Sequence record: PX441839.1
Reading direction: 5' to 3' (one strand)
Origin: a phage
Length of the DNA stretch: 64,000 nt
Shown: piece after piece, positions 1 through 64,000 of the stretch
Layout of the letters: each line of letters begins with the position of its first letter
Position numbering within the stretch: position 1 is the first letter of the stretch
The notes under the pieces: model-generated
The model's database searches: none
Told to the model about the DNA's origin: nothing
What the model saw: the letters and a program-made list of their open reading frames with translations, nothing else
Made by a program: the position numbers and the translations under genes

Positions 1-573
1 GCAAGGTCTTACCGTAAAGGGACTAACCTGAATGTTGTTCTTAATGACCTTATTTCTGATCTTAAGTTGCCGAAGGGGAGGGTTGTAAATTTCTCCGGTC
101 AAACACTTCAACACTCTATGGCATTCTCTGGCACCGCATCACAAAACCTAGAAAATCTGGCGAGAAACACAGGATCTACCTTCTCTGTACAAGATGGGGC
201 GGTATACTGGACAAGAGAGGGTTCCAGATTTGAAAGCACGATGTTTGAGATATCCGAAGATGGCGGGATGGTTGGATCGCCAACACCAAAAAACCCCAAA
301 ACGGGCAAAAGAAGATTGGCACAAAGATCTGGAAAAGAGACCGTTGCCGATGCAAGTGAGAAGAAAAAGGCAGAGGTTAAGGAAGATGCTGGCCTATCTG
401 TGACCACGCTCCTAAACGGAGCTATTCTCCCTGAGTCAACAATATACCTCAAGAGTAGAAGGTACACAGGGTTTTATAAGGTGGTGTCTTTGAGACATAG
501 GGGTGGTTTTGAGTCAGGAGATTGGATCACTGAAATGGATCTTTCAGAAACCCGTGGGGAATTAATTAAGTAA
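1..573 (+). CDS. Tail/baseplate protein, C-terminal fragment (gene starts upstream of the window)
   Basis: Frame 1 is open from nt 1 to the stop at 571-573; sits directly upstream of the baseplate gene set; no specific motif recognised. Confidence 0.4.
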   Translation, partial: ARSYRKGTNLNVVLNDLISDLKLPKGRVVNFSGQTLQHSMAFSGTASQNLENLARNTGSTFSVQDGAVYWTREGSRFESTMFEISEDGGMVGSPTPKNPKTGKRRLAQRSGKETVADASEKKKAEVKEDAGLSVTTLLNGAILPESTIYLKSRRYTGFYKVVSLRHRGGFESGDWITEMDLSETRGELIK

Positions 574-582
574 GGTTACTTT

Positions 583-1230
583 ATGGCTTCCGTAGATCGT
601 TATGATGCTGCATATAATGTGTTTATCAGCAGGTATGTTAGAAACAACCTTCATACAAACATACGTGGAAAGGTTGTTGGGGTAGATTACAGTGGACCAT
701 CAGTAGATGTTCAACCAATGACCTATACCCAATTCCCATCAGGGACAAAAGATTCCTATCCTGTTATTTATGATGTCCCCATTCTCCTTCCTTCTGGGGC
801 AAATGGAAAGGCCAGGTTGACAATGCCTATCAAAGTTGGGGATATAGTTGGCCTGTCGTTTTCAGAGAGAAACGAGAGCGATGTCATGGATATGAACACC
901 CACCAGCTATTCCCAGGTTGGGCAGTGACTCAAATATTCACAGACGGGAACAGGAAACCAATAGACCCTGATAACGTTGTCCTTGAGAACGATAAGTCGA
1001 TTATGACCTATAAGCCAGATGGGACTATGACATTCAAAAACCCTTCTGTCAACATCGAGGCAAAACCAAACGGCCAGGTCTTTGTGAATGGCTGTGAGAT
1101 AACCCCTGACGGAAACGTGATAACCAGGGCTGGTGTGAACCTTAATGAATTTTGGCAGAAATATGTATCTCACGTCCACCCAGGTGTCCAATCAGGCGGG
1201 TCTTCAACTCAGCCAACAACACAAGTTTAA
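583..1230 (+). CDS. Baseplate spike/assembly protein (gpV-like by position and size)
   Basis: 215 aa ORF first in a V-W-J-I-fibre-chaperone-like order; tight spacing to neighbours. Confidence 0.35.
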   Translation: MASVDRYDAAYNVFISRYVRNNLHTNIRGKVVGVDYSGPSVDVQPMTYTQFPSGTKDSYPVIYDVPILLPSGANGKARLTMPIKVGDIVGLSFSERNESDVMDMNTHQLFPGWAVTQIFTDGNRKPIDPDNVVLENDKSIMTYKPDGTMTFKNPSVNIEAKPNGQVFVNGCEITPDGNVITRAGVNLNEFWQKYVSHVHPGVQSGGSSTQPTTQV

Positions 1231-1239
1231 GGAGATTAT

Positions 1240-1764
1240 GTGGCTACAAATTTCGTCGATTTTGCTCTGGACCCTTTGACAGGGGATCTTGATTTCTCAG
1301 GACAGGCTATCAACCTAATTGAGTCCAATCAGTTGTCCCTGAGGCAGAGGCTGTACCTCAGGTTTGCGGTATGGGCAGGAGATTGGTGGTTTGATGAAAC
1401 TTTCGGATTTCCATATAGAGCCTTTATTTCGAAAAAGACCATCAAATCAGTTCTTGACGGCAGAATAAAATCTGAGGTGAGAATGGAACCTGATGTCATG
1501 GAGATATCTGAGTTCCGGTCTGAGATGGACGTTGTCAACAGGACATATCAATGTTTCTTCACTGTCGTTACCCAAGAAGGTATTGAGGTGAATATGGCCT
1601 TTATGGGCCAAGACAACTTCGAATACCCAACACCTCCAGAAAGTAACGTATCTCTGTGTGGTGATGAGGGAGTTGTAATCCAGTTCAAGAATAAACTGTA
1701 CTACTTAATAAACTTCCGTTTACCATCCTATGGTGATGCCACTTGGGTAAATACTTGGAAATAA
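1240..1764 (+). CDS. Baseplate wedge protein (gpW/gp25-like by position)
   Basis: 174 aa ORF between the V-like and J-like genes; followed by a terminator. Confidence 0.35.
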   Translation: MATNFVDFALDPLTGDLDFSGQAINLIESNQLSLRQRLYLRFAVWAGDWWFDETFGFPYRAFISKKTIKSVLDGRIKSEVRMEPDVMEISEFRSEMDVVNRTYQCFFTVVTQEGIEVNMAFMGQDNFEYPTPPESNVSLCGDEGVVIQFKNKLYYLINFRLPSYGDATWVNTWK

Positions 1765-1771
1765 TAATAAA

Positions 1772-1796
1772 GGGAGCTTCGGCTCCCTTTTCTTTT
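1772..1796 (+). terminator. Rho-independent terminator
   Basis: GGGAGC-TTCG-GCTCCC hairpin followed by a T-run. Confidence 0.6.
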
Positions 1797-1858
1797 AATT
1801 CGTATCTGAATATGATAAAATACGACTATCGCCTAATTTAGGAGCACAGGAGGAGACT

Positions 1859-3346
1859 ATGGCTTCCAATTACGGCTTGACAAGCAGCGGATTCAACCTC
1901 CCGGCTCTTGATGACCTGACGGAGGAAACCAAGAAGGCTTTCCGCCAGGCTTTCGGAGAAAACTTCAATACCGGAAGTAACTCAGTTGCTGACAAGCTGA
2001 TCTACATTCTCAACGAGAGAGAATATCAACTTTATCTTTTAATGGCCTCTGTTTATTCTGCTCAAACAATGCAGGGTGCCGAGGGAATCTATCTTGACGA
2101 TTTGCTGGGTAAAAGAGGTATTTACCGCTTAGGCAAAACAAGAAGTACCGGGACAGCAGTTCTTACTGTTGACGCTTCCGTTCCCTACAATATGATCTAT
2201 AACGCTTCCAGTTACAGCATTGACGGTGGAAACTACGAACTGGCAACTGATGTTCAAGTAGCAGGGAACATCATAGCACAGGTGATCAGAGGAACTGATC
2301 TGGTTGTTGGTAATTATAGATTAACAATTCAAAACGTCAATGATCAATCTCAAAGGACAGTGACCCACAACCTCACCGCAACGAGCGGTGCCCCTCTGAC
2401 AGTTTTCTTTAACGTCATAAAAGATTTCATTGTCACAAACACCATTTTGTCCAACCAAGACCGAATTGTCATTGATTCGGTAGAGGGTGCCATCTACATT
2501 GGATACAACACCAGCAAGGAGATGATTGGACTTTCAAGCCGTGTTGATTTCAGAACATCACCGCTGGCAGGGAATAAGACAATCCTTATTGATGTAAGAT
2601 CGGTAGAGCCAGGTGCAATATCACGAGAGGCACACAGTATTAGGTCGATCTCTCCAACCCCTAGTGGTTTTGTTGCTATAGATAACCTGAGTGCATTTAC
2701 CGATGGTTCAGACGTAGAGTCAGATAACGAGTACAAGCTTCGTGGGGCCATGTCCGTTAACTCAGGGAAGGCAACCCGACCTGCTATCCTCTCTGCCCTT
2801 TTGAACGGAGTGGAAGGGATAGAGAAGGTTCGCATATTCAACAACAATACGGATAAGACTAACGCACTAGGTATCCCACCTTATCGCTTTCAGGTTGTTG
2901 TTTATGGTGGCACAACAGAACAGATCAGTCAAGTCCTTTATGATACGATAGCGGCATCTAATAATACCTTTGGTACAACTTTCCACGACATCACTACAGA
3001 GGATGACCAGGTGGAAAGAATATGGCACACAAAGGCATCAGAAAGAAGGTTAGCTATTCGAGTACGCTACAGAGGACGACCGTTGTCTATGACTGAGGAG
3101 ACAGCCATTGCAAACGGGTTGGTCACGATAGTTAACGGATCTAATATCGCAGACACGATCTACAACGTTCAGTTGGTAGGTACAGTAATGAGTTCCACAA
3201 CACCGGGTAGATTCACCCAAGTGTTTGTAGATATTAAGAATAAAGGGGCACCTGATTCGGAATTTGTAAACTCTGACATAACAGCAGGTGTTACCGAGGT
3301 ATTCAACCTTGAACCGGAAGATGTCCAGTTCAGCCAAGTTGTGTAA
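1859..3346 (+). CDS. Baseplate J-like protein
   Basis: 495 aa ORF in the baseplate J position; SD GGAGGAG upstream of the ATG. Confidence 0.45.
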   Translation: MASNYGLTSSGFNLPALDDLTEETKKAFRQAFGENFNTGSNSVADKLIYILNEREYQLYLLMASVYSAQTMQGAEGIYLDDLLGKRGIYRLGKTRSTGTAVLTVDASVPYNMIYNASSYSIDGGNYELATDVQVAGNIIAQVIRGTDLVVGNYRLTIQNVNDQSQRTVTHNLTATSGAPLTVFFNVIKDFIVTNTILSNQDRIVIDSVEGAIYIGYNTSKEMIGLSSRVDFRTSPLAGNKTILIDVRSVEPGAISREAHSIRSISPTPSGFVAIDNLSAFTDGSDVESDNEYKLRGAMSVNSGKATRPAILSALLNGVEGIEKVRIFNNNTDKTNALGIPPYRFQVVVYGGTTEQISQVLYDTIAASNNTFGTTFHDITTEDDQVERIWHTKASERRLAIRVRYRGRPLSMTEETAIANGLVTIVNGSNIADTIYNVQLVGTVMSSTTPGRFTQVFVDIKNKGAPDSEFVNSDITAGVTEVFNLEPEDVQFSQVV

Positions 3347-3354
3347 GGTGAATT

Positions 3355-4005
3355 ATGGCAGAAGAAGTAGATAACGTCACGGTGAAAGACGTTAACCACA
3401 TCCACCCTCTGCCCAATTTCGTCCAAGAGGGTATAGATTACATACCCTCTAATCTTTTCGAAGGAAAAGAAAACTTCCTTAAAACATTGACCATCTTTCT
3501 TGAAAGGCTGGAGAGCATAGATAAGAAGATGGTTGAGATGGCAGAAATGAGGACGATCCTCAATGCCGAAGGGGAGAACCTGGATGAGATAGGCAGACAA
3601 CTGGGGATCTTTAGAAACGGCCTCAACGACCCTGAGTACAGGGCAGTTATCATGATTCTTACAGGTAACAACTCTAAGAGTGGGACCAGAGCCGATATTA
3701 TTGCAACTTTGAAGCAACTATTCGGTGATGAGGGCGTTACAACATACAAGGGTCATAATTACAGGCTGGATATAAATATATTCAACACCTGTATGGAAGT
3801 CACTGACATACTTCCGCAAATATTGGATATGTTGCCCCTTGTCACCCACCTCCGAGTTGTAGAAAACAACGGATATCCTTTTGGGTTTGAGGGCGACAAC
3901 CAATCTTTTGGTTGGTCGTCAGTTTGGGATGAAAGGCCAACAGGCGCGGGTGGAATGGCATCACTGATCTATGTGTCCGATGATGAAGACCCTTTCTTTT
4001 CTTGA
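3355..4005 (+). CDS. Tail protein I-like baseplate component
   Basis: 216 aa ORF immediately after the J-like gene and before the tail fibre gene. Confidence 0.4.
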   Translation: MAEEVDNVTVKDVNHIHPLPNFVQEGIDYIPSNLFEGKENFLKTLTIFLERLESIDKKMVEMAEMRTILNAEGENLDEIGRQLGIFRNGLNDPEYRAVIMILTGNNSKSGTRADIIATLKQLFGDEGVTTYKGHNYRLDINIFNTCMEVTDILPQILDMLPLVTHLRVVENNGYPFGFEGDNQSFGWSSVWDERPTGAGGMASLIYVSDDEDPFFS

Positions 4006-4018
4006 GGAGATTTTATAA

Positions 4019-5509
4019 ATGGCTAAACCACGCAGCCAGCTTGTCGTTTGGGCAAGACAAGATGTTGCTTTGCCAAACACTGGCAGGATCAACAAAGTAA
4101 AACCTATTGATGACCTGTTGAATAAGGGTTATGATAAAGGTCAGAAGCCAGCGGCAGAAGAATTCAACTACATCTTGAACATGTGTACCGATTGGGTACG
4201 ATACATGCACGATGAGAAATTTCCAGAGTTTGAGAGGCAGATAGAAGAGAAGCTTGAAGCCTTCAAAGACGAGATGGAAAAGGAGATGGACAAGGTCCGT
4301 GGGGAAATGGACCAATTGGAAGCCTCTGTTAATAATAAACTGGCGGCTTTTGAATCTTACCTTGTTCCAGTAGGGGCGGTTATTGCTTGGCCCTCTACAA
4401 CAATACCGAAGGGTTGGTTAGAGTGTAACGGACAAGGTTTCAATATTGGTCAGAACCCCCGTCTGTATGCGGCACTCGGAAGAGGTAACGTACCGGATTA
4501 CCGTGGATTGTTCTTGCGAGGATGGGCACACGGTTCTGGTGAATATGATCCTGATGCAGGAAGGACTCTTGGCTCCATTCAGGGTGATGCCATTAGGAAC
4601 ATCACAGGTCGATTCGCTGCTGACCACGGTGAAACATGGATCATTGGTGCCTACAACGAGGGGGCCTTTTATGATGCAGGTGTTGCTGGGTCTGGTGACA
4701 AGGGCGGGAAGGCAAACGAAACCCGTCAGATCCGATTTGATGCCAGTCGTGTTGTACCAACTGCGCCGGAAAACCGACCTAAGAACATCGCAGTAATGTA
4801 CATCATAAAGGCAGATGCTGCAACGGCAACTGGTGGTAATGTCCCAACAGGACTGGAAGTGACACCTGAAACATTTGAGGGCCTTGTAGGTTCTACTTTC
4901 AGAGCCTCTGCTCAAGTTCTTCCAACGAACATGGCTCCTCAGTATCCTGTATCGTGGACCAGTCAAAACCCAGCAGTGGCAACTGTGGACGCCCAAGGTA
5001 ATGTAAGAATTGTTGGTCAGGGGACAACAAGCATTATCGCATCAATATCTTCTGGGATGAACTCTAGGATCTCCATTGTGGGTCACAAACCTCTTACTGG
5101 CCTCTCTATCGCCCAGTTTGAAAATTTAGAGGTCGGTGGGAGCATAAGGACGACTGTAGCAAGAATACCATCTGATTCAACAGAACCCTTAATCTTCTCC
5201 ACTGGCAACACAGGGATCGCCAACGTAACTCAAGATGGGGATGTTGTTGGGGTTGCAGAGGGAACAACTACCATTTCTGCAAGGGGTCGGTTCACAGGGA
5301 TAACTGCCAGAGCAAGCATAACCGTTGTTCCAGAAGAGGTTGTGACAACTGTTGAAGACATTATGCTGGGTATTGAACAGCAAGCTCCAAACGCTGCACC
5401 AAAAGGATGTGTAATAACATACGTCGATGGTGGTGAAAACATGGAGTATGTCAGATATAAGCCCATCCAGAAGAAGGTAAATGGGGTGTGGGTAACTATT
5501 GAGGGTTAA
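4019..5509 (+). CDS. Tail fibre protein with phage tail-collar domain and bacterial Ig-like (Big_2-like) repeats
   Basis: Motif VGAVIAWPSTTIPKGWLECNGQGFNIGQNPRLYAALG matches the tail-collar signature; C-terminal repeats such as PVSWTSQNPAVATVDAQGNVRIVGQGTTSIIAS look like Big_2. Confidence 0.7.
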   Translation: MAKPRSQLVVWARQDVALPNTGRINKVKPIDDLLNKGYDKGQKPAAEEFNYILNMCTDWVRYMHDEKFPEFERQIEEKLEAFKDEMEKEMDKVRGEMDQLEASVNNKLAAFESYLVPVGAVIAWPSTTIPKGWLECNGQGFNIGQNPRLYAALGRGNVPDYRGLFLRGWAHGSGEYDPDAGRTLGSIQGDAIRNITGRFAADHGETWIIGAYNEGAFYDAGVAGSGDKGGKANETRQIRFDASRVVPTAPENRPKNIAVMYIIKADAATATGGNVPTGLEVTPETFEGLVGSTFRASAQVLPTNMAPQYPVSWTSQNPAVATVDAQGNVRIVGQGTTSIIASISSGMNSRISIVGHKPLTGLSIAQFENLEVGGSIRTTVARIPSDSTEPLIFSTGNTGIANVTQDGDVVGVAEGTTTISARGRFTGITARASITVVPEEVVTTVEDIMLGIEQQAPNAAPKGCVITYVDGGENMEYVRYKPIQKKVNGVWVTIEG

Positions 5510-5511
5510 TT

Positions 5512-6027
5512 ATGAAGATGGAAAACTTTGAAGTTTACTCTCCAGAATTTAAAAGGTTTGGAGAGGGCGTCCAATATTTTAGGGATGCAGAAGGAAGAGA
5601 CTTCTATGAGAGTCGTGATCTTTTCACCAAGAAGTATTGCGTGTTCTACGACGAGCATGGGGTTGTAAGGGGTATCTGCAAATCAGTGGAGGTTACGAGG
5701 GGGAACCCTAACGGTCTATCTATTGCAGATCTCAACTCCTTGCCCAGAGGGTTTGAGATGTTCAAGGGTATCTGGAAATTCGACGGAAAGAGGATAATTC
5801 CTTGTGATTTTGACCCTGCCATAACAACCAAGATGCGGAAGGATAAGTTATTCAAAGCTCTTGCCTCACGACTTGCCCCTCTTCAAGATGCTGTTGAATT
5901 GGAGGAAGCCACAGAGGAAGAGACCTTGGAATATAAAAGGCTCCGTTCATTAAGGGTTAAGCTTCTCCGAGTCCCAGATGACGAGTCCCCTAGTAATGTA
6001 GCTTGGGAAGATTTCTCGGGTATTTAA
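5512..6027 (+). CDS. Tail fibre assembly chaperone (Tfa-like)
   Basis: 171 aa ORF directly downstream of the fibre gene; C-terminal LAPLQDAVELEEATEEETLEYKRLR resembles the conserved Tfa C-terminus. Confidence 0.55.
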   Translation: MKMENFEVYSPEFKRFGEGVQYFRDAEGRDFYESRDLFTKKYCVFYDEHGVVRGICKSVEVTRGNPNGLSIADLNSLPRGFEMFKGIWKFDGKRIIPCDFDPAITTKMRKDKLFKALASRLAPLQDAVELEEATEEETLEYKRLRSLRVKLLRVPDDESPSNVAWEDFSGI

Positions 6028-6067
6028 TAGCTGCCAGTGCCGACCCTGTCGGCACATAGGAGATAAA

Positions 6068-6406
6068 ATGATTCTTGATATAATGGCAGTTCTTAAAGCA
6101 CTCTGGGGATTTGCCACTTTTATTTTGTTGGGGATTCTCAAAATTACGTATTCTGACTTCAAAAAGATGCAGGAACGTCAGGACACTCTTGAGAAAGATA
6201 TTATCCGACTCAGGAGTGAGATGGTTACTAAGGACAGTCTTGATGATATTTTTGATCGGAAGATGAAACATATTCAAGACACTATCCAGGATATACGTGG
6301 GGATCTCGCAGACATGCGAGGAGAAACAAAGGACGAGGTTACTGCCTTACGTAATGAAATCAGGACTGTTTTGAATGTAGTTTTGGAGAGAAGCAACAGA
6401 CAATGA
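6068..6406 (+). CDS. Membrane-anchored coiled-coil protein (function unknown)
   Basis: N-terminal hydrophobic segment ALWGFATFILLGILKI followed by charged heptad-like sequence. Confidence 0.4.
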   Translation: MILDIMAVLKALWGFATFILLGILKITYSDFKKMQERQDTLEKDIIRLRSEMVTKDSLDDIFDRKMKHIQDTIQDIRGDLADMRGETKDEVTALRNEIRTVLNVVLERSNRQ

Positions 6407-6864
6407 TATCTTCCCTGTTCTACGGGATGTGCTTCCTGATTGTCCTTATGAACCCTTGCGTTCGTACAAAAATAATGGCGGGGCTATGCCTCGCCTATAT
6501 TGTAATAGAGAATATGATGCTTTGGTACACAATAACCAATGTTATCCATTTCGATATTACCCTTTATCATACCCTCGGGTGGATATTGGATTCAACTCTT
6601 TTGTTTGCAGTGGGTTGTGTTTTAAGAGGAAAGAGGCAGATCCTCATCATAGCTTCCGCAATACCCCTTATGGTGTCTCAAGTGTTAGCAATCCAATATC
6701 CTTCTATGTTCCCACCTGATGTATACCAGTGGGTAATTAAAGATGCTCACATGTATTTTATTGAGATGTTTATCTTCGCTCATTCTTGGAAAGACAACAC
6801 AGTAAAAGAGTGGTTAAAGACAGGAACAGTGTTGGGCCTTGTTGTTGCTGCACATTTAGTTTGA
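6403..6864 (+). CDS. Multi-pass membrane protein (function unknown)
   Basis: 153 aa with about four hydrophobic segments; start overlaps the upstream stop. Confidence 0.4.
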   Translation: MISSLFYGMCFLIVLMNPCVRTKIMAGLCLAYIVIENMMLWYTITNVIHFDITLYHTLGWILDSTLLFAVGCVLRGKRQILIIASAIPLMVSQVLAIQYPSMFPPDVYQWVIKDAHMYFIEMFIFAHSWKDNTVKEWLKTGTVLGLVVAAHLV

Positions 6865-6883
6865 TTGATATTACAGGTGGTAT

Positions 6884-7156
6884 ATGTTAAAATTCCTAAA
6901 GGACTTGATCCGGTCCACAACCGACCCTGCCAAGGCTTCACATACAAAGCTTTGGTCGAATATCGGTATGGCTTCAATGACTGCGGTGTTTCTCTGGTAT
7001 GGTTTCAAAGGAACCCTCCCTGAGTGGTATTTGTGGGTTTATGCCCCTTCCGTTGCTGCACCACAGTTATTTAGCAAACTGATCGCCCTTCGTTGGGGAA
7101 TAAACCCCAACCAGAAGAATACAGAAGATGAATTAAAAGGAGATCCTCGTGGCTGA
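6884..7156 (+). CDS. Small membrane protein (function unknown)
   Basis: 90 aa with two hydrophobic segments; stop overlaps the start of the long fibre gene. Confidence 0.35.
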   Translation: MLKFLKDLIRSTTDPAKASHTKLWSNIGMASMTAVFLWYGFKGTLPEWYLWVYAPSVAAPQLFSKLIALRWGINPNQKNTEDELKGDPRG

Positions 7157-10100
7157 TGATATTATTCAACTGATCAGTGCAGAAGCTGACGCCGCTGTTG
7201 ACCAAATCATTGAAGACTCTGTAAGGCTTCATAAAGTTGTAAATGGAACTGGAGTTGAGACAGTTGTAACAGAAGATGGTAGCATAATCCCTTCTGTTCG
7301 AAAAGCCCTGATTGACAACTTGTATTTTAAGACCCCTCCAATTCCTTGGAGACAAGGAACACAGGTAAGAGAGTTTAACCAACTTTATTCCTTTACCGAT
7401 GTAAACGGAAAAGCCACTTGGTGGTATGCACCAGGAGCTACAAACAGTTCACCAGTGACGCAAGGTGATCAGCCAGCTACGGATACAAGATGGAGAGTGT
7501 TCTTAGATGCTGGGAATATGGATGGGATCTATGCTCCGATCCTGTCTCCAGATTTCAAGGGAAATCCGAGAGTACCCACCCCTGCGGAAGGTGATGAGAG
7601 CACCTCAATTGCAAACACACTGTGGACAAAAAATGCGATAGCAAAAGCTATTGACATTGCACTTCCTAACTGGGATGATGCAATTTTTAACAACATCACT
7701 GTTAAAAATAATTCGGTGCTCAATAATCTCAGAGCAGACGGGCAGGTAACTTTTACTGGTCCGAAGGTCGATGCTGTTGATTCAGAGTTCAACCTTAAAA
7801 AGATCAATCTCGTCGGGGAAGATGCAGAAATAAATTTCCTTTGGTCTGATGGATCAGGTTACAGAACAAACCTGACACCCAACAAGATCTTCACTGCGGA
7901 AATGACGGCAAACAGGGTCAAAGGTTCGTATGTTGAATCAGGAGAACCTCGTGCTGTTGGAACAACTATGCGTGGGCATGGAGAGGCAATCTTTGATACT
8001 GTGCATATCTCAAAAAACGAAAGACAGCCAGTGGATGCAGACACATTATCTGTCACTGGGATAACCCGTGTTCAAAACCTCATTGTAGAGGGAGAGGCAG
8101 TAGGGATCAAGTCTAACGTAGATGGAACAACCATCGCACCGAGCAACATAAACAATGATGGGCATATTAATACCAAATCCCTGTATGTCTCCGAAGAGAC
8201 TCAATTGGATGGTATTACAAGGATCGGTGATGTAGAATTCTTAGGGACTGTCAAGGGACTTGATATGAATATCGAGTTCGACGAGATGAACCTTAAGAGT
8301 TTAAATGTCGCAGAATCCCTTGTTGTTGGTGGACAAACAACAATGTCTGCCGCTGTTATCGGAGATGTTGTTTTCACTGGATCTGTGGCGGGTATCGTAT
8401 TGCCACCTGCCAATGTCGATGGACAGGAAATAAAACCTGCCTCTGTTGAGACAGAAACTCTCGATGTGTTGGGAGAGACCGTTCTTGAGAACCTGACAGT
8501 AAATGGAACGGTGACTGGCATTGACATGTCTGTAGATGGAACAGACATATCCCCATCAAATGTTACGACAGGAAACTTAACCGTTAATGGACAGCTTACC
8601 ATGAACGGGGCTATCCAAATTAACAATATTGATGGTGACTCTGTCAAGACGAAAACGTTAGAGGTCTCCAACTTAGCAACTGTTCAGAATCTGACTGTTC
8701 CAGAGGAAGGGACTATAACGGGTTTTGGAAAGGTTGTCAATGAGCAAGATATCCTTCCAAACTCTGTCTCTGTAAAAGAGGGGTTGTCTGTAGGAGGAAC
8801 TACTAACCTGAGAGATGTGAACATCTCTGGGAAAGTAACTGGACTCAATCCCGATTTCGGGCCTGGTTCAACGATTACCTCTGACACGGTAAATGCTAAA
8901 ACGGTAAATGCTGATACTGTCAATGCAACTACTTCCAGGACTGGGAACATAACGGTTACTGGAAGGATCTTAGATGCAGAAGGAAATGATTTTGCTCTCC
9001 GTGTAAGTCCAGAACAGATTGGTGAAGCTATCAAGGTTCTTGATATCCAGCCAAAAACCATTGTTACTAAAGTCAGTGATGAGGATAAAGGATCTGTAAC
9101 CACAGGTACAATCACGGCTGATAATGGAAACATTGGAACTTTAGGGACCAGCAACCTCACCATGCAAAATGGTACGGTAAACGGATCTTTGAAGGTGATG
9201 GGAGAGATCCTGGACAAGGATGGAAACCCTGTTGCAATTATGGACATTCCGAGCATGATTGCTGGGAAGGACATCGCACCGAAGGACGTTAGATCCTCTG
9301 GCTCTGTAACTGCCGCTGTGGACCTTACCGTCAATGGAAAGGCCAAGGTAGGTGGAACCTTAGAAACAGGCTCTGTGACCGTTACAGGAGGTCTCAGCAC
9401 AACAGGCAGTGTCACTGTAACTGAGCAGCTATCTGTTCTTGGCAACGCTGTTGTTTCTGGAAGTCTACAGTCAACAGGTGCGGACATTGGAGGAACGACC
9501 TCTGTTGACAATCTGATTGTAGCTGGAACCCTTACAGATGCACAAGGGAACCCAATTGGATCTGTCGAGTCAATCACAGGGAAGGATATCAATCCTCGTG
9601 CTGTAACTGCAACTGGTAATATTTCCACAACAGGGACTATTACCGGACAGTCTGGTAGAGTAGATGAATCATTCACTGTAGGAACTGACCTTGGGGTTTC
9701 AGGTAAGTTGTCAGCAGGAGAGACAACACTTGGAGTCACAAAAACATCTTCTCTGGAAACAGGTCCAATAAAGACATCTGGAATATCTGTCCTTGAGGGT
9801 AGTATTTCGACAGGCAAAGCTGTGACTGTAGGAACTGACCTTACTGTAACAGACAATGCCGTCATCGGTCATGTAGATATGGATTTTGACGGTGATCGGT
9901 TGAAGGTTGTGGGGAACCAACGGGTAGAGGGGAACCTGTATGTAACTGGAAACATCAACGGGAACGTAGATATTTCTGGGCAGGATATTAACCCGAGATC
10001 TGTAACTGCCTCTGGTAATATTTCGGTTGCAGGTACAATTAGCTCCGACATTGGAGATTTCAACTCTGTCGAGATTGGTGTTTCTGGAACTGCGGTTGGC

Positions 10101-10637
10101 CTCAGGGTCCTCAATAATGCAACTTTTGCTGGAGATCTCACTGTCTCAGGAAAGGTCAATGCAACTATTGACCAATCCGAGCAAGATGTAGTGACAAAGA
10201 ACCTGCAAACTGGTAATATAACTGCAACGGCTATAACTGCTGGAAGTTTAAATGTTACTGGTGCTCTTAAGGCCCCGACTTCGGATGTTGAGGCAAACAG
10301 TGTCACTGCAAACAAGTTCATGGTCACACCTCAAGAAAGAACGCTAGATACTGGGGCATTTATCCCTGATGGAACAACCAATATCTACAATATTGTATTG
10401 ACACAGAATACAAGAATTGAGGCCCCTAGTCAACTTATTCAAGGTGGCAAGGGTGGTTCTATCATTATCTACTTGAACCAGGATGCAACTGGTGGTAGGG
10501 AGGTAACATTCTCCACAGAGTATCAAGCTCTTAATGATGGTGAAATAAATATGAACCCTAGTGGTGTTACTGTGGTCCAGTTGATGTATTCTGGACATGG
10601 AAGCATCATTGATACACTTATCCTTCCTAGAGTGTAA
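7149..10637 (+). CDS. Long tail fibre protein
   Basis: 1162 aa with many short G/T/V/N-rich beta-strand-like repeats (e.g. repeated TVNA at KTVNADTVNATT); fibre-like composition. Confidence 0.6.
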   Translation: MADDIIQLISAEADAAVDQIIEDSVRLHKVVNGTGVETVVTEDGSIIPSVRKALIDNLYFKTPPIPWRQGTQVREFNQLYSFTDVNGKATWWYAPGATNSSPVTQGDQPATDTRWRVFLDAGNMDGIYAPILSPDFKGNPRVPTPAEGDESTSIANTLWTKNAIAKAIDIALPNWDDAIFNNITVKNNSVLNNLRADGQVTFTGPKVDAVDSEFNLKKINLVGEDAEINFLWSDGSGYRTNLTPNKIFTAEMTANRVKGSYVESGEPRAVGTTMRGHGEAIFDTVHISKNERQPVDADTLSVTGITRVQNLIVEGEAVGIKSNVDGTTIAPSNINNDGHINTKSLYVSEETQLDGITRIGDVEFLGTVKGLDMNIEFDEMNLKSLNVAESLVVGGQTTMSAAVIGDVVFTGSVAGIVLPPANVDGQEIKPASVETETLDVLGETVLENLTVNGTVTGIDMSVDGTDISPSNVTTGNLTVNGQLTMNGAIQINNIDGDSVKTKTLEVSNLATVQNLTVPEEGTITGFGKVVNEQDILPNSVSVKEGLSVGGTTNLRDVNISGKVTGLNPDFGPGSTITSDTVNAKTVNADTVNATTSRTGNITVTGRILDAEGNDFALRVSPEQIGEAIKVLDIQPKTIVTKVSDEDKGSVTTGTITADNGNIGTLGTSNLTMQNGTVNGSLKVMGEILDKDGNPVAIMDIPSMIAGKDIAPKDVRSSGSVTAAVDLTVNGKAKVGGTLETGSVTVTGGLSTTGSVTVTEQLSVLGNAVVSGSLQSTGADIGGTTSVDNLIVAGTLTDAQGNPIGSVESITGKDINPRAVTATGNISTTGTITGQSGRVDESFTVGTDLGVSGKLSAGETTLGVTKTSSLETGPIKTSGISVLEGSISTGKAVTVGTDLTVTDNAVIGHVDMDFDGDRLKVVGNQRVEGNLYVTGNINGNVDISGQDINPRSVTASGNISVAGTISSDIGDFNSVEIGVSGTAVGLRVLNNATFAGDLTVSGKVNATIDQSEQDVVTKNLQTGNITATAITAGSLNVTGALKAPTSDVEANSVTANKFMVTPQERTLDTGAFIPDGTTNIYNIVLTQNTRIEAPSQLIQGGKGGSIIIYLNQDATGGREVTFSTEYQALNDGEINMNPSGVTVVQLMYSGHGSIIDTLILPRV

Positions 10638-10646
10638 TGTAAACAA

Positions 10647-10676
10647 TAGCCCCTACTAAGGGGCTATTTTACTTTT
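10647..10676 (+). terminator. Rho-independent terminator
   Basis: TAGCCCC-TACTAA-GGGGCTA hairpin followed by TTTT. Confidence 0.6.
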
Positions 10677-10687
10677 GAGGAGACAAA

Positions 10688-13186
10688 ATGATACCTTTCC
10701 CATTATTAGGTGGAAAATCACCAACTCCACCACCGCCACTTCCAAAGGGCGTTTCTGGGTACTCAGGAACTACCTACATAGGTGAAGATGGTGAAACTTG
10801 GTCTTGGAACAGGCAACTGGAGAGATGGATTAAAAAAGATCCGTTTCCAGTTGACGAAGGGCATCCTGAACACTTCATGGTGGGGCCTGCAAAGATAGGC
10901 ACAGATGGTTCTTTCCGATACTTCAATACTGTAACCAACGCTTGGGAAGATGTTCCTAACGGGAGCACCTTGGGGATGGTCCCTCTGACCCTGACAGATG
11001 AAGGCGTAAACATAGGGACATCGGTATTTGTAGAGTATCCCATTTATCAATCCGCTGGGTATGCCGTAGGTCTTGGAGGGTTCGCAAGACTGCTTGGGAC
11101 GGAGGTACTGGGAAGACCAGATCTTATGGACCTGTACCTTATAGGAAGAAGAGGGGATTTCTTTTCACCTTCTCCTGCAAACCCTGACTCCACCAACGCA
11201 ATTCTCGTAATTCGAAATGTTAAAAGGGATAGGGTGTGGAATACTTACCTGAACATGGTTGTGGAAACAAGTGATGGGGAGATGTGGGCTTGGGGAATGA
11301 ACTTCTATAATCAGTACGGCCCTTGGATAAGAAGCGGAGTAACAAGTTCCAGTCAACCACACATGAAGATAAACCCATTCTCTAAAATATCTGATTTTCC
11401 AGTACCACCTGAGAAAATAAAAGATATCTTCCCCGGTGTAACAATGGTCATAGTTGCAGACACTGACGGGAAATTCTGGTCCAAAGGGATTAACATTGGT
11501 CAGTTTAACGATATTGATGACCAAATTAGGACAGCCTGGGTAGAGATACCCGCAGATAGGTTCCCAGGGTTTAAAAAGTTTTATCGGAGTCTTAACGGAA
11601 CAGGTGCCGCCAATGATCTTGCTTACACCAACTGCGTTTGGTATTTGACAGATACAGGGATAAGACATTTTGGAAATGTGTATGGAGTGATGGACGGTTC
11701 CCCACTTGTATCTGCAACAACTAGGGATCTCCCTGACAGTAAAGTTCACTCAGCCCCTGTAGGATTGCCTGAAAGGAATGATGAGCCTAAAATAGTGAGT
11801 TTTTCACTGGCCAGATCTTCTGACTATATCCTTATTGCTGTTTGGTATGATGACCCCGAAGAGATGTATGTTGCCTATCCTACTTCTGGACTTATTTGGG
11901 ACCACGCAGATGGAGTAACGTATGGGAGGAGATTCAATAAATCCTCAGCCCCTGTAGGGAAGCATAGGAACCCCATACTGGACTTCAATAAAGAGGCCAC
12001 CCTTATAACGGGGTTTGATGGAAAATTCTATGCTTCTGGGACCCCAAGTGTAAATAACGGGCTATACTCAAGAACCAGCCCAACCACTTTTATCGACCAG
12101 AAGATGCCATCCTCTCTCGTTTATCAGGTTGAGCTATCCGACTCTGTAAACGGAAAAACTCAACTGTTGAGAAATGATAGGCGTTCTTTAATGATAGCCG
12201 ACCTTTCGGGAGGAAGCAACTACTTTGGAAATGGAACTTTCTGGAAACCAACTGCAACGATTAAGTGGCCTGACTATCCAGACGCAATTCCAATAGTGTT
12301 CAAGAATGATGGTGTCACTATCTCGGGATCTGCTGAAAGGGTAGATACGTTTTGGGGGTGGAATGTTAGCAACTACAACACTGTCAGCAGTACAGCCGGA
12401 GACCAGTACGGTGCTCCCAGTGGGGATGCTGTGCATGTCTCAGGGGAAGGGCACCTTACAATCTGGAAAGATGATAGCAGTATCCTTGTTGGTGGTTACA
12501 ACATAGGTGGAGTGTTTGGTGCTTTTAACCAGTGGAAGCAACCACAAGGTGCTGGAAGGTGGGTAGGCACAGTAAGAGAGTCTTTTACTGGCACATCGAC
12601 AGTAAGCTGCGGAACCACTATTGCTTGGGATGGAAAAGATCATTACATATTTGGCAAAAACTACTGGGATGTTGCAAACGGACAACCAGTAATAAAGTTC
12701 AGTTCCTCTGCACCTGTAAAATGGAACAGTAAACAGGGATACCCGAACCTCCCTAATTTTATAAAATGGATTCCTGCAATTATGGGATATTCTGATGACG
12801 AGGGTTCTTTGCAACAACCCTTCTTTATGTATCGGGGTACTGACGGTCTGTTTTATGCTGCGGGTAGCAATACAACAGGTGCCTTGGCGACAGGGACCCC
12901 ACCTGAGACAAGGGATGAGCAAAGATGGACTTTTGAGGTAATGAAGGGATCTGAGGTGTTTGTTGGTAAAAATGTTAAGGTTTACCACGGACACGGAAAT
13001 ACCTCTTGTTTGTTGTTCGCTTGCGAGGGAAAGGTGTACGGTGTTGGATTACCTAACAGTATGAAATGGAATGACACCGGAACCATCCCTGACCCGTTCT
13101 TCCCTGGTTTCAACAGAAGGCTTAATGAAATCACCTACCTGATGGATTTGCCGGATGTTATCTATACCCGACCAATAGAAGAATAA
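10688..13186 (+). CDS. Putative distal fibre / receptor-binding protein
   Basis: 832 aa ORF last in the fibre module, proline-rich N-terminus, W/G/N-rich body; assignment by context only. Confidence 0.35.
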   Translation: MIPFPLLGGKSPTPPPPLPKGVSGYSGTTYIGEDGETWSWNRQLERWIKKDPFPVDEGHPEHFMVGPAKIGTDGSFRYFNTVTNAWEDVPNGSTLGMVPLTLTDEGVNIGTSVFVEYPIYQSAGYAVGLGGFARLLGTEVLGRPDLMDLYLIGRRGDFFSPSPANPDSTNAILVIRNVKRDRVWNTYLNMVVETSDGEMWAWGMNFYNQYGPWIRSGVTSSSQPHMKINPFSKISDFPVPPEKIKDIFPGVTMVIVADTDGKFWSKGINIGQFNDIDDQIRTAWVEIPADRFPGFKKFYRSLNGTGAANDLAYTNCVWYLTDTGIRHFGNVYGVMDGSPLVSATTRDLPDSKVHSAPVGLPERNDEPKIVSFSLARSSDYILIAVWYDDPEEMYVAYPTSGLIWDHADGVTYGRRFNKSSAPVGKHRNPILDFNKEATLITGFDGKFYASGTPSVNNGLYSRTSPTTFIDQKMPSSLVYQVELSDSVNGKTQLLRNDRRSLMIADLSGGSNYFGNGTFWKPTATIKWPDYPDAIPIVFKNDGVTISGSAERVDTFWGWNVSNYNTVSSTAGDQYGAPSGDAVHVSGEGHLTIWKDDSSILVGGYNIGGVFGAFNQWKQPQGAGRWVGTVRESFTGTSTVSCGTTIAWDGKDHYIFGKNYWDVANGQPVIKFSSSAPVKWNSKQGYPNLPNFIKWIPAIMGYSDDEGSLQQPFFMYRGTDGLFYAAGSNTTGALATGTPPETRDEQRWTFEVMKGSEVFVGKNVKVYHGHGNTSCLLFACEGKVYGVGLPNSMKWNDTGTIPDPFFPGFNRRLNEITYLMDLPDVIYTRPIEE

Positions 13187-13194
13187 CAACCAAT

Positions 13195-13226
13195 AAAAAG
13201 GCTCCCGAATGGGAGCCTTTTCTTTT
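13195..13226. terminator. Bidirectional terminator between convergent transcription units
   Basis: GGCTCCC-GAAT-GGGAGCC hairpin flanked by an A-run and a T-run; lies between the last plus-strand fibre gene and the last minus-strand gene. Confidence 0.6.
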
Positions 13227-13231
13227 ATGTA

Positions 13232-14431
13232 TTACAGGACATAAATCACGTGGTTAGGATATTGAAGCCCTACCGGAGCGAAGGGGATGTCATCATCGAA
13301 ATCCATAACATCTGGGGTGTAGTCCAGATGACCATCATCGCTTACCGGAACTTGAGGATTAGTATCCTGAGGTTTTTGTTCCAGTTGAGGTTCAGGGGCT
13401 TTTTCTGGAGACGCGTCTTTCCGAACAAGGTCTTCTGTCGCATTGATGAATCGGAAGGTTGTTTCCACATTCTCAATAAACTGATCAATACCTTCTTGAC
13501 TGTGTCGAGCAGCCAAGATACCGGATTGGCCCAGACGAGCACCAAACGCATAATCATCCATACCTTTGAACTCTTCCCGCAGCTTGGCCTTGATGGTATC
13601 CATAGCTTTCAGAACCTGCACCACAATAATTTGCTGATCGACGATAGCTGCATTTGGGAACATTGCATCTGTGATAGTCAGTGCGTTGCCTAAACGAATC
13701 GGCAAGTCATCCTTTCCACCTTTACGGGAACCACCTGCACCACCTGCACCTTTTGGACCATAAGCCTTGAAAGCACTGATTGAACCATCAGCCGCCCGCT
13801 GACCAGCCAAACGACCACCCTCTTGGATCTGGGAGAGTTGCTCGTCTGACAGCTTAACGGTAACATCGCCATTATCTGTCTTCACTACAACGTCTGAGCC
13901 GCTCACAGAGACGATTTCTCCGTAAACCTTAGTGGTTGCACCACCTGCACCTTGAGAGCCTCCCTGAGGTGTCTGAGAGCCTTGCGGAGCTACATCTCGA
14001 GCACCAGATGCATCGGTAATTTTAATTTTGTTCTTTTTACCCTCGGTGGAGGTTCGTTCATTACCCTCTCGGTCTTTGTAATATTTAACCTGCACTGGTA
14101 GACGAATCTTCATGCCTGGTTTAAGGCTTACATATTTGTCACCTTCTTTGATCTGGAACTGATCTTCGTATTTCAAGTTCTTAACTTCACCTTCTCCAAA
14201 AGAGATCCAAGCTGAATCTTCACCTTCTTTCAACAGGATAGAATAGCGATGGGTAGACTTGATAGTCTTACCTGCATTTGGACCCTTGTTGATGTGGGTG
14301 ATTTTAGGACTACCGTCCTCATTGATACGTTTGATATTGATACGTTCAATTGTTCCAGCGGCGACGTGTACAGTCACATCATTAACAGCATCATAAACAG
14401 AGTTAACAACTTGAATTTTAACTTCGGACAT
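13232..14431 (-). CDS. SSB-like protein carrying an internal copy of the bacterial SSB C-terminal tail
   Basis: 399 aa; G-rich low-complexity middle; near the C-terminus the peptide MDFDDDIPF matches the E. coli SSB tail but is followed by 15 further residues. Confidence 0.4.
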   Translation of the reverse strand: MSEVKIQVVNSVYDAVNDVTVHVAAGTIERINIKRINEDGSPKITHINKGPNAGKTIKSTHRYSILLKEGEDSAWISFGEGEVKNLKYEDQFQIKEGDKYVSLKPGMKIRLPVQVKYYKDREGNERTSTEGKKNKIKITDASGARDVAPQGSQTPQGGSQGAGGATTKVYGEIVSVSGSDVVVKTDNGDVTVKLSDEQLSQIQEGGRLAGQRAADGSISAFKAYGPKGAGGAGGSRKGGKDDLPIRLGNALTITDAMFPNAAIVDQQIIVVQVLKAMDTIKAKLREEFKGMDDYAFGARLGQSGILAARHSQEGIDQFIENVETTFRFINATEDLVRKDASPEKAPEPQLEQKPQDTNPQVPVSDDGHLDYTPDVMDFDDDIPFAPVGLQYPNHVIYVL

Positions 14432-14504
14432 TTATTTCTCCTTCGGAATTAAGCCTCGTTTGAGGCCGGAACAACATATTATCACAAATACTTAGATTTG
14501 CAAC

Positions 14505-14897
14505 TTACAAGTAGACACGTTGGACTTCTTTGTCTGCCTTTTCGAACATCATGTTTGCCATGTTAATATCCTTGATCACCACCTCTGTAATCTCGTCCGG
14601 ACGAAAAGCCTTAAGTGACCGTTTAAAGATGATAGTCGGATCTTCACATGGATCACCTGATGTGTCAAACAATTTCACCAGCATCTTAACAGGAACTTGA
14701 CAAGACACCTTTCCCCCATAGTTGATTGCATACGCTGCGCCGACCTCTGCCTGACGGTCTCCCAGTTCATACACCAAATTCAGGTTTACATATTTACAAC
14801 CTTGACCTGCCGTTATGTTCTTTGTTGCAGAGATGCAGTTCCAACCTGGTTCAATAAAGGTGTTGTCAAAAATGCTCATGGTGAAATCTCCTTTCAT
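14505..14897 (-). CDS. Hypothetical protein
   Basis: 130 aa ORF in a same-strand gene series. Confidence 0.4.
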   Translation of the reverse strand: MKGDFTMSIFDNTFIEPGWNCISATKNITAGQGCKYVNLNLVYELGDRQAEVGAAYAINYGGKVSCQVPVKMLVKLFDTSGDPCEDPTIIFKRSLKAFRPDEITEVVIKDINMANMMFEKADKEVQRVYL

Positions 14898-14944
14898 TAA
14901 GTTATGGGTCTATTATATAAGACCCACCTCAATTAAGTCAACAC

Positions 14945-15301
14945 TTAAATACTTTTCTCAAAGCCTTCCGCTTGGAAGTAGGCTGTTTTCTCAGAGGTCT
15001 CAATTGAGAAACTTACCTGGGACAGTTCAGCAGCCAAGTGAGCAGCAATCTGTTTTGCCATGTGGACAATCATACCTTCTTCTTTTGGGAAGCGAGGGTA
15101 CTGGATAAGTCGCACAGTAAACCCCTTTTCCATCCCTCCCGTATAGATATAGTCAGTTTTAGTAAGCTGAATACATCCTCGCTCCGCATGGGTAAGGTAC
15201 TTCCTAAGAATATGACGAGCAAAGTCAATATCCCCTGCCATGTGGATCGTCACATAGAATGTTTTCTCGGTTGCCTTTTGAACGAAATTTACATTAGCCA
15301 C
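14945..15301 (-). CDS. Hypothetical protein
   Basis: 118 aa ORF, tight spacing. Confidence 0.4.
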   Translation of the reverse strand: MANVNFVQKATEKTFYVTIHMAGDIDFARHILRKYLTHAERGCIQLTKTDYIYTGGMEKGFTVRLIQYPRFPKEEGMIVHMAKQIAAHLAAELSQVSFSIETSEKTAYFQAEGFEKSI

Positions 15302-15685
15302 TTATTTTCTCCCCTTCTTACGGTGATAAACTCCACGTTTGGACAGAGGAATTTCCTCTGCATCTCTTCCATCAACACCATCTTCACCAGGTTCACCTTG
15401 AGGACCCATTGGACCTGCTGGTCCCATTGGCCCCATAGGTCCTACAGGTCCAGTGACAACACGAATGTCTTTAGGTTTGTACAGAGAATAACCCAAGCAT
15501 CCAAACCAACCGATAAGTGTAATTACGCTCGGAGGCAAAAGGAAGAAGATAACAGTAAAGACAGAGATCATCCACTTATTCCTGTGATCCTTCTTCCATG
15601 CGATAATTATTGGGGAAAAACTAATTGCCAATAAAATTAACAGAAAAACAAGACCGAGAGTGATGGCAGCTTCTGCAATTATCAT
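15302..15685 (-). CDS. Membrane protein with collagen-like G-X-Y repeat
   Basis: N-terminal hydrophobic segments, then GPVGPMGPMGPAGPMGPQGEPGEDG. Confidence 0.45.
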   Translation of the reverse strand: MIIAEAAITLGLVFLLILLAISFSPIIIAWKKDHRNKWMISVFTVIFFLLPPSVITLIGWFGCLGYSLYKPKDIRVVTGPVGPMGPMGPAGPMGPQGEPGEDGVDGRDAEEIPLSKRGVYHRKKGRK

Positions 15686-15999
15686 TAACGAAGACCCTCT
15701 TTGATTTTAAGTTCAATCAACCCTGCATCCAGGGTATACATGTATCCAGTGTTATCCCGAAAGTAACAAAGGACTCCCTTGGGTTCGGATTTTCTTACTA
15801 TGACCCGACCCCTTTGATAACCAGGTTGTGTTTCACAAACCTTGTACAGTTCCTGAATACGGGAAGGCAGAATAGTATGAGAATTCTTGTACTTATCCTC
15901 ACCTTCTTCCAGACACCCTGTCAAAAGTACAGAGCACAGTAGTGCAATAATTAACTTTTTCATGCGCAGAATGCCGCCACAATTAGTGAAAAGGGCCAC
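15685..15999 (-). CDS. Putative lipoprotein
   Basis: Signal peptide MKKLIIALLCSVLLTGC with lipobox LTGC. Confidence 0.5.
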   Translation of the reverse strand: MALFTNCGGILRMKKLIIALLCSVLLTGCLEEGEDKYKNSHTILPSRIQELYKVCETQPGYQRGRVIVRKSEPKGVLCYFRDNTGYMYTLDAGLIELKIKEGLR

Positions 16000-16138
16000 A
16001 CGATCCCGAAAATTACAGAGGGTCCTTTGTCAATTCTGCAAAATCGACGATAGAATAGTCGCCCTGCTCCAACACTGATCAGGATATAGAGTAAAGATAC
16101 AAGTAACTCAAGTGCATATAATGTTAAAAAATTCATAA

Positions 16139-16516
16139 TCAGATTCCTTTTCTTTCTCTGCGTTTACGGCGGATATCCTCTTCAACCTCTACCTCAGCCT
16201 TGTCGATAATCTCGTATACGGACGGAACTGATTCAGATGGGGAAAACATCTTGTGCAGGTTCCTGACCATCATTACCAACTTCCCCCTTACCTTGAAATC
16301 ATATCTCCAAGATCTAAAGTGGAAGCAATCATGACGCCATTGGAACATATAGCATATCTCTTTTGCACGGTTACGAGTAACACCCAGTAAGTTTGCAAAC
16401 TCTCCATGAGGATCTCCATTTGGATCTCCAAGAATATATGCTGTTGCCCAATGCTTCTTCGCCAAGTTGTACTCTTCAACCGTCATGTTTACTTTCGTGT
16501 TCATATTGCCCTCCAA
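16139..16516 (-). CDS. Hypothetical protein
   Basis: 125 aa ORF. Confidence 0.4.
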   Translation of the reverse strand: MEGNMNTKVNMTVEEYNLAKKHWATAYILGDPNGDPHGEFANLLGVTRNRAKEICYMFQWRHDCFHFRSWRYDFKVRGKLVMMVRNLHKMFSPSESVPSVYEIIDKAEVEVEEDIRRKRRERKGI

Positions 16517-16568
16517 GATACTCTACTCCAAGATTATGGGGAGTATAACGCCCCTTGTCAACAATTAC

Positions 16569-17165
16569 TTAATCACAACTGCAAGATGACCCTGAGTCAC
16601 AGGAAGAATAGCTGTCTGAACCACCGTAGCTGGACGAAGAACTATACGATGAAGTGTAGTTGCAATTGTCATCACTGCGGTAAGAACTTGAACCAGACGT
16701 CACGATTGCAGTGGAAATACCTGCAACGGTGGCGATATTCAAAATATCATCACTATCCTGGTGAACTGGACGAGATGGACTTGAAACCGACATTGGACGA
16801 CCATTTGATCGTGACCGCTTAATGAACTCTTTCTTCGCCTTAGGTGGTAATTTACGACCTTTGGCGTAAGCTGGGAGTTCAACTTCTTTCAGTTTATCAT
16901 TCAGAGTCTTACCCTGTTTAATTACAACTTTGGAATCATCCTGTACGATCTCCGCGACCTTGACAGTGTTCTCTTTGGTATTGACTGCTGTGACCACCTC
17001 TTTGTCACCCAGAGGCTTGTCGATAGGTTTGGTTCCCACTTCAACCATTCGAACATTAACATTGGTAGGTTGTTTACTGATGTATTCATCAACCTTCACT
17101 TCGTCAATTTCAACCTTGGAGGAAGAGAACAGACCTTTAAACCAAGATACCAGCTTCTTAAACAT
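16569..17165 (-). CDS. Hypothetical protein with Ser/Cys-rich C-terminus
   Basis: 198 aa; C-terminal SSYSSSSSYGGSDSYSSCDSGSSCSCD. Confidence 0.4.
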   Translation of the reverse strand: MFKKLVSWFKGLFSSSKVEIDEVKVDEYISKQPTNVNVRMVEVGTKPIDKPLGDKEVVTAVNTKENTVKVAEIVQDDSKVVIKQGKTLNDKLKEVELPAYAKGRKLPPKAKKEFIKRSRSNGRPMSVSSPSRPVHQDSDDILNIATVAGISTAIVTSGSSSYRSDDNCNYTSSYSSSSSYGGSDSYSSCDSGSSCSCD

Positions 17166-17175
17166 ATTGTTTCTC

Positions 17176-17397
17176 CTATTCGCTAATGACTACTAGTTGA
17201 GTAATTCCGATCAGACCTGCACTAAACAGATCGTCAATTGCAGCTTGCCCGTCAAGACCTTCTTCATAACATTCTTTGAGGGTATCATTGTCAAGCAGCC
17301 ATTTGTTTGCCACGTCCTCTGACGTGAAGACCAAATCTTGCTGACCAATATCCCATTCAGACCAAATAGAGTACATTATTTTGCACTCCCGTTCCAC
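17176..17397 (-). CDS. Hypothetical acidic protein
   Basis: 73 aa ORF. Confidence 0.35.
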   Translation of the reverse strand: MERECKIMYSIWSEWDIGQQDLVFTSEDVANKWLLDNDTLKECYEEGLDGQAAIDDLFSAGLIGITQLVVISE

Positions 17398-17570
17398 ACT
17401 GCGTCCACAACACCCTTGAGTCCAACACTATCTACAGCTTGGATAAGCTCAACAGCGCCCCAAATCATCACACCAATACCTACAACGGTCATCGCAAAAA
17501 CAATACCGATACCGATCTTGATTGCATTTTTTGTCCGGTTAAAGGATTTGTTGAAATCTGAACTAATCAT
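17376..17570 (-). CDS. Small membrane protein
   Basis: 64 aa, central hydrophobic stretch IGIGIVFAMTVVGIGVMIWGAV. Confidence 0.35.
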   Translation of the reverse strand: MISSDFNKSFNRTKNAIKIGIGIVFAMTVVGIGVMIWGAVELIQAVDSVGLKGVVDAVWNGSAK

Positions 17571-17900
17571 TTAATATCTCCCATTATCAAATTCATTTCT
17601 TGCCCATTGGACTGCCTTTATGAGCACATCTCCGTGACAAGGTTGCGGTGAGCAGAAGCAGACTAGGTCTTTGCCCTCCAACTCAAGAAGATCACCAATT
17701 GTTATTCTACCTTCTTTTATCTGAGTCCACAACCACTTTCTGTATCTTTCGATTGTGGCCCCTCTCGGCTCATCATTTGACAATTTGAAAGGGTTGGCAA
17801 ATCTCGATTGGAGTAGCCCGAAGTGGGGCATTCTCCTCCCGATATAAACTGCATTCTCTGGTATGACCTTCCCTAAGTGGTAGAAGTTCAATACCTTCAT
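17571..17900 (-). CDS. DUF4326-like protein
   Basis: C-terminal LVCFCSPQPCHGDVL motif as I recall for DUF4326; start moved to the internal ATG (MKVLNF) because the longer ORF overlaps the upstream gene. Confidence 0.35.
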   Translation of the reverse strand: MKVLNFYHLGKVIPENAVYIGRRMPHFGLLQSRFANPFKLSNDEPRGATIERYRKWLWTQIKEGRITIGDLLELEGKDLVCFCSPQPCHGDVLIKAVQWARNEFDNGRY

Positions 17901-17901
17901 A

Positions 17902-18180
17902 TTACTTACCTTCACGGTCCTTGTCAATAATTTTCTGTGCCAGATCGGATAGCTTGTTGCCAATGAATGGCATCTTGTCCAGCAATTTTGTGGATTTTCT
18001 CTCCAGATCATAAAATAGGTCAGTGGCCTTGTCGAAGATCCATCCTCCAAACTTACCGATATAAACAAAGACAAGGGCCAGTGTCCTATGGGGATTAATA
18101 ACCAGCAAGGCAAAGAGTAAACCTGCCATCTTACTGTGGAATTTGACCTCTTTCCAAAAATGTTTTAACTTAGTCACCAT
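17902..18180 (-). CDS. Small membrane protein
   Basis: Hydrophobic segment LLFALLVINP...LALVFVYIG; start uncertain. Confidence 0.3.
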   Translation of the reverse strand: MVTKLKHFWKEVKFHSKMAGLLFALLVINPHRTLALVFVYIGKFGGWIFDKATDLFYDLERKSTKLLDKMPFIGNKLSDLAQKIIDKDREGK

Positions 18181-18571
18181 ATAGTTGAGTCTCCGGAATA
18201 ATATCTTCAATAGAGTCGTCCCAAACAACACAGCCATAATGTCGGTACGGGTTCTCTCCGTAAGTGTTTGGCGACACCCAAACTTTGTTTATGTCTGCTG
18301 TAACAAGGTTTCCCTTATCTACGTGCATGTAGAAGTGACGGTAAACGGGGATTGGGGTGATTTCCCCTTTCCCGCTATCACAGCACCAAACTTGATGCTC
18401 TTTCAGTTCAACGGGATCTTCATCTTCGTCAATGGACAGTTGTAGGTCAGGGTAGAATCGTAAAATTCGCATTTCTGCATCTTCTACGGACAACCCATCC
18501 AATGAGTTCAGAAACTCCTCGAAATCATCCATTGCTTTTTCATTAATGGATGGACACTGTTCACTCATCAT
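18170..18571 (-). CDS. Hypothetical protein
   Basis: ORF with internal ATG start chosen to limit overlap. Confidence 0.35.
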   Translation of the reverse strand: MMSEQCPSINEKAMDDFEEFLNSLDGLSVEDAEMRILRFYPDLQLSIDEDEDPVELKEHQVWCCDSGKGEITPIPVYRHFYMHVDKGNLVTADINKVWVSPNTYGENPYRHYGCVVWDDSIEDIIPETQLYGD

Positions 18572-19001
18572 CTTCTTCCTTGCTCCCCTCGACCTTCGTG
18601 AATGAATACTCTGTACGTACAACCTCTTTGGAGGTCATGTTTACATAGTAGGCGTACTCCATCCAGTCAATCTCTTCTGGATTGCCGTGTTTTCCGCCGC
18701 CGTACCAATATGTCCAAGATACCCAACCGAACGGTGTTTCACGGGCAACTTGATCACTTTCATAATGGCGACTCATTTCTGGGAGAAGATTGGTTACAAT
18801 TCCTGAGCTTCGGAAATCGTATTGAACTTCCCACAGGCTATCTCCATCCACACCCTCAAACTCATTATCTTCAACCTTATCCCAGAGTTCGGCAATAGCT
18901 TCTTGGTTCATATTACGGATATCTTCCCGTGATACAATACCCTCTAAAACCTCTGCAAGAATTTCTGCACGGATTGCGTATTCAGCGGTAACTTTACTCA
19001 T
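18561..19001 (-). CDS. Hypothetical acidic protein
   Basis: 146 aa ORF. Confidence 0.4.
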   Translation of the reverse strand: MSKVTAEYAIRAEILAEVLEGIVSREDIRNMNQEAIAELWDKVEDNEFEGVDGDSLWEVQYDFRSSGIVTNLLPEMSRHYESDQVARETPFGWVSWTYWYGGGKHGNPEEIDWMEYAYYVNMTSKEVVRTEYSFTKVEGSKEEDDE

Positions 19002-19014
19002 TTTATCTCCTCAA

Positions 19015-19236
19015 TTAAAAGTCAAACTGCTTTGTCAACTTCGCCATAGATTTCTTGTATGAGGGGTGCAGTCGATAATTACACCCCTTCTCCACACACC
19101 AGTCGCTCGCCTTGTTTCTAAGAGCAATTAAGCCGCACCAAGCGCAAACTTGCTTACCTGCATTTTTGTCCAGATAGAAGTGGTGACGCTCGTAATGGTA
19201 TTCTTCCTTCTGGCTCTTGTCAATCTTTTTTACCAT
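19015..19236 (-). CDS. Small Cys-containing protein (possible zinc binding)
   Basis: 73 aa with CAWCG and CVEKGC. Confidence 0.35.
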   Translation of the reverse strand: MVKKIDKSQKEEYHYERHHFYLDKNAGKQVCAWCGLIALRNKASDWCVEKGCNYRLHPSYKKSMAKLTKQFDF

Positions 19237-19919
19237 CCGAATTTCTCCGTTGGAAGGTAAACCTGTTGTTGGTTACGAAGAACCAAGCGTAGGTCTGTTT
19301 GAGGCTCAAGGTAGTCCGTCTCGGTCACACGAATAAGGTATCGCCAACCTGGAGCACGGGCTTGCTGTGCCGTGTGGATTTCCCACCAATCCCATTCAAC
19401 AACCTGACCATCAGGTGCGTTGTAAGCGTCAATAAACCCTTGCTGTTCCATCTCTGCGACTTGAGAACTTATACCCGCATAAAGGTTTGGAACATCAACG
19501 TTAAGGTTCAAGTTACGACTGTGGATAAACTTCGTAGGGCAATCCCCACCCACAACCAAAAGATGATACCTCGGCGAAGATGCTTGCTCCTGCATGTGGA
19601 TATTGGGTTCACCTTTTGCAGGGGACATCTTTCCACCACGAGGGACACCATCCGTATGCCAACCAGGGATGGCGGGAATCATACCCGGCATGAGCATATG
19701 GGTCTTTACGTCCACCACAATATGTTTTCGATCACCGTGCAGATTCATGGCTTGTAATGCTGCTCTTGTTAAGTCCCCTCCGAAACGAAAGGCGTCATCA
19801 AAAGATGCATTCCAAAGACCTTGTGTGTTCTTAATATCATCCTGTGAGGGTTTTTCAATTTTGTTTCCGAATTTTACTACACCACGGTTAAATTTCATCT
19901 TTTCCTCCAAATATCGCAC
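19230..19919 (-). CDS. Possible 2OG-Fe(II) dioxygenase-like protein
   Basis: HxD-type motif in GWHTDG with later His residues (EIHTAQ); weak motif-only call. Confidence 0.3.
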   Translation of the reverse strand: MRYLEEKMKFNRGVVKFGNKIEKPSQDDIKNTQGLWNASFDDAFRFGGDLTRAALQAMNLHGDRKHIVVDVKTHMLMPGMIPAIPGWHTDGVPRGGKMSPAKGEPNIHMQEQASSPRYHLLVVGGDCPTKFIHSRNLNLNVDVPNLYAGISSQVAEMEQQGFIDAYNAPDGQVVEWDWWEIHTAQQARAPGWRYLIRVTETDYLEPQTDLRLVLRNQQQVYLPTEKFGW

Positions 19920-20121
19920 AAGCTAGTGATTTATCTATGTGGCCCATTACATTGTGGCCTTCTTTCTTTAAGCATTTGCTGCATATTCTGTAGATATTAG
20001 ACTCTTTTGACGAAGGTGTCAAGTGGGCAGGTGTGTCATGCTCCCTTACAAAATGGACAACTTCGGTTATATGCCATTGGTGGCTACATACTTTTTTCTT
20101 TTGACGTTTAAAGGGCCACAT
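19888..20121 (-). CDS. Small Cys/His-rich protein
   Basis: CSHQWH and CSKC motifs; start ambiguous. Confidence 0.3.
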   Translation of the reverse strand: MWPFKRQKKKVCSHQWHITEVVHFVREHDTPAHLTPSSKESNIYRICSKCLKKEGHNVMGHIDKSLACAIFGGKDEI

Positions 20122-20122
20122 A

Positions 20123-20308
20123 TTAACCACCTATCAACTTAAAGCTGCCATATACAGACGTTTCGAAGACAACCTGAGTTTGAACACCCTCATCGTTGAT
20201 TACTTCAACCATCTTCTTGTTTGGAGACATGACGAGGATCTTGTATTCCTTACCAGTTGTGAATAATCCCCAATCTGCATAGTGGCTGTTGGTGCATAAA
20301 AGCTTCAT
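20123..20308 (-). CDS. Hypothetical small protein
   Basis: 61 aa ORF. Confidence 0.3.
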   Translation of the reverse strand: MKLLCTNSHYADWGLFTTGKEYKILVMSPNKKMVEVINDEGVQTQVVFETSVYGSFKLIGG

Positions 20309-20312
20309 ATTC

Positions 20313-20531
20313 TTATACTCCTGGAGGTAAAGTTACGCCGCCTACGCTACGGCAGTTTCCCATACACTGGGTATTTGAACGTGCCAGTTGTTCTTCCAGT
20401 TCGTCATTCTTGTGCTGTTGGTACGCCATGAATTGTAACATTTCCCACATCTTGTCCATTAGGTGGTCTTTCTTTAAAGTCTTCCAGTATTTACGGAAGG
20501 CCACTTCATCCTCTTTGGTTAATGGTTTCAT
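20313..20531 (-). CDS. Hypothetical small protein
   Basis: 72 aa ORF. Confidence 0.35.
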   Translation of the reverse strand: MKPLTKEDEVAFRKYWKTLKKDHLMDKMWEMLQFMAYQQHKNDELEEQLARSNTQCMGNCRSVGGVTLPPGV

Positions 20532-20610
20532 TTGTTATCCCTCTTTCGTTTGGTATGGGATCATTATGAGGGTTCTGAGCAAGGAAGTCAACACCTTTCT
20601 GCAAATAAAA

Positions 20611-20630
20611 AGGCCACCCGAAGGTGGCCT
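20611..20630. terminator. Hairpin terminator (A-run and T-run flanked)
   Basis: AGGCCACC-CGAA-GGTGGCCT perfect 8-bp stem. Confidence 0.55.
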
Positions 20631-20635
20631 TAATT

Positions 20636-21028
20636 TTATTCCAGTTCTGCCAATTGTTTGCGGATTTCTTCCGGAGTTAATTTCTGTAACTCACGGGCCT
20701 CTGCATCTGCCAATTGCTGCAACAGAGCTTCACGCTTCTGTCGTTTTGCCGTTTCTTCCTGCTGTTTGGCAATCTCCTCTTTGCGGACCTTGATCACATG
20801 TTTAACAATTTCCATCGCCAGTTCAAGGCGTTCGTCCACAGAAGTCTTGTCATCAACAAAAGATTTTTCCCCTGCGGCCTTGATTTGCTTGTCAACAGAT
20901 ACTGCGATGGAGTTCAGGCTAACATTGTTACCTTTCAGCGGAAGTTGCCATAAATCTTCAACGGTGATCAGGCCACGCTGGGTTTCAAAACGCAGTTTTG
21001 CACGGGATGCTTTTTCAAAAATAGACAT
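20636..21028 (-). CDS. Coiled-coil protein
   Basis: 130 aa, charged heptad-like sequence (EEIAKQQEETAKRQKREALLQQLADAEARELQKL). Confidence 0.4.
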   Translation of the reverse strand: MSIFEKASRAKLRFETQRGLITVEDLWQLPLKGNNVSLNSIAVSVDKQIKAAGEKSFVDDKTSVDERLELAMEIVKHVIKVRKEEIAKQQEETAKRQKREALLQQLADAEARELQKLTPEEIRKQLAELE

Positions 21029-21092
21029 ATTTGTTCTCCTCAGTAATAAGTGATTTCGTGTTAATTATGGGGCCTTTCGGCCCCGTTGTCAA

Positions 21093-23111
21093 TTAAAATT
21101 TAATTTTCAGTGTTCGGGTGAAAGAACCAGACACTTTCACAGTAACTTCGTTTCGCACGGTATCCGAGAAACCAATACCTGCCAACTGACGATCAGACTT
21201 GGCAACCTTCATCTTAGCTGCAAGGTGTTCAAACACCTTACCGTGATCTTTAGCCAAATCGTTACGAAGATACTCATTATAGAATCCACGAGTACCCTCT
21301 GGATTGGCACAGCCCTCAAGGATGAAGAACATGTGCTTGTTTCCTACTCCTTGACCATCCCAATGGTTAGGAGAGTTCATCACCATAGAAACTTTCTGGA
21401 ACTGCTCTGTGGCGATACCCCACACTTCCTTGGACTGCTTGGTGCTGCCAATGGAGTCAAGAACCTTGATCCCGTGGATTCGAGAATACTCGAACGACAA
21501 CACCTTGACAGAACCTTTCTCACTTACAGCCTTGTCATAAACAAACTGTGTGGAGTTTCCACGGAAATCCAGTTCAACAACAAAACCTTCACGGTCACGA
21601 AGACGTTTGTTAAAGTTTTGAACCTCTACGCGATACACACCCTCAACCATACGGTTCATGTTAGGCCATGTAATGTTCTCAACCGGATTGAAAGCATCAG
21701 ATTCTCCGTATGCGTTCATATCGACATCCAGTTCAGCACCCGTGTTACCAAAACGGTTGCCAAAGTACACACGATTCCCGTTAGGTTCAATCAGGTACAG
21801 GTCAAGGTCATCTGGGTTAAACCACGACAGAGATACACGCAGTTCACCAGAAACACTACCACCCGCCGCCTTTACACGTTCCTTGATAGAGTCTGTAACT
21901 TCACCATTGTATGACCAAGAGAAGTTGTTATCCCATTTCAGCATATTAGGTGCATCTGGGTATACAGGTGCCACTAACGTCATCAGATTTGGAACATGAC
22001 GGTTTTCTACCAGAACTTCCAGAGCCTCTGCTTTAGGCAGGACGTTGGAAATAAAGTCTGCAATGCTGATCTCTTCTGCCTTGGCAGGTCCAGCCTTGGG
22101 CTTCTTAGCCGTGGCTAACAGGTCATCAAATGCATTCATCGCCTTCTTAGCTGAACGATCTGCAAACAGAACGTTATTGATAGTCAGGTCTTCTGCAACA
22201 GCATATCGACGAGGCAGTGAATCCATCATGCCCAACTCTTCAACTTTTTCCTGAGCCTTCTTGATCATGGCTTCTGTAACCAGCGCTGTCGGACGCTTAT
22301 AGTTTGCCGGGGCCATTACATTTTCCCAACGCTTAACCGCAGTTTCCAGATCCATGCCGTCAGAAAGATCTTGCAGCAGTGTACCTACCGCAGTGTTTCG
22401 GAACTTACCGAAAGCACCAAGTTCTTTACTCTTGGTCCATAAGAACGCATCACGGGACTCATCATTGTCGATATTATCAAACTCACGTTTGATTGCAACA
22501 AACTTCTCCAGTGTACCTTTGGCTTCATTGCCACGATACAGGGAGTTCTGAGCAATTAGTTCTAAAGCGGTTTCAGCAGAATCTGTGGTCAGTTCTTTCA
22601 GAGAACGTTCCAGAACTTGCTTGTTTCCACGGCTATCGTTTAACTTGGTCGGGATCTTGTCACCTCGCTCAACGTACTGGGACGGGAGAACCGCATGGAA
22701 GTGATTGAAGATGATAGTCTTCTCGTCACCAGCGCCTAAAATAACAGACCGCTCAGTACCAACCTTCGCCTGGAAGTGCAGAAACTCGTCAGTTACCTTT
22801 GCAGACTTAATAACATCCGCCATGGTATCAACCACCACCTGGTAGTAGCTTGGTACGGAGATGTCCCAAATAGTTACCATCTTGCCATCAACGAAAGTTA
22901 CAACTCGACCAAGGTCACGAATAAACTGCTTGCAGCAGTTGCAATCATATTCACGTCGCTCTTTGTAGATCAGGTTGGTTCCTTCTGGGAAAGAATCCAG
23001 GTAGGTGTTCCAAACAAGATCCTTATCCAAGGCCACCTCAAACAGGCCCGTCTTAGCCATCTTGGAAAGTTGTTTCTGCATTGCTGTTACAAAACCGTGG
23101 AAGTTGCTCAT
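21093..23111 (-). CDS. Large hypothetical protein (672 aa)
   Basis: Long uninterrupted ORF, no motif recognised; hairpin GGGGCC-TTTC-GGCCCC just downstream. Confidence 0.45.
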   Translation of the reverse strand: MSNFHGFVTAMQKQLSKMAKTGLFEVALDKDLVWNTYLDSFPEGTNLIYKERREYDCNCCKQFIRDLGRVVTFVDGKMVTIWDISVPSYYQVVVDTMADVIKSAKVTDEFLHFQAKVGTERSVILGAGDEKTIIFNHFHAVLPSQYVERGDKIPTKLNDSRGNKQVLERSLKELTTDSAETALELIAQNSLYRGNEAKGTLEKFVAIKREFDNIDNDESRDAFLWTKSKELGAFGKFRNTAVGTLLQDLSDGMDLETAVKRWENVMAPANYKRPTALVTEAMIKKAQEKVEELGMMDSLPRRYAVAEDLTINNVLFADRSAKKAMNAFDDLLATAKKPKAGPAKAEEISIADFISNVLPKAEALEVLVENRHVPNLMTLVAPVYPDAPNMLKWDNNFSWSYNGEVTDSIKERVKAAGGSVSGELRVSLSWFNPDDLDLYLIEPNGNRVYFGNRFGNTGAELDVDMNAYGESDAFNPVENITWPNMNRMVEGVYRVEVQNFNKRLRDREGFVVELDFRGNSTQFVYDKAVSEKGSVKVLSFEYSRIHGIKVLDSIGSTKQSKEVWGIATEQFQKVSMVMNSPNHWDGQGVGNKHMFFILEGCANPEGTRGFYNEYLRNDLAKDHGKVFEHLAAKMKVAKSDRQLAGIGFSDTVRNEVTVKVSGSFTRTLKIKF

Positions 23112-23141
23112 GTATATCTCCTTTGTAATTGGTTTCAGGTA

Positions 23142-23456
23142 TTACTTAATTGTGATAAAGTTTACTTTATTTTCTGCCAGGATGTCAATACGTAATTGAC
23201 GTTCATTTTCACGATAGTCGTCTATAATCTTATCCAACCTCTCTTTTTCCTCCTCATATTTTTCAGGAGGAAGTACACGGATTATGCTTTCAGCACGGTA
23301 ATAGCTGTAATCATTTACCTTTACTGACCCATCCCCTTGAAGAAATCCCTTGCTGACCCTGTATTTTGGAAAAAGGTCATACTTAACAATCGCCGTAACT
23401 GGCATTCCAAGTTCCCCCATCTTACACCACCTTTCTCTCCATATAAGCTTTAGCAA
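23142..23456 (-). CDS. Hypothetical protein
   Basis: 104 aa ORF. Confidence 0.35.
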   Translation of the reverse strand: MLKLIWRERWCKMGELGMPVTAIVKYDLFPKYRVSKGFLQGDGSVKVNDYSYYRAESIIRVLPPEKYEEEKERLDKIIDDYRENERQLRIDILAENKVNFITIK

Positions 23457-23661
23457 CTTGAATCCCTAATCGCTCCTGCGGGGTAGCTTCTTTGAAGCCT
23501 TCCCCCATCATTTTACGAAGTTGATACTGAGTCATTGCAGATTTAATGGTCTCTTCGTAACACTCGATTTCAACTGTAAACTTGACGATTTTCTTATCAG
23601 TCATGTTGGCCCCCTTTGTGCTTCGATGGGTGTATATTACCAGCTTTGATCTTGAAGTCAA
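23422..23661 (-). CDS. Hypothetical protein
   Basis: 79 aa ORF. Confidence 0.35.
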   Translation of the reverse strand: MTSRSKLVIYTHRSTKGANMTDKKIVKFTVEIECYEETIKSAMTQYQLRKMMGEGFKEATPQERLGIQVAKAYMERKVV

Positions 23662-23676
23662 CAGTTTTATGCAATA

Positions 23677-23702
23677 AAAAACCGCCCCGAAGGGCGGTTT
23701 TA
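23677..23702 (-). terminator. Rho-independent terminator closing the paralog array
   Basis: AACCGCCC-CGAA-GGGCGGTT hairpin with flanking A/T runs, directly after the stop at 23704. Confidence 0.6.
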
Positions 23703-23703
23703 A

Positions 23704-24825
23704 TTAATCTACACTTGCACTTATTTCAGTCGCAAGTCTAAAGCTCCCTTCGACCAAGCCAGGGATCTCCTCAACATTGTTAATTACAACATTTGACACT
23801 CTGACAGGAGGAGAACTCGGCAGGTAATCCTCCACCTTGCTTGCCACAACATCACCGTTTGTGTTTTTGACCACCAGTTTCGAGGCAGATCTTGATGTAG
23901 TGGTTGGAGCCTTTGTGTACGTTGTAACCTGAACAGCTTTTATCTGTTGACCACCTGGTGCTCTCCAGCTTGGGGACAGGGCTACAATTGGTGCCTTCCC
24001 TACAGTTTCAGATGCCAATGAATTCACAGCAGGGGAGTTCATAGCCCTCCCCATTGTATTTGAACCCCCATAGACGATATCTGAAATTGTTTGTGTCGTT
24101 CCTCCAGAGAAGCTACCTATGTCAGTGACACTTTGTGTTGTTCTTGTTATTTGGGGTTCACCCAAGAACTCAAAATTCCCTTCTTCATTGTATGCAGTAT
24201 ACATCCTTCCAAACATTAGTGGGTTAACAGTGTCGCCAAAGGCAACTCCATCGTACAAAGCACCAGAGAACCCTATGAAAAGTCCAGTCCCAACTGGCAT
24301 ACGCTCTGCGAAAGTGTAAGGACCAAGCGGCCCTGCCGGGGCATCTCCGTTGAGTGAGTTCCATGTCTCAAAGCTATCTTCACTGACCTTTCTTATACAC
24401 ACCTCCATGTAGTTATAACCAGGGGTGTACGATGATCGCATCAGGACTGTAGATGGGTCAACCCCATTGAACTGGTTTGTAAGTATCCCCGTCCGGAGGA
24501 ATCCTCTATTAAAGGGGAAGAATACCCGATACCCGAAGGTAAAGGTGGCATTCACTGGAGCTTCAAGAAGTATCTTCCTGACATCTATGGTGAACCCACC
24601 ATAATCTCCAGTGGAGCTTGTAAACCTGATTGCGAACACGGGGGATGATCCTCCACTCTGGGAGGCGGTCATAAGGGACCCCGGCAAGGTAGGTGATTTT
24701 ATCATAGATATTGACACACCGAGCTTTTTTGACAGGTACTCCTCAAGACCCTTTTCATAATCGTTGCTGGAATTATATGCGAATGGTGTCATATCCAAAA
24801 AATCTGTAAATCCGAGTATTGCCAT
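23704..24825 (-). CDS. Array paralog C (about 373 aa, possible lectin-like beta-sandwich)
   Basis: Shares diverged blocks with paralogs A and B (Y-x-A-[FY]-N-x-E-G; GDVVASK near the C-terminus); ATG with AAGGAG SD; overlaps the stop of micro-ORF C. Confidence 0.5.
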   Translation of the reverse strand: MAILGFTDFLDMTPFAYNSSNDYEKGLEEYLSKKLGVSISMIKSPTLPGSLMTASQSGGSSPVFAIRFTSSTGDYGGFTIDVRKILLEAPVNATFTFGYRVFFPFNRGFLRTGILTNQFNGVDPSTVLMRSSYTPGYNYMEVCIRKVSEDSFETWNSLNGDAPAGPLGPYTFAERMPVGTGLFIGFSGALYDGVAFGDTVNPLMFGRMYTAYNEEGNFEFLGEPQITRTTQSVTDIGSFSGGTTQTISDIVYGGSNTMGRAMNSPAVNSLASETVGKAPIVALSPSWRAPGGQQIKAVQVTTYTKAPTTTSRSASKLVVKNTNGDVVASKVEDYLPSSPPVRVSNVVINNVEEIPGLVEGSFRLATEISASVD

Positions 24826-24827
24826 AA

Positions 24828-25025
24828 TCACTCCTTAATTGGTGATGTTAAGACTTCTGTTACCACGAGTAGCGTGTTCTGTGCCAACTCAGGTTGAAGG
24901 AGAACCTCTGTGACCACAATGCCGACATTGGCAGAAAATTGTGGTGTAATAAGAACCTCTGTTGTCACTAAATAGACGTTGGAAAACATTGCCTGTTCCC
25001 CAACGGCGGTCATGATTTCAATCAT
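24828..25025 (-). CDS. Micro-ORF C: conserved N-module plus three 17-aa tandem repeats
   Basis: MIEIMTAVG..., then VTTEVLITPQFSANVGI / VVTEVLLQPELAQNTLL / VVTEVLTSPIKE; start overlaps the stop of paralog B (ATGA). Confidence 0.5.
   Translation of the reverse strand: MIEIMTAVGEQAMFSNVYLVTTEVLITPQFSANVGIVVTEVLLQPELAQNTLLVVTEVLTSPIKE
24831..24968 (-). repeat. Three tandem 51-bp (17-codon) repeats inside micro-ORF C
   Basis: Repeated AGAACCTCTGT(T/G)... units visible on the plus strand. Confidence 0.6.
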
Positions 25026-26089
25026 ACATCCACAACCCTCTCGCTGGAAGCAACGAACGAAAGACCTGCCAACTGGTCCCTTCCTGAAAGTGGAATAGTC
25101 ACCTTGCTAACCCCACGGGCGTAATCTTGACTATCGTTCTTTATGCTTTTCGATTTCAAAAGCTCACCATCAGAACTTACTATCTGAGATGTGATATCCA
25201 CAGACTTGCCTTGTACACTTGATCTTCCAACTAGTGTAGAGCTAACCGCAGCAATCTTCACAGAAGGGTCAAGAGTTGAAAGATTAGCTTTTGCCACTGC
25301 TGGGTTTACTAGGGTTGTTGGACCCAGCAATCCTCCCAAGTGATTATAGTTTAATCTGTTGGTAAGTGTTGCCTCCCCGTTTGGGTTATCACCTCCAGAT
25401 ACCAGTGTGTTTGGTAATGTTCTTACCGAGCAAGTTCCCAAACGCTCCTCAAGACCTTCCTTGTTGAATGCCCAATATTGGTCCATAAATGTTACCTCCA
25501 CTTGAGTGGTTGGTAACTTATTGGTGGTAAGAGGGGACCAATTATACCCAGTGCCTATTACCATTTGCTGGGGAAGAGAGTTTACAGAATCGTTTTGCAA
25601 GACAGTGCCGTCAACCCAAGCCCTTAGTCGATATGAGGTTGCAGAAACTTTACTTACTTCAAGCTCCACGTACACTGATCTTTCTGATCCCGAGTACCTC
25701 TGCATAGGGTAATCCAAAACTGCTGCCAAAGATCCAGAGGTAAACCCTCCCAACCTTAGGTCTGCGGTCATATATTCTTGGGGGATGATTACTCGGCTTC
25801 CGACCGTAAGGGTATCGCCAACATCCACAATCCAAGGCCCAATCGACGTCACAGTTGCTGCGTATGATGTCATCGTCGGAAAGAATGACACCTTATTTTG
25901 ACCAACGGTTCCGTACATGGTGCCGGATGAAATGTAGTAATCGAATCTACCTCCGTTTGAACCCACAGGGGTTTTTGGAATACAAGCGGCATTTAATGTT
26001 TGTAGCAGCAGGAGCGCATCGTTACCTTGTATTTGCCCCTTGTTAGGGAATTCCCTGAGGGAACCGAACCCATTGATGTGAAAAATCAT
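25022..26089 (-). CDS. Array paralog B (about 355 aa)
   Basis: Conserved blocks IVDVGDTLTVG, YWAFNKEGLEERLG, VGRSSVQG shared with paralog A; start overlaps micro-ORF B stop. Confidence 0.5.
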   Translation of the reverse strand: MIFHINGFGSLREFPNKGQIQGNDALLLLQTLNAACIPKTPVGSNGGRFDYYISSGTMYGTVGQNKVSFFPTMTSYAATVTSIGPWIVDVGDTLTVGSRVIIPQEYMTADLRLGGFTSGSLAAVLDYPMQRYSGSERSVYVELEVSKVSATSYRLRAWVDGTVLQNDSVNSLPQQMVIGTGYNWSPLTTNKLPTTQVEVTFMDQYWAFNKEGLEERLGTCSVRTLPNTLVSGGDNPNGEATLTNRLNYNHLGGLLGPTTLVNPAVAKANLSTLDPSVKIAAVSSTLVGRSSVQGKSVDITSQIVSSDGELLKSKSIKNDSQDYARGVSKVTIPLSGRDQLAGLSFVASSERVVDV

Positions 26090-26094
26090 ACAAC

Positions 26095-26286
26095 TCACCC
26101 CACAGTATAAAGATATTCTTGAACAAAAGCCGCTGAGTTAATCTCTGACGGGACATAATACAGATATTCTTGAACAAAAGCAACAGTATCTGTATTTGTT
26201 GGGGAGTAGTACAGGTACTCCTGAACAAAAGTCACAATCTCAGGATTAATGGCTCCACTTCCAGAGGCTGTCATCATCTCCAACAT
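26095..26286 (-). CDS. Micro-ORF B: conserved N-module plus three 17-aa tandem repeats
   Basis: MLEMMTASG..., then VQEYLYYSPTNTDTVAF / VQEYLYYVPSEINSAAF / VQEYLYTVG. Confidence 0.5.
   Translation of the reverse strand: MLEMMTASGSGAINPEIVTFVQEYLYYSPTNTDTVAFVQEYLYYVPSEINSAAFVQEYLYTVG
26098..26226 (-). repeat. Three tandem 51-bp repeats inside micro-ORF B
   Basis: Repeated GATATTCTTGAACAAAAGC-like units on the plus strand. Confidence 0.6.
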
Positions 26287-26302
26287 AGCATTACCTCAAT
26301 AA

Positions 26303-26320
26303 GACGCCCCGAAGGGCGTG
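26303..26320 (-). other. Inter-cassette RNA hairpin
   Basis: ACGCCC-CGAA-GGGCGT between paralog A stop and micro-ORF B start; only a weak T-run follows, so attenuator or processing site rather than full terminator. Confidence 0.35.
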
Positions 26321-26324
26321 TGAC

Positions 26325-27377
26325 TTAAACATTCGGTTCTTTTTCCCTTGAAGATACGAAACTGTAGTTTGTAAGTTCAGACATTGGTTTATCACTCACA
26401 TCCAAAACTGTTTCACAGAAACCTCCACGATAATCAGGGGTTACAGATTCCTTTGTGGTTGAGGATACTACCTTTCCAGTGTGATCCAGAATCTGACTGG
26501 TCACCGGAGCAGGAACTCCCGTTACCGACGACTTACCTACAGTTGTCATCTTAAAAGCCTTAATCCTTAGGTTAGGGTTCGGGCTTGGCATATTCACCTT
26601 TTGTACCATAGGGTCGCGAAGGGTTATCGGGTCCTGAGACCCTTTCGAGAGATCCCAATTAACCCTTGCGGTCCCCCAAGTGGACCCACCAGGGTTTTCA
26701 CTTCCTGCCGTTAATGTTCTTGGGACTTGGGTCACGGTTGCTCTCCCAATTCTCTCATCCCTTCCCTCAGTATTAAATGCAAAATAGATATCTTGGAAAT
26801 AAAAACTCCCCGCTGGGTTGGTGTTGGATTTCCAAAGAACACTTGTTCCAATAGCACCATAGTTGAACAGTTCCGACCCTTGACCCGCTTTCCTCAAAAG
26901 ACCGTTTACCCACATCTCGTAAGTGTATGGGTAATCAGGATGATCTGTTTTTCTAACTACCATCTCCACATACGGATTAGCTGTCCTATCTGTGTGGTCA
27001 CAAACCATGGTTAATGACGACAGATACCCATTTGAAAATCCACCAACCGCAGGTAATGAATTTGCGTGAGTAGATGTCATACCCAATCCACAACCAACCG
27101 TCAAAGCGTCCCCAACATCAATAATTATGGATGGGAGGTGAATATTCAAACATCCGATCCCTGATGGACCCAATACGTTCATTGACAACCTGTTGGTCCC
27201 AGGTAAAGATAGATTAGGGCTAGAACTCTGGTATGCATAATTTGCAAAAGTTGCACCTTGCTTTGGGCTTTGTGGGTGCCCGTACCGCAGAGAAGTTAAA
27301 ACGGTTTGGATATCGTTAGTGCTTACCAAGTTAGTTAATGGCTCCCACACAGAAAACCCCTGAATTCCGATAATCAT
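26325..27377 (-). CDS. Array paralog A (350 aa, possible lectin-like beta-sandwich)
   Basis: IIDVGDALTVG, YFAFNTEGRDERIG, VGKSSVTG blocks; SD AGAGGAAAG; ATG overlaps micro-ORF A stop (ATGA). Confidence 0.5.
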   Translation of the reverse strand: MIIGIQGFSVWEPLTNLVSTNDIQTVLTSLRYGHPQSPKQGATFANYAYQSSSPNLSLPGTNRLSMNVLGPSGIGCLNIHLPSIIIDVGDALTVGCGLGMTSTHANSLPAVGGFSNGYLSSLTMVCDHTDRTANPYVEMVVRKTDHPDYPYTYEMWVNGLLRKAGQGSELFNYGAIGTSVLWKSNTNPAGSFYFQDIYFAFNTEGRDERIGRATVTQVPRTLTAGSENPGGSTWGTARVNWDLSKGSQDPITLRDPMVQKVNMPSPNPNLRIKAFKMTTVGKSSVTGVPAPVTSQILDHTGKVVSSTTKESVTPDYRGGFCETVLDVSDKPMSELTNYSFVSSREKEPNV

Positions 27378-27574
27378 ACACTTTCCTCTATAACGTATAA
27401 ATATTCCGGCATTAAACCTATCGTACTTACATCGGGAATGATGGAGTACAAGTATTCCGGCATAATGCCTATAAGATTTACCTCTGGGGCCAGAATATAA
27501 AGATATTCCGGCATAAGACCTATGACCTCAACTGGGGCCTTTCTTACCCCTGATGCCGTCATCAATTCTATCAT
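27374..27574 (-). CDS. Micro-ORF A: conserved N-module plus three 17-aa tandem repeats
   Basis: MIELMTASGVRKAPVEVI, then GLMPEYLYILAPEVNLI / GIMPEYLYSIIPDVSTI / GLMPEYLYVIEESV. Confidence 0.5.
   Translation of the reverse strand: MIELMTASGVRKAPVEVIGLMPEYLYILAPEVNLIGIMPEYLYSIIPDVSTIGLMPEYLYVIEESV
27377..27520 (-). repeat. Three tandem 51-bp repeats inside micro-ORF A
   Basis: Repeated (A/G)ATATTCCGGCAT(T/A)A... units on the plus strand. Confidence 0.6.
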
Positions 27575-27586
27575 ACATACCCCCGA

Positions 27587-28426
27587 TTACACTTTTCTTG
27601 CATTGCTGGGAAATTCTCGTTTCTCCGTATCACCCCATATGATCCTTACAGCAGATGCACCTGGGGCATTTGAAGATCCGTGTCCAGACCCACCTCCGAA
27701 GTTTCCTCCTCGTCTACCACTCTGGTCTTCGCCTCCAGACCCACCTCTTGCACTTGTGGGGATTTGACCACCCCTGCCCCCTGCACCATTGACACCTACT
27801 CCGTAAATACCCACTCCACCACCGCCACCTGAGTTTTCACCAGATGACCCTGAGAAGTAATATCCTACAGATCCTCCACCCCCACCACCTTCCCCGCTAC
27901 CTCCAGCGGAGTAATTTGTAGAAGGGGGGTATGCATTACCTCCGTCCCCTCCCTTTCCTATATACCCTGCTGCACCTCCAGCGCCAGCACATCTTTTCCT
28001 GTCATTGGCGGAGGAGTTACTCCCTCCAGCACCACCTTTGTTTATTACCGCACCACCCATATCAGGATACGATCCTGTGTAAGGTTCCGGTCCAGAACCA
28101 AACCCTGCGACAACCAGCGGAGTTCCATCCCGAAAAAGTCCAACAACAGTTGTCCCATCATCGCTGCCTCTTGTGTGGACCTGTAGAGTCTCCCCAGGTA
28201 GCACAGGTATGTGGTTTCTCCATACTAGGTCTCCCCCAGCACCACCTCTACGTGGGAGAGGATCTGTTTGAGGCATCCCTCCTTGACCGACACACACTAC
28301 GCTAATATCTTCCACATTGTTTGGAACAACCCACAACTTAGGTGCAGTAGTGAGGGAAGTGTACTCCACATTCCCTAGTTTAACTGGAGCTTTAGTTTTT
28401 ACCGTCGCTGTCATTAATTCTAACAT
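27587..28426 (-). CDS. Glycine-rich protein with fused N-module
   Basis: Starts MLELMTATVKTKAPVKLGNVEY (resembles the micro-ORF N-module), followed by long GGxGG low-complexity tracts; start moved to the internal ATG that carries the shared motif. Confidence 0.45.
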   Translation of the reverse strand: MLELMTATVKTKAPVKLGNVEYTSLTTAPKLWVVPNNVEDISVVCVGQGGMPQTDPLPRRGGAGGDLVWRNHIPVLPGETLQVHTRGSDDGTTVVGLFRDGTPLVVAGFGSGPEPYTGSYPDMGGAVINKGGAGGSNSSANDRKRCAGAGGAAGYIGKGGDGGNAYPPSTNYSAGGSGEGGGGGGSVGYYFSGSSGENSGGGGGVGIYGVGVNGAGGRGGQIPTSARGGSGGEDQSGRRGGNFGGGSGHGSSNAPGASAVRIIWGDTEKREFPSNARKV

Positions 28427-28451
28427 AACTTTCCTCTTTAAGATACTAATT

Positions 28452-28709
28452 CTAGAACGGGTCTCCATCCAAGATCGGTATTAGCTGTACCGTTAATCTT
28501 CCCACCGAAGATATTCCCAGTAGACTAGGAGATACCTCTGCGTGGAACATGTTATTTTGGTACATTGTGAATTCAGTCGATAGTGAGTACCTGCCGTAAA
28601 TTGGAGGGTTAAAGTCCGTAGTTGGCAAAGTCAGAAGTGTCATAAGTACCTCTCTAAAATTCAATGCAATTGGATCGCTGTTTATAAAACCATAAAGTCT
28701 TCCTTCCAA
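28452..28709 (-). CDS. Hypothetical small protein
   Basis: 85 aa ORF inside the array; contains an EVLMTLLTL stretch. Confidence 0.3.
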   Translation of the reverse strand: MEGRLYGFINSDPIALNFREVLMTLLTLPTTDFNPPIYGRYSLSTEFTMYQNNMFHAEVSPSLLGISSVGRLTVQLIPILDGDPF

Positions 28710-28842
28710 ATTACCACAATTTCAAGCATTATTTACCCTCTGTGTTGCATGGAAGGATCTTTATTGATCCTCGACGTACCGCAGGATTCTTATCACTCCT
28801 TGCACACTGTTGTCGGGTACTGGTGAGTATAGCCTAGGTATC

Positions 28843-29379
28843 TCAAGTATATATAAACTCCCCTGTAAAGTTTACATCCGTGTATATTCCACGAAACGGA
28901 GATACAATCTTCATCAACCCGCTTACAGGGTCTAAGTACACAAAATTAGTAACCGTATATCCTAAGTAACTGGAGTAAGAGTTACTGGTGTGGTTATTCC
29001 TTGAAACCGAAATATATTGATTATAAGTAACAGTTACTGTTTTCGTTATAAGGACGGTAGAATTAGTCCGCAGCAGGGCTTGGTACGTACCATACGAAGG
29101 TGAGGCATGTTGCGCTACCAGATACCACCAAGAGTCGTAAGTTACCGAAGTTCCGTATGGGCTTCCCCACATCCTCCCGTCTGTTGAGTACACTTTCCCG
29201 ACATCATACGCCATAGTTTGGGCCGGAGCAGTGACCTCGGGTATCCAAGACCCTGCCGCCTGATTGTCAGGGATACGGAGTATTCCCCTTTGTTGGTCTA
29301 GCCATTTTAGAAACACAGGATAGGTCATGGGGCCCTCGATTGGGGCGGATGCCCCTGATACCGACAGTAACTCAAGCAT
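28843..29379 (-). CDS. Array family member with fused N-module (about 179 aa)
   Basis: Starts MLELLSVSGASAPIEG; the longer ORF-track start lies inside the upstream terminator hairpin, so the internal ATG with a GGAGAG SD was chosen. Confidence 0.4.
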   Translation of the reverse strand: MLELLSVSGASAPIEGPMTYPVFLKWLDQQRGILRIPDNQAAGSWIPEVTAPAQTMAYDVGKVYSTDGRMWGSPYGTSVTYDSWWYLVAQHASPSYGTYQALLRTNSTVLITKTVTVTYNQYISVSRNNHTSNSYSSYLGYTVTNFVYLDPVSGLMKIVSPFRGIYTDVNFTGEFIYT

Positions 29380-29397
29380 AAATCTCTCCAATATTTG

Positions 29398-29422
29398 AAA
29401 GGGGCCGAAGCCCCTTTTTTCT
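29398..29422. terminator. Hairpin terminator between the polymerase gene and the paralog array
   Basis: GGGGCC-GAAG-CCCC hairpin flanked by AAA and TTTTTT. Confidence 0.55.
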
Positions 29423-29501
29423 TTGTACAGAGGGTATTTTAACACGGACGCTTTGAATTATCCACAAGGTATAAAACCACCCCATAGAACAAGCGCATAA
29501 C

Positions 29502-29801
29502 TCAGTGACATTGCCCCCAATTAAGTCCTGTCAGATACTCACCTGTGATATGTACAGGTGCCTTCATCATCTTAGCTGCTTGTTCAACGCAACGAACAAC
29601 CATTTCACCGACAGGGCAGTAGATGATAGTGAATATTCCATTCTCATCGGGGTCGCACTTAAACTTACCTTCCTTGACACAATGACCATCCAGAACCATA
29701 CGCTTCTTGAGGCAATCCTCAACAAAAGCTTTTGCTTCGACTTCATTGTCAAACTTCCATTCCTTCTTGAACTTATTTGGAACTTCAAGCTGGTATTCAT
29801 C
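29502..29801 (-). CDS. DNA polymerase (family A), exon 2
   Basis: Translation begins DEYQLEV (motif C region) and ends ...LNWGQCH, resembling the T7 gp5 C-terminus; a TAA lies in frame just upstream, so this cannot be a continuous extension. Confidence 0.55.
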   Translation of the reverse strand, partial: DEYQLEVPNKFKKEWKFDNEVEAKAFVEDCLKKRMVLDGHCVKEGKFKCDPDENGIFTIIYCPVGEMVVRCVEQAAKMMKAPVHITGEYLTGLNWGQCH

Positions 29802-30631
29802 CAAAGTTTAGCAGGTTCGTTAATCCTGCCCACACCATTACGTGTTGCCATACGGTTTCCCGTAGGATCGGACTATATCACCACCCTTTTCAGGGTGCTC
29901 CCCATTTCGACGCCACTTGGTCGCCTACGCCTCTCGGCTAGTCTCTGAACGTTAAGACCACGTATACTTCTCGGAAATATGCTTCCACTGCCGACGCTGC
30001 TTAATGGCTCGTACTGTTGCATAGGGGAATCCCATGTCGCGTACCTCTGCCTGGCTCATTCCGCTTTCAAGAAGCTGGCAAATGGTCATCACTTCGTCTT
30101 CTGTGAGGGCACTATTAGCATTGTTGATACCTTCCGCGCTGCGACAGTTGTGGCGATAGGCGTTCTCTATGTTTTTGCCTCTCGTAACCCACTGTAGGTT
30201 GTCTTTGTGGTTATTCCTTTTATCGGGCCACTTGTGATCAACCTCTGGAAGATTGTTCGGATTGGGAACAAAACATTCTGCCACCAAAACATGGACCGCC
30301 TTTGTCGTCGCCTTTTTGTTAAGGTAAAGACTGACAATTGCATACCCTCTTCCATTATCAACATGCTTCATAGGTTTACCTCGACGACCTATAATGGTCC
30401 CGTCCTCGTAAACTTTATATCCGAAATAGTCTTTGTACTCCACGTAGTCCTCTTCGCTGCTGATTAACATAGCTGCACTTTAGTTTATTATTAACCCAGT
30501 GTCAACCTTAGCCTTCCAGCAATTAAAGGAGTTTTCGATGTAGGTTGCCCTACAAAGCCACAATGTTACTTATGGTAATAGATAATACGACGAACTCCCT
30601 CGTCATACCATCCCTTCTTGACCAGTTGCCA
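29802..30631 (-). mobile_element. Group I intron in the DNA polymerase gene (boundaries approximate, about +/-6 nt)
   Basis: On the transcribed strand: P-like AATTGCTGGAAGG, R-like GTTCAGAGACTAGCC, S-like GATATAGTCC, terminal G before exon 2; contains an HNH ORF. Confidence 0.55.
29952..30470 (-). CDS. HNH homing endonuclease (intron-encoded)
   Basis: VHVLVAECFVPNPNNLPEVDHKWPDKRNNHKDNLQWVT His-Me finger signature; paralog of the ORF in the second intron. Confidence 0.65.
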   Translation of the reverse strand: MLISSEEDYVEYKDYFGYKVYEDGTIIGRRGKPMKHVDNGRGYAIVSLYLNKKATTKAVHVLVAECFVPNPNNLPEVDHKWPDKRNNHKDNLQWVTRGKNIENAYRHNCRSAEGINNANSALTEDEVMTICQLLESGMSQAEVRDMGFPYATVRAIKQRRQWKHISEKYTWS

Positions 30632-32899
30632 GTGAAGCAAGATTCCAACCAGGTCAAATAGTGCTGCACCACCATTCTGCTGAAATGCGTTCAACAGGGA
30701 GTGCTTTGAACGAGTCCAAATCTTACGCCCATCCAAACCATAGATGAATCTTTTCCCTGTCGCTTCCCAGAATTTCTCCAGCGCTTCTTTACGACCTTTT
30801 AATCCGATGTTGCTATCCCAGAATGCGTTGATTACATCCTGTGCCTTATCTACTGTGATTCCAAGCATGGATGCAATCTTGGGTGCCTGAGCGCCGTACA
30901 TGATTCCATACGTGATACTCTTTCCCTCGCCACGAGAAACCTTCTTCCCCGCTGCCTTTGTGTATGCCTCTGCGTTTCGGGTGTGGGCGTCCCCCGACTC
31001 CATGATTTCAAGGTAAGCGCCACCATCGAACTCATACGCACCCCAAGCCGCAATCATACCTTCCAGGTTAGAACCATCAATACCCACTTGGTACTTACCC
31101 TTTGGTGCTCGCCAAAGGGAACGCATCTCATAACCAAACAACACCTTCGGATCAGGCTTAGGCATGTTTGCGCAGATCGTGTGCTTACGACGCCCAGTGT
31201 TGGTAATCCCTGAGAACCTTGCTGGTAATCGACCATCAATCTTCAAGCGTGGGTGGTTAAGAAGTCCAGTATCAACCTTATCCTCTTTCAGTGGATCAAG
31301 GACAGATCGTCGGTTACGTGCAGATAACCACTGAACAATGCCTTTAGCCATCGCACCATCCACCTTTTCCAAGTTTGGGCACAATCCCTGCTGGTCTTTC
31401 AACTGAGGGCTTGTTGGCAATGCACGGGCCTTCTTACGGAAGAATTTGAACATCTTCTCCTTGTCTGCCCACTGCTTAGGGGTAATGTGCAAGTTCTTAA
31501 GGATAAGATCACGATATTCTGTCTGATCTAGTTGCTCAATATACTCCCGCACAATTGCATCAACTTCACCATCCGGACGTTGCTTTTTAAACTGGTCCTT
31601 TGTTGCATCCTTTGTACGCCAAATTGTTGGAATCCAACCCGCATCTCGGATGAGGAACTTCTTAACATCATCCTGGTTACCGATACGCATCGGAATCATT
31701 ATATCTGGCATGGTCTTATTCTTCAAGTCCGCCAAAGCCCGTGCCATATCCTCTGGAGGTAGTGGCTCCAGTGTGGATTGTTTTTCGTTCTGACTACGAA
31801 TGAACTGAGGCATTTGATCCTCATCTTCCACCCCGTGGTCATTACAGTATTTAATAGCCGCAGCCGTAAGTGAACCATCTGCCTTAAATGCTTTAGCCGG
31901 AGGCCCCTTGAAATCAAGGGCTTCCCAATTAATATTGTATCCTAACTTCTCCAGCCATTTCCAACCTGTGCCGGACAATGTCCCGTCACCCTTGAAAGGT
32001 TTGGATGGGAAAGTTGGTTGTGCGGATTTAGCCATCTCTTTCTTCGGAAGCTGAGGCTCAACCTCTTCCTCAATCTTCTTCATGAAGGCATCAACCGTAT
32101 CGCGGAGTTTCAGCGCCGCCTCTATGTCAAAATCAACACCTTGGATTTCTTGCTCAATCATCAGGTAATCGGTAAGCATACCTCGACGAAGAGAGTCTTT
32201 CCAGTTGATCATTTTATATTTTGTTGGGACACGCTCATCTTTAAACATGAAGCGTTTATCATCTGGGTACGCATCGCAGGTGATTTCCTTCATAAGGGCG
32301 TCCCACACCTTTTCGTTGATGATAACGTCCTCAATGATACGGTCACAATACTTCCACAACGGGAGTCCACGCCAATCATCAATGGCGACTTTCAGGTTGG
32401 CTACTCTCATACCCCATGCTTCCAGACCATGAGGGCCAACAGGTTTCATCTTTCCTGTGACAGGGTTTTTAACCATTTCTGGGCAACCCTTCGGCAATGG
32501 GCGGTCAGGGTAGAGTGTACGAGACATAGACAAGGAGTCAAACAGGTTAACCTGTTTTCCATTGATCGTTCCCATGCACTTAGGATCGGCAAACATATCG
32601 TATTGTGTACCGAACAGCTTCTTGAACAGACGTAAGTCATATCCAAACAAGTTGTGAATAACAATGCTACTAGGGACTTCTGTGAACCATCTATTAAGGT
32701 CAGAGAAGTTCATTACATGCAGATTGAATCCCTTCGCATTAACGAAGTTCAAAGCCTCTTGATAACCCTCTCGCGCTGGGTCCATGAAGAGATACCAGTT
32801 ATCCTTTTTGTACTCCTTGAAGAGGATGCAGTGAGCATGTAAGTTCTCCTCGTCAAGTAAACCAGATGCTTCCGCATCACCTACCCATAAACCTTTCAT
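30632..32899 (-). CDS. DNA polymerase (family A, T7 gp5-like), exon 1
   Basis: Exo I GDAEASGL; motif A IDGSNLEGMIAA; motif B RGEGKSITYGIMYGA; the ORF-track C-terminal 21 codons (30566-30631) are interpreted as intron read-through. Confidence 0.75.
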
Positions 32900-32955
32900 C
32901 TTGTTCTCCTTTTCTCATACCTTCTGGTAAGATAACCCATTCCCCATAAAAGATC

Positions 32956-32976
32956 AAGCCCAGCTTTCACTGGGCT
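32956..32976 (-). other. Hairpin upstream of the polymerase gene (terminator or attenuator)
   Basis: AGCCCAG-CTTTCA-CTGGGCT followed by a T-run on the minus strand. Confidence 0.4.
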
Positions 32977-32982
32977 TCTGTA

Positions 32983-33318
32983 TTAAGGTACAACCTGCAT
33001 ATGGTTAGAATCGCAACCATCGTACCAGTGGTCAAAGAAAATCTTCACTGTGTCATCCCAGGCGAAAACATTCGCACGTTTTAACTCCTCGTTGAACTCC
33101 TTAATAAGTTCATGTGGATTGAAGGATTCAAAAGAGAAATCATAGCTCTCTTCATCACGTTTGATAAAAAGAATCATGTTCCCATCGTAGTTCAATTTCA
33201 GGTTCGATTCAATTTCTTCCAGCCACTCTTGCAGGTCGATATGCTCAGAATTTTCATAGCCACCTACCGGAATAGCCATCTCTGCCATCACGCCGAAAGT
33301 TATACGTTGATTACTCAT
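32983..33318 (-). CDS. Hypothetical protein
   Basis: 111 aa ORF. Confidence 0.4.
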   Translation of the reverse strand: MSNQRITFGVMAEMAIPVGGYENSEHIDLQEWLEEIESNLKLNYDGNMILFIKRDEESYDFSFESFNPHELIKEFNEELKRANVFAWDDTVKIFFDHWYDGCDSNHMQVVP

Positions 33319-33578
33319 TTCTTATTTCCTCCCCAAATTTCAAAAGATGGTTCCCAGCACAAAGAGATCTTACAAGAATAGATCAGTTTGTTGTCCTCAT
33401 CGTACAGTTCACAATTAACATCACCCTCCTTCCAACTTTCCCAACCATCGTGGTAATCTCGATAATCAGCAGCGGCCTGTTGAGCAATTGATTCCAGATC
33501 CCATTCATCCTCTAAGTCAAAAATGGTCATATCTGGAGCGAAGGTGTACTCGTAACCTTGAATAACATACTTAATCAT
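33315..33578 (-). CDS. Hypothetical protein
   Basis: 87 aa ORF, overlapping stop/start. Confidence 0.4.
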   Translation of the reverse strand: MIKYVIQGYEYTFAPDMTIFDLEDEWDLESIAQQAAADYRDYHDGWESWKEGDVNCELYDEDNKLIYSCKISLCWEPSFEIWGGNKK

Positions 33579-33844
33579 TAATACTCTCCTCTCAGAAGGC
33601 CATCTTTGTCAGGGAAGGTGGCACCATCACCACCTTCAAACATTCCGTCCAGGTCTGCGATTACAAGAGCACCCTGCTCACCTGACTGAACAAACCGTAG
33701 AGATCCTGAATAAGAACCACCACCAAAAATTTGGATACCTAGGGCCTGAGCTTGTCGCCCGTAACGGGACAGACCTTTTGCAATACGCTCAACTTCTTTT
33801 GGATCTAAACCTGCTGCTTCACACTCATCAACATTCGCGTACAT
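33578..33844 (-). CDS. Hypothetical protein
   Basis: 88 aa ORF. Confidence 0.35.
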   Translation of the reverse strand: MYANVDECEAAGLDPKEVERIAKGLSRYGRQAQALGIQIFGGGSYSGSLRFVQSGEQGALVIADLDGMFEGGDGATFPDKDGLLRGEY

Positions 33845-34212
33845 TATTTCTCCAGATATTCCAAGCGAGGGTATTTTTTACCTGCGTAGGTTTCGACATT
33901 ACCACACTTGTTACAGGTATGTGGGTACTTTATCGGGCTGGACAGAAGTGCATCTCCACGAGACTCCATTTCCCCACCGCATTCGCAATACATGTGGATA
34001 AAGTAAGGTTTTGCCTCTACTCGCCGTTCACCCTTTGTCGGCTTAGGATCTGTGGCCCTCATGTTCCATTGTTCTTGGAGATAATCAAATCCGTGTTCTG
34101 TTCTTTTCTGACAGCCGCAGTTCCCACATTCGGCAACGTACCGATCAGAGTACCTTTTCTCCTCATATGTGTATGCTTCACTCCCGCAGAACGGACAAGG
34201 TTTAAAGTTCAT
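33844..34212 (-). CDS. Double zinc-ribbon protein, Lar-like (possible restriction alleviation)
   Basis: N-terminal PCPFCGSEAY...CGNCGC and a second CECGG...CNKCG pair; the CPFCG start is reminiscent of Lar-family proteins. Confidence 0.35.
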   Translation of the reverse strand: MNFKPCPFCGSEAYTYEEKRYSDRYVAECGNCGCQKRTEHGFDYLQEQWNMRATDPKPTKGERRVEAKPYFIHMYCECGGEMESRGDALLSSPIKYPHTCNKCGNVETYAGKKYPRLEYLEK

Positions 34213-34654
34213 TATCGACCTCCAGACTTAACTCAACCATAGCTTTCTGCCCTGTTGCGCCATAATAAAAAACTTGGAAACTGTCGAAAGTGTAATAAAT
34301 ATCCCACATATCAGGATCTGTAGGCCAGCACTCGATCAATTTACCGCTGTCCCATTCATCCCCTACCCACTCATCATAACCCTCAACATTTTTGTAGTGC
34401 TTGCTCCCACTTTTCCCATTCGGGTATTCTGCCAAGCAACGTAAGAGGAAATTAACAAAACGTTTAAGGTCCTTTTCCCCTTCAAATACAAACACTTCAT
34501 TTTTGTAACCGTCTGCATCACCAATCATCCAGCGAGCTTCAACCGTGTAGACATTGAAGTGTTCCAGAGGGACAAGTCCGGTAATGTTAAGATCTTTGAC
34601 CTTGTAGGTTTTTGTGTCTCGAAACTCTTGAGTTACAAACGTTTTCTTTATCAT
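34202..34654 (-). CDS. Hypothetical protein
   Basis: 150 aa ORF. Confidence 0.4.
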   Translation of the reverse strand: MIKKTFVTQEFRDTKTYKVKDLNITGLVPLEHFNVYTVEARWMIGDADGYKNEVFVFEGEKDLKRFVNFLLRCLAEYPNGKSGSKHYKNVEGYDEWVGDEWDSGKLIECWPTDPDMWDIYYTFDSFQVFYYGATGQKAMVELSLEVDNEL

Positions 34655-34663
34655 AGTGTTTCC

Positions 34664-35377
34664 TTATTGGTTGTGTAGGAAAACTGCCTTTGCCAAACCC
34701 CTTGGGGTAAGGGAGCGTATCAGTTTTGTACGTGCCGATTTACCACCTAACTTATTATGCTGCTCAGAATATCCCTGTGCGACACCGACAGGCGACTTCA
34801 CTGGCATCTTGAACCCTTTCCCCGTCCAAAGGCATGTCTTCTTAGGATAAGCGTCACGAGCCTTAATGTACTCAGGGAAAAATGGATTCACATCATCCTC
34901 CGGTAAGTAACCACCATACTCATATGGGTGGAACTGGTAGTCAGATTTTCTCCATTTTGTTGCCAAAACACTTACAGGGTTTTCTATCATGTAAGGGCAG
35001 TCGAAAACAAACTCTGCCAAGTATGCCGGAATTTTTGCAGTACGTACAGCATTTATTTGGAAAAATGGATCTTTTGCTGCTTTTCTTTTAAAGTGGGCTG
35101 CACCGCTCACCGCCATATCTGTGCAGGGAGGGAAGGCAAAGATAATATCTGGGTTTGGGATTCCCAAACTTTCAACATTCTCTGCCCACTCCATGTCAAT
35201 CCACGCATCCACATACGTCACGTTCGGGTGATTAACTCTTACATTATCATACAATCCGTGGTCAGCCTCCTTAGCGTTGAAGCAGAAGCACAGGTGACCA
35301 GCTTTTGCCCAATCAAAGACCATTGCCCCAGATCCATCAAACAAAGACCAAACAACCTTTTTAGACATGCTTTTCAA
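34664..35377 (-). CDS. DNA (cytosine-5)-methyltransferase, small
   Basis: Motif I LFDGSGAM (FxGxG), motif IV FPPC (catalytic PC), motif VI ENP in canonical order. Confidence 0.55.
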   Translation of the reverse strand: MKSMSKKVVWSLFDGSGAMVFDWAKAGHLCFCFNAKEADHGLYDNVRVNHPNVTYVDAWIDMEWAENVESLGIPNPDIIFAFPPCTDMAVSGAAHFKRKAAKDPFFQINAVRTAKIPAYLAEFVFDCPYMIENPVSVLATKWRKSDYQFHPYEYGGYLPEDDVNPFFPEYIKARDAYPKKTCLWTGKGFKMPVKSPVGVAQGYSEQHNKLGGKSARTKLIRSLTPRGLAKAVFLHNQ

Positions 35378-35738
35378 ACCCCAAGGTGGTTACCAATTGC
35401 TCGTAATCCCAAGTATCCAGGTATGCTTTCTCTCCATGTTTGGCAAAACCTCGCCACTTATTGGTTCGATACAGGAACCAAAGTTGTTTCGCAACATTCT
35501 TATCATCAACATACCCCAGCAGAAATGCCCAACGGTGGGTTGGAATGAGGCCAACAGCAATACGATTAAGTTCGTCCCATTGGTTTGTTTTCACATTAAA
35601 AACCCAAAGTCGTTTCCTGATCACCTCTTTACTTTTCAGGAGGTCACGTAAATGTTCTGCACGTTTAATCATTGTGTCGTGTACATTCGCGGCACGGATC
35701 AGTGTGTTTTTGTTAACTTCGATCAAGGTGTTACTCAT
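35361..35738 (-). CDS. Hypothetical protein
   Basis: ORF with internal start chosen to limit overlap. Confidence 0.35.
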   Translation of the reverse strand: MSNTLIEVNKNTLIRAANVHDTMIKRAEHLRDLLKSKEVIRKRLWVFNVKTNQWDELNRIAVGLIPTHRWAFLLGYVDDKNVAKQLWFLYRTNKWRGFAKHGEKAYLDTWDYEQLVTTLGFEKHV

Positions 35739-35979
35739 GTTCTTCCTCCTCCGCAATCTCACCAATGGCAACAAACTGATCATGGTCAAGAGATACCCAT
35801 GCACCAAGGATTCCGTTGTGTACCCAGAAGGTGAACATGTCACCGCTTTCGTCTACGGCGCAGTAATTTACACCATCTTCGTCCTCGTATTCATTAATTA
35901 CTTCAAGGAAGGACCCTACCCGTAAGACATTACTTAACGTTACCTTTATTTTCACCTTTGCCTCCAAAATCATGTTCAA
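35731..35979 (-). CDS. Hypothetical acidic protein
   Basis: 82 aa ORF. Confidence 0.35.
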   Translation of the reverse strand: MNMILEAKVKIKVTLSNVLRVGSFLEVINEYEDEDGVNYCAVDESGDMFTFWVHNGILGAWVSLDHDQFVAIGEIAEEEEHE

Positions 35980-35988
35980 GTTTAATGA

Positions 35989-36246
35989 TTATACTATCTT
36001 GTCACCAATGATGCAAGGAACATACACAGACCCGCCATTACTGTTGGTAATCTTTACTTTTGGGGATGAGGTCATCAAAATATCCTCCTCATCCACCCCA
36101 AACCAGTCTTCACCATATTCCAGTAAGGCATTCAGTGTGCGAATTACGTAGATAGCTTCCTCTGTACCACAATCGTAGAGATCCTCTTCACTCTCTTGTC
36201 GTTCAATGGCAGTACGTTTGTCCAGTTTCACAAAATAACGGCTCAT
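35989..36246 (-). CDS. Hypothetical protein
   Basis: 85 aa ORF. Confidence 0.35.
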   Translation of the reverse strand: MSRYFVKLDKRTAIERQESEEDLYDCGTEEAIYVIRTLNALLEYGEDWFGVDEEDILMTSSPKVKITNSNGGSVYVPCIIGDKIV

Positions 36247-36449
36247 TTCTTTTTCCTCTTTGATTCAACTTTTGGTTCCACTAGTCGGGCTTGGTAAGAA
36301 TGAGGTGTGACGTACCGCCATGTTTTCTTTAAGTGTTCAACAAGTTCTTTCAGGTTTTCTTCGTCGGTGGCCCAACCCAAGGTTAGGGCAGGATCACCTA
36401 CCGACATCTGGCACTTGACATACCAACGGGTAACTGTAGGATGTTTCAT
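36243..36449 (-). CDS. Hypothetical protein
   Basis: 68 aa ORF. Confidence 0.35.
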   Translation of the reverse strand: MKHPTVTRWYVKCQMSVGDPALTLGWATDEENLKELVEHLKKTWRYVTPHSYQARLVEPKVESKRKKK

Positions 36450-36700
36450 TTCATTACCTCCAGAAAGGATTTAAACTCTTCAACATTCCGTTTGTGTACA
36501 ATTTGGGGCCAGTTTTTAAGAATATCTCGAAACTTTACATAGCGTTCTCGGAATCCAACCACCCCTCCAATACATAACAGGGTTACCCCTTCAACACCGA
36601 CAAAAGTTACAACTTCCACAATCTTGGAGTTATCATACCCACGATTAACAACGAGATCCCCGATCTCAAAGTCAACATTTTCATTTGATGAATAGTTCAT
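36446..36700 (-). CDS. Hypothetical protein
   Basis: 84 aa ORF. Confidence 0.35.
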   Translation of the reverse strand: MNYSSNENVDFEIGDLVVNRGYDNSKIVEVVTFVGVEGVTLLCIGGVVGFRERYVKFRDILKNWPQIVHKRNVEEFKSFLEVMK

Positions 36701-36761
36701 TTTGTCCTCTCCTTATTTGATAGGGTAAGTATAAGTGAGATTTTGCCCCATGTCAAATGAA

Positions 36762-36780
36762 AAAAGGCCCCCGAAGGGAC
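36762..36780. terminator. Hairpin terminator after the primase-helicase gene
   Basis: Imperfect GGCCCC-CGAA-GGGACC hairpin flanked by A-run and T-run, immediately 3' of the stop at 36788. Confidence 0.45.
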
Positions 36781-36787
36781 CTTTTAT

Positions 36788-37258
36788 TTAGAAAGGTGGT
36801 TGGTCATCCCAATCACTGTCGTCTTCCACAACCTCAGGTGTGACTTTAGATTCTTCCGGTTTGGAATCCTCTTTAATCTCCATCTGCTGTGGTTCAATGT
36901 CATCTTCATCATCAGGGATATCGTCTTCCTTGAGATCAGATAGACCTTTCTCCGAGTTCTCTTGTGATAATGGCTGCATTTTACCAACAGCCTTCTCAAC
37001 ATAATGTTCAGAACTTGGATCATCTTCTGGATGAATCGCATACCACTCTCGAAGAGTTTCATATGGACTGTCCAAGAAGCCTTCTGGCGGTTCTAAGTAA
37101 TCACCTGTGTCAATATCATAGAACACAGGGAACTTCCCGCTACGCCCGTGCTTACGGTCATCTAGAATTACAAACCAAGAGGTATTTCGCTCTTTCATTG
37201 GCAACTCTGGATCTTTGTTACGCTCAATACCCACCATAAAATAAGTGTTCTTTTTGTC
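36788..37258 (-). CDS. Primase-helicase (T7 gp4-like), exon 2
   Basis: Begins DKKNTYFMVGIERNK...DDRKHGRSG...YDIDTGDYLEP (helicase C-terminal motifs) and ends in an acidic tail DDSDWDDQPPF with terminal Phe, as in T7 gp4. Confidence 0.55.
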   Translation of the reverse strand, partial: DKKNTYFMVGIERNKDPELPMKERNTSWFVILDDRKHGRSGKFPVFYDIDTGDYLEPPEGFLDSPYETLREWYAIHPEDDPSSEHYVEKAVGKMQPLSQENSEKGLSDLKEDDIPDDEDDIEPQQMEIKEDSKPEESKVTPEVVEDDSDWDDQPPF

Positions 37259-38123
37259 CAGTGGGTTCGCTACTCCCACCCGGTGCGATTCCTGGCACCC
37301 GCCTACACTTTCGTGCAGGAACAGACTATATCATCACCTTTCGGTGCTCTCCGCTTCGGGACCGCTTGGCCCTAACGCCTTTCGGCTAGTCGTTGAGGTT
37401 TTTGCACGTTCTGGGTACATCTTCCAAGAATACAAGTCCCCGACCTCTTTCCAATCCCTTCGGGAGCGGATATTGAGGACTGCTGACCTTGTTACAGGTA
37501 ATCCACTATTATCGACAATCTTCTGCGCTGACCAACCCTCAGAAAGAAGCCTACAAATTTTGTGAACCTCTGCCTCTGTGACTTTGGACCTGTAATGATC
37601 CTCTCCCCTCTTTGGAAGCTTATTGGCAATAGAGTGCTCAAGATTTTGCCTACCAGTGACCCATTCCAGGTCATCTTTGTGGTTAAATTCCTTGCCTCTT
37701 TTATGATTAACTTCGGGTAAGTTCAGCGGGTTTGGAATATAAGTCTTAGCTACCAACCTGTGAACATACTCGGGCGTTCTCTTACCTTTAAGTATCACAT
37801 TGACAAAATAATACCCTGTACTCTTGTTTCGAATGTTCTTCAAAAATTTATTTGTGAACAAACTAAATACCTTGCCATCTTCTGTTACAAGATATTTACT
37901 ACCCTCTTCTATTGGTATCATGTTTCCCCCTTCTTTATTCTAACAAAAGGGTATAATACACAAAAGAATTTGAATATGCAACTTACCTGCTGATTACCCA
38001 ATCCTCTGTCTTTTCAAACATTCACGCCCACCCTTACGGGTCACGTTGTAGTGCCAGAGGCTCTAAGGGCTTCCCAGCAATTCAAAGAGTTTTACATGCG
38101 CTAAATCAACGCATCATCGCACG
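37259..38123 (-). mobile_element. Group I intron in the primase-helicase gene (boundaries approximate)
   Basis: P-like AATTGCTGGGAAG, R-like CAACGACTAGCC, S-like GATGATATAGTCTG on the transcribed strand; core clearly related to the polymerase intron; contains an HNH ORF. Confidence 0.5.
37334..37921 (-). CDS. HNH homing endonuclease (intron-encoded)
   Basis: YVHRLVAKTYIPNPLNLPEVNHKRGKEFNHKDDLEWVT; paralog of the ORF at 29952-30470. Confidence 0.65.
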   Translation of the reverse strand: MIPIEEGSKYLVTEDGKVFSLFTNKFLKNIRNKSTGYYFVNVILKGKRTPEYVHRLVAKTYIPNPLNLPEVNHKRGKEFNHKDDLEWVTGRQNLEHSIANKLPKRGEDHYRSKVTEAEVHKICRLLSEGWSAQKIVDNSGLPVTRSAVLNIRSRRDWKEVGDLYSWKMYPERAKTSTTSRKALGPSGPEAESTER

Positions 38124-39644
38124 AGAACCTGCAAACTGTGCCGACTGAACCTGACCACCAAATTCATGGGGTTTTCCAGATTCCGGTTTGTTCAAGTGAC
38201 AGAAACAATAATATGTGAAACCTAAGTCCTTTGCAAGGATAGAGATCTCATCTGAAAATCGTTCCAGTTCTGTGTTAGCATCACCTGGTGACATACCTTG
38301 CACAAGTCGAGTAATTGGGTCGATAATAATATCTTCACAACCCTCCACCAAGACTGCGTGGCGGATTGCACCCTTCACCTCGTCCCATACTGCACGACCA
38401 TAGTTGGAATAATAAATGATCTTATCGCCAACATAATCTGTAGCTTGGATTAGTTCTTCATGCTTGAAGTATCCACGTTGTCCTTCAAAGATTTCGTTAC
38501 CCCAAACATCTCGGTAAGTCCCATCTTCCTGAGGGATCATTACCTTTTCTGCGTTAATGAAGTCCTTGTGGTAAATTTTACCTGCAACCTTCTTACAAGT
38601 GATGTCGTTCTCTTCTTCAAACTTAAAGATACCGACTTTCTTCTTGTCTTTTTCAATGATGTGCTCGACAAGTTGGTTAACAAACTCGGACTTACCGATC
38701 TTAACACCTGCACCAAGGAAGTATCCCTCTCCTTTACGACGACCCAGTGTCAACTTGGTCATGGTAGGCCAAGGCCATGATTTACCAAGTTTTGGAATCT
38801 CGTGCGCTTTGTCTCGAAATTGTGCATACGTAGAGAAACCTTCTGGTACATAGTCCTTTGGCTTCATTGCTGCCCAGAATAATTGGTCAGCCATTCCCTT
38901 GATGTACATGTCGCATGGGTCCATGTCCTCTGGGATGTCAACAACCTTCATCTGAGGAATTACTGAGTAAACCGCTGCAACAGCATCCTTACCTTTCATA
39001 ATCCCCTTGGCCTTTTCTGCCTCCGTTGCACGATCAGCATCAAAAGCTACAATAATCTCTTCAAACTTGTTCAGAAGCTTGTAGTTGTTCTTCTGAGCTA
39101 GGTTCTGCACGGCATTAGATGTGCCGTTGGAAATTGAGACCACCGTGAAGTTTGGTTTACGTGCATTTCCATCCTTAGATTTATACTTTTCTCGGAGAAC
39201 CTGCCACAACACTGCCGCATCGTACTCGCCCTCCGTGATAAAAATCATGCGACGTGAGGATTTATTTGCACCCTCCAGACCAAACAGGTCACAAGCGACA
39301 GATTGGAAACCAATCGTACTAAAGTGGCCCTTCTGTTGCTTAGGAATGGTCAGATCTCGCTTCTTAAAGCCGACGATCTTACCCTCCAGTGTGTAGGGAA
39401 AATAGTGCGCCTCTGGTGTCATCCCATCCTTGGCAGACAGCTTAGTCCTGATTCCAAAGCGCTCTGCCGTCTTCTGATCGATACCTCGCTCAGGGATGGC
39501 TTTAAATGGGTAAGTTTTTACATCTTCTACTGTTTCTTCAACCTTGTTCATACGACCACCCCCTACTGAACGAGATACCGATGCCTTCGGGTTCTTGTAC
39601 CCCGTCTTATAACCACCAAACAGACCTTCACCTAATGTGCTCAC
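38124..39644 (-). CDS. Primase-helicase (T7 gp4-like), exon 1
   Basis: TOPRIM FITEGEYDA; Walker A GAGVKIGKSEF; H3-like CHLNKPESGKPHEFGG; last few ORF-track codons (38106-38123) interpreted as intron read-through. Confidence 0.7.
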
Positions 39645-39804
39645 TCACCAATCTCCTTTACCATCGTTGCTACAAAAATGGTGTTTCCGTTACCATTTAT
39701 ACCAACAGTGACCGGACCTGCGAGTTTGTAACCGTATCCGTACCACTTCTCGATAGTATCTTCAAGGACCTGCATGTTGGTGTAATTTAACAGTTTCACT
39801 TCCA

Positions 39805-40080
39805 TCAAAAACCTCCAGTTTCCTCGTTAAATGCACGATTTATTTGTGCATCACGAATTTGGGCCGAGATCTCAGAATAGATTACCTGCTCTGGAATGTC
39901 AACAAGGATCTTCTCTCCTTCGTCGAACACCTCAACAGAGATAATGTCGAGATAATCGCTGGCATCCCAATCCGATTGAGGATTCTTAATACCCTTGTGG
40001 AGCATAAACTCTACTTCAACAATGATCTCTTTAGCCATGTCTACGTTGAAATATGGAAAATCAATAGTTACTGTACGCAT
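39805..40080 (-). CDS. Hypothetical protein
   Basis: 91 aa ORF. Confidence 0.35.
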   Translation of the reverse strand: MRTVTIDFPYFNVDMAKEIIVEVEFMLHKGIKNPQSDWDASDYLDIISVEVFDEGEKILVDIPEQVIYSEISAQIRDAQINRAFNEETGGF

Positions 40081-40101
40081 TGTTTGCTCCTTCTTTTATT
40101 A

Positions 40102-40293
40102 TCACTTCTTTCCAGAAATCTGATCTTCTTTTACTTGGGTCTTCACACCATCAGGCATTTCCACGAGGTACGCATTGCAGGAGAGGTATTCCTGTTGCAT
40201 CAAAACCTTCCCGTTTCCACGTAAATCCCACTTCATGGGGCCTTGGTCAAAAACAACCACCTCATTAATTTCGTACTTGAAAGTATTCTTCAT
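40102..40293 (-). CDS. Hypothetical protein
   Basis: 63 aa ORF. Confidence 0.3.
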   Translation of the reverse strand: MKNTFKYEINEVVVFDQGPMKWDLRGNGKVLMQQEYLSCNAYLVEMPDGVKTQVKEDQISGKK

Positions 40294-40564
40294 CTGTAAT
40301 CACCTCGGTTAGCATTTCAAATCCATCTTTTTCAAGATAGAACTTCATACTGGCCTTATCCACAGGCATTATTAGCCACATTTCGTCATTTTTGCAACAA
40401 TACAGGTTTATGCCGTAACCCAGGTCACAAGCCCGATCAAATCCATTCTGTGTTTTTCTTACTTTGCACCGCACATTCTTAACCATTACTCCACCTCCAA
40501 ATATTTCTTCAATGTTTTGGCAATATGGGTTCTGAGTTGTTGGGTCTTCCCATACGTTACGCAA
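40265..40564 (-). CDS. Hypothetical protein
   Basis: 99 aa ORF. Confidence 0.35.
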   Translation of the reverse strand: MRNVWEDPTTQNPYCQNIEEIFGGGVMVKNVRCKVRKTQNGFDRACDLGYGINLYCCKNDEMWLIMPVDKASMKFYLEKDGFEMLTEVITDEEYFQVRN

Positions 40565-40740
40565 ACTTCCCGAATGTCATTCACCATTTGGTTAAAGAGG
40601 TGGGGTTTGATCTTAGTACCACCTCTGGAACACTCAAGCTCCTCAAGCGTCTCAATCGCCTTCTGAGCGATATCTGTCATTTGCCTAGGGTTATCATGGG
40701 CTGCGTCTTCAAAACGCTCCCAGAGGCGGTACGCTTTCAT
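40486..40740 (-). CDS. Hypothetical protein
   Basis: 84 aa ORF. Confidence 0.35.
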   Translation of the reverse strand: MKAYRLWERFEDAAHDNPRQMTDIAQKAIETLEELECSRGGTKIKPHLFNQMVNDIREVCVTYGKTQQLRTHIAKTLKKYLEVE

Positions 40741-40916
40741 TTACTCACCTTTCTCCTTGCGTTCTTCGAGAAGACTGTGAATTTCGTTCTCGTAGATAAT
40801 TTGGTGACGGTATTCTTCCGCTAAACGGGCGGTGTTGGCAACCGCCAAGTCACGAAGACTTAGCAGTTGACGCGTTGTCAGGTTGTTTAGCTCTTTGCTG
40901 AAATCAATAACTTCCA

Positions 40917-41156
40917 TTATTTACCTACCTTAGTGATCTCTTCTTCCGTAAGAATGTACAGGCGAGAGTACAGTTTCTCAGAGAACTCCTCCCCCGCAGT
41001 GTCATAAATTTCCACGAGGGTTACATCGTAAACAATACCCTCACCATCCTCGGTAACACGTTCACCACGAATATACGCAGTGCCATGCCAATAATCGGAC
41101 CCCCAAGTGGTCTTTTCATTGAAGTGTACGAAATCACCGCTCTTGTACTTACTCAT
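40917..41156 (-). CDS. Hypothetical protein
   Basis: 79 aa ORF. Confidence 0.35.
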   Translation of the reverse strand: MSKYKSGDFVHFNEKTTWGSDYWHGTAYIRGERVTEDGEGIVYDVTLVEIYDTAGEEFSEKLYSRLYILTEEEITKVGK

Positions 41157-41158
41157 AA

Positions 41159-42571
41159 TTAACCTCCAAAAATTTGTGGGAATGTTCTTTTATAAAAATC
41201 AGCCACTTGCTGGTCAACAATAATATCTTTCACCCGCAACGGCTTAGACAAACGCAGACCCTCTACACTTCGGGCACGAGACAGCATAACATATGTCTGA
41301 CCTGCTGTAAATGCCCCGTATCCAAGGTCAATATTAACCTTGTCTAAGGTTAACCCTTGACTCTTGTGTCCGGTAATAGCATAACCCAGTTTGAGTGGAA
41401 ACTGCAAGAACTTTCCGATCTCCTTATCCACAAGGCGGGTTGCCTCTACCTTCTTCTTGACGGTTTTCTTTGTCCCGTCAGGCATATCAACTTCCTCTTC
41501 CACCTCTTTCCAATAGGTCTCTGGAACCTGAATGTTGTTTTTCCACTCATTTCTTCCCAGCGTCACAGGGACACCGTCTACATTAACAACTACGAATGTA
41601 CGGGCAATACGGGATACAATTCCAACAGTCCCATTAACATATTGTGGCTCACCCTCCCCCTCTTTGGGGTTGTGGTTTACAGTAATCATTACCTTTAGCC
41701 CAACCTTCAAGCTTAAGGTTTCCTGTACCGGACGGTCAGGGAACTCTCCACTAATATGAGCTTGGAACTCATGAGCCTCTGCCTTAATTTTGGCAAACTC
41801 ACGAGCATTGATTGCCTCTGCCATCTTGTTTGTTGTGGTCAAGGTAACAGCATCCGCAAGAGGCGCTTTCCCAAAGCAACAGTTCTTATTGAGGAACTCT
41901 ACAGCTTCGTTTAAGTTCTTACCAACACGGATGTTGTTCAGATGGTTAGCATACACAGGGTCTGCCTGTCGGTGAACCTTCGGCAGATAGCAGTTCGTAA
42001 AGTTTAAAGAGTTCCATACATCACTTTCGAAAGGGATCTCATCTCCATATAGGCGACGGAATTCCGCAATTTCGTTACGAACCAGAACAGGCTTAATCTG
42101 GAACCCATCCCCAAAAGCGATGACCTGTAGGCCACCAAATGGCTTGTTAACTTTCCGATGGTGTCGGAGTTTCATATCCATCTCTTTCAACTTATCTCTC
42201 CGCACCATAGAGATCTCATCGATAACAAGAGCTTCTAGGGCATCGGAGGATAACAGCATCGCCGCCTTCCGAGATTTCGCCTTGTAGTCCTCGTCTGTCG
42301 TGATGCCAAAAGTAAGTCCAAAAGCCTTGTGGCAAGACATCCCCGCAATATTAAGTGCAGCAATCCCCGTTGGGGCAACGAACAAAAAACTCTCCCCAAA
42401 GAACTCCCTGAGAGACGAGATCATCATACTTTTACCAGAACCACCTGGTCCAGTGATGAACACATTCTCCCCTGCCATAATAGCTTCCATCCCTGCATCA
42501 TTTCCGATTACTGTTTTACTCACCAATATACTCCTCGATTTCGTCAGGGTAAAGGACGTATGTCTTTCCAT
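41159..42571 (-). CDS. SF1 DNA helicase, Dda/RecD/Pif1-like
   Basis: Walker A FITGPGGSGKS, Walker B LVIDEISMV, C-terminal VMLSRARS-type motif. Confidence 0.7.
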   Translation of the reverse strand: MERHTSFTLTKSRSILVSKTVIGNDAGMEAIMAGENVFITGPGGSGKSMMISSLREFFGESFLFVAPTGIAALNIAGMSCHKAFGLTFGITTDEDYKAKSRKAAMLLSSDALEALVIDEISMVRRDKLKEMDMKLRHHRKVNKPFGGLQVIAFGDGFQIKPVLVRNEIAEFRRLYGDEIPFESDVWNSLNFTNCYLPKVHRQADPVYANHLNNIRVGKNLNEAVEFLNKNCCFGKAPLADAVTLTTTNKMAEAINAREFAKIKAEAHEFQAHISGEFPDRPVQETLSLKVGLKVMITVNHNPKEGEGEPQYVNGTVGIVSRIARTFVVVNVDGVPVTLGRNEWKNNIQVPETYWKEVEEEVDMPDGTKKTVKKKVEATRLVDKEIGKFLQFPLKLGYAITGHKSQGLTLDKVNIDLGYGAFTAGQTYVMLSRARSVEGLRLSKPLRVKDIIVDQQVADFYKRTFPQIFGG

Positions 42572-42698
42572 CCACTAAGGATTCACATAAGTAACTTTGA
42601 ATGAATCCATCGTGAAAATCTAAAACCTTAAATACATGACCCGCCTTTGGGTGGTCGAGTCTGTCACTATAATCCGCCGTCAGATACACTTTCTTCAT
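42516..42698 (-). CDS. Hypothetical small protein
   Basis: ORF with internal start chosen to avoid overlap with the hydrolase gene. Confidence 0.3.
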   Translation of the reverse strand: MKKVYLTADYSDRLDHPKAGHVFKVLDFHDGFIQSYLCESLVDGKTYVLYPDEIEEYIGE

Positions 42699-43213
42699 TT
42701 TACCCTCTCTTTGTAAAATATGTGGTTTCCGATTATTACTGTTCTTACCATACTGGCTATCCAATAGGGCCTGATCTTCTTTGTATGGTAATGCGTAGAA
42801 CCATTCGTGAAATCATAAGATGAGTATACAGCAGGGTACTTGTGCAATGCAAGAATAAATTTGGATAATTTCTTTGCCTTCTCCCAAGTAGCTTTATCCC
42901 TGATCCGGTAATTCTTGCCGGAGTTTGCCCAAGAGAACTGGGAATCTTGATAAACAACACCTTTTACGGAATCTGGATATCTGTCCTTATCTTTTCTGTT
43001 GAGAGTTACAAAACCAACAGCGAGCATACCTCTCTCACCTTCACCAGATGCCTCTTTAAACATGTTACATGCAAGGGCATTGACTGCATTATCATTCTTC
43101 TTGCAGACGTGGACAACGGGTGGGTTTTTCGGTGCGTTCTCTTTAGCCAAAGCCGAGGCGGTGGATAGAGACAACGTACAGGCCAAAAGAATGGCGGTTA
43201 TCCGCTTCTTCAT
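42695..43213 (-). CDS. Secreted cell-wall hydrolase, SleB/CwlJ (Hydrolase_2)-like
   Basis: Signal peptide MKKRITAILLACTLSLSTASALA; EASGEGERGMLAVGFVTLNR...VKGVVYQDSQFSW matches the Hydrolase_2 pattern. Confidence 0.6.
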   Translation of the reverse strand: MKKRITAILLACTLSLSTASALAKENAPKNPPVVHVCKKNDNAVNALACNMFKEASGEGERGMLAVGFVTLNRKDKDRYPDSVKGVVYQDSQFSWANSGKNYRIRDKATWEKAKKLSKFILALHKYPAVYSSYDFTNGSTHYHTKKIRPYWIASMVRTVIIGNHIFYKERVK

Positions 43214-43271
43214 GAGGACTCCTAAAATAATAAAGGCCCAGTGTACTTAACTGGGCCAGTGTGTCAATAGC

Positions 43272-44690
43272 TTATCGCTTCATTTGTGAAAATAAATATG
43301 TTTTAGCTACCTTCGAGATACGGCTACCAACATCCTTCATAGTTAACCCCGAAGTCTCCAGTGTATCGTACTCCTCCTTGTAGATATCTGAGTTAAGCCA
43401 CTTTAAAAATTCACCAACTTTAGGCCCAAGTTCAACAGGGTCTTCGCCAAATACCTCAGTAAGGGCTTGGTCTAGTCGAGATTTGGTTAAAGCATACTCA
43501 ACAAACTTCTCCACAGACTCCAACTTCTCAGGGTCAACCGTCGCCAGTTTCTTCACCTTTGAAGACGAGTGTTTTTCACCCTTAACCTTAAACCATGTCC
43601 CAGAGTTCTTTGCAAGTTCCTTCTTAAGGGGTTTCCATACAACACCCTCACCAATACCAGTCACCCCAAAGAACTTACCGATGGGACAAGCGTCTTCAAC
43701 CTGGGTGGTGATCTCTACAAGCCGATTTGTTGATTTTTCAGGGTCATTGAAGTCAATAACCTCAGTGAACCAGCCAAAATCCATAGCATTGTAGACCTTT
43801 ATATGCGGTGCAGAGAGAGCCATCATTGAAATTGTATTCGTCCACTTCATCCCTTGATTATCTCGACCAAAAGCCACACCAATAATCATGAATGTTCGCT
43901 CAAGCTCAGATACGGCAACGCCCTTTTGAATGCCCTTCCCCATCCACTCACCAGCAATTTCGATAGGGTATTCTACAGGAATGCCTTTGGATCGTGCAAT
44001 GAACTTTGCTTGCTCAAAAAGGTGCTCTACTTGGACAATCTTCTTAGCGAAGAATTCAGCAAACCCGTTGTTGTCTGACACCAAAGGTAACAGTTTACGC
44101 TCTTTACTTTGGAAAGCGATCTCTCCATCAGCGTACTGAACGAAACTCCCATTTGTTCCGTGGGCCTTTACCGTACCAATGTACACCTCTTTTGCATCCG
44201 AAGGCATAGGTTTACGAATGACGTTTCCATCCTCATCCACACCTCCAAATGTCAGAGTATTCTGAACATTCTTAACAACATTTCGGAATTGACCCGTGGA
44301 GGGGTATTTAATAGCTGATTTGTCCACAGGTTCAGACTGCATAAGGTCATGTTGACCGGATACGATCCGAGATTTTAATTCTTCCCACATTTCAACTAGG
44401 TCTTCACCCGTGACAACCTCTTGAACCTTTTCCCCAACCAACTTGTAGGCGCTGTTACGAGTAATTGCGTACAGTTCACCATCTTTTGCGGCAAATCCGC
44501 AAACATAGGATGTTCGGATATCCGAAGAATCTCGGAATCGATTCCCCATATCCTTTTCCAAATTACCAAAAAGACAAATTGCCTTACTTCCTTTCAATAG
44601 ACCTTCCGTGACAATACCGAAGTCAACACTACCTTCAACACGGAGTTCCCCACAATAGCGACGACCTTCAATAATCTTATCCAATTTCAC
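43272..44690 (-). CDS. ATP-dependent RNA ligase-like nucleotidyltransferase (Rnl2-type motifs) with about 170-aa N-terminal extension
   Basis: Motif I KAHGTN (K-x-H-G-T-N), motif III IAGEWMGKG, motif IV GEGVVWKP, motif V WFKVKGEKH. Confidence 0.55.
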   Translation of the reverse strand: MKLDKIIEGRRYCGELRVEGSVDFGIVTEGLLKGSKAICLFGNLEKDMGNRFRDSSDIRTSYVCGFAAKDGELYAITRNSAYKLVGEKVQEVVTGEDLVEMWEELKSRIVSGQHDLMQSEPVDKSAIKYPSTGQFRNVVKNVQNTLTFGGVDEDGNVIRKPMPSDAKEVYIGTVKAHGTNGSFVQYADGEIAFQSKERKLLPLVSDNNGFAEFFAKKIVQVEHLFEQAKFIARSKGIPVEYPIEIAGEWMGKGIQKGVAVSELERTFMIIGVAFGRDNQGMKWTNTISMMALSAPHIKVYNAMDFGWFTEVIDFNDPEKSTNRLVEITTQVEDACPIGKFFGVTGIGEGVVWKPLKKELAKNSGTWFKVKGEKHSSSKVKKLATVDPEKLESVEKFVEYALTKSRLDQALTEVFGEDPVELGPKVGEFLKWLNSDIYKEEYDTLETSGLTMKDVGSRISKVAKTYLFSQMKR

Positions 44691-45183
44691 TCTCCTTTAA
44701 TACATACACGGTAACATCCCAATGAGATAGATTTTTATCAATCATCTTAGAGATAATTTTCCAATCACCTCCGGCAAGACCTGCACCAAGCTTAGGTAAA
44801 CCCACCCGAAGTTCATTTTTTGGTACGTCCAATAAACGAACCTTTCCGTGAAGAGATGCGTTCATCATTTTTAAAGCCTTGTCTAAGGCATCATAATCAA
44901 GGTCCATCTTCCCCTGTTTACGTAACCACCAACCAAACTGACCGTAGAGGTTGTACACAAGGGTTGCGGATTCGAAGCAAAAAGCCTCTGTTATAGTCCC
45001 TAGCTTACCTTGATCACCCTTCTTTGTGTTTTGATCAACGTAGTAAGCCTCTGGAAATGATTTTGCAATCAAGGGAGCAATCCCAGATTTCATAGTGTTG
45101 AAACAATTGCAGCAGTGAGCGATAACATCCACCTCTTTGTCTTTAGCTGCCTGGATAAGATCACCAACCTTGTATTTTATCAT
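44677..45183 (-). CDS. Macro-domain-like protein
   Basis: VGDLIQAA...VDVIAHCCNCFNTMKSGIAPLIAKSF resembles the macro-domain N-terminal signature; weak motif-level call. Confidence 0.4.
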   Translation of the reverse strand: MIKYKVGDLIQAAKDKEVDVIAHCCNCFNTMKSGIAPLIAKSFPEAYYVDQNTKKGDQGKLGTITEAFCFESATLVYNLYGQFGWWLRKQGKMDLDYDALDKALKMMNASLHGKVRLLDVPKNELRVGLPKLGAGLAGGDWKIISKMIDKNLSHWDVTVYVLKESEIG

Positions 45184-45389
45184 ACCTTGCCCCGAATTTC
45201 CTTAGATGCTTTATCTGCTGCCGAAACAACCTCAGAGAATGATTGCGATACATGAGCAATATCCCCGTCGAGATACTCAATAGTCGTGCAAGGTGCATTA
45301 CCTACCTCATCCGACCAAAAAGATTTAACGAGGTTAACAGGGATGGCAACAGGTGTGTTTGTACGAGCATAATTCAGAACCATAAACAT
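45180..45389 (-). CDS. Hypothetical protein
   Basis: Internal ATG start chosen to limit overlap. Confidence 0.3.
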   Translation of the reverse strand: MFMVLNYARTNTPVAIPVNLVKSFWSDEVGNAPCTTIEYLDGDIAHVSQSFSEVVSAADKASKEIRGKV

Positions 45390-45390
45390 A

Positions 45391-45618
45391 TTAAACAACC
45401 TCCCCACTGATGTGTTTCTTAGCCTCATTGACAAGTCGGAGTGCAGTATCAAAGTCTTGTTGGATCACAATAGCCTCGTCATCATAGGTCTCCACGATAA
45501 CTGCCTTAATCTTATCTCCGTTTGGGCCGTCTACCCAATCCCCCACTAAACGTTTGATGTTACTTGCATCCTCTGCATAAGGGTTCCCGCCATTCAGGTA
45601 GTTAAAAAGTACAAGCAT
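45391..45618 (-). CDS. Hypothetical protein
   Basis: 75 aa ORF. Confidence 0.35.
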   Translation of the reverse strand: MLVLFNYLNGGNPYAEDASNIKRLVGDWVDGPNGDKIKAVIVETYDDEAIVIQQDFDTALRLVNEAKKHISGEVV

Positions 45619-45627
45619 ATTATCTCC

Positions 45628-45819
45628 TCAATAGGTCAATGATTTTATTGCTTCGTTGCAAATAGTATAGATGTCTTTATCGGTTATGCCTGGGAAAATC
45701 CTTTTCATTTCATCAAATAAGGGTTTTTTCTTAAAGAACCTTCCAGATCTAGCCAAAGTTACAAATGTGACTATGACTTCAAAATCATCAAATTTTAAAG
45801 GTACTTCCATATCAGCCAT
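45628..45819 (-). CDS. Hypothetical protein
   Basis: 63 aa ORF. Confidence 0.3.
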   Translation of the reverse strand: MADMEVPLKFDDFEVIVTFVTLARSGRFFKKKPLFDEMKRIFPGITDKDIYTICNEAIKSLTY

Positions 45820-46052
45820 TGTGTAGCCTCCTCATATGAGTTAAATACCTTTGACTCTACGGTAATCCATCCGAGATTATCTATAGCATCTTCCTCATAA
45901 TCTTCCTCGTCTTCGTCCCAAATTTCTTGGACGTCTACAAAGATCTTCCCTTCAAAATTAACGTCGCTACATATCTGAACATCCCCGTGGAGTTTAGCCT
46001 CCACTTTGGAGGCAGTTTCATCAAAAATCTCAAATGCTGTATTATCTGTCAT
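45795..46052 (-). CDS. Hypothetical acidic protein
   Basis: 85 aa ORF. Confidence 0.35.
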   Translation of the reverse strand: MTDNTAFEIFDETASKVEAKLHGDVQICSDVNFEGKIFVDVQEIWDEDEEDYEEDAIDNLGWITVESKVFNSYEEATQWLIWKYL

Positions 46053-46492
46053 AAATCCCCCAAGCTTAATCTTCCACCTTTACGCATCTCAAGAAATGCC
46101 TTGAGATCCCCGAACTTCCCTGTTTTCACTACTCCACTTGGCGCTTTGTTATAGTCCCAGGCTTCCTTCGCCTCCTCGATATCACCAACTCGTTTCTCAA
46201 TCCGCTTTCTTAACTCGTAAGCGGAATATCCTGAACGGATGATTCTGGGCGGTATGTAATTTGAAACAAGATCACCGTTTGGAAGATATCTCCCACTTCC
46301 AACCTTAGTTGTGTGCATCTTGATACAACGGACAACATACTCCTCGAACTCTTTTTTAAACGCCGGATGAATAAGAGCCTCTGGTGCAAAGAAATGAACA
46401 GTTCGGTACTTACCATCCTCGCCTTTGAAGTATTTAACCTCTGGGCGACCGAACTGGACTGTAACATCAAAACCTTCAACTTCAAATCTCAT
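46049..46492 (-). CDS. Hypothetical protein
   Basis: 147 aa ORF. Confidence 0.4.
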   Translation of the reverse strand: MRFEVEGFDVTVQFGRPEVKYFKGEDGKYRTVHFFAPEALIHPAFKKEFEEYVVRCIKMHTTKVGSGRYLPNGDLVSNYIPPRIIRSGYSAYELRKRIEKRVGDIEEAKEAWDYNKAPSGVVKTGKFGDLKAFLEMRKGGRLSLGDL

Positions 46493-46548
46493 CTAAAAAG
46501 TCCTCACTTGTTACAATGAGGACAGATTACATGATCCTTTTTAAGTTG

Positions 46549-46857
46549 TCAACTCAGGAGTTGAATCTTTGGACCTTTTTCTTTATCTTCCTCTCGGATT
46601 CGTTGACGAACGTACTTTTCGATATCTGTTGGTCGCCAAAGTTCCACAATAACAACTTCAAATCGCCCAGGGCATCCTGATTGAATGTTCATAAAACCCT
46701 TCATTTCATTAGCACTTGCCTCATCTGCAAACACCGCCTTGGCCCAAAGAGTGAGTCCTTCTGAGGTCTCACCGAGAGATAAGGAGGGCACATTGTGACC
46801 GTCTTGGGTATCATTGATTGCATACAGCAGCGTAGAACCTAATTCTTTCATGCTCAT
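46549..46857 (-). CDS. Hypothetical protein
   Basis: 102 aa ORF. Confidence 0.4.
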   Translation of the reverse strand: MSMKELGSTLLYAINDTQDGHNVPSLSLGETSEGLTLWAKAVFADEASANEMKGFMNIQSGCPGRFEVVIVELWRPTDIEKYVRQRIREEDKEKGPKIQLLS

Positions 46858-46866
46858 AAACTCTCC

Positions 46867-47199
46867 TTATTCGCCTTTTATTAATTCCAGATCGCTTTCT
46901 GGGATGTAGTAGATACCTTTGCGGTAGAACCACTCATAACCTTTATCACCCTCAGTGATCTCTGCTCCGACAATGGTGAATGTTTTACCGGAGAATTTAT
47001 CTTTCACGACATCTCCAATCTTGAACTTCGCCAAACCTACCTCACGTATACCACGAAGACACTCCCGTGTGGAAATAGCCTCATGCAAGATACCACGAAG
47101 GCGACCTATAGGATAATCAATCACATCATCATCGTCAAAACCGGGATACGTTGTCTCGATCTCTTGAAGAATATCCTCCATTGACAGTCCATCAATCAT
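46867..47199 (-). CDS. Hypothetical protein
   Basis: 110 aa ORF. Confidence 0.4.
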   Translation of the reverse strand: MIDGLSMEDILQEIETTYPGFDDDDVIDYPIGRLRGILHEAISTRECLRGIREVGLAKFKIGDVVKDKFSGKTFTIVGAEITEGDKGYEWFYRKGIYYIPESDLELIKGE

Positions 47200-47914
47200 T
47201 CTTAGGACCCTCTAGCATATCCATGTTACCACCAAGTGACTTGATCCCTGTCCGCACAATCATATTATTAATTGTAGCCTCAACCTCCGCCTGAGCTTTT
47301 GTTACAATGATCTCAGAATTCTCCTTGAACGTTGACAAAGCGTGGGCCGTTGTCTCAGGTAGTCGGCTGTGAAGACGAGACAATTGGCTCAAGACTTTTG
47401 TCAATTCTCCTTTGTTGGCCTTACCTTTAGCGACCAAATCACGAAGTTCATCCAAACCTGTGTTGAAATCCTTTACCAGATCCTTGAGGTTGGCCTCTAT
47501 GTCGATATTTGCCATCTCTTCACTGGTATTCTGATTTTCAATCAGAGGGATGGCTGGTTCACCTTTCACGTAGCGTAGCGTACAAGGCACCCCTCTTCCA
47601 CTGTGACAAGATACCAATGCAGCCCATTGGAAAGATGTCATTTCAATCTCAACGATTGACCCTGTTCTACGTGGCGCTGTGCGATACTCAGGGATTCCGT
47701 ATGCTGTTTCCTCGTAACCGACATCAACCCGAAGACTGATTCGCTCATTGTGCTTAATATCTGACCCAAACATCTCCACATTGCCACCAGAAGGGTGGCT
47801 TACACTAACAATACCATATGCAGGGTGCTCTTGAATAACCCGTGGTGTGGGAAAATCCTCAAATCGAACAGTGGGTCGAGTTCGAGGGTATCTTGCCTGT
47901 TTTTCTTTAGTCAT
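47192..47914 (-). CDS. Hypothetical protein
   Basis: 240 aa ORF. Confidence 0.4.
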   Translation of the reverse strand: MTKEKQARYPRTRPTVRFEDFPTPRVIQEHPAYGIVSVSHPSGGNVEMFGSDIKHNERISLRVDVGYEETAYGIPEYRTAPRRTGSIVEIEMTSFQWAALVSCHSGRGVPCTLRYVKGEPAIPLIENQNTSEEMANIDIEANLKDLVKDFNTGLDELRDLVAKGKANKGELTKVLSQLSRLHSRLPETTAHALSTFKENSEIIVTKAQAEVEATINNMIVRTGIKSLGGNMDMLEGPKND

Positions 47915-47915
47915 A

Positions 47916-48143
47916 TCATTTGCTCCCTAGTCCATAAAATTTATCGAACTGAATGCTCCAAAGGTTTACATACGCCTTTCCACGAGGTCGTAGCTCGTTG
48001 ACATGAGTATCGTAAATCTTACCTTTGAGGCGCATCTCATTGCCATATTTATTAACACAGTAGTGGTTAAAAATGTTCTTGCTGATACTGTTATCCATGC
48101 CAACCTTATCATTTTCACTGAAAAGAATTTGTACTTTAGGCAT
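47916..48143 (-). CDS. Hypothetical protein
   Basis: 75 aa ORF. Confidence 0.35.
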   Translation of the reverse strand: MPKVQILFSENDKVGMDNSISKNIFNHYCVNKYGNEMRLKGKIYDTHVNELRPRGKAYVNLWSIQFDKFYGLGSK

Positions 48144-48352
48144 TAAATATCCTCCACTCGTGCGACATAGTCGCCAGATTTGTTTATTCGTTTAGGTTTC
48201 TCAGAGTTACTTACTCTATACTCAATCGTTACCATAGTCAAACTTTTATTGTATCCAACAACCCTGCCAACTCCCAAACCGTGTCGTTGGAATTCAGAAA
48301 ATACTACCTTGTCTCCGACAAACAACTCAAGACCATTGACATCCTGGATCAT
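48143..48352 (-). CDS. Hypothetical protein
   Basis: 69 aa ORF. Confidence 0.35.
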   Translation of the reverse strand: MIQDVNGLELFVGDKVVFSEFQRHGLGVGRVVGYNKSLTMVTIEYRVSNSEKPKRINKSGDYVARVEDI

Positions 48353-49359
48353 TTCTTTCCTCGCTTCTTAAGTTTGTTGTGTCCATTACCACGGCGAATC
48401 TTCACCTGTTTCCAATCTTTTACTGGCTTTTCCACCTCGGCAATAGCGGAAAATTCATCAATGATATTTTTGCCAATTGGTTTACCAGCCTCCAGCAGTG
48501 CAACTTTATTGTATTTGGACATAAGGGTTTTTACCTTCTCAGAATCTAAAATTTCAACATTAGACAGATCCATGTCCTCTTTCCTCGCACCATACATTGT
48601 TTGGTACATTGCCGTCTTTAATGCAGTTTTTGTCCCAAAGTAAATTTCAACCTTGTACTCAGAAGCCAGCCTAATCAACCTCTTCATTACAGAGTCTATA
48701 TTGTTAATTGAGGATGCACAACCCGGTACTGACTCTACAAAAATAGGTGTCATGGGCCAACCTGTGTACTCAACAGTTGCTTTTGTTCTTTCCAGCATAC
48801 ACTCTAACCTTGTAAATTCATCTGGGTCTTCGACAAGGTCCGTAATTTTGAAAATAACAGGATGCTTGGTGGGAATATCCTGCATACATAGCTTCTCCAG
48901 TTCTTCCCAATCAACGCCGCTCTCCATGTCTAAATACAAATCACCATCCTTTGGGATCGACAATGTCTTTCCAGATGGGGATGTATTAGGGAGATAATTA
49001 TAGTTAAGCCGACCAGTTGGTCTACCGTCCCGTTTTTTAATGAAGTCAGCGTAGAGTTTATCACCATCCTCTAACACCTCATCAAACCAGACAAAACTGT
49101 TTACACCCAACTGATCGGTATCAGAAGTGAACTCAGATCCGGGGGTAGCGATAGCCCTTACATTTTTCAAATGATCACGAAAGAAAGGATCTGGAATAAA
49201 GAATTCCCTGCTTAGAAACATTCTTGATTTATTCTCATCTTCGTGGGTTGAGATGAGGGATTCTTCAAAATCATGACCTTTGGATTTGTAATTCATAAGT
49301 TTTAATTCCTTGTTTTGTTTTGATAAGGGGATATTACTCCCCTTTCTGACTCGTGTCAA
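48349..49359 (-). CDS. Hypothetical protein (336 aa)
   Basis: Long ORF with basic C-terminal tail. Confidence 0.4.
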   Translation of the reverse strand: MTRVRKGSNIPLSKQNKELKLMNYKSKGHDFEESLISTHEDENKSRMFLSREFFIPDPFFRDHLKNVRAIATPGSEFTSDTDQLGVNSFVWFDEVLEDGDKLYADFIKKRDGRPTGRLNYNYLPNTSPSGKTLSIPKDGDLYLDMESGVDWEELEKLCMQDIPTKHPVIFKITDLVEDPDEFTRLECMLERTKATVEYTGWPMTPIFVESVPGCASSINNIDSVMKRLIRLASEYKVEIYFGTKTALKTAMYQTMYGARKEDMDLSNVEILDSEKVKTLMSKYNKVALLEAGKPIGKNIIDEFSAIAEVEKPVKDWKQVKIRRGNGHNKLKKRGKK

Positions 49360-49362
49360 CAG

Positions 49363-49611
49363 CTATTTCATGAATATTTCTACGTGGAGCCAGGCATGAA
49401 TCAAAGTGTCCGCAATTAAATACATCACAAAGGCCATCAAAGGAATGATCAGGATGTCAGCTTTCTTAACTGAGCTTCGTGTTTCCTTTTTGCACAAACC
49501 CCAAGTTGTTTTCAGAATGTGAAATGCATCATAAGCAAACAAAGCAATAGCTGAGATAATGCCCCACATAACCAAGGTAGATACAGAATCAGGTAATGAA
49601 ATAATGGTCAT
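49363..49611 (-). CDS. Small two-TM membrane protein, paralog 1
   Basis: Related to the next gene (shared WGI...ALF...KKETR core). Confidence 0.4.
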   Translation of the reverse strand: MTIISLPDSVSTLVMWGIISAIALFAYDAFHILKTTWGLCKKETRSSVKKADILIIPLMAFVMYLIADTLIHAWLHVEIFMK

Positions 49612-49620
49612 AATTGCCCC

Positions 49621-49851
49621 TTAAAAGTTAATGATTGCTAAAGACTTTAGGATCGCCGCAGGGACGATGAAAATACAAACCACCCGAATCAACATCGCAA
49701 CCAAGGATCTGCGAGACACGCGATGACGGGTCTCCTTCTTCATCAGCCACTTGGTCTTCTTCACGGCATCTCGCATAACGTAGAAAAACAACGCCAAACT
49801 AAGGACAATACCCCATAAGTAAACAATTAAGAACGCCTCAAAAGATGTCAT
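49621..49851 (-). CDS. Small two-TM membrane protein, paralog 2
   Basis: ATG overlaps upstream stop (ATGA); paralog of 49363-49611. Confidence 0.4.
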   Translation of the reverse strand: MTSFEAFLIVYLWGIVLSLALFFYVMRDAVKKTKWLMKKETRHRVSRRSLVAMLIRVVCIFIVPAAILKSLAIINF

Positions 49852-50132
49852 TTCAAATCTTCCTCTGCCCAATATTCATTAAAAGATGGGACATAGTATG
49901 TCCAACATCCGCCAATATTCATCATTCCGACATTTAAAGATTCAAACCACAAAATGTTTGTAATCTGGACAGTAAAGATCTCGCCTGTTTCTGGATGAAC
50001 ACCAGATACAGTTTCTCCAACCTTAAACTTGGGGAGTGGAACACCCATCGAAATCAACTCCTTCTCCCTTGCCACAGGCTCCCTTCCGAAAATAGCCGAC
50101 AGGGAGGAGTCTTTAATTTCAAAACTTGTCAC
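49848..50132 (-). CDS. Hypothetical protein
   Basis: GTG start with AAGGAGG SD. Confidence 0.35.
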   Translation of the reverse strand: MTSFEIKDSSLSAIFGREPVAREKELISMGVPLPKFKVGETVSGVHPETGEIFTVQITNILWFESLNVGMMNIGGCWTYYVPSFNEYWAEEDLK

Positions 50133-50133
50133 T

Positions 50134-50364
50134 TTAAACCTCCTTGAAAGATGCAAAGATGTGAGTAGGTTTACCGTTTGGGCCGTTTCCACCACCCATT
50201 ACGTAACTGCCATCCTCCATTTTCTCCACGTATGCAACATCTTCGTCGTCTCCGATTACCGACCACATATTAAAAGAAGGCATGAAGTTACCACGGTAAA
50301 ACTTACCAACCGTGAAGTCAACAGCTTCACTTCTTGATTCTACGCACATTAAATTCTTGTCCAT
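50134..50364 (-). CDS. Hypothetical protein
   Basis: 76 aa ORF. Confidence 0.35.
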   Translation of the reverse strand: MDKNLMCVESRSEAVDFTVGKFYRGNFMPSFNMWSVIGDDEDVAYVEKMEDGSYVMGGGNGPNGKPTHIFASFKEV

Positions 50365-50365
50365 A

Positions 50366-51286
50366 TCATACCACCTTTTTCAAATTCTTAACCAGGTCTG
50401 CAACTGACAATCCAGTTGTTGTCACCAACTCATTAAGGGCATGAGCAGCCTTTTCTTCGGCAAACTTGAGATTACCTGCCTCAATTGCCTTGGATTTGTC
50501 CATAATAACTGGAGACATGTTCTCTGTCAACTCCTTACCAGTGATAAAGCAACGCTTCGCTCGATATGCCGCCTTGAAATGAGCAAAGGAGATTGTAATC
50601 TCGTGATTATGCTTTGCCAAGAAGCGCAGTAGTCCCGCATATCTCTCAGCAATGATCACATCATCAGGAACAGAATTAACAATAACCTTCTCTTTAGGTG
50701 TGGCAGACTCCTGGTCCTCGACCACCTTTTCAACTTCCACCTTGTGATCCCCTAATCCATGTAATGTAATAGTTTCTTTTTCTTCGTTACGAATTTCCAC
50801 AAGTTCACCCTCTTCGTTGATTGCATATTCAAAATCTGGAATATATTTAGTTTTCAGGTATTCCATGTGTTCTGGAGACATATGCTCAAACATGGCTTTT
50901 ACGTATCTTTGCTCACCAGCCTGGATCGTTGCCTTTCGATCAACCTTATCGATAAGCTGGTCCTTGAGTTGATTAACCCGTTGTATGGCAACACAGACAT
51001 TGCCACGGACATAGCCCTTTTTATCATCGATCCTTTCAAGTGTTGGGTGCTCAGACTGATGGATACTCCCAACAGGGAATGGAAGATCAGTGTAGTCGCA
51101 ATTCCCTCTACCACAGAGCTTTTCTGCCAACATTTTTATGTCAGAGAGAGTGAGCGTAAATTCCAAGCCCCTGTCGTTTGCCTCTTTTCTTTTACGAGCC
51201 ATTCGGTTACGAAGGTACTCGCCATCTTCTCCGAAGATTTGTACAAAGTGACTTGAGCAGAAATTTTGGTGGTCTAATATTTGCAT
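50366..51286 (-). CDS. Hypothetical protein (306 aa)
   Basis: Long ORF, no confident motif. Confidence 0.4.
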   Translation of the reverse strand: MQILDHQNFCSSHFVQIFGEDGEYLRNRMARKRKEANDRGLEFTLTLSDIKMLAEKLCGRGNCDYTDLPFPVGSIHQSEHPTLERIDDKKGYVRGNVCVAIQRVNQLKDQLIDKVDRKATIQAGEQRYVKAMFEHMSPEHMEYLKTKYIPDFEYAINEEGELVEIRNEEKETITLHGLGDHKVEVEKVVEDQESATPKEKVIVNSVPDDVIIAERYAGLLRFLAKHNHEITISFAHFKAAYRAKRCFITGKELTENMSPVIMDKSKAIEAGNLKFAEEKAAHALNELVTTTGLSVADLVKNLKKVV

Positions 51287-51366
51287 TTTTAAATTACCTT
51301 GTTTGCTTGATGTAGCTATAATACTCCCTGTTTACCCTGTTGTCAACATCTAATTTCCTTCGGGTC

Positions 51367-51876
51367 TCAATTTTCAACTTCCACACCACCCCTTAAGGTT
51401 ACACCAGCCTCTTCAAGGGTTCGGGCAGGGTCTGCATGTCGTCCCGTAAGACCACTGATCAACCGTTCAGTTTTCCTATTCAAAACCTCCCTTACAACCT
51501 CTGGATTGATCTTTGGCATACACTCTCGGCGCAGACGTTTAGATTCTTCGTAAGCATCATCAAGAACACCTTGGATTTTCTTTTCAACTTCCAAGGAATC
51601 CATAGCATCTTTACACACGCAAGTGTGTCCAACAACATCATAATCCCCGTGATAAATGTATGGTTGCAGAGGGAGACCCCTGTTTCCACAGTACGCACAA
51701 ATAGGGGTTCCTCCGTCCATAATCATCAGAGTCTTTTTGGCACCACATTGGGAGTTCCAGTGATAACGGAAGTCTTCTTTTCCACAGTATCCGAAGCGGA
51801 AGTAATCTTTTGCACGGTCGTCAACATACTCTGGATAATTTTTCATATTTGTTCCTCTCGTCATTTGATTCAGCAA
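51367..51876 (-). CDS. Cys-rich (possible zinc-binding) protein, first gene of the leftward unit
   Basis: CAYCG...HTCVCKD motifs; directly downstream of a consensus promoter. Confidence 0.4.
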   Translation of the reverse strand: MLNQMTRGTNMKNYPEYVDDRAKDYFRFGYCGKEDFRYHWNSQCGAKKTLMIMDGGTPICAYCGNRGLPLQPYIYHGDYDVVGHTCVCKDAMDSLEVEKKIQGVLDDAYEESKRLRRECMPKINPEVVREVLNRKTERLISGLTGRHADPARTLEEAGVTLRGGVEVEN

Positions 51877-51904
51877 TACTAATCTATACCTTGCCGCATG
51901 TCAA
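51876..51904 (-). promoter_or_regulatory. Sigma70-like promoter for the leftward operon
   Basis: On the minus strand: TTGACA, 17-nt spacer, TAGTAT. Confidence 0.5.
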
Positions 51905-51928
51905 ACAATATTTTAAAGCTTAAGTGTA

Positions 51929-51957
51929 TTGACACCTTAAGAATATTGTACAATAAT
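51929..51957 (+). promoter_or_regulatory. Sigma70-like promoter for the rightward island (divergent from the previous one)
   Basis: TTGACA, 17-nt spacer, AATAAT; AAGGAG SD and ATG follow at 51975-51988. Confidence 0.45.
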
Positions 51958-51985
51958 GTCGTCACACAAACACAAGGAGAAACAG

Positions 51986-52543
51986 ATGAATAAATTATCG
52001 CCAGAAAAACAACTTGCCCTTATGATTAAACTTGCAGCAGATGGGCATCTTGACCAGTTCGACAAAGGGGGTCGTCCTTATGTTCTTCACGTATTAAAGG
52101 TTATGCATTATCTCAAAGAGAAGAGTGACGATGAGCTTAATTGCATTGCGGTAGGACATGATTTACTAGAGGATACCTTGATGGACATGTTCACTCTACA
52201 AAATCTGGGATTCTCTGTCCGAGTTATCGATGGGATTGTACGTCTTACGAAGGTTTCATCTGATAATGATGTTTCCTACATGTATCGGGTCCTGGATAGT
52301 TTCGATGCTTGTCGCGTCAAGTTGGCAGATCTGCGACACAATACAGATATTCGCCGTTTGAAAGGTGTCCGAGAAAAAGACTTGAAACGTATGGCAAAGT
52401 ATCATAAAATGCACCTCAGCATCAGTGAGATGATCAAGTGGTATGAAGAAAACAACTTGAAAAATTACACTTACCCTGGGGATTACTTTACAGAAAAAGA
52501 TGAGAAAATTGAGGAGATTATGAATGCGTATAAGGGTGGTTAA
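51986..52543 (+). CDS. Small alarmone hydrolase (RelA/SpoT-type HD domain)
   Basis: GRPYVLHVLKV..., IAVGHDLLEDT and VKLADLRHN match the SpoT/Mesh1 hydrolase signature; start set to the ATG with a proper SD because the upstream ATG lies in the -10 box. Confidence 0.7.
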   Translation: MNKLSPEKQLALMIKLAADGHLDQFDKGGRPYVLHVLKVMHYLKEKSDDELNCIAVGHDLLEDTLMDMFTLQNLGFSVRVIDGIVRLTKVSSDNDVSYMYRVLDSFDACRVKLADLRHNTDIRRLKGVREKDLKRMAKYHKMHLSISEMIKWYEENNLKNYTYPGDYFTEKDEKIEEIMNAYKGG

Positions 52544-52677
52544 TGGACCGGAGGGGAGTCGGTTTTCTCCTGAGGTTTTGTACGAGGTTTACAACTTCTT
52601 TCCGGGGTTGAACAAAGCTTTCGTATTCGACGATAGTTCAGAGTCATATTTTCTTTGGGAATTGGAGTGGAGGGAAG

Positions 52678-52866
52678 ATGAAGGTTGAATTTGCAAAAAC
52701 ATCCGGTGGGTACTTGTCTGATGTAATCCATACAACTCCTGACTGGATTTGCCCCCGTAAAGGTGAGATTATTCATCTTAACGATAAAAACTGGAGTGTG
52801 GAACAAGTTTTCCATGAAATTGAAAGAAATTCCTTAATCATTTACGTTGAGGCTTGCTATGGGTAA
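52678..52866 (+). CDS. Hypothetical small protein
   Basis: 62 aa ORF with SD. Confidence 0.3.
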   Translation: MKVEFAKTSGGYLSDVIHTTPDWICPRKGEIIHLNDKNWSVEQVFHEIERNSLIIYVEACYG

Positions 52867-53392
52867 AATTACACACAGTTTTCAGTCGAAGTTTAGCTCC
52901 TATGTTGGAAAATTGAACTCTTGGGCACATCTGTGCGATGTTGGTGAGGATAAGGAGATACCAGAGGGCAAGGTGAAAATCACCTCCTTAGGTTGTCGGT
53001 TTGACAAGGTAGAACCAAAAGAGGTGTACTCGATCTGGGCGCTTCTTGATGCAACAGTCCCTGGTTGGAAGGGTGATTACCAGTTTGAATACTCGAGGGA
53101 TGAATTCCTAACCTGCTCTTGTGGTCATGGCGGGTGTGCTGGATACTTCAATGGTATACGTATCCACAAGAAAAAGAAAGCTTATCGGTTGACGGGTAAA
53201 AAGAAAGACGGTTATACTAAAGGTGTTGTTGGGACAGGGCATCAGGTGGTGTATCTGTCCCGTGAAGAGGTGGAATCAGTCCGAGATGAGTTCTTAGATA
53301 TGTTTAAAAAGGACCTGAATGGTATTTTCCAAATCAACGATATGTTCATCACTGGGGCATATGGCCTTAAACGTTGGGGGACCAAGAAGTGA
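52859..53392 (+). CDS. Cys-rich hypothetical protein
   Basis: CSCGHGGCAGY motif; internal ATG with GAGG SD. Confidence 0.4.
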   Translation: MGKITHSFQSKFSSYVGKLNSWAHLCDVGEDKEIPEGKVKITSLGCRFDKVEPKEVYSIWALLDATVPGWKGDYQFEYSRDEFLTCSCGHGGCAGYFNGIRIHKKKKAYRLTGKKKDGYTKGVVGTGHQVVYLSREEVESVRDEFLDMFKKDLNGIFQINDMFITGAYGLKRWGTKK

Positions 53393-54000
53393 AGCGTACC
53401 AAAAACATCAACAAATCTCGTTTTCGAAAATCTTTTACAGGTGCGGCGGTTGCAGTGGCATTGACGTTCTCCTTGTCTGCTTGTGAACAGGCAGATGAGA
53501 CAGTAAAATTCTACCAGAATGCAGAGGAGTGTGTCACTGGTGGAAATCCCGCTGAAACATGTAAATTGGCAGAAGAACAAGCAAAAAAGGTTGCTACAGA
53601 GACGGCCCCTCGGTTTGCGACACTTGAGGATTGCCGAGCCGAATTTGGAGACATGTGTCAAAACAATAGTTCAGGGGGGAATTCGGATTCCCCGTGGATG
53701 CCCTTGATGATGGGGTATATGCTTGGAAACATGATGAGCAATAACGGTAGCAACCACTACTACCACAACAGTTCCCCGATGTATAAGTCAAAATCAGGGA
53801 AGTGGATGGACAATAAGTTCAGGAGTTATAATGTAACACCTGGTAAAACGTTTAAAGTTACAAAGTCAGCGATCAATCCAAAGGCACAGGCACCAAAGAG
53901 TACAATCAGTGGAAGCAAAAAGTCATCTTCCTCTTTTAAGTCAACCACAACAACTCGGGGTGGTTTCGGTAGTTCAGTTGGCCGCAGCAGCGGCGGATAA
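53389..54000 (+). CDS. Putative lipoprotein (Ser/Asn/Gly-rich)
   Basis: GTG start overlapping the upstream stop; signal-like AAVAVALTFSLSAC with lipobox LSAC. Confidence 0.45.
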   Translation: MKRTKNINKSRFRKSFTGAAVAVALTFSLSACEQADETVKFYQNAEECVTGGNPAETCKLAEEQAKKVATETAPRFATLEDCRAEFGDMCQNNSSGGNSDSPWMPLMMGYMLGNMMSNNGSNHYYHNSSPMYKSKSGKWMDNKFRSYNVTPGKTFKVTKSAINPKAQAPKSTISGSKKSSSSFKSTTTTRGGFGSSVGRSSGG

Positions 54001-54013
54001 TTTGGAGGTTTTT

Positions 54014-54331
54014 GTGAAAAAGATTCAAGTAAATAATGTTTTGGCACCTCAGACGATTCTGGTTCTGGTTCAGAAAAATGTCGGTAAGTCAAATACATAT
54101 ACAACACTTTACCGTTCAAGTGAAAATAAGATTAGCCATAATGTTAAAAATTATTGGGGGAATGGGTGGGACTCATCATTTTCTAAATTCTTTGTACAAA
54201 ACTGGCATGAACATTGGCTACCAGTGGATATTTCGAATGAGAAGTTTACTCATGTATCTATCGTTCGACCAAATGACAAAACCCGCAAAATTAAGCGTTG
54301 GATTAAAAATGCAGCAAAACGATTAAAATGA
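54014..54331 (+). CDS. Hypothetical basic protein
   Basis: GTG start 5 nt after a GGAGG SD. Confidence 0.35.
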   Translation: MKKIQVNNVLAPQTILVLVQKNVGKSNTYTTLYRSSENKISHNVKNYWGNGWDSSFSKFFVQNWHEHWLPVDISNEKFTHVSIVRPNDKTRKIKRWIKNAAKRLK

Positions 54332-54389
54332 GTTGACTTGACTAAAAGGGGCGTGTAAAGTGCCCCTGTTATTTCAATAAGGAGAAGAT

Positions 54390-55610
54390 ATGACAATCAA
54401 AACATATGAACGAGTATCGCAGAGCGTATTTAAAAAACGAATTAACATCCGTCAAATGTACGATATGATGCTTCTTGGTAAAATGATCGGTAAGACTGTG
54501 TTCTTCTACGGCGGCGCTGGCCTTGGTAAGTCTCAAAAGATGCGCCAAGTAGCGGATATTTTGTTTCCGCACCGAATTGGGGATAACCTTGTCGATGTCC
54601 GGTTGTCCGATAAGGAACCCCAAGATATTGCAGGGATTCAGATCCCGATTGAACTGCCAGATGGGACTGCTCGCACCGTTTATGCTGTCCCTGACTTTTG
54701 GCCCACAGATCCAGATTGGGAAGGGATCATCTTTTTAGATGAACTTCCTAATGCTGGTCCGGCAACCCAGCAAAGTTCTTACCAAGTTGTTTTGGATCAT
54801 ATTGCGGGTAGTCATGTGTTCCCGAAGGGTGCTATTTACGCTGGGGCAGGGAACCGAGACTCTGACAATGGTAACACTCATGAGATCCTCGGTCCTTTAG
54901 TTAACCGAATGATGATGTGTGAGATTGATTATGACTTGGATATCTGGATCGAGGATTTTGCAATCCCTTTCCGAATCCACCCGATGGTTATTGGATTCTT
55001 AAAGAACTTTCCACATCATTTCTACACAGGTGATGTTGAAAACCGATCAACAGTCGTATTTGCCTCACCTCGTCAGTGGGAAACAGTCTCTAAGATTCTG
55101 TTTTGCCTGGATGAAAAACTGATCAGTACAGAGATTGCAGAGATCGCCATCTGCGGTTCAGTTGGAGAGGGCCTTGATACTGAGCTTCTGGCATACTATA
55201 AGAGAGCTAAGACTCTACCTGACTTGGAGGATATTTTCTCCGGTAAAGTTACCAAGCACAAGATCCCTCATGAGGATATGGATCTGGTGTATGTTCTGTC
55301 TCAGATTTCTATCCGTAAGATCGAAGATGAGATTATGAATAATAACATGTCAGATGAAGATGTTATTGAACGTGTTGGCAACTTCTTGACCTTCATGTAC
55401 GAAAACTACGGAAAGGAAAACAGAGATACCGTGATGGCAATGATCACCTCTCTCTTCCGAGCACCGACAGGGCAAACTCCAGTTCTTCAAATGAACCCTC
55501 GTCGCAGTAAAATGGGGCCGCTTCTCCGCAAGCGTACTCCAACAATGATGAAGGTGGTAATGGACTACATGACCCGTTACGGTTCAATCATGGCGGACTT
55601 TGAAAAGTAA
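54390..55610 (+). CDS. AAA+ ATPase (MoxR/CobS-like)
   Basis: Walker A GGAGLGKSQ, Walker B IIFLDELPNA, sensor-1-like AGAGN. Confidence 0.6.
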   Translation: MTIKTYERVSQSVFKKRINIRQMYDMMLLGKMIGKTVFFYGGAGLGKSQKMRQVADILFPHRIGDNLVDVRLSDKEPQDIAGIQIPIELPDGTARTVYAVPDFWPTDPDWEGIIFLDELPNAGPATQQSSYQVVLDHIAGSHVFPKGAIYAGAGNRDSDNGNTHEILGPLVNRMMMCEIDYDLDIWIEDFAIPFRIHPMVIGFLKNFPHHFYTGDVENRSTVVFASPRQWETVSKILFCLDEKLISTEIAEIAICGSVGEGLDTELLAYYKRAKTLPDLEDIFSGKVTKHKIPHEDMDLVYVLSQISIRKIEDEIMNNNMSDEDVIERVGNFLTFMYENYGKENRDTVMAMITSLFRAPTGQTPVLQMNPRRSKMGPLLRKRTPTMMKVVMDYMTRYGSIMADFEK

Positions 55611-55613
55611 TTG

Positions 55614-55641
55614 TTGACTTTGATTAATTGGCTATTAGAAT
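55614..55641 (+). promoter_or_regulatory. Possible sigma70-like promoter
   Basis: TTGACT, 16-nt spacer, TAGAAT, followed by a hairpin and T-run. Confidence 0.3.
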
Positions 55642-55683
55642 AGGGGTGTCCGAAAGGGCATCCCTTTTTTATTTGGAGGATAT

Positions 55684-57237
55684 ATGGATTTTGAAAGTAT
55701 CATGAGTGATGAAGAACTTACCCTTGCGAACAGTGTCGATGATGAGGCTAGGAAACTTCTAGAGGCAGCTAGTCTACAGCTTATGCGTTATCGACCTTTC
55801 TACGGCACTCTGCTTGCGTCTATGCCTGTGAAAAGGGCAACAGAGTGGTTGTCCACTATGGCAACAGACGGGAGGAACCTGTACTACTCTCCTGAGTTTA
55901 TCGCTGGTATGACTCCAGAGAGAAAACAAGCAGTTTTTAAAAGAATTGACTATCTACAAACAGATCCTAAAAAGAACAAGGAGTTGAAAACTTATATTGA
56001 TGTTTTCTACAGAAGAAAGACTGCAAGAGAGGTTTGCTTTGTGTTGCAACATGAAGTAAGGCACGTTGTTGCAGACCATGCTACTCGTGGCAGAGGTTTT
56101 GATCACAAAACTTACAACTGTGCAGCAGACCATTATATCAATACCGATTTGATCATTGTCCATTCCAAATCCAGTGATATTGGTCAAGCTTGGTTTCCCC
56201 TTGGCAGCAAAACAAAATGGGATCTGGACAAAGAGTGGGGATTCATGCACTACGCCCTCGCTGATTTTCGATTCCACGGTATGCATACGGAAGAGATTTA
56301 CGACATACTCAAGAAAGAGGACCAAGTAAAACTTATGGGCCTCAAAGGGGCAGACCAACACCAGGGTTCGAATGGGAAGATGGGTACTGAAAACCAAGAT
56401 CGTGCCAGTGATGAAGGAGATGGTGGGGAGGAACAAAAAGAAGGTGAATTGGGACAAGGTGACGTATCAGATGCATTGGGTATTGATGTCCATGCACAAC
56501 CTACCTGCTCCAGTGAACAAAAACAGGCCAATGATACAGTGATGAGACAGGCCATAGAGAATGCTGTCAAAGCTGCTGGGGCAGGTGCTCCTCCAGAGGC
56601 CCGTGAGTTCGTAGAGGAAGCAGGGAAGCCTAAAATAAATTACCTAAGGCTGATTCGTAGAACAGTCGAAAGAATGATGAAAGAGCACCTTTCTTATCGA
56701 CGACCAGCAAGACGTAGTTTTGGTCTTACGAAAGCATTGCGTCGTGGAGGGTACATTCCACGCAACCAGAGCGTCATCCTGCCTGGGAAGATTAAGGGTA
56801 AGACAATCCGCTGTCATATCGGTTTTGACGTCTCAGGATCGTTTACAGACGACCTGCTGGCACCAACAAGGAGGGAGATCTCCGGTCTGTGTGGACTTTA
56901 CGAAGACTTTGAGGTAACATTGTTTTGTTGGTCAACAAAGGTTGGCAACTTGGTTCGCTACACAAAGGATAACTTCCGAGCTATCAAGGATTACAAGATC
57001 CAAACAACGGGAGGGACTGATGTTAGATGTGTGTTCAATAAGCTAGATGAGTTGAAAGAACCAATTGATCAGGTGATCATCTACACTGATGGTGTGTTCG
57101 GTGATGTTTCCAAAGAGAAAGATTGGGCCAAGAAGTATGGTAACAAGACGCTTTGGGTGATCATCGACCGAGGTCGGAAGAAAGAATGGAAAGCTCCATT
57201 CGGTAAAGTTATTATGTTTGACAAATACTTAAAGTAA
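55684..57237 (+). CDS. vWA-domain protein with N-terminal HExxH region (partner of the AAA+ ATPase)
   Basis: HEVRH zinc-peptidase-like motif in the N-terminal half; MIDAS-like DVSGS in IGFDVSGSF in the C-terminal half. Confidence 0.5.
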   Translation: MDFESIMSDEELTLANSVDDEARKLLEAASLQLMRYRPFYGTLLASMPVKRATEWLSTMATDGRNLYYSPEFIAGMTPERKQAVFKRIDYLQTDPKKNKELKTYIDVFYRRKTAREVCFVLQHEVRHVVADHATRGRGFDHKTYNCAADHYINTDLIIVHSKSSDIGQAWFPLGSKTKWDLDKEWGFMHYALADFRFHGMHTEEIYDILKKEDQVKLMGLKGADQHQGSNGKMGTENQDRASDEGDGGEEQKEGELGQGDVSDALGIDVHAQPTCSSEQKQANDTVMRQAIENAVKAAGAGAPPEAREFVEEAGKPKINYLRLIRRTVERMMKEHLSYRRPARRSFGLTKALRRGGYIPRNQSVILPGKIKGKTIRCHIGFDVSGSFTDDLLAPTRREISGLCGLYEDFEVTLFCWSTKVGNLVRYTKDNFRAIKDYKIQTTGGTDVRCVFNKLDELKEPIDQVIIYTDGVFGDVSKEKDWAKKYGNKTLWVIIDRGRKKEWKAPFGKVIMFDKYLK

Positions 57238-57245
57238 GGGGTTTT

Positions 57246-57629
57246 ATGCTTCAATACAGCCACAAATTGGATGTAGGTAAGATTGGAACTTGTTTATCTG
57301 TATACGCCCTCACGGAGGAGGGCAATATCCACATGACTTACAGTGTTACCCTCAATGGTAAAGGGTTTAAGATAGATCGGTGGTACGAGGATGACCCGAG
57401 CCAAATCACAGAGGTTTGTGATTTTGATTCCTTCCTGTACCCGGATCGTATCGAAGACGGTGAAGTGGACATGGTGATCATGTTGATGGGTTCCAACATA
57501 AAAACTGATCGTTTGATTATCGATCTGTGTTCAATGTTGTGCGCTCAGTATGCGGCAGGGCATAGTGAAGAAGCCTTGTTTAAAACTGTCAATGATTCGA
57601 TTAAATATTGGTCAGAATCTGGAGACTGA
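57246..57629 (+). CDS. Hypothetical protein
   Basis: 127 aa ORF. Confidence 0.4.
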   Translation: MLQYSHKLDVGKIGTCLSVYALTEEGNIHMTYSVTLNGKGFKIDRWYEDDPSQITEVCDFDSFLYPDRIEDGEVDMVIMLMGSNIKTDRLIIDLCSMLCAQYAAGHSEEALFKTVNDSIKYWSESGD

Positions 57630-57794
57630 TGCATGTGCCCCGAAAGGCACACAATACTTATATTAAGATCTATAAACACTCACACTCCATCCGTCGTTTA
57701 CCGTGTTTATTAATGATCTTATAAAAACTTCGTTACACTCACCCATTCGGGCTTCGGTTTTTATAGTCTTTTTAAAGATCTTTATGAATTGTGG

Positions 57795-57823
57795 TTGACA
57801 ACCACATTGGTTATGATTACTAT
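57795..57823 (+). promoter_or_regulatory. Sigma70-like promoter
   Basis: TTGACA, 17-nt spacer, TACTAT; TAGGAG SD and ATG follow. Confidence 0.5.
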
Positions 57824-57852
57824 TGTATCAAAGAAAAGCATAGGAGATTGAA

Positions 57853-57951
57853 ATGGAAATTTTTATGTTGGTATCAGCTATGTTCTTGGTATGTTTGATT
57901 GATGAATTGTACTACAATGTTCGTAAGAATCCCTTCGGATGTTGGGAATAA
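57853..57951 (+). CDS. Micro-ORF (32 aa, hydrophobic)
   Basis: SD TAGGAG; MEIFMLVSAMFLVCLIDELYYNVRKNPFGCWE. Confidence 0.35.
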   Translation: MEIFMLVSAMFLVCLIDELYYNVRKNPFGCWE

Positions 57952-58058
57952 TGGACAGCTATGTCAAGATGTATGTTGGGATCATGTTGTTTGGTATGAT
58001 CCTGATGGGACTAGGTATGTTGGGTAAGTTTATAATTTGGATTATGGGGGTGTTATGA
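57951..58058 (+). CDS. Micro-ORF (35 aa, transmembrane-like)
   Basis: Start overlaps upstream stop (TAATG); MDSYVKMYVGIMLFGMILMGLGMLGKFIIWIMGVL. Confidence 0.35.
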   Translation: MDSYVKMYVGIMLFGMILMGLGMLGKFIIWIMGVL

Positions 58059-58180
58059 AGATCACGGTTACAAATATGAAGTGGTGGGCCTTAGCTCAAG
58101 TAGCGAATGACCATGTTGGTGGTGATAACAAGCGAGCACCCGCTCAAGTTTATGTGTGGGGACGAGGTAAGGTGGTATGA
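58055..58180 (+). CDS. Micro-ORF (41 aa)
   Basis: ATGA overlap with upstream stop. Confidence 0.3.
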   Translation: MKITVTNMKWWALAQVANDHVGGDNKRAPAQVYVWGRGKVV

Positions 58181-58356
58181 TTAAGAAGATCTCTTACCTG
58201 CGGTGGCAGATGTGGGAACTTATTTATAAGTTCACTTACTGGCTGTTCGCAGAGCACCCTGTCACATGGGGAGTTAAGCACAGTAGGAATATGGCATACA
58301 CTAAGTATTGTTTACCAAATCGAGGTGGGAAATGGAAGGGTATTTTCAAAAAGTAA
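58177..58356 (+). CDS. Micro-ORF (59 aa)
   Basis: ATGA overlap with upstream stop. Confidence 0.3.
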   Translation: MIKKISYLRWQMWELIYKFTYWLFAEHPVTWGVKHSRNMAYTKYCLPNRGGKWKGIFKK

Positions 58357-58571
58357 AGTGCATCGAATCTGACACTTGGATGTTTACAGAGGGATTCTTG
58401 TACCTGGCCCGAAAATCATTCTGGGGTGACGATTGGGAGATCTTGTCAGACGATGATGGTAAGTGCATAGATAATCCGTGGTACGCCCGTGGGGATGCTG
58501 ATGGCAAGCTTATTTTCATCCTAGGTGAGGATGATCTTAAATTCGAGGTTGTTAATGCAGAAGCTAACTAA
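58332..58571 (+). CDS. Hypothetical protein
   Basis: ATG with GAGGTGGG SD. Confidence 0.35.
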   Translation: MEGYFQKVKCIESDTWMFTEGFLYLARKSFWGDDWEILSDDDGKCIDNPWYARGDADGKLIFILGEDDLKFEVVNAEAN

Positions 58572-58800
58572 GGCAGAAGAAAAGTGGATTCGTGACTTAC
58601 AAAAGGTCATTGATCGATGCCCTTCTGATAGGCTGGGTTTCTACACTATAGGTGATCCCATGATAGGGATCTACAATCTAGAGTTCTTAGATAAGATCTC
58701 CGACATGAAGGGAGACCTTATCAGTATACTTAACCAAAATGGCTGGGGTTTCGATGAGATTATCTACTTCCCTGCCCCTGTTGAAGGAGTTTGTGGCTGA
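58555..58800 (+). CDS. Hypothetical protein
   Basis: Internal ATG overlapping upstream stop. Confidence 0.35.
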   Translation: MQKLTKAEEKWIRDLQKVIDRCPSDRLGFYTIGDPMIGIYNLEFLDKISDMKGDLISILNQNGWGFDEIIYFPAPVEGVCG

Positions 58801-59042
58801 TGATTGATAAAGCATTCATTGTGCAATGTATTAAGAATGACAAGTATATCCCTTCTGAGCCGAAGGAGGAGATTAACTTTAGGGAAGGTGAACGCTACAT
58901 TTGCTTCTGTAACGGTGCCCATTTTGACATCTACAATCCCAACGATGTTGATGGAATGGAGCCGTGGTCTGCCAAGAAGCTGGGTGATGGATACCTGGGT
59001 ATATTTGGGTTCAAGAATGAAGTTCAATTTGAAATTATTTAA
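58800..59042 (+). CDS. Hypothetical protein
   Basis: ATG overlapping upstream stop. Confidence 0.35.
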   Translation: MIDKAFIVQCIKNDKYIPSEPKEEINFREGERYICFCNGAHFDIYNPNDVDGMEPWSAKKLGDGYLGIFGFKNEVQFEII

Positions 59043-59047
59043 TAAAA

Positions 59048-59073
59048 AGGGTTGACTTCGGTCAGCCCTTTTT
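59048..59073 (+). terminator. Rho-independent terminator
   Basis: AGGGTTGAC-TTCG-GTCAGCCCT hairpin followed by a T-run. Confidence 0.55.
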
Positions 59074-59118
59074 GTATTCTATCCTCATCGAAACGAAACA
59101 GAGAAAAGGAAGCATAAA

Positions 59119-59343
59119 ATGAGCATGAAGAAAAAAGCAAATGACCTAGCACGTATTGCAACCCAGAAAGGACACATCGAAGCGGTTCGTCGTTTACAGC
59201 AAGCTTTTGAACTGGAATTACGTGCTGCGGGAGTAAAGGGGCTTAATATCGAACTGGCACAGATCAATGCAGTCATTGGATTCTATGAAGATAAGATCGG
59301 TGGTGAGTATGACAACGCCCTGTTTGAGATGGAGGATCTGTAA
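59119..59343 (+). CDS. Hypothetical protein
   Basis: 74 aa ORF. Confidence 0.4.
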   Translation: MSMKKKANDLARIATQKGHIEAVRRLQQAFELELRAAGVKGLNIELAQINAVIGFYEDKIGGEYDNALFEMEDL

Positions 59344-59489
59344 TGGCTGCTCATCATCCTCTGTAAGTATATCGCCGAGTTTATCGAATATACTTTCATC
59401 AATAATAAAATGTTCCTGAACTATGCCTGTGGGTTAAGTGGTAATTTTAATGGCATTCAACGAAGATAAAACTGCAAATCTGGAGATAA

Positions 59490-59861
59490 ATGATGGTTAA
59501 CATTCCTACCTCTAAGCACCTTGTTCCGCATTACCGTGTAATGACAAGCGACATCCGGTGCTCTTGTGAAGACTCCTGTGATTGTATGCCAGGTATGTAC
59601 TTGACATTAGATGGTCTCCCAGGTTATGGTTCCGCACACTGGACCTATACGGATGAGACTTGCCCCAAAGGTGTGGATACATTTGGCAAAGCATACTGGT
59701 GCTCTTTCTTAGGTTTAGAACCCTTTTGGGCTACGTGTGAGGAGGATGCGGCAGAAACTTTACGGAAACGTCTTGACATGATGGGTATGTGTGCTACAGT
59801 TAACTTTCAAAACACGAAACAGGCGCAGGACGTCATTAATGAACTGGAGAAAAATAAATGA
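59490..59861 (+). CDS. Cys-rich hypothetical protein
   Basis: 123 aa; CSCEDSCDCMPG. Confidence 0.4.
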   Translation: MMVNIPTSKHLVPHYRVMTSDIRCSCEDSCDCMPGMYLTLDGLPGYGSAHWTYTDETCPKGVDTFGKAYWCSFLGLEPFWATCEEDAAETLRKRLDMMGMCATVNFQNTKQAQDVINELEKNK

Positions 59862-60115
59862 ATCATCTTGAAGATATTGAAGAATGTGAAGTTAAATTGA
59901 TTACTCAAAAAGAGGCTGCTAATATTTTGGATATGGCATACGCCCTCAATCGAGCACACCCTCAGCTTCGGGTTGGTCAAAACTTGTGGAACTATATTGA
60001 CGAAGACTTTCCAGAACTGGCTGCTAAGTTCTGCTCAGGGGAGTATGACTTTTTCTACCAGCGCCATGTCCCAACAGTAATCGAAATCTTTTATCAACAT
60101 TATGTGGAGAAATAA
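59858..60115 (+). CDS. Hypothetical protein
   Basis: 85 aa ORF, ATGA overlap. Confidence 0.4.
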   Translation: MNHLEDIEECEVKLITQKEAANILDMAYALNRAHPQLRVGQNLWNYIDEDFPELAAKFCSGEYDFFYQRHVPTVIEIFYQHYVEK

Positions 60116-60349
60116 ATGAATATCAACAAACTTCTGACAACCGCCGATAAACTACTCACTCACGAATCTGTTATCCGTGTATGCAAGGAGGATGGTCGAA
60201 TTGCAGAGGCAACTGTGATGCAGCACATCACTGATGAACTGTCTTGGGATTTCACTTACTCAATTCGAGACCTGGATCTTGAGAATCCAGAGAAGTTCCT
60301 TGACTTCTATGCCGCTGTTAAAGACTATGTTCTGAAAGAAAACAACTAA
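60116..60349 (+). CDS. Hypothetical protein
   Basis: 77 aa ORF. Confidence 0.4.
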   Translation: MNINKLLTTADKLLTHESVIRVCKEDGRIAEATVMQHITDELSWDFTYSIRDLDLENPEKFLDFYAAVKDYVLKENN

Positions 60350-60358
60350 GGACTCGAT

Positions 60359-60631
60359 ATGGATTTTAAAATTAAGACCGTAACCAAAACTGGAACTCTT
60401 GTGTTTAGCCCTCAAGATGATACGTGGGATGACAACACGGAAGAAGAATTAATGGAACTCTTCAAGGAGTCATTTCCAAATCTCACTCTTGTGAACGATG
60501 ACAGCTTGTGGTTCCAATTTGAGATCGTTGATGAAGGTTGTTCCCGACCAGAATACATGACGGCAGCTTGCCAAGAACTGGTTAGTATTGCGGAATCGAA
60601 ATTCAACTTGAAGCTGGATACAGTATTTTAA
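60359..60631 (+). CDS. Hypothetical acidic protein
   Basis: 90 aa ORF. Confidence 0.4.
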   Translation: MDFKIKTVTKTGTLVFSPQDDTWDDNTEEELMELFKESFPNLTLVNDDSLWFQFEIVDEGCSRPEYMTAACQELVSIAESKFNLKLDTVF

Positions 60632-60636
60632 AAATA

Positions 60637-60655
60637 AGGGGCCTAGGAAGGCCCC
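60637..60655 (+). terminator. Hairpin, probable terminator
   Basis: AGGGGCC-TAGGA-AGGCCCCT; weak T-run. Confidence 0.4.
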
Positions 60656-60735
60656 TGTTGCGTTTAAACGACACAACCCTTAACATCGTACCAGATGACC
60701 AGAAAGTCTCTCAGAATTGATTACAGGAGCTTACA

Positions 60736-61539
60736 GTGACAACACCAAAAGGACCAGATATTTTACCAATACACGCATATGGGGTGGAGGAGTACAACCC
60801 AAGCCATAGTGATACCCGACCAGAGTTACCTGACCTACCATCATTCTGTGATAAGGTTAGTGAAGCAATGAATGAGATCTCCGATGGAAATCCAGATGAA
60901 GCCATTAGGATACTGGCAGACTTACGATCAGACATGTCTTATTTTAGCATGGCACCAATCGTAGAGCATATGGATCAGAGCGAAGATGTTATTGCCAAAT
61001 TTGCCCTGACCTACCATGAAATAAGACAAAGCCTCCTCGGAGTTGCCACCTATGAGGAAAATGCCCAGGCCCTTATGGATGTGCTGGAAGATATCGATGA
61101 GAGCATTACCGATGTTGAGCCTTCTACTGTGTGGGGAGACAAAATAAAGGAGTACGTGGGGTACGGAGTCAAGGGGTTCTTCGACAGCTTCCCCTACCTT
61201 TCTAAAAGGACTTTTTATTACAACCCTTATCTTAAGGCGTACATGGCAAAGGTTAATCTCCCTGATTCCCAAACCATATGGATTAAGGTTATGGGCGGTG
61301 GTGTTGTAATGAATACCGACAGTGGGACTATGACAATAACTGGCAGAGAGGTTATGTTCTCATCAATAAGCAGAGAATCAGTTAAGTACACGGATAAGCA
61401 ATTGAAAGAGATGTTTGAAACATCCATGTGGGATGCCAGCGAAGACGAACTTATGATGTTTAAGATGGTTTACCCTGAACACCACAGTGATATTTTAGAT
61501 TTACTGAGGGCTTGGCGCGGAAAAGAAAATACGAATTGA
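60736..61539 (+). CDS. Hypothetical acidic protein (267 aa)
   Basis: GTG start with AGGAG SD. Confidence 0.4.
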   Translation: MTTPKGPDILPIHAYGVEEYNPSHSDTRPELPDLPSFCDKVSEAMNEISDGNPDEAIRILADLRSDMSYFSMAPIVEHMDQSEDVIAKFALTYHEIRQSLLGVATYEENAQALMDVLEDIDESITDVEPSTVWGDKIKEYVGYGVKGFFDSFPYLSKRTFYYNPYLKAYMAKVNLPDSQTIWIKVMGGGVVMNTDSGTMTITGREVMFSSISRESVKYTDKQLKEMFETSMWDASEDELMMFKMVYPEHHSDILDLLRAWRGKENTN

Positions 61540-61627
61540 GATATTTTTGCAGGATATTTGGATTGATATTTGGGTTCAATTCTCAGATTGAAATTCGATT
61601 TGAGATTTTATTTTAGATTTTTACATA

Positions 61628-61647
61628 TGGGCTTCGGCCCCCTTTTT
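61628..61647 (+). terminator. Short hairpin terminator
   Basis: GGGC-TTCG-GCCC followed by CCTTTTT. Confidence 0.4.
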
Positions 61648-61788
61648 CACATTTGTTGAACAACTTGGAGGTCATACGGAACGATTGGTAGGCGTCAGTG
61701 ATAATTAAGTACAACATTTCACACATTAAGTGCAGAATATTGGCATAACTCACAATATATCACACATAACTTCGTTAACGTATGTTCA

Positions 61789-61975
61789 AAAATTTTGGAA
61801 CTCGATCACTTTTTTAAAATCCAAATCGTATTCGTCAGTGAGGGAATGAGTTGGGTACAGAGGTAAAATTTTGAGAACCGGAGCACTTTTTTAAATCTGA
61901 GATCGTATTCAAAATCCAGATACAGAGTGAAAAATTTGAGAACTAGAGAGCTTTTTTAAAATCCAAATCGTATTC
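61789..61975. repeat. Three imperfect ~47-bp direct repeats (iteron-like)
   Basis: Units near 61789-61834, 61863-61910, 61929-61975, each ending CTTTTTTAAAATCCAAATCGTATTC or a close variant, spaced about 66-74 bp. Confidence 0.6.
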
Positions 61976-62305
61976 TTTTCTAAGTTGTTAAGCACAATTT
62001 TATAGTGGAGTCAATGTGTTTTTAAAATCTTCACAAAAGGTTTAGATGGGAGTGATTATCGTTTAGAAAGGTAAATAAGAATCATTATCATTTGCAGGAT
62101 AGCGGGCACCCCCGGTGTTTTGTACTCCGGTTTCAATGTTCCCGCTATGTGTATAATATACCCTGGACCGTTACCGCTTGCAAGTGTCTTTACATTTATT
62201 TACAAAACTATTTAAGACGAACTACCGGCGATCAACCTTCGGTGCGCCTCCGCTACCTTAGCCCCGCCTTTACGCCGTGGGGTGGCGTTCCTAACCTTTG
62301 AAAAT

Positions 62306-62334
62306 AGTATAGCCAGGCTTGCGCCCGGCGTCAA
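62306..62334 (-). promoter_or_regulatory. Sigma70-like promoter firing leftward into the non-coding/repeat region
   Basis: On the minus strand: TTGACG, 17-nt spacer, TATACT; no ORF downstream. Confidence 0.45.
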
Positions 62335-62337
62335 TAG

Positions 62338-62646
62338 TTATTTTTCCAATTCCCTTAAATAATCCACCACGCCAAACCAATAAGAGATTAACAACGGTTT
62401 AAGTTTAAATTGTTCCTTCCGTGCCAGATAAACAACCTTTACACATTTTTCGTCGGCGTCGATCCTACCCTGGCGGCGCGGGCTGTTGTAAGTTACATCT
62501 TGTATTTTGTGAAGATCTAAGATCTCGCTTACGGTTAAACCTGTTTCCCTTGCCACCTGGTGAACGGTTCCACCTTGCCAACCTAAAGCAGCCATCAATA
62601 GTTCGGTATTGGTTTTCATGTTCCTGTTTCCTTTGTTTGCTTTCAT
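62338..62646 (-). CDS. Small putative DNA-binding regulator (possibly leaderless)
   Basis: MKANKGNRNMKTNTELLMAALGWQGGTVHQVARETGLTVSEI... with HTH-like stretch; ATG lies about 7 nt after the -10 box (alternative start at 62619 with SD). Confidence 0.35.
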   Translation of the reverse strand: MKANKGNRNMKTNTELLMAALGWQGGTVHQVARETGLTVSEILDLHKIQDVTYNSPRRQGRIDADEKCVKVVYLARKEQFKLKPLLISYWFGVVDYLRELEK

Positions 62647-62653
62647 TGCGTAC

Positions 62654-62682
62654 ATAATACCCCCATATAAAAAGGATTGCAA
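62654..62682 (-). promoter_or_regulatory. Sigma70-like promoter (divergent partner)
   Basis: On the minus strand: TTGCAA, 17-nt spacer, TATTAT. Confidence 0.45.
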
Positions 62683-62706
62683 GTAAAAATATTTTATATT
62701 TAGGTA

Positions 62707-62735
62707 TTGACTTGTAAAGGTCAATGATTGATAAT
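62707..62735 (+). promoter_or_regulatory. Sigma70-like promoter with overlapping inverted repeat
   Basis: TTGACT, 17-nt spacer, GATAAT; TTGAC-n8-GTCAA inverted repeat overlaps the -35. Confidence 0.45.
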
Positions 62736-62767
62736 GGCACCACGTTAACAAAACAGGTGATAAAGAT

Positions 62768-63094
62768 ATGCTACAAACTAAATATTATATTGAAGGTATC
62801 CAGGCGGCGCATAACGGCGCGGGGCGTTTCTGCCGTTATCGTAAACCTGAGAACGTAGAACAATGGCAAGCTGGTTATGATAGTGTTGAACGATCCCACA
62901 TGGTGATCCGATTCAACAGCAAGCCAATGGGTAAGCCGCTTACAGCGTACCAGGAGCGCCCCGATCCTGTCTATATGGGGACGCTAAGACAGTGCCAGGA
63001 TCGCGCCGTGTCTTTATCCCTTGCTGACCGTTCGGCATTTTTTGAAGTGTACACAAAAGACGGCGATTTGTACCGATACGAAAGCAAGATCTGA
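62768..63094 (+). CDS. Hypothetical protein with Rmf-like N-terminal motif
   Basis: GIQAAHNGAGRFCRYRKPENVEQWQAGY loosely resembles the ribosome modulation factor core (GYQAG...CPY...QW..GW); weak. Confidence 0.3.
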   Translation: MLQTKYYIEGIQAAHNGAGRFCRYRKPENVEQWQAGYDSVERSHMVIRFNSKPMGKPLTAYQERPDPVYMGTLRQCQDRAVSLSLADRSAFFEVYTKDGDLYRYESKI

Positions 63095-63110
63095 TTTTAT
63101 TTAAAAGCTA

Positions 63111-63139
63111 TTGACAAGCGCCGCTATCGTCACCATAAT
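63111..63139 (+). promoter_or_regulatory. Sigma70 consensus-like promoter
   Basis: TTGACA, 17-nt spacer, CATAAT; AAGGAG SD and ATG follow. Confidence 0.55.
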
Positions 63140-63168
63140 ACAGACTCAAAAGCAAAGGAGGCCGTAAG

Positions 63169-63408
63169 ATGTTAACCAAAAATCAATTAGTTTCTGCCGT
63201 TAAGGGTACGAATGGCATTAGCCTTGATCAAGTTTACAAGGAGTGTCGGCGATACGGGAAGATCCGACACCTGGAGGATGTAGACCAGTCCGGCACGTTG
63301 GTAACATATGCCTACATTGAATACAAGTATCTTTCTTGGGAGTTCGAACTTGTAAAAGGTGAAGTTTTATCCGTTTCATGGAACAAAGAAAATAACTGGT
63401 CATTCTAA
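63169..63408 (+). CDS. Hypothetical protein
   Basis: 79 aa ORF with AAGGAGG SD. Confidence 0.4.
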   Translation: MLTKNQLVSAVKGTNGISLDQVYKECRRYGKIRHLEDVDQSGTLVTYAYIEYKYLSWEFELVKGEVLSVSWNKENNWSF

Positions 63409-63426
63409 AAATAATTGTTGACGTAT

Positions 63427-63454
63427 CGTTATGACCGTTTATAATAGCGGTCAT
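63427..63454 (+). promoter_or_regulatory. Sigma70 consensus-like promoter with operator-like inverted repeat
   Basis: TTGACG, 16-nt spacer, TATAAT; inverted repeat ATGACCG...CGGTCAT brackets the -10. Confidence 0.55.
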
Positions 63455-63491
63455 AGAGAAACGAAACACAATCCAAACAAAGGAAATAAAA

Positions 63492-63866
63492 ATGAAAAAA
63501 TCTATCATTGCCATTATCGCCGCAGTATCTTTTAATGCCAGTGCTTACACTGTAAACCTGAATGATCTTTCAAGTTGGGAAAACAACATGCGTGATCGCT
63601 TTTCGGTCCCGAATCAAATCAAGAAAAGTCAGGAAGTCTACTGTATCGCAGATCTGACTAATGAGATCACTGGTGAAATCACAAAGGGCAATAGCTTTAA
63701 TCTTTCCGGCCCTTACGAAATGCAGGGCGGGGATCGTGTCTACACTGAGCAGGACGAAACAGGATCAACCGTTGTTTATGTTAACCCTAAAACGGGGCGC
63801 GGTTCCATTTCCATGATGGACAATAGCCAGGTTATTGCAAGCGGAAATATTAAGTGTAAATTTTAA
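63492..63866 (+). CDS. Secreted protein (signal peptide)
   Basis: MKKSIIAIIAAVSFNASA signal-peptide-like N-terminus; Cys near the C-terminus. Confidence 0.45.
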   Translation: MKKSIIAIIAAVSFNASAYTVNLNDLSSWENNMRDRFSVPNQIKKSQEVYCIADLTNEITGEITKGNSFNLSGPYEMQGGDRVYTEQDETGSTVVYVNPKTGRGSISMMDNSQVIASGNIKCKF

Positions 63867-63875
63867 AAATAGTTG

Positions 63876-63904
63876 TTGACACCGATTAGAGAAAGTAATA
63901 TTAT
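63876..63904 (+). promoter_or_regulatory. Sigma70 consensus-like promoter
   Basis: TTGACA, 17-nt spacer, TATTAT; 5' UTR hairpin GGGG-AGTTGTT-CCCC then SD. Confidence 0.5.
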
Positions 63905-63960
63905 TTATCACATAGGGCGGGGAGTTGTTCCCCACCTAAAAACAAAGAGAGTAAATAAAA

Positions 63961-64000
63961 TGGCTAAAGTAACTTTCAAAAAATCTCGCGGCGTATCTTC
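63961..64000 (+). CDS. Start of a CDS running off the window (MAKVTFKKSRGVS...)
   Basis: ATG after an SD-like AGAGAG; open to the window edge. Confidence 0.3.

Follow-up and report, generated by a model that had tools for sequence, protein, structure and literature searches.

Conserved micro-genes behind a sigma70-type promoter in a Vequintavirinae phage: a probable accessory operon with candidate membrane peptides

Judged from comparison with related genomes, four micro-ORFs of 32, 35, 41 and 59 codons in a 64,000-nucleotide stretch of phage DNA (record PX441839.1, hereafter the window) are real protein-coding genes under purifying selection, ORF2 being the least certain of the four. The initial annotation had described them as an operon chained by TAATG and ATGA overlaps behind a consensus promoter, and all four ORFs and their overlaps can be read as described. 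The promoter-led, coupled chain therefore stands, but its extent does not: the chain consists of seven ORFs and runs past ORF4 to a terminator at 59042-59075 (Table 1). On balance we favour the view that the locus is a seven-gene operon (~57830 to 59075) in which the membrane peptides, together with ORF3 and ORF4, constitute a dispensable accessory cassette acting on the host envelope or on a host protein.

Table 1. Features of the micro-ORF locus, in window coordinates
Feature	Position	Strand	Remarks
Terminator-like hairpin	57634..57651	+	GUGCCC-cgaaag-GGCACA type; -8.8 kcal/mol, z = -2.35; weak T tract
Perfect inverted repeat	57790..57806		TGTGGTT-GAC-AACCACA; centre is the -35 hexamer
Sigma70-type promoter	57795..57823	+	-35 TTGACA 57795-57800; 17-nt spacer; -10 TACTAT 57818-57823
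Shine-Dalgarno for ORF1	57842..57846	+	AGGAG; 6 nt before the ATG at 57853
ORF1, 32 aa	57853..57951	+	MEIFMLVSAMFLVCLIDELYYNVRKNPFGCWE; N-terminal single TM segment (predicted)
ORF2, 35 aa	57951..58058	+	MDSYVKMYVGIMLFGMILMGLGMLGKFIIWIMGVL; Gly-rich TM peptide (predicted); TAATG overlap with ORF1 stop
ORF3, 41 aa	58055..58180	+	Core KWWAL..AND..GGD.KRA.AQ.Y; ATGA overlap with ORF2
ORF4, 59 aa	58177..58356	+	Conserved W-E ... F-G ... V-K..(R/M)-N.A-Y; ATGA overlap with ORF3
ORF5, 79 aa	58332..58571	+	Overlaps ORF4 by 25 nt; Shine-Dalgarno GAGGTGGG
ORF6, 81 aa	58555..58800	+	phrog_1714, E 2.4e-26; overlaps ORF5 by 17 nt
ORF7, 80 aa	58800..59042	+	TGATG, one-base overlap with ORF6 stop; last gene
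Intrinsic terminator	59042..59075	+	15-bp stem, UUCG loop, then UUUUUGUAUU

The source is a lytic, Salmonella-type phage of the Vequintavirinae and kin of Salmonella phage SSBI34 (MZ520832, Vequintavirinae, 141 kb), the sole DNA-level match to positions 57600-58600, with 98.5% identity. Over the larger span of 50-64 kb SSBI34 is just ~88% identical, in a mosaic pattern, so that the window represents a related but different phage. Identity lies at ~85% up to 57.0 kb and at 97-100% across 57.25-59.25 kb, and this block, which contains a 127-aa gene and the micro-ORF operon, looks, from the identity profile, like a cassette exchanged recently. The neighbours of the operon are MoxR, VWA/DUF2201, the 127-aa gene and small hypotheticals. 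All four ORFs are annotated in the SSBI34 record, each as a hypothetical protein, with ORF1 and ORF2 entered merely as 'unknown_195/196' and no BLAST match cited; the paper on SSBI34 describes, among its hypothetical proteins, a class that only this phage has (PMC8879037). In the GenBank records of CR3 and CR9 the homologues of ORF1-3 were left unannotated, and a literature search for Vequintavirinae transcriptomes or Ribo-seq found none.

Evidence that the four ORFs are coding comes from homologues collected with a concatenated tblastn query, followed by local searches ORF by ORF. ORF1-3 of SSBI34 differ from those of the window by one synonymous base, which makes this phage uninformative on selection, and more distant loci were therefore used. 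No homologue of the four ORFs has an in-frame stop, while the shifted frames contain 3-58. Pooled pN/pS is 0.42 for ORF1 (1.4-1.5 in shifted frames), 0.59 for ORF2 (0.88-1.49; the weakest of the four), 0.32 for ORF3 (1.4-1.5) and 0.43 for ORF4 (1.1-1.5), the shifted frames together spanning 0.88-1.51; as the pooled pairs are non-independent and the alignments very short, these figures give a direction and not a precise value. Codon usage places the named frames ahead by 4-13 nats, and Shine-Dalgarno motifs precede the homologous starts of all four ORFs in every lineage; the overlaps between starts and preceding stops are conserved as well. Conservation in related genomes, on which the initial annotation had made its reading depend, is thus borne out, all four ORFs being conserved, syntenic and under purifying selection there. 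Alternative starts exist for ORF2, at an in-frame ATG at 57939 that would give 39 aa, and for ORF3, at an upstream TTG that would give 47 aa; alignment to the homologues speaks for the starts originally chosen in both cases. Searches of Pfam and NCBIfam gave no match for ORF1-4 (a borderline YnaM/YnfT hit, E 0.44, lies far below the cut-off), and the PHROG families to which members of the module belong (phrog_19148, phrog_11776 and phrog_23569) are assigned no function in that resource.

Gene order in relatives shows how the module varies. In Certrevirus and in L019, a 78-kb metagenomic contig, the promoter is followed by an unrelated first gene (80 aa in Certrevirus, phrog_8785; 65 aa in L019), ORF1, ORF2, ORF3, a 2-TM protein (phrog_14197) and ORF4. 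The order in contig L017 is promoter, ORF2, ORF3, 2-TM protein and ORF4, and that in W70 and A73 is ORF2, the 80-aa gene, ORF3, 2-TM protein and ORF4; ORF1 is absent from all three. The Seunavirus and Mydovirus loci that were examined gave no significant match to ORF1-3; there ORF4 follows a soluble protein of 136 aa that is unrelated. Because the window and SSBI34 are without the 80-aa and 2-TM genes, their four micro-ORFs abut. The possibility that the Certrevirus 80-aa or 2-TM gene lies elsewhere in the window was rejected, since tblastn of the window found nothing. By its distribution among these genomes the module is a mosaic accessory cassette.

The compactness of the chain exceeds what chance produces. 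Same-strand ORFs that start with ATG and have 30 codons or more tile 100% of 57853-58356 (504 nt); in 5000 first-order Markov simulations mean coverage was 28% and the maximum 92.5%, with 0 reaching 99%. Beyond ORF4, three further ORFs extend the chain up to a strong terminator, which leads us to a seven-gene operon: the genes share one strand, their stop and start codons overlap at each junction (Table 1), one promoter precedes them and there is no strong terminator before the end. ORF5 is a distant paralogue of ORF7 (BLASTP E 4e-5), and its in-frame codon-usage score is 25.5 nats higher than that of the shifted frames; the family of ORF6, phrog_1714, has no function assigned in PHROGs. The terminator folds at -21.3 kcal/mol (z = -6.36; none of 200 shuffles was as stable), and the P7_Pc record carries a terminator at the corresponding position. 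We take the window's terminator as the probable 3' end of the operon; it is overlapped by a promoter-like site, TTGACT-17-TATTCT. Within the chain, every downstream cistron carries its own Shine-Dalgarno motif and a start overlapping the preceding stop, which suggests translation by coupling or re-initiation.

The TTGACA-17-TACTAT promoter and the Shine-Dalgarno sequence claimed ahead of ORF1 are present exactly as placed, and would put the transcription start near 57830. The promoter site scores 10/12 in a promoter scan (4/6 for the -10), and promoter-like sites in 12 kb number 40 against 25 expected, ~1.6x the shuffled rate. Such a match is by itself not significant, and support for the promoter comes instead from its conservation. 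The intergenic stretch of 220 nt that follows the 127-aa gene can be aligned between the window, CR9, CR3, F1M1E, P7_Pc, phiTE and W70; ATTGT..TTGACA is invariant in these seven phages (the window and six other Vequintavirinae), although the region averages 62% identity, and the TA that opens the -10 is kept at the right spacing in the orthologous region of the same seven. Certrevirus homologues of ORF1 are preceded by GAGGAGG, GGGGAGG or GGAGG. Two further elements lie nearby. The hairpin at 57634-57651 closes the upstream MoxR / VWA / 127-aa gene block, and its sequence is conserved at the corresponding site of CR9, CR3, F1M1E, P7_Pc, phiTE and W70. The inverted repeat around the -35 hexamer is, when folded as RNA, no stabler than shuffles (z = -0.81); the alignment shows partial palindromy around the -35 in F1M1E and W70 too, and one may speculate that the repeat is an operator.

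For Certrevirus, an early promoter consensus AAAA(N3)TGTTGAC(N19)TATAAT with 13-21 sites per genome has been described (Buttimer et al. 2020, PMC7344957); the sites cluster where short hypothetical ORFs lie, a part of the genome that the authors regard as early, and phage CB7 encodes no RNA polymerase (PMC7344957). The site in the window follows this sigma70-like pattern, with ATTGTGG before TTGACA and an A/T-rich stretch upstream. The fit is imperfect: it differs in its -10, a 4/6 match, in its spacer, which is 17 nt where the published consensus implies 18, and in the GG that precedes TTGAC where the consensus has TG. The sigma70-type promoter conserved at an orthologous site, taken together with the proposal of an early region (PMC7344957), makes early expression of the operon by the host polymerase plausible.

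The first two ORFs had been called strongly hydrophobic, which their Kyte-Doolittle 15-residue maxima of 2.55 (ORF1) and 2.23 (ORF2) confirm; ORF3 and ORF4 are non-hydrophobic (0.66 and 0.49). The hydrophobic segments are of bilayer length, with 19-residue means of 1.94 for ORF1 and 2.15 for ORF2 and of 1.8-2.4 in homologues, and this hydrophobicity leads us to predict that both products insert into the inner membrane as single-pass peptides. In ORF1 the polar tail is conserved as D..Y...R.NP(F/Y)G.W, and positive charges after the hydrophobic segment suggest an N-out/C-in topology. Its 30-aa homologues (M..L.AGI.L.LVVDFFYSKYRRNPYGTWG) are syntenic in nine Certrevirus loci and in L019. ORF1 is in neither PHROGs nor Pfam, and its comparison with the homologue family gave an hhalign probability of 97.6% (E 4e-12). 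ORF2 carries an invariant Lys within the hydrophobic stretch. Its homologues of ~40 aa (MELGDKI..GLV.LGG.M.LLG.IGKII...) immediately precede the ORF3 homologue in Certrevirus, L017 and L019; in W70/A73 one gene stands between the two. The hhalign comparison of ORF2 with this family gave a probability of 92.8% (E 4e-7); the Certrevirus homologue belongs to phrog_23569 (E 1.5e-21), while the window ORF2 found no match in PHROGs at an E of 1 or better and none in Pfam.

Small TM proteins with charged C-termini could also be holin- or antiholin-like lysis timers, or could mediate superinfection exclusion by blocking the DNA of a second phage, in the manner of T4 Imm or Sp. Exclusion genes of other phages are small, early and dispensable. 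Against either role, the PHROGs and Pfam searches revealed no similarity to known exclusion proteins, no endolysin or spanin gene lies near the operon, and a constitutive-type sigma70 promoter would give the wrong timing for a holin, which is expected late. The positions of lysis genes in relatives point the same way, as the Certrevirus holin candidate and spanins are located elsewhere (PMC7344957). A function of the hydrophobic peptides in lysis or exclusion is therefore unlikely in our estimation, though exclusion keeps some probability.

We consider it improbable, too, that ORF1 and/or ORF2 are membrane-damaging toxins that depolarise the cell and bring about early host shut-off, although they resemble the type I toxins Hok, TisB, Ldr and Ibs in length and hydrophobicity, a peptide of 32 or 35 aa with a single hydrophobic helix and a short charged tail being typical of that class, and although both are promoter-proximal in the operon. 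Type I systems pair the toxin with an antisense RNA that has its own promoter, but the minus strand of 57795-58356 has no promoter-like site, and an Rfam scan of 57400-59300 returned sub-threshold chance matches at the terminator alone (best E 0.16, well below gathering scores), with no RNA gene, antisense RNA, antitoxin or sRNA family; nor was a toxin family matched in Pfam or NCBIfam. The peptides also differ from these toxins in their phage operon context and in the conserved tail motif of ORF1, which suggests binding to a specific protein and not bulk membrane damage. Early depolarisation would, moreover, harm a phage that needs host transcription and energy over a long cycle. Finally, ORF1 and ORF2 have very few codons, their window sequences are unmatched in PHROGs and Pfam, SSBI34 lists them without a cited BLAST match and the pN/pS of ORF2 is the least convincing, yet the idea that they are non-functional, either as leader or spacer ORFs feeding ribosomes to ORF3 onwards or as chance ORFs in a 5' leader, is highly improbable given amino-acid motifs kept across ~65% sequence divergence with the hhalign E-values above, pN/pS lower than in both shifted frames, frames open in all homologues behind their own conserved Shine-Dalgarno motifs, and a PHROG family formed by the Certrevirus homologue of ORF2.

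ORF3 connects the locus to a much wider set of phages. It is a member of phrog_19148 (E 6.4e-11, profile positions 2-31 of 40) and also matches phrog_32259 (E 8.8e-6); its homologues in Vequintavirinae follow the pattern M.NIKWWAL..AN...GGDGKRA.AQQYFWWPSN, and 20 homologues of 39-83 aa were found in a set of 5.8 billion proteins. AF2 gives ORF3 a poor model (pLDDT 54) and no confident fold, and it therefore probably folds on a partner. When IMG/VR was scanned with an ORF1-3 profile, ~10-50 kb contigs of other phages encoding a 33-aa peptide, MRLLIIPNAWAIAVANDHYGGDGKRAPRHGLYN, were recovered. A tblastn search locates this 33-aa 'ANDHYGGDGKRAP' microprotein (phrog_32259) in 363 records of phages, most of them Escherichia and Salmonella phages of ~40-60 kb, with Drexlerviridae, T1-like phages and Kagunavirus-named phages among them, and hhalign relates it to the ORF3 family with a probability of 96.7% (E 3.7e-10, 21 columns). 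The two have the same core, and both are micro-genes whose start overlaps, or lies just ahead of, the stop of the preceding gene; the start of the 33-aa microprotein overlaps that stop by ATGA in 9 of 10 loci inspected. In contrast to ORF3, the 33-aa form has an N-terminus without KWW, a different C-terminus, a place in other phage groups and a variable upstream partner. A fixed pairing of a membrane protein with an ORF3-like microprotein was considered and rejected, since just 4 of the 8 IMG/VR loci have a 2-TM protein encoded ahead of the microprotein. By these profile comparisons ORF3 is a divergent member of a widespread, uncharacterised superfamily of phage microproteins. One could imagine that this superfamily, with its core A-N-D-x-x-G-G-D-G-K-R-A-P, binds one conserved host target such as a defence or envelope protein, and that in Vequintavirinae it does so within a membrane-associated takeover or counter-defence complex with ORF1, ORF2 and ORF4, but we give this idea a small chance of being right.

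ORF4 has the broadest distribution of the four, occurring as proteins of 50-60 aa in other Vequintavirinae: Seunavirus (SSE121, PVP-SE1), Mydovirus (KB57), Certrevirus, W70-like phages and Serratia phages. It belongs to phrog_11776 (E 8e-13, profile positions 1-47 of 50). Whereas a single-sequence search of the 5.8-billion protein set, which relies on a word index, returned SSBI34 only, a profile search of the same set returned 35 homologues, all of 29-82 aa, and every one with a named source is from a phage. A phmmer search of 1.84 billion representatives gave nine matches, consisting of small proteins of 51-61 aa and three repeat proteins; it returned no bacterial or multidomain relative, as the long repeat proteins (P0002, P0004 and P0006) were judged spurious from their sequences. 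AF2, run on a 32-sequence alignment, models helices at 2-24, 28-45 and 49-56 (pLDDT 77.6), and ORF4 is thus predicted to be a helical hairpin; a Foldseek comparison of this model with the PDB gave no significant structural match, the best E of 6.4 carrying no meaning for a helical hairpin. The ORF4 homologue of Certrevirus, W70/A73, L017 and L019 comes directly after, and overlaps, the 2-TM protein (phrog_14197, 116-159 aa), and in phiTE the ORF4 domain is fused to the C-terminus of that protein (phiTE_067). The fused form, together with the adjacency seen throughout, is an argument for ORF4 working alongside a membrane protein. The 2-TM protein, on which the case for a membrane role of ORF4 mainly rests, is absent from the window itself.

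In the accessory-cassette reading that we favour, host sigma70 RNA polymerase would start at TTGACA-17-TACTAT soon after infection, ribosomes would load at the AGGAG before ORF1, and the downstream cistrons would be translated by coupling or re-initiation, favouring joint expression. ORF1 and ORF2 would then sit in the inner membrane as single-pass peptides, and the ORF4 hairpin would probably act at the cytoplasmic face of the membrane with the membrane proteins of the module; the four products might also associate physically. The cassette would be expected to serve takeover, exclusion or counter-defence, directed at some host target, rather than replication or virion assembly. We prefer a host-directed model at the inner membrane because of the hydrophobicity of the peptides, the linkage between ORF4 and the 2-TM protein, and the mosaic, accessory distribution of the module. 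The suggestion in the initial annotation that small membrane peptides expressed early often target host membrane or division proteins is neither supported nor contradicted, as ORF1-4 match no family with an assigned function and the ORF4 model has no significant structural counterpart.

As a phage feature the locus of ORF1-4 is of an ordinary kind, its genes being listed as hypothetical in the record of the closest relative, and as small uncharacterised early genes are the rule in large lytic phages, no concept is changed by it. What the present analysis adds is modest: the conservation of ORF1 and ORF2 and the superfamily link of ORF3, which ties this gene to a widespread microprotein family not studied before. 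It also illustrates that genes of 30-40 codons, under most annotation cut-offs, are real and conserved in a phage subfamily. Vequintavirinae include phages evaluated for therapy and biocontrol, and with four genes in 504 bp behind one promoter, the locus offers a compact cassette for studying small early phage membrane peptides.

The closest known counterparts are the short-ORF 'early' clusters of Certrevirus (PMC7344957), which belong to the same subfamily, occupy the same position after the MoxR / VWA / 127-aa genes, and carry an orthologous promoter and homologues of ORF1-4. Compared with these clusters, the window and SSBI34 hold a stripped-down version that lacks the first gene of phrog_8785 and the 2-TM protein of phrog_14197. 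More distant parallels can be drawn for the two hydrophobic peptides. Enterobacteria possess small single-pass membrane regulators such as MgrB, AcrZ, MgtS and CydX, and phages T4 and T7 have small early proteins for host takeover. Although no sequence similarity to the MgrB-type regulators or to the T4/T7 proteins was detected, ORF1 and ORF2 resemble the former in size, in their single predicted TM helix and in a short conserved polar tail, and the latter in the early, dispensable and host-directed character that we would ascribe to them.

Comparison of the window from 51600 to 64000 with Salmonella phage SSBI34, its closest relative, revealed that identity along this stretch is mosaic (see table), a pattern suggesting that the cassette at 57.25-59.25 kb was exchanged recently by recombination. 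SSBI34 also carries an extra gene of ~330 nt 3' of the terminator that is absent from the window.

In comparison with the more distant Certrevirus genomes, 59026-59346 is the sole stretch within the 14 kb examined to retain ~80-83% identity at the nucleotide level. Conservation of this segment as DNA between the genera is unusually strong. Within the intergenic DNA that precedes the operon, the inverted repeat overlapping the promoter could be an operator that shuts off early transcription. Related partial palindromes flank the -35 hexamer in two further relatives, namely TTGTCA-T-TGACAA in F1M1E and ATTGTG-N7-CACAAT in W70. Further 5', each copy of the CACTCAC motif aligned with conserved blocks in the intergenic regions of Certrevirus and W70, and neither copy contained a stable hairpin.

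Features of the operon region and of its relatives (window positions unless a phage is named)
Feature	Position	Remark
CACTCAC...(T/C)CG...G, two copies	57678-57697, 57735-57757	intergenic, 5' of promoter
Perfect 7+7 inverted repeat, TGTGGTT-GAC-AACCACA	57790-57806	-35 hexamer at its centre
Terminator, next promoter and 74-aa ORF	59026-59346	ORF at 59119-59343
Identity to SSBI34	51.6-57.0 kb	about 85%
Identity to SSBI34	57.25-59.25 kb	97-100%; 127-aa gene and seven-ORF operon
Identity to SSBI34	beyond 59.25 kb	variable, 66-99%
ORF1-3 homologues	CR3 (L008) 1807-2117; CR9 (L002) 3855-4166	~310 nt, unannotated in GenBank

Within the operon, ORF5 (58332-58571) and ORF7 (58800-59042) are distant paralogues with 25% identity (E 4e-5); the match of ORF5 to DUF7244 is sub-threshold. 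The ORF4 domain is fused in frame to the two-TM membrane protein in phiTE_067 (L003 4670-4990), and the C-terminus of the ORF4 homologue p117 of DU_PP_I (L014 2433-2633) is frameshifted, reflecting either a sequencing error or decay. In the GenBank records of CR3 and CR9 the ORF4 homologue, like those of ORF1-3, lacks annotation. Of note, the SSBI34 record gives the name 'ribosomal protein uS19' to QYC52613 (L001 2776-3996), located 5' of the VWA/DUF2201 gene; this is likely a mis-annotation since the phiTE gene at the corresponding position is annotated as MoxR.

The core motif of ORF3 (58055-58180), ANDxxGGDGKRAP, also defines a 33-aa microprotein that we found in 363 phage records from groups other than that of the window, including T1-like Drexlerviridae, phages named Kagunavirus, and JenP1. 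In phage haarsle the gene for this microprotein is present without annotation. At nine of the ten loci inspected (L026-L035), an ATGA overlap couples the microprotein gene to the one preceding it.

What the first reader, a model, noticed from the sequence alone, without database searches (positions are those of the whole stretch)
61540..62340. Non-coding region with AT-rich tract, three ~47-bp direct repeats and an outward-firing promoter: candidate replication origin or regulatory hub
After the last rightward gene there is an AT-rich stretch with short phased ATATTT(G)G motifs (61540-61620), a hairpin, then three imperfect direct repeats spaced about 70 bp, and finally a near-consensus promoter on the minus strand (TTGACG-17-TATACT) that transcribes into this region with no ORF to express. 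Iterons plus transcription into an AT-rich tract is the classic layout of phage and plasmid origins; repeat binding sites for a regulator or packaging protein are alternatives.
Basis: partly seen in the sequence, partly recalled or inferred. Interest (0 to 1): 0.5.

Follow-up and report, generated by a model that had tools for sequence, protein, structure and literature searches.

The report
Phage small-RNA genes beside origin-like repeats
This 0.8-kb gene-free stretch of an rV5-like phage is a conserved module in which two host-type promoters make two small structured RNAs, one of them a new pseudoknotted RNA family found in about 240 phage genomes, and these read into protein-binding palindromes and three AT-rich repeats that look like, but are not shown to be, a replication origin.

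Summary
The AT-rich tract, the GATATTT motifs, the terminator hairpin, three long direct repeats (55 nt, spaced 77 and 65 bp) and the minus-strand promoter are all real and conserved in relatives.

It drives an 81-nt structured RNA, RNA1 (62222-62302, minus strand).
- RNA1 has an H-type pseudoknot, a hairpin with a bulged base, and an invariant 3' tail.
- It has no Rfam match.
- It occurs in 232 Vequintavirinae/Stephanstirmvirinae records.
- In Aeromonas Plateaulakevirus phages it is a stand-alone gene with its own promoter and terminator.
- Covariation supports all three helices.

A second conserved promoter, P2, starts RNA2. RNA2 reads into 1-4 Fur-box-like palindromes at a strict 29-bp period, and then into the three repeats. 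These lie in the most AT-rich DNA of the window.

The P2-RNA2-palindromes-repeats unit recurs in Aeromonas phages, 2 kb away from RNA1. Its layout resembles a transcription-activated, lambda/T7-style origin, but nothing here shows that replication starts there. GC skew gives no support.

Verdict: real, conserved and only partly explained. RNA1 is a new ncRNA family of unknown function. The origin reading is plausible but unproven.

The parts
61540..61573 (+). Three direct GATATTTKG motifs with a 12-13 bp period, at the far edge of the non-coding region. They start right after the stop codon of the 267-aa ORF.
   Evidence: (D10). Equivalent triplets or doublets occur in phiTE, Hena1, L065 and ukendt. 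The segment is 77-79% identical in Certrevirus and relatives.
61581..61647 (+). Terminator zone of the rightward operon: an AT-rich hairpin (61581-61605) and GGGC-TTCG-GCCC plus a T-run (61629-61647).
   Evidence: (first hairpin) and direct reading (second). The weak Rfam rimP-leader hit (25.9 bits against a threshold of 47, E=0.2) only reflects these two hairpins.
61779..61975 (.). Three long direct repeats (61779-61833, 61856-61910, 61921-61975). The conserved core is CTCGAnnG-TTTTTYAAAATC-N3-ATCGTAWTT, with an A/T tract between units.
   Evidence: The same three-copy architecture, with a first spacing of 74-78 bp and a second of 63-69 bp, occurs in SSBI34, K45 (Mydovirus), GEC_vB_MG (Seunavirus), CR3 and Hena1. 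L065 also has three copies, spaced 71 and 74 bp.
62047..62090 (.). Two palindromic operator sites 29 bp apart. The proximal site TAAGAATCATTATCA (62076-62090) is good. The distal site TGGGAGTGATTATCG (62047-62061) is degenerate. Both are Fur-box-like.
   Evidence: Position 62071 is the best match to the Fur consensus in the whole window (15/19). Relatives carry 1-4 copies at a 29-bp period.
62099..62151 (-). RNA2 5' domain: a terminal stem AUAGCGGG/CCCGCUAU enclosing the conserved loop sequence GAG(U)ACAAAACACC.
   Evidence: (z = -2.0). The outer stem is 93% paired against 25-59% in slid controls; one pair alternates GC:10/AU:8; G-U pairs occur only in the minus sense. RNAalifold finds no consensus structure, so support is moderate.
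62155..62183 (-). Promoter P2: TTGCAA-17-TATATT.
   Evidence: A promoter is conserved at this position in all lineages, with -35 TTGCAA/TTGATC/TTGACC and -10 TATATT/TATTAT/GATAAT.
62187..62207 (-). Conserved A/T-rich tandem motif, UUUUGUAAAnAAAUGUAAAGA in the minus sense, between RNA1 and P2. It is probably the upstream element of P2 or another binding site.
   Evidence: Alignments.
62222..62302 (-). RNA1. It consists of a 5' leader, an H-type pseudoknot (S1 CGCC/GGCG; S2 loop CCCC pairing with downstream GGGG), hairpin H3 with a bulged A, and the invariant tail AAGGUNRAUCGCCGGNAG.
   Evidence: The covariance model R1 scores 81.3 bits, E about 1e-24, and this is the only copy in the window. 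Covariation is shown. There is no Rfam match and no tRNA.
62306..62334 (-). Promoter P1: TTGACG-17-TATACT. Its GC-rich spacer (62312-62329, GCCGGGC-GCAA-GCCUGGC) doubles as the terminator hairpin of the upstream small gene.
   Evidence: In relatives the hairpin has GNRA loops and G-U pairs only in the minus sense.
62338..62619 (-). Small 93-aa gene (phiTE_079 homologue, phrog_33408) with an invariant N-terminal HTH-like 35 residues. It is the first gene of the leftward early unit.
   Evidence: AF2 pLDDT 93; no significant fold match; the weak hits are HTH regulators; 151 phage records.

Best explanation
The region is a composite, conserved non-coding module transcribed leftward by host RNA polymerase early in infection. 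It has two parts.

Part 1 is an independent ncRNA gene. Promoter P1 (62334-62306) makes RNA1 (core 62222-62302). RNA1 is a compact RNA with an H-type pseudoknot, a bulged hairpin and an invariant single-stranded 3' tail. It most likely acts in trans, on a host or phage protein or nucleic acid that is still unknown.

Part 2 is a cis-acting DNA element. Promoter P2 (62183-62155) starts RNA2, whose 5' end folds into a stem-closed domain. Transcription then runs across palindromic protein-binding sites at a 29-bp period (Fur-box-like), and on into the most AT-rich DNA of the window, which holds three architecturally conserved repeats of about 65 bp and a terminal GATATTT triplet. The most likely role of part 2 is the phage replication origin. 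In that model a protein array on the palindromes, together with transcription from P2 (and read-through from P1), opens or primes the adjacent AT-rich repeats, as at lambda ori or the T7 primary origin.

Shown here:
- all sequence elements exist and are conserved;
- the RNAs are on the minus strand;
- RNA1 has the stated structure;
- the palindromes behave as DNA sites, not as RNA hairpins;
- the two parts can be separated.

Inferred only:
- that transcription actually occurs;
- the trans action of RNA1;
- the origin function;
- the identity of the palindrome binder.
For: RNA1:
- The segment 62080-62345 is conserved at the DNA level in 232 phage records, while its flanks are not.
- P1 is present in 44 of 44 distinct homologues, at 17-21 nt from S1.
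- On a plain MAFFT alignment, structure is 91% paired against 25-39% for slid controls. Nine pairs carry double-sided changes, and 0 of 500 shuffles reach the observed values.
- On 48 distinct sequences the pseudoknot pair is CG:35/AU:9, a second pair shows AU/CG/GC/UA, and all five H3 pairs covary. The pseudoknot was not part of the model used for aligning.
- G-U pairs appear only in the minus sense.
- It is a stand-alone gene with a sigma-70 promoter and an intrinsic terminator in Aeromonas Plateaulakevirus.
- Two Aeromonas members carry a 47-nt, three-hairpin insertion in pseudoknot loop 3.
- An HNH homing endonuclease is inserted in the invariant tail, and an intact second RNA1 copy is kept.

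Part 2:
- P2 and RNA2 are conserved.
- There are 1-4 palindromes at a strict 29-bp period and a fixed distance from the RNA2 start. The two half-sites vary independently, which fits a protein site and not an RNA hairpin.
- The three-repeat architecture is conserved in at least six genera.
- This is the lowest-GC stretch of the window.
- The same order (promoter, G-rich RNA, palindromes, AT-rich GGTCTC repeats) occurs in Aeromonas phage 2L372X, 2 kb from its RNA1.
- The rV5 genome paper notes an unexplained 'non-coding' box and found no origin by skew analysis (PMC3606486).
Against: - There is no direct evidence of replication initiation.
- GC skew does not switch at this locus.
- There is no DnaA-box cluster.
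- GATC enrichment, seen in phiTE and K45, is absent from the window and from Stephanstirmvirinae.
- No plasmid origin is similar.
- No initiator gene is identified. The adjacent HTH-like gene is missing from many phages that have the palindromes.
- RNA1 has no terminator in Vequintavirinae, so there it may function as part of a longer read-through transcript.
- The RNA1 tail has no identified partner: there is none in the window, and its complementarity to rRNA and tRNA is no better than that of shuffled tails.
- RNA2 structure is only moderately supported, and RNAalifold finds none.
- One lineage (L081/L095/L076) lacks the palindromes and carries different short repeats.
Confidence: 0.55

Rival explanations
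1. The whole region is one replication origin, and RNA1 and RNA2 are its primer or activator RNAs. This is the ColE1 RNA II or T4 oriF R-loop style: structured transcripts from P1/P2 hybridise in the AT-rich repeats and prime leading-strand synthesis. It is the strong form of the first reader's idea.
For: Two tandem conserved promoters fire into the AT-rich repeats, and in Vequintavirinae no terminator lies between them. The RNAs are structured and G-rich. The genus-independent order RNA1-P2-RNA2-palindromes-repeats holds in about 230 genomes.
Against: In Aeromonas phages RNA1 is a stand-alone gene ending in an intrinsic terminator. It lies 2 kb from the palindrome/AT-rich module, between two opposite-strand genes. 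An HNH insertion separates RNA1 from P2 by about 650 bp in L015 without loss of either. The invariant RNA1 tail has no complement in the AT-rich region.
Confidence: 0.15
2. This is a regulatory hub and not an origin. The palindromes are operators for host Fur, or for a phage repressor. The bound protein gates leftward early transcription, either as a roadblock downstream of P2 or as repressor of a weak rightward promoter at 62062-62091. This would tie ncRNA output to iron status or to infection stage. The long repeats would be architectural sites for nucleoid proteins or for bending.
For: The palindromes match the Fur consensus at 14-16 of 19 positions, with the double registers shifted by 6 bp that are typical of Fur boxes. 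Position 62071 is the best Fur match of the 64-kb window. The operator is conserved across phages of Enterobacterales and Aeromonas, which share Fur specificity but not the neighbouring phage genes. A TTTAGA-18-TATCAT promoter-like site overlaps the proximal palindrome.
Against: Half-site position 4 is G in 65% of sites, whereas the Fur consensus has T. The sites lie about 60-150 nt downstream of the P2 start, not over a strong promoter. The L081 lineage has replaced them with unrelated repeats. No precedent for Fur boxes in lytic phages turned up in the literature search.
Confidence: 0.2
3. The repeats and palindromes are a DNA-packaging (pac) recognition region, or another virion-related cis site.
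For: phiTE-type phages package by headful from a pac site; the genome is terminally redundant and circularly permuted (PMC3475682). Repeated protein-binding sites in a non-coding region are typical of pac and cos regions. One GenBank record starts its linear sequence inside the repeats.
Against: The locus sits among early genes, far from any terminase gene in the window. The record start, and its 'attL' label, looks like an assembly or annotation artefact. Strong early promoters firing through a pac site would be unusual.
Confidence: 0.05
4. The conserved 250 bp are decayed tRNA genes or a short protein-coding gene, as some GenBank records annotate (tRNA-Met/Ile in OY978796; CDS in GEC_vB_MG and SSBI34).
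For: The annotations appear. A 69-aa TTG-start ORF lies on the plus strand at 62092-62301.
Against: ARAGORN finds no tRNA in the window or in that record's locus, including the other tRNAs the record annotates. Rfam finds nothing. Relatives differ by indels that are not multiples of three, inside a hairpin that covaries.
Confidence: 0.02

Closest known systems
Phage lambda origin (ori-lambda: four 19-bp O-protein iterons with dyad symmetry, an adjacent AT-rich region, activated by transcription from pR)
   Same: An array of 1-4 palindromic sites of about 19 bp at a fixed period, directly next to the most AT-rich DNA, with conserved promoters transcribing through it.
   Different: No initiator gene surrounds or adjoins the sites. 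The period is 29 bp. Beyond the palindromes lie three further repeats of about 65 bp and a GATATTT triplet. Function is untested.
T7 primary origin (tandem promoters phi1.1A/1.1B followed by an AT-rich stretch) and T4 oriF/oriG (promoter plus DNA-unwinding element, R-loop primed)
   Same: Two tandem promoters point into an AT-rich, repeat-containing stretch. The rV5 paper reports a helicase with T7 gp4-like and DnaB domains, related to podovirus primase/helicases (PMC3606486).
   Different: The promoters are host sigma-70 type. Each is followed by a conserved structured RNA. Protein-binding palindromes lie between the promoters and the AT-rich DNA.
ColE1 RNA II pre-primer
   Same: A structured, G-rich transcript is made upstream of, and directed toward, a putative origin.
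   Different: RNA1 is only about 80-100 nt. It exists as a terminated stand-alone gene in Aeromonas phages. No antisense RNA I equivalent was found.
Fur box (GATAATGATAATCATTATC; 7-1-7 TGATAATnATTATCA), for example the aerobactin iucA operator (recalled from memory, not checked here)
   Same: The phage palindromes match at 14-16 of 19 positions with registers shifted by 6 bp. One relative (L005) carries a perfect TGATAATCATTATCA.
   Different: The consensus half-site is TGAGAAT (G in 65%). The sites are discrete at a 29-bp period rather than contiguous hexamers. They lie downstream of a transcription start. Binding is untested.
Small H-type pseudoknot RNAs (preQ1-I riboswitch aptamer; ToxI-type antitoxin RNAs)
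   Same: A compact hairpin whose loop pairs with a downstream segment across an A-rich linker (AAAAGGC or CUAAAC), followed by a conserved CUA.
   Different: No Rfam model matches, even at E<=1. RNA1 is not tandemly repeated. It has an extra bulged hairpin and an 18-nt invariant tail. No downstream ORF or expression platform exists.
phiTE pseudo-ToxI (the only characterised ncRNA of this phage group; PMC3475682)
   Same: A phage-encoded ncRNA in a Vequintavirinae genome, in an intergenic region.
   Different: It is a different locus (106.7 kb in phiTE, against 39.6 kb for this module), has no sequence similarity, and is a tandem 36-nt repeat.

Membership tests
Any Rfam 15 family (riboswitches, ribozymes, sRNAs, tRNA-like) | Covariance-model match at or near the gathering score | tested here: not met
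   Scans at E<=1 of window 61000-63200 and of four divergent loci gave no hit on RNA1 or RNA2.
tRNA gene | Cloverleaf detected by ARAGORN | tested here: not met
   No tRNA in the window, L001 or L002. The tRNA annotation in OY978796 is not reproduced.
Structured ncRNA with H-type pseudoknot (descriptive class) | A hairpin stem (S1) and a loop-to-downstream stem (S2), each supported by compensatory changes | tested here: met
   S2 pairs: CG:35/AU:9, and AU:5/CG:1/GC:1/UA:1. S1 pairs: CG to AU and CG to GU in Aeromonas phages. 0 of 500 shuffles reach the observed score, and slid controls are 25-54% paired against 87.5%.
Independent transcription unit (ncRNA gene) | Its own promoter and its own terminator | tested here: inconclusive
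   The promoter is conserved in 44 of 44 homologues. A terminator is present in Aeromonas phages, but no intrinsic terminator follows RNA1 in the window or in Vequintavirinae.
Iteron/lambda-type replication origin | Array of repeated initiator-binding sites | tested here: met
   Met as a sequence feature only. Palindromes occur at a 29-bp period, 1-4 copies, plus three long repeats.
Iteron/lambda-type replication origin | Adjacent AT-rich DNA-unwinding region | tested here: met
   This is the lowest-GC stretch of the 64-kb window. Unwinding itself was not tested.
Iteron/lambda-type replication origin | A cognate initiator protein binds the repeats | not testable with these tools
   No initiator was identified. 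The neighbouring HTH-like protein is absent from many genomes that carry the palindromes.
Iteron/lambda-type replication origin | Replication actually starts here (marker frequency, 2D gels); strand-composition switch | tested here: not met
   Only the skew proxy could be tested. Cumulative GC skew turns at about 13.2 and 51.9 kb with gene orientation, not at 61.5-62.3 kb. Skew is a weak indicator in phages (PMC3606486).
DnaA-dependent origin | Cluster of DnaA boxes (TTATNCACA) | tested here: not met
   Two relaxed matches lie in the locus. The window holds 14 in all against 8 expected, and they are not conserved in relatives.
Fur-regulated operator | Match to the 19-bp Fur consensus or overlapping hexamer array | tested here: inconclusive
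   Matches are 14-16 of 19, with registers shifted by 6 bp. However, half-site position 4 is mostly G.
Fur-regulated operator | Fur binding and iron-dependent expression | not testable with these tools
   Needs EMSA or ChIP, and infection of a fur-deleted or iron-limited host.
Type III antitoxin mimic (pseudo-ToxI) | Tandem repeats of about 36 nt similar to ToxI | tested here: not met
   No ToxI-like sequence in the window or in the phiTE locus. The phiTE escape locus maps elsewhere.

The most novel reading that the evidence does not exclude
RNA1 is a new class of early phage RNA that works in trans through its invariant 18-nt tail and pseudoknot, for example as a decoy or inhibitor of a conserved host factor or defence system. 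In addition, the neighbouring palindrome array recruits host Fur, so that phage origin firing or early transcription is coupled to the iron status of the cell. That would be a host-sensing circuit not described for lytic phages.
Probability: 0.2. Interest if true: 0.8.

Novelty: new variant of a known kind. Interest (0 to 1): 0.62.

Why it matters
rV5-like, phAPEC8-like and phi92-like phages are among the most frequently isolated broad-host-range coliphages and are candidates for therapy. Their origin of replication is unknown, and the rV5 genome paper left its 'non-coding' box unexplained.

This analysis gives three directly testable objects:
1. a new, strongly covarying ncRNA family (RNA1), shared by more than 240 phage genomes in three lineages, including Aeromonas phages;
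2. a conserved candidate origin whose parts are now defined;
3. a possible link to host Fur and iron.

RNA1 is also a homing-endonuclease target, which marks its tail as a functionally constrained sequence. Knowing the origin and the early ncRNAs matters for engineering these phages and for understanding host takeover.

Tried and rejected
- **tRNA or pseudo-tRNA.** Suggested by a GenBank annotation. ARAGORN finds none, not even the other tRNAs that record annotates.
- **Known RNA families.** Rfam gives nothing at E<=1 in the window or in four divergent loci. The rimP-leader hit is just two terminator hairpins.
- **pseudo-ToxI of phiTE.** It is a different locus with no similarity.
- **Protein coding.** Indels are not multiples of three, and they fall inside a covarying hairpin.
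- **Single-sequence folding.** The 231-nt segment is not more stable than its shuffles on either strand. The structural signal comes from covariation, not from energy.
- **Alternative long-range helix GGCGG/UCGCC.** Predicted by MFE and RNAalifold, but not conserved in the variants. CCACC/GGUGG and CGGCGA/UCGCCG pairings also fail in the variants.
- **HDV-like, pistol or preQ1 folds.** The required P1/P2 strands are absent (by inspection), and Rfam is negative.
- **SD-like reading of the tail.** AAGGUG is followed by no start codon, and the N position varies.
- **Tail complementarity to host RNAs.** Against 16S, 23S and 5S rRNA and tRNAs it is no better than shuffled tails. There is no antisense target in the window.
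- **Palindromes as RNA hairpins.** The half-sites vary independently, giving U-C and A-C clashes.
- **GATC (Dam/SeqA) clustering.** Present in phiTE and K45, absent from the window and from Stephanstirmvirinae.
- **DnaA boxes.** No cluster.
- **GC skew.** No switch at this locus.
- **Plasmid origins.** No similarity.
- **The 93-aa neighbour.** No Pfam or PDB sequence hit and no significant fold match. It is unrelated to the genes flanking RNA1 in Aeromonas phages.
- **Literature.** Searches found nothing on ncRNAs, origins or Fur boxes in these phages.
Full report
**Context.** The window belongs to a Vequintavirinae (rV5-like) myovirus. Its closest relative is Salmonella phage SSBI34, 89% identical over 61400-62800. 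The finding lies between two coding regions.
- On the left is the end of a rightward operon. Its last ORF is 60736-61539, and terminator hairpins follow at 61581-61605 and 61629-61647.
- On the right is a short leftward unit. It begins with a 93-aa gene (62338-62619, minus strand) that is divergent from a run of rightward early genes, each with a near-consensus sigma-70 promoter.

**Checking the observation.** All the described features are present.
- GC falls to 28-37% over 61700-62100, the lowest of the 64 kb.
- GATATTTKG occurs three times with a 12-13 bp period at 61540-61573.
- Three direct repeats of 55 nt lie at 61779, 61856 and 61921, spaced 77 and 65 bp. A degenerate 24-nt core matches only these three places, with 0.00 expected.
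- The minus-strand promoter TTGACG-17-TATACT is at 62334-62306.
- No conserved ORF exists.

**What is conserved.** A DNA search showed that only SSBI34 aligns over the whole region. The right-hand 265 bp (62080-62345) aligns in 232 phage records of Vequintavirinae and Stephanstirmvirinae, with a 105-bp core at 62187-62292. The invariant core pattern occurs in only one contig of 185,579 reference bacterial genomes, a 4-kb MAG fragment, and in 14 metagenome contigs that look like phage. The element is therefore phage-restricted.

**RNA1.** Alignments of 33-44 distinct homologues show four things.
- A promoter at the P1 position occurs in every sequence: -35 TTGAC(A/G), TTGCAA or TTGCTT; a spacer of 17-18 nt; -10 TATAMT-like; and 17-21 nt to the first helix.
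- The GC-rich P1 spacer is a hairpin with GNRA loops, and its G-U pairs occur only in the minus sense. It therefore also serves as the terminator of the upstream small gene.
- Downstream come about 30 nearly invariant nucleotides, then a hairpin whose stem sequence differs between lineages while pairing is kept (at least six stem versions), and then an invariant tail.
- Scanning IMG/VR for the tail pattern recovered divergent members, which allowed the invariant part to be tested.
  - The loop of the first hairpin (CCCC) pairs with a downstream GGGG.
  - In the variants this pairing becomes CCAA:UUGG, CCAG:CUGG or CCAU:AUGG.
  - In Aeromonas phages the first stem changes from CGCC/GGCG to GGAC/GUCU.

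Covariation was then counted formally.
- On a plain MAFFT alignment of 14 sequences, the three helices are 91% paired against 25-39% when partners are slid. Nine of 15 pairs have double-sided changes, and 0 of 500 shuffles reach the observed values.
- A covariance model without the pseudoknot (R1) finds a single copy in the window at 62222-62302, minus strand (81.3 bits), and 48 distinct homologues.
- On that alignment the pseudoknot pairs, which were not in the model, are CG:35/AU:9 and AU/CG/GC/UA. All five pairs of the third helix covary.

Rfam 15 has no match, even at E<=1, in the window or in four divergent loci. ARAGORN finds no tRNA.

**RNA1 is a gene of its own.** In Aeromonas Plateaulakevirus phages (2L372X, 2L372D, 4L372XY, 4L372D and others; 11 records) the homologue sits in a 310-nt gap between two opposite-strand genes. 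It has TTGCTT-17-TATAAT upstream and an intrinsic terminator about 45-60 nt after the tail. No AT-rich repeats follow it. Two of these phages carry a 47-nt insertion of three hairpins in pseudoknot loop 3, a pattern typical of real structured RNAs.

In one Klebsiella phage contig (L015) an HNH endonuclease gene is inserted exactly in the invariant tail. It is followed by a new promoter and a second, divergent RNA1 5' part fused to the native tail. This looks like a homing event at a highly constrained site that preserves one intact RNA1.

**RNA2 and P2.** A second minus-strand promoter (TTGCAA-17-TATATT, 62183-62155) is conserved in position in all lineages. It is followed at about +1 by CACAU(A/G)GCG. 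The 5' hexamer pairs with CG(C/U)(C/U)AU about 45 nt downstream.
- This stem is 93% paired against 25-59% for slid controls.
- One pair alternates GC:10/AU:8.
- Two pairs alternate G-C with G-U, which would be A-C mismatches on the other strand.

RNAalifold finds no consensus for the interior, so support for RNA2 structure is moderate.

**Palindromes.** Directly downstream of RNA2 lie 1-4 copies of TGA(G/T)AATnATT(C/A)TCA.
- The period is strictly 29 bp, and the distance from the RNA2 start is fixed. The window has a good copy at 62076-62090 and a degenerate one 29 bp away.
- The two half-sites of a copy vary independently. This fits a dimeric DNA-binding protein and not an RNA hairpin.
- They match the Fur box at 14-16 of 19 positions, with double registers shifted by 6 bp. 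Position 62071 is the best Fur-consensus match in the window.
- Half-site position 4 is G in 65% of sites, where the Fur consensus has T.
- The neighbouring 93-aa protein has a confidently predicted all-helical fold and an invariant HTH-like N-terminus, but no significant structural or family match. It occurs in only 151 records. It is not next to the module in Mydovirus or in Hena1, and was not recovered from the Hena1 contig. No Aeromonas phage was among the named hits. All of these carry the palindromes, so it is not the obligatory binder.
- One lineage (L081/L095/L076) has replaced the palindromes by ACTATCAC(G/C)CC(T/C)GAAA repeats.

**Long repeats.** The three-copy architecture recurs in SSBI34, K45 (Mydovirus), GEC_vB_MG (Seunavirus), CR3 and Hena1, with a first spacing of 74-78 bp and a second of 63-69 bp. 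L065 also has three copies, spaced 71 and 74 bp. The sequence drifts, apart from the core CTCGAnnG-TTTTTCAAAATC...ATCGTAWTT and an A6T6 tract. Stephanstirmvirinae have different A/T-rich repeats at the same place.

**The module recurs without RNA1.** Aeromonas phage 2L372X has a 560-bp non-coding region, 2 kb from its RNA1, with the same order of parts:
1. promoter TTGCAC-17-TATACT;
2. a G-rich structured transcript whose 3' part aligns with RNA2;
3. two to three Fur-like palindromes with a 28-bp period;
4. AT-rich DNA with GGTCTC-type repeats.

The homology with the window module was confirmed by alignment. So P2-RNA2-palindromes-repeats is one ancient module and P1-RNA1 is another. In rV5-like phages the two are simply adjacent.

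**Interpretation.** The second module has the anatomy of a transcription-activated origin: binding-site array, then AT-rich DNA, with promoters firing in. This matches lambda ori and the T7 primary origin.

That remains inference. GC skew does not turn at this locus. There is no DnaA-box cluster. GATC enrichment is not general, and no plasmid origin is similar. The rV5 paper likewise failed to find an origin by skew analysis and drew an unexplained 'non-coding' box (PMC3606486). A purely regulatory role, possibly Fur-dependent, is a serious rival.

The function of RNA1 is unknown. Its invariant tail has no conserved intramolecular partner, no antisense target in the window, and no better-than-random complementarity to E. 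coli rRNA or tRNA.

**Verdict.**
- The origin or hub interpretation is partly supported.
- The main new result is a previously uncatalogued pseudoknotted ncRNA family driven by the 'orphan' promoter, together with a precise parts list for a conserved origin-like module.

Confidence by claim:

| Claim | Confidence |
|---|---|
| RNA1 is a real structured ncRNA | about 0.9 |
| P2/RNA2 is real | about 0.75 |
| The palindromes are protein-binding DNA | about 0.8 |
| The binder is Fur | about 0.35 |
| The module is the replication origin | about 0.4 |

Noticed in passing
L015 6302-7128 (IMGVR_UViG_2974574029_000001, Klebsiella Mydovirus-like): A 197-aa HNH endonuclease ORF (phrog_953, E=8e-79) is inserted in the invariant tail of RNA1. 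It is followed by a new promoter and a second, divergent RNA1 5' part fused to the native tail. This looks like a homing event that keeps one intact RNA1. Record OY757067 also lists an HNH endonuclease under the match.
   Followed up: partly
L038 about 2975-3470 (IMGVR_UViG_3300026472_000003): An insertion of about 450 nt with an apparent ORF interrupts RNA2. It is followed by a new promoter (TTGACA...GATAAT) and a second RNA2 copy, a pattern similar to the HNH insertion in RNA1.
   Followed up: no
L002 (OY978796.1, Klebsiella phage vB_Kpn_K45PH128C2): The record annotates tRNA-Met, Ile, Lys, Thr and Ser in this locus, but ARAGORN finds no tRNA anywhere in the 6.2-kb stretch. The tRNA coordinates in that record appear to be shifted.
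   Followed up: partly
L097 (PQ002170.1, Salmonella phage vB_Sen_SG_WM_RUS_R7) 1-309: The linear record begins just upstream of the conserved module (match at 78-309), labels 12-91 'attL', and is classified under Demerecviridae. At this locus it shows the same match as the Seunavirus phage GEC_vB_MG (72.9% identity to the window). These are probably assembly and annotation artefacts.
   Followed up: no
L018 about 1700-1925 (MN850565, Escherichia phage ukendt): The homologue of the small HTH-like gene next to P1 is not annotated in this and several other Phapecoctavirus records, where the tblastn hits have 'none' under the match.
   Followed up: partly
window 62338-62619 (-): The 93-aa protein has an invariant N-terminal 35 residues (MKTNTELLMxALGWQGGTVHQVAxETGLTVxEILDL) and a variable C-terminus. 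AF2 pLDDT is 93, and there is no significant Pfam, PDB or fold match. It is probably a new small HTH-type DNA-binding protein of the early leftward unit.
   Followed up: partly
window 62700-63910 (+): A run of small early genes is each preceded by a near-consensus sigma-70 promoter: TTGACA-17-CATAAT at 63111, TTGACG-16-TATAAT at 63418, and TTGACA-17-TATTAT at 63876. Promoter-like sites are enriched in this stretch, 18 found against 8 expected.
   Followed up: no
window 13200 and 51900: Cumulative GC skew turns sharply at about 13.2 kb and about 51.9 kb, coinciding with switches of gene orientation (+ to -, then - to +). The divergent point at about 51.9 kb is the skew minimum of the window.
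   Followed up: no
L081/L095/L076 (141-kb IMG/VR contigs): This lineage keeps RNA1 and a diverged RNA2 but has no Fur-like palindromes. Instead it has 3-4 ACTATCAC(G/C)CC(T/C)GAAA repeats and two AT-rich repeats of about 150 nt. The operator appears to have been swapped within an otherwise conserved architecture.
   Followed up: no

What the first reader, a model, noticed from the sequence alone, without database searches (positions are those of the whole stretch)
62100..62300. Structured, GC-rich segment without plausible coding capacity (candidate small RNA)
The ORF-track frame here (62092-62301) has no ribosome-binding site and runs through nested inverted repeats (AGCGGG...CCCGCT enclosing CCGG...CCGG; CCCCGCC...GGCGTGGGG-like stems). 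It sits directly downstream of the minus-strand promoter at 62306-62334, so a 150-200 nt structured transcript is plausible.
Basis: seen in the sequence. Interest (0 to 1): 0.4.

Follow-up and report, generated by a model that had tools for sequence, protein, structure and literature searches.

The report
Two conserved phage non-coding RNA genes
The flagged stretch does not code for protein: it most likely holds two small structured RNA genes on the minus strand, each with its own bacterial-type promoter, conserved in more than 200 large enterobacterial phages, absent from the RNA family library and of unknown function.

Summary
The promoter, the inverted repeats and the ORF without a ribosome-binding site are all at the stated coordinates. 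Folding energy alone is not unusual. The support comes from comparison with other phages.

Window 62074-62345 is an island of DNA conservation in about 260 phage genomes with diverged flanks. It has two minus-strand modules.

- **RNA B (62299-62208):** starts after promoter P1 (62334-62306). It has an H-type pseudoknot, a variable hairpin with a bulged A, and a hairpin with the near-invariant 14-nt loop GAUCGCCGGUAGUU. Across 46 distinct sequences, 85.6% of cells pair, against 77.3% in shuffles. All six P3 pairs show compensatory changes.
- **RNA A (62148-62099):** starts at a second promoter, P2 (62183-62155). It is a 50-nt hairpin, with weaker covariation.

G-U/G-C alternation fixes the RNA strand as minus. 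Substitutions show no codon periodicity, indels break the frame, and the 69-aa ORF is broken in the nearest relative. There is no Rfam, tRNA or bacterial-genome match.

Function is unknown. I favour early, trans-acting structured RNAs that present invariant loops to a conserved partner.

Side finds: Fur-box-like palindromes immediately after RNA A, a terminator hairpin inside the P1 spacer, and homing-endonuclease insertions into both modules.

The parts
62306..62334 (-). Promoter P1. The -35 is TTGACG (62334-62329), the spacer is 17 nt, and the -10 is TATACT (62311-62306). The inferred start is about A62299.
   Evidence: Promoter scan gives 10/12. A match of at least 9/12 with a 17-18 nt spacer is present in 46 of 47 distinct homologous loci. 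Its -10 ends 41-47 nt upstream of the invariant GGCU. The start site is inferred from the usual 7-nt distance and was not measured.
62312..62329 (-). GC hairpin GCCGGGC-GCAA-GCCUGGC inside the P1 spacer, followed by UAUACUAUUUU. It looks like the intrinsic terminator of the upstream 93-aa gene (62338-62619, minus strand), nested within the promoter.
   Evidence: Terminator scan. In the homologues the spacer sequence differs but usually still folds, at -4 to -13.6 kcal/mol, while the two hexamers stay the same.
62208..62299 (-). RNA B. The elements, 5' to 3', are:
- a purine-rich leader;
- S1, CGCC (62287-62284) paired with GGCG (62276-62273);
- S2, CCCC (62282-62279) paired with GGGG (62265-62262), which with S1 makes an H-type pseudoknot with the A-rich linker UAAAGGC;
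- CUAA;
- P3, a hairpin with a bulged A (62257-62241);
- P4, AGGUU (62238-62234) paired with CGUCU (62219-62215);
- the P4 loop GAUCGCCGGUAGUU (62233-62220).
   Evidence: Covariance model R1 hits 62208-62297 (minus strand) at 94.8 bits, and this is its only hit in the window. Coordinates were checked.
62187..62205 (-). AT-rich element TTGTAAATAAATGTAAAGA, a direct repeat of GTAAA(G/T)A. It lies between RNA B and P2. It is either the 3' tail of RNA B or an upstream element of P2.
   Evidence: There is one copy in the window. It is conserved at this position in most homologues, and it also precedes a similar promoter at a second locus in L018.
62155..62183 (-). Promoter P2. The -35 is TTGCAA, the spacer is 17 nt, and the -10 is TATATT. 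The inferred start is about A62148, the first base of the RNA A hairpin.
   Evidence: Promoter scan gives 9/12. The hexamers are conserved while the spacer varies, and the promoter sits at a fixed offset of 38 nt after the RNA B loop motif in most loci.
62099..62148 (-). RNA A, a 50-nt irregular hairpin. The outer stem is AUAGCGGG paired with CCCGCUAU. The apical stem is CCGG paired with CCGG. The apical loop AGUACAAAACA belongs to the conserved motif GAG(U)ACAAA(A)CACC.
   Evidence: Inverted repeat I1. Covariance model R2 hits 62096-62156 (minus strand) at 72.3 bits. The outer stem shows AU/GC and GU/GC alternation. RNAalifold gave no consensus structure, and the apical helix is inconsistent between sequences.
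62076..62090 (.). Fur-box-like palindrome. It reads TGATAATGATTCTTA on the minus strand, 2 mismatches from the 7-1-7 motif TGATAATnATTATCA. It starts 8 nt after hairpin A. A degenerate second copy lies at about 62049-62067.
   Evidence: In 46 related loci, sites with at most 2 mismatches occur at 9.0 per kb within 145 nt after module A, against 0.061 per kb elsewhere.
62092..62301 (+). Spurious 69-aa ORF with a TTG start. It is not a gene.
   Evidence: There is no codon periodicity. Indels break the frame. The stop-free stretch falls to 39-40 aa in the nearest relative, SSBI34.

Best explanation
The segment carries two adjacent non-coding RNA genes on the minus strand of a Vequintavirinae-like lytic phage. 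Each is driven by a host sigma-70-type promoter, which points to early expression.

**RNA B.**
- It starts about 10 nt upstream of a compact fold of roughly 85 nt.
- That fold has an H-type pseudoknot with an A-rich third loop, a variable hairpin with a bulged A, and a short helix that presents a near-invariant 14-nt loop, GAUCGCCGGUAGUU.
- Invariant junction nucleotides (GGCUA, AAGGU) flank these elements.

**RNA A.**
- It starts at its own promoter, at the base of a 50-nt hairpin with a conserved apical motif, GAGACAAACACC.

**What is shown:**
- conservation restricted to these modules;
- conservation of promoter hexamers at fixed distances;
- covariation;
- the strand;
- absence of coding signal;
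- absence from bacterial genomes and from Rfam.

**What is inferred:**
- that the RNAs are made;
- that RNA B acts in trans as a stable folded RNA. Its invariant loop and junction nucleotides would bind a partner conserved across the hosts or the phages, more likely a protein or a ligand than an mRNA. It would then act as a decoy, a cofactor or a regulator during early infection;
- that RNA A is a companion RNA, or a 5' stabilising hairpin for the P2 transcript.

**Confidence.** The figure of 0.6 is for the whole statement. On its own, 'real minus-strand structured non-coding RNA genes' is about 0.85, and the trans-acting partner-binding mode is about 0.35.
For: **Conservation**
- Only window 62074-62345 is conserved, at about 70-83% identity, in 102-259 phage records that have diverged flanks.
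- RNA B alone matches 227 records. RNA A of the window type matches 59.
- The hosts span Escherichia, Klebsiella, Salmonella, Cronobacter, Pectobacterium, Erwinia, Proteus and Aeromonas.

**Structure of RNA B (46 distinct sequences)**
- 85.6% of cells pair, against 77.3 +/- 0.6% in shuffles (0 of 500 shuffles reach it).
- The covariation score is 0.234, against 0.092 in shuffles and at most 0.074 in slid controls.
- All six P3 pairs have changes on both sides.
- The pseudoknot pair at columns 20-35 is CG in 33 sequences and AU in 11.
- S1 changes from CGCC:GGCG to GGAC:GUCU or AGAC:GUCU in Aeromonas-phage copies.

**Strand**
- In P4 the pair at columns 71-95 is GU in 24 sequences and GC in 15. 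The pair at 72-94 is UG in 44.
- The RNA A stem has GU/GC counts of 25/13 and 12/24, and AU/GU counts of 22/16.
- These changes are neutral only on the minus strand.

**Promoters**
- P1 is present in 46 of 47 loci at a fixed distance. P2 sits at a fixed 38-nt offset.

**Stand-alone gene**
- In Aeromonas phages RNA B has its own TATAAT promoter.
- About 30 nt after it comes a GC hairpin that faces a convergent gene. No module A or AT-rich region follows.

**Not coding:**

**Not a known family**
- Rfam gives no match with E up to 10 in the window, or up to 1 in six homologous loci.
- There is no tRNA or tmRNA.

**Phage-specific**
- There is no E. coli match.
- Among 185,579 species genomes, the only true pattern match is a 4-kb phage-like contig in a metagenome-assembled genome.

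**Homing endonucleases**
- HNH endonuclease ORFs have inserted next to or within both modules.
- In L020 the match to phrog_953 has E = 8e-79. In L030 the match to phrog_3118 has E = 2e-6.
- This is expected for sequences that are strongly conserved.
Against: - There is no transcript evidence of any kind.
- Folding energy is not better than that of shuffled sequence.
- No intrinsic terminator follows RNA B or RNA A in the window, so the 3' ends are undefined.
- The pseudoknot helix S2 is only 3-4 bp. Most sequences need a 1-nt register slip for the fourth pair. At least one metagenomic copy, L225, combines CCAA with GGGG and breaks the helix.
- Covariation in RNA A is weak:
  - the score is 0.207, against 0.181 in shuffles and up to 0.157 in slid controls;
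  - the apical helix is 61% paired;
  - RNAalifold finds no consensus.
- No partner was found. The loops are not unusually complementary to E. coli 16S, 23S or 5S rRNA or to three tRNAs, nor to anything in the 64-kb window.
- The sequences are related, so the shuffle control overstates significance.
- The alignments were fitted to the model structure.
Confidence: 0.6

Rival explanations
1. The RNAs act in cis, not in trans. They would be structured leaders of a transcription unit that fires into the AT-rich, repeat-bearing region at 61650-62050. One version is a primer or R-loop RNA for a replication origin, as in the T7 primary origin, the T4 oriF and oriG origins, or ColE1 RNA II. The other is a put-like element that modifies RNA polymerase.
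For: - The non-coding gap is 700 bp. It has two or three tandem minus-strand promoters that point into a region of 34-36% GC.
- That region has three roughly 55-nt direct repeats.
- Related phages have comparable AT-rich repeat arrays after the modules.
- Palindromic protein-binding-like boxes lie between the RNAs and the repeats.
- No terminator follows the RNAs.
- A second A-type module in related phages lies between early genes of the same orientation.
Against: - The AT-rich repeats are not conserved beyond the nearest relative, whereas the RNA modules are.
- In Aeromonas phages RNA B stands alone between a promoter and a hairpin that faces a convergent gene, with no AT-rich array.
- There is no downstream minus-strand gene to antiterminate into. 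The unit runs head-on into a plus-strand operon.
- GC skew shows only a local strand effect.
Confidence: 0.15
2. Only DNA-level signals matter: promoters, a terminator and operator sites for Fur or for a phage regulator. On this view the apparent RNA structures are by-products of GC-rich palindromic regulatory DNA.
For: - Much of the conserved sequence is regulatory DNA: two promoters with conserved hexamers, a terminator hairpin in the P1 spacer, an AT-rich upstream element and Fur-box-like palindromes.
- The phiTE annotators marked part of module A as a terminator.
- Evidence for RNA A as a structured RNA is modest.
Against: - The most conserved blocks lie in the transcribed part, not in the promoters.
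- P3 keeps its pairing through complete sequence replacement.
- Changes such as G-U to G-C are tolerated on one strand only. A double-stranded DNA site would not show that asymmetry.
- Hairpin A is not followed by a U-tract on either strand.
Confidence: 0.1
3. RNA B is a ligand-binding aptamer or a self-processing ribozyme, not a protein-binding or base-pairing RNA. That would make it a riboswitch-like fold with no expression platform, or a new self-cleaving class.
For: - About 30 nucleotides in loops and junctions are invariant or nearly so across distant phages: GGCU, AAGGU and AUCGCCGG-AG.
- They are set in a compact pseudoknotted fold of about 85 nt.
- From general knowledge of riboswitch and ribozyme families, this pattern is typical of RNAs with a tertiary core.
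- The H-type pseudoknot with an A-rich third loop has the topology of preQ1-I and SAM-II aptamers.
Against: - No Rfam riboswitch or ribozyme model matches, even at E up to 10.
- No gene is under its control.
- I tried to thread the sequence onto the HDV-like and pistol topologies by hand. This failed because a required P1 or P2 strand is missing. That is inference from the sequence, not a tool test.
Confidence: 0.1
4. The segment encodes a small protein, either the 69-aa plus-strand ORF at 62092-62301 or the 40-aa minus-strand ORF at 62212-62334.
For: - Open frames exist.
- Stop-free stretches of 59-80 aa on the plus strand occur in several homologues.
Against: - The ORF has a TTG start and no ribosome-binding site.
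- Summed variability by codon position is flat: 5.55, 6.61 and 5.63 for module B, and 5.06, 5.80 and 5.58 for module A.
- Spacing between invariant anchors ranges from 14 to 31 nt and falls in all three classes modulo 3.
- There are 8-nt and 1-nt indels relative to the Klebsiella phage.
- The frame is broken in the 96.6%-identical phage SSBI34.
- The minus-strand ORF would start inside the promoter.
Confidence: 0.02
5. The segment consists of decayed tRNA genes. One database record annotates tRNA-Met and tRNA-Ile over the homologous stretch.
For: The annotation of record OY978796.1 places tRNA-Met and tRNA-Ile over the match.
Against: - ARAGORN finds no tRNA in that 5.2-kb locus, not even the third annotated one. 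Most CDS in the record are flagged as pseudogenes or incomplete, so its feature table looks misregistered.
- ARAGORN finds none in the window, even at 90% of its thresholds. At 80% there is one low-quality call over the promoter.
- The covarying helices do not form a cloverleaf.
Confidence: 0.01

Closest known systems
Stable small RNAs of lytic phages with unknown roles, such as the T4 species 1 and 2 RNAs (rnaC, rnaD). This comparison is from my own knowledge, not a tool result.
   Same: Both are short, structured, non-coding RNA genes carried by a large virulent myovirus. They are conserved among relatives and have no assigned function.
   Different: The T4 RNAs sit in the tRNA cluster and are processed like tRNAs. 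No tRNA genes lie anywhere in this 64-kb window. Each RNA here has its own sigma-70 promoter. No sequence or structural similarity to the T4 RNAs was tested or is known.
Pseudo-ToxI RNA of Pectobacterium phage phiTE, which mimics a type III antitoxin (PMC3475682).
   Same: It is a non-coding, pseudoknot-forming RNA from a phage of the same subfamily that acts in trans as a decoy for a host defence protein. This is the kind of role I favour for RNA B. ToxI and RNA B share a short AGGUGAU-like hairpin start.
   Different: [quoted passage not shown] This locus corresponds to phiTE_078/079. ToxI is a tandem 36-nt repeat processed by ToxN. RNA B is single-copy, about 85 nt long, and has a different architecture.
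H-type pseudoknot aptamers with an A-rich third loop, such as the preQ1-I and SAM-II riboswitches. This comparison is from general knowledge.
   Same: The 5' domain has the same topology: S1, a 1-2 nt loop, S2, a 1-2 nt loop, the 3' strand of S1, a 6-7 nt A-rich loop, and the 3' strand of S2.
   Different: No Rfam model matches. Two further helices and a long invariant loop follow. There is no expression platform and no regulated gene.
HK022 put RNAs and lambda nut sites, which are promoter-proximal RNA elements of phage early transcripts. This comparison is from general knowledge.
   Same: Both are structured RNA encoded immediately downstream of early sigma-70 promoters of a phage and conserved as RNA.
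   Different: put and nut act in cis to carry RNA polymerase through terminators into downstream genes. Here there is no downstream gene in that orientation. In Aeromonas phages RNA B is a stand-alone unit.
Fur-repressed small RNAs such as RyhB.
   Same: A small RNA gene sits next to sites that match the Fur consensus.
   Different: The boxes lie downstream of the RNA A hairpin, at about +59 and beyond, and do not overlap the promoter. There is no sequence similarity to RyhB in my own comparison, and no Rfam hit. There is no Rho-independent terminator.

Membership tests
Any Rfam 15 family (4227 covariance models) | A score at or near the family's gathering threshold | tested here: not met
   No match overlaps 62050-62340 at E up to 10. 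No match overlaps the modules in six homologous loci at E up to 1.
tRNA or tmRNA gene, or pseudogene | A cloverleaf with an anticodon arm, detectable by ARAGORN | tested here: not met
   There are 0 genes in the window and 0 in locus L001. There are still none at 90% of the thresholds. At 80% there is one spurious call over the promoter.
Protein-coding gene | Three-base periodicity of substitutions and preservation of the reading frame among homologues | tested here: not met
   Variability is flat by codon position. Indels are not multiples of 3. The frame is broken in SSBI34.
Structured non-coding RNA (generic) | Base pairs maintained by compensatory changes, above controls | tested here: met
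   RNA B: 85.6% of cells pair against 77.3% in shuffles, the covariation score is 0.234 against 0.092, and slid controls reach at most 0.074. RNA A is only marginal, at 0.207 against 0.181.
Structured non-coding RNA (generic) | The RNA is actually transcribed with defined ends | not testable with these tools
   The only evidence is conserved promoters at fixed distances. No expression data were found.
Type III antitoxin RNA (ToxI or pseudo-ToxI) | Tandem repeats of about 36 nt with a ToxN cleavage site, at the phiTE escape locus | tested here: not met
   No tandem repeat lies within 62100-62300. [quoted passage not shown]
Intrinsic terminator (module A hairpin, as annotated in phiTE) | A GC-rich hairpin followed immediately by a U-tract | tested here: not met
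   The terminator scan calls no terminator at 62099-62148 on either strand. The sequence after the stem is CCUGCAAAUG on the minus strand and GUGUAUAAUA on the plus strand.
Fur-regulated promoter or small RNA (RyhB-like) | A Fur box that overlaps the -35 to +1 region of the RNA's promoter | tested here: not met
   The boxes lie at 62090-62049, downstream of the RNA A hairpin and about 60 nt or more from the inferred P2 start. Whether Fur binds them is not testable here.
Riboswitch | An aptamer followed by an expression platform that controls a downstream gene | tested here: not met
   No downstream minus-strand ORF with a plausible start exists. No terminator or sequestered ribosome-binding site is present. 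Ligand binding itself is not testable here.
Self-cleaving ribozyme (HDV-like, pistol, twister, hatchet, hammerhead) | A match to the family consensus fold and its catalytic nucleotides | tested here: not met
   No Rfam ribozyme model matches. Threading by hand onto the HDV-like and pistol topologies fails, which is inference. Cleavage activity is not testable here.

The most novel reading that the evidence does not exclude
RNA B is a new class of compactly folded phage RNA that acts as an anti-defence or host-takeover decoy. Its pseudoknot scaffold and invariant 14-nt loop would sequester a conserved host immune or regulatory protein, or a signalling nucleotide, early in infection. The neighbouring RNA A and Fur-box array would tie the locus to the iron status of the host. 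The repeated invasion of both modules by homing endonucleases would reflect how indispensable these sequences are.
Probability: 0.12. Interest if true: 0.85.

Novelty: new variant of a known kind. Interest (0 to 1): 0.55.

Why it matters
Vequintavirinae and phAPEC8-like phages are among the broadest-host-range coliphages and are popular therapy candidates, yet their early regions are almost wholly unannotated.

A pair of RNA genes conserved in more than 200 of these genomes, and in Aeromonas, Erwinia and Vibrio phages, would be among the few non-coding RNA families known in virulent phages of enterobacteria. The sequence constraint on them is comparable to that of riboswitch cores.

Most current annotations leave the stretch unannotated or call it 'hypothetical protein'. 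One record calls it tRNA and one marks a terminator. A family definition would therefore correct annotations directly. The covariance models built here are a starting point.

The association of RNA A with a dense array of near-consensus Fur sites raises a testable question: does a lytic phage read, or perturb, host iron regulation?

Tried and rejected
- **Rfam:** cmscan of the window region and of six homologous loci found nothing.
- **tRNA or tmRNA:** nothing real. The tRNA annotation in OY978796 appears misregistered.
- **Thermodynamic significance:** not significant on either strand.
- **Pseudo-ToxI of phiTE:** it lies at a different locus.
- **Base-pairing targets for the two conserved loops:**
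  - Nothing beyond chance in the window. The best site is in the middle of a 399-aa gene.
  - Duplex energies against E. coli 16S, 23S and 5S rRNA and three tRNAs fall within the shuffled background.
  - The resemblance of AAGGUGGAUCGCC to the 16S 3' end (GGUUGGAUCACC) is about what chance gives, by my own estimate.
- **A host homologue:**
  - There is no E. coli match.
  - The scan of 185,579 species genomes gave only chance matches plus one phage-like contig.
- **A plus-strand, Fur-controlled promoter reading antisense through the modules:** I found no conserved -35/-10 pair by inspecting.
- **Fur boxes as RNA hairpins:** rejected. The commonest variant, TGAGAATGATTATCA, would put a G.A mismatch in the stem.
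- **Neighbouring proteins:** no informative family. The 93-aa upstream gene gives phrog_33408 (unknown function) and a weak winged-helix hit below threshold.
- **GC skew as an origin signal:** only a local strand effect.
- **RNAalifold on module A:** no consensus structure.
- **Literature:** searches by taxon, by topic and by the literal loop sequences found no description of these RNAs.
- **Hand-threading of RNA B onto HDV-like, pistol and c-di-GMP-II folds:** the topologies do not fit.
Full report
**What is at the coordinates**

The window is a Vequintavirinae-like lytic phage. The nearest record is Salmonella phage SSBI34, at 93-97% identity.

The finding lies in a gap of about 700 bp with no convincing ORF, at 61650-62337. 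On one side a plus-strand operon ends with two terminators at 61581-61650. On the other side is a 93-aa minus-strand gene at 62338-62619.

- the 69-aa TTG ORF with no ribosome-binding site;
- the inverted repeat ATAGCGGG...CCCGCTAT that encloses CCGG...CCGG;
- the CCCCGCC...GCCGTGGGG element;
- the minus-strand promoter TTGACG-17-TATACT at 62334-62306.

The fold of this single sequence is thermodynamically ordinary, with z = +0.25 on the minus strand and -0.81 on the plus strand. The case therefore rests on comparison with other phages.

**An island of conservation**

A query of 1.2 kb matches only its middle 240-270 bp, window 62074-62345, in about 100 records at megablast sensitivity and in 259 at blastn sensitivity. 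The flanks match only in SSBI34.

The island splits into two modules.
- **Module B (62208-62300)** is found in 227 phage records: Vequintavirinae, the phAPEC8-like Stephanstirmvirinae, Justusliebigvirus and others. With more divergence it also occurs in Erwinia phage Hena1 and in Aeromonas phages 2L372D and 2L372X.
- **Module A (62096-62156)** of the window type is found in 59 records. Related forms occur in phAPEC8-like and rV5-like phages and in a Vibrio phage.

Neither module has a counterpart in 5,426 E. coli genomes. A scan of 185,579 species genomes for the pattern GGCT-N14-32-AAGGTNNATCGCCGGNAG gave only chance matches. The one exception was a 4-kb phage-like contig in a metagenome-assembled genome. 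A metagenome scan added about 20 further phage copies.

**Anatomy on the minus strand (coordinates checked)**

*P1 and its embedded terminator.* P1 spans 62334-62306. Its 17-nt spacer is a GC hairpin followed by UAUACUAUUUU, so it looks like the terminator of the upstream gene nested inside the promoter. Across 47 distinct homologous loci, 46 have a sigma-70 match of at least 9/12 with a 17-18 nt spacer. The -10 ends 41-47 nt before the invariant GGCU. The spacer sequence varies but usually still folds. This is the pattern expected if both the promoter and the hairpin are functional.

*RNA B.* It would start near A62299. The elements, 5' to 3', are:
- a purine-rich leader of about 12 nt;
- S1, CGCC paired with GGCG;
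- the loop ACCCCAC, whose CCCC pairs with GGGG downstream (S2) after the A-rich linker UAAAGGC;
- CUAA;
- the hairpin P3, with a bulged A;
- GA;
- P4, (A)AGGU paired with GUCU(U), which closes the loop GAUCGCCGGUAGUU.

The loop lengths of the pseudoknot are 1-2, 1-2 and 6-7 nt over helices of 4 and 3-4 bp. By the usual rules these are sterically normal for an H-type pseudoknot.

*Between the modules.* An AT-rich element, TTGTAAATAAATGTAAAGA, follows RNA B. It occurs once in the window. Then comes P2, TTGCAA-17-TATATT, at 62183-62155. Its hexamers are conserved while its spacer is not.

*RNA A.* The inferred P2 start falls on the first base of the 50-nt hairpin at 62148-62099.

**Tests of structure and strand**

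I built a covariance model of RNA B from 30 sequences. It hits the window once, at 62208-62297 on the minus strand, with 94.8 bits.

On the realigned set of 46 distinct sequences (the 34-sequence set gave the same picture):
- 85.6% of cells form standard pairs, against 77.3 +/- 0.6% in shuffles (0 of 500 shuffles reach it).
- 11 of 19 pairs have changes on both sides, against 6.9 in shuffles.
- The covariation score is 0.234, against 0.092 in shuffles and at most 0.074 when the partners are slid by 1-3 columns.

By helix:
- **P3** is the strongest, with all six pairs changed on both sides.
- **The pseudoknot** is supported by CG (33 sequences) and AU (11) at one S2 pair, and by AU, CG, GC and UA at the next.
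- **S1** changes to GGAC:GUCU or AGAC:GUCU in Aeromonas-phage copies.
- **P4** has an invariant 5' strand. Its 3' strand changes while keeping complementarity: CGUCU, CGCCU, UGUCU, ACCU, CCUUAC and CGCCUUA.

Caveats:
- The sequences are related.
- The alignment was fitted to the model.
- S2 is short.
- Most sequences need a 1-nt register slip for the fourth S2 pair.
- One copy, L225, breaks S2.

RNA A is weaker. The model hits 62096-62156 at 72.3 bits. The outer stem shows AU/GC and GU/GC alternation. However, the overall score of 0.207 barely exceeds the controls, the apical helix is inconsistent between sequences, and RNAalifold returns no consensus.

Strand assignment is clear for both. The frequent G-U to G-C and A-U to G-U alternations keep pairing only on the minus strand. 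The counts are 24/15 in P4 of RNA B and 25/13, 12/24 and 16/22 in RNA A.

**Not coding and not tRNA**
- Summed variability per codon position of the plus-strand ORF is 5.55, 6.61 and 5.63 over RNA B, and 5.06, 5.80 and 5.58 over RNA A. There is no third-position excess.
- The distance between invariant anchors ranges from 14 to 31 nt and falls in all classes modulo 3.
- The Klebsiella phage copy has 8-nt and 1-nt indels inside the ORF.
- In SSBI34 the frame is broken.
- ARAGORN finds nothing, even when relaxed.
- The tRNA-Met and tRNA-Ile annotation over the homologous stretch of OY978796 is a misregistered feature table. ARAGORN finds none of the three annotated tRNAs there, and most CDS in that record are flagged as pseudogenes or incomplete.

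**What it most likely does**

*Shown:* two conserved, promoter-equipped, strand-specific structured modules that are phage-specific and unknown to Rfam.

*Inferred:* they are expressed early by host RNA polymerase.

Three observations favour a trans-acting RNA for RNA B over a cis-acting leader.
1. In Aeromonas phages RNA B stands alone. It lies between its own TATAAT promoter and a GC hairpin that faces a convergent gene, with no module A and no AT-rich array.
2. In all contexts the unit runs head-on into the end of an operon on the other strand, so there is no gene to regulate in cis.
3. About 30 loop and junction nucleotides are invariant across phages whose flanking DNA no longer aligns. 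That pattern fits a tertiary fold or a specific partner better than a simple seed.

I therefore favour a stable folded RNA that binds a conserved protein or ligand, as a decoy, cofactor or regulator. I put about 0.35 on that specific mode of action. I put about 0.85 on the narrower claim that this is a real minus-strand structured non-coding RNA.

No base-pairing target emerged in the window or in E. coli rRNA and tRNA.

The main rival is a cis role at a replication origin, or in reading through into the AT-rich repeat region at 61650-62050. It cannot be excluded for this phage, but it does not explain the Aeromonas arrangement.

**Supporting oddities**

*Homing endonucleases.* HNH homing-endonuclease-like ORFs have invaded both modules in different phages.
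- In L020, an ORF matching phrog_953 (E = 8e-79) sits between two copies of RNA B. In the first copy the loop is mutated to GAUCGCUGGUAC. The second copy is complete but divergent.
- In L030, a weaker HNH-like ORF interrupts module A.

*Fur-box-like palindromes.* Starting a constant 8 nt after hairpin A are one to four palindromes that match the Fur 7-1-7 motif TGATAATnATTATCA.
- The window copy has 2 mismatches.
- Many relatives have 1 mismatch.
- Two loci have none.
- Adjacent boxes are 29 bp apart.

Over 436 kb from 46 related loci, such sites occur at 9.0 per kb in the 145 nt after module A, against 0.061 per kb elsewhere. They behave as DNA sites, not as RNA hairpins. Whether host Fur or a phage regulator binds them is open.

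**Comparison with what is known**

The closest analogues are functional, not homologous:
- the unexplained stable RNAs of T4;
- the pseudo-ToxI decoy RNA of the related phage phiTE, which lies at a different locus;
- promoter-proximal put and nut RNAs;
- H-type pseudoknot aptamers.

Each family I could test fails at least one defining feature (see the membership table). Literature searches found no description of these RNAs. I searched by taxon, by topic and by the literal loop sequences. The rV5 genome paper only mentions a 'non-coding' box with no ORFs.

**Verdict**

This is a real, conserved, non-coding feature on the minus strand. It is best described as two small RNA genes of a family not yet described, and their mechanism is unknown.

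It is of moderate interest. The kind of element is familiar, but several features are unusual: the family itself, the terminator nested in the promoter, the association with Fur-like boxes, and the targeting by homing endonucleases.

Noticed in passing
window 62049-62094; related loci L001-L024 and others, immediately after module A: An array of one to four palindromes matches the Fur 7-1-7 consensus TGATAATnATTATCA with 0-2 mismatches. Adjacent boxes are 29 bp apart, and the first starts a constant 8 nt after hairpin A. They are about 150-fold enriched there compared with the rest of 436 kb of related phage DNA. It is unknown whether host Fur or a phage regulator binds them.
   Followed up: partly
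window 62306-62334: The intrinsic-terminator-like hairpin of the upstream 93-aa gene sits exactly in the 17-nt spacer of promoter P1, and its U-tract overlaps the -10. In more than 40 phages the hexamers are conserved and the hairpin sequence changes but still folds.
   Followed up: yes
window 61779-61975: Three direct repeats of about 55 nt, spaced 77 and 65 nt apart, lie in a region of 34-36% GC with A-tracts, downstream of the RNA modules on the minus strand. Related phages have different AT-rich repeat arrays at the same place. They may be iterons, an origin or promoter arrays.
   Followed up: partly
L020 6288-7123; L030 4978-5442: HNH homing-endonuclease-like ORFs are inserted into the RNA modules of other phages. 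In L020 the ORF lies between a loop-mutated copy of RNA B and a divergent second copy. In L030 it lies inside module A.
   Followed up: partly
L018 4994-5054, L007 4329-4389, L044 4029-4089, L232 8469-8529, L035 1194-1254: A second subfamily of A-like hairpins (GAAGCGGCAACGAUGGACACCGGAGGAAAGUCACCGGAGGUGCCCGCUAU) sits at another intergenic site in related phages. It is also followed by a Fur-like box. rV5-like FV3 (L006) has two tandem A-like modules and no RNA B.
   Followed up: partly
L039, L204, L221, L225 and L241, downstream of RNA B: In one metagenomic lineage a different long hairpin (GGUGUGUUAUUAAAUGGCG...ACACACU) follows RNA B in place of P2 and module A. This suggests further RNA modules in this 'non-coding island'.
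   Followed up: no
window 62187-62205: The direct repeat TTGTAAATAAATGTAAAGA (GTAAAGA twice, 10 nt apart) lies just upstream of the P2 -35. The same element precedes a similar promoter at a second locus in L018. It could be an UP element or an activator site.
   Followed up: partly
window 62650-62760: A divergent promoter region lies between the 93-aa minus-strand gene and the plus-strand gene at 62768. It has promoter-like sites on both strands and a 17-nt inverted repeat (62656-62672 and 62692-62708). It looks like a small regulatory switch.
   Followed up: no
OY978796.1 (L001 2469-2622, 3089-3164): The tRNA-Met, tRNA-Ile and tRNA-Lys annotated in this record are not found by ARAGORN. Most of its CDS are flagged as pseudogenes or incomplete, so the feature table seems shifted relative to the sequence.
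   Followed up: partly
window 61553-61647: A weak sub-threshold Rfam match to the rimP leader (25.9 bits, gathering threshold 47) is just the two tandem plus-strand terminators after the 267-aa gene.
   Followed up: yes
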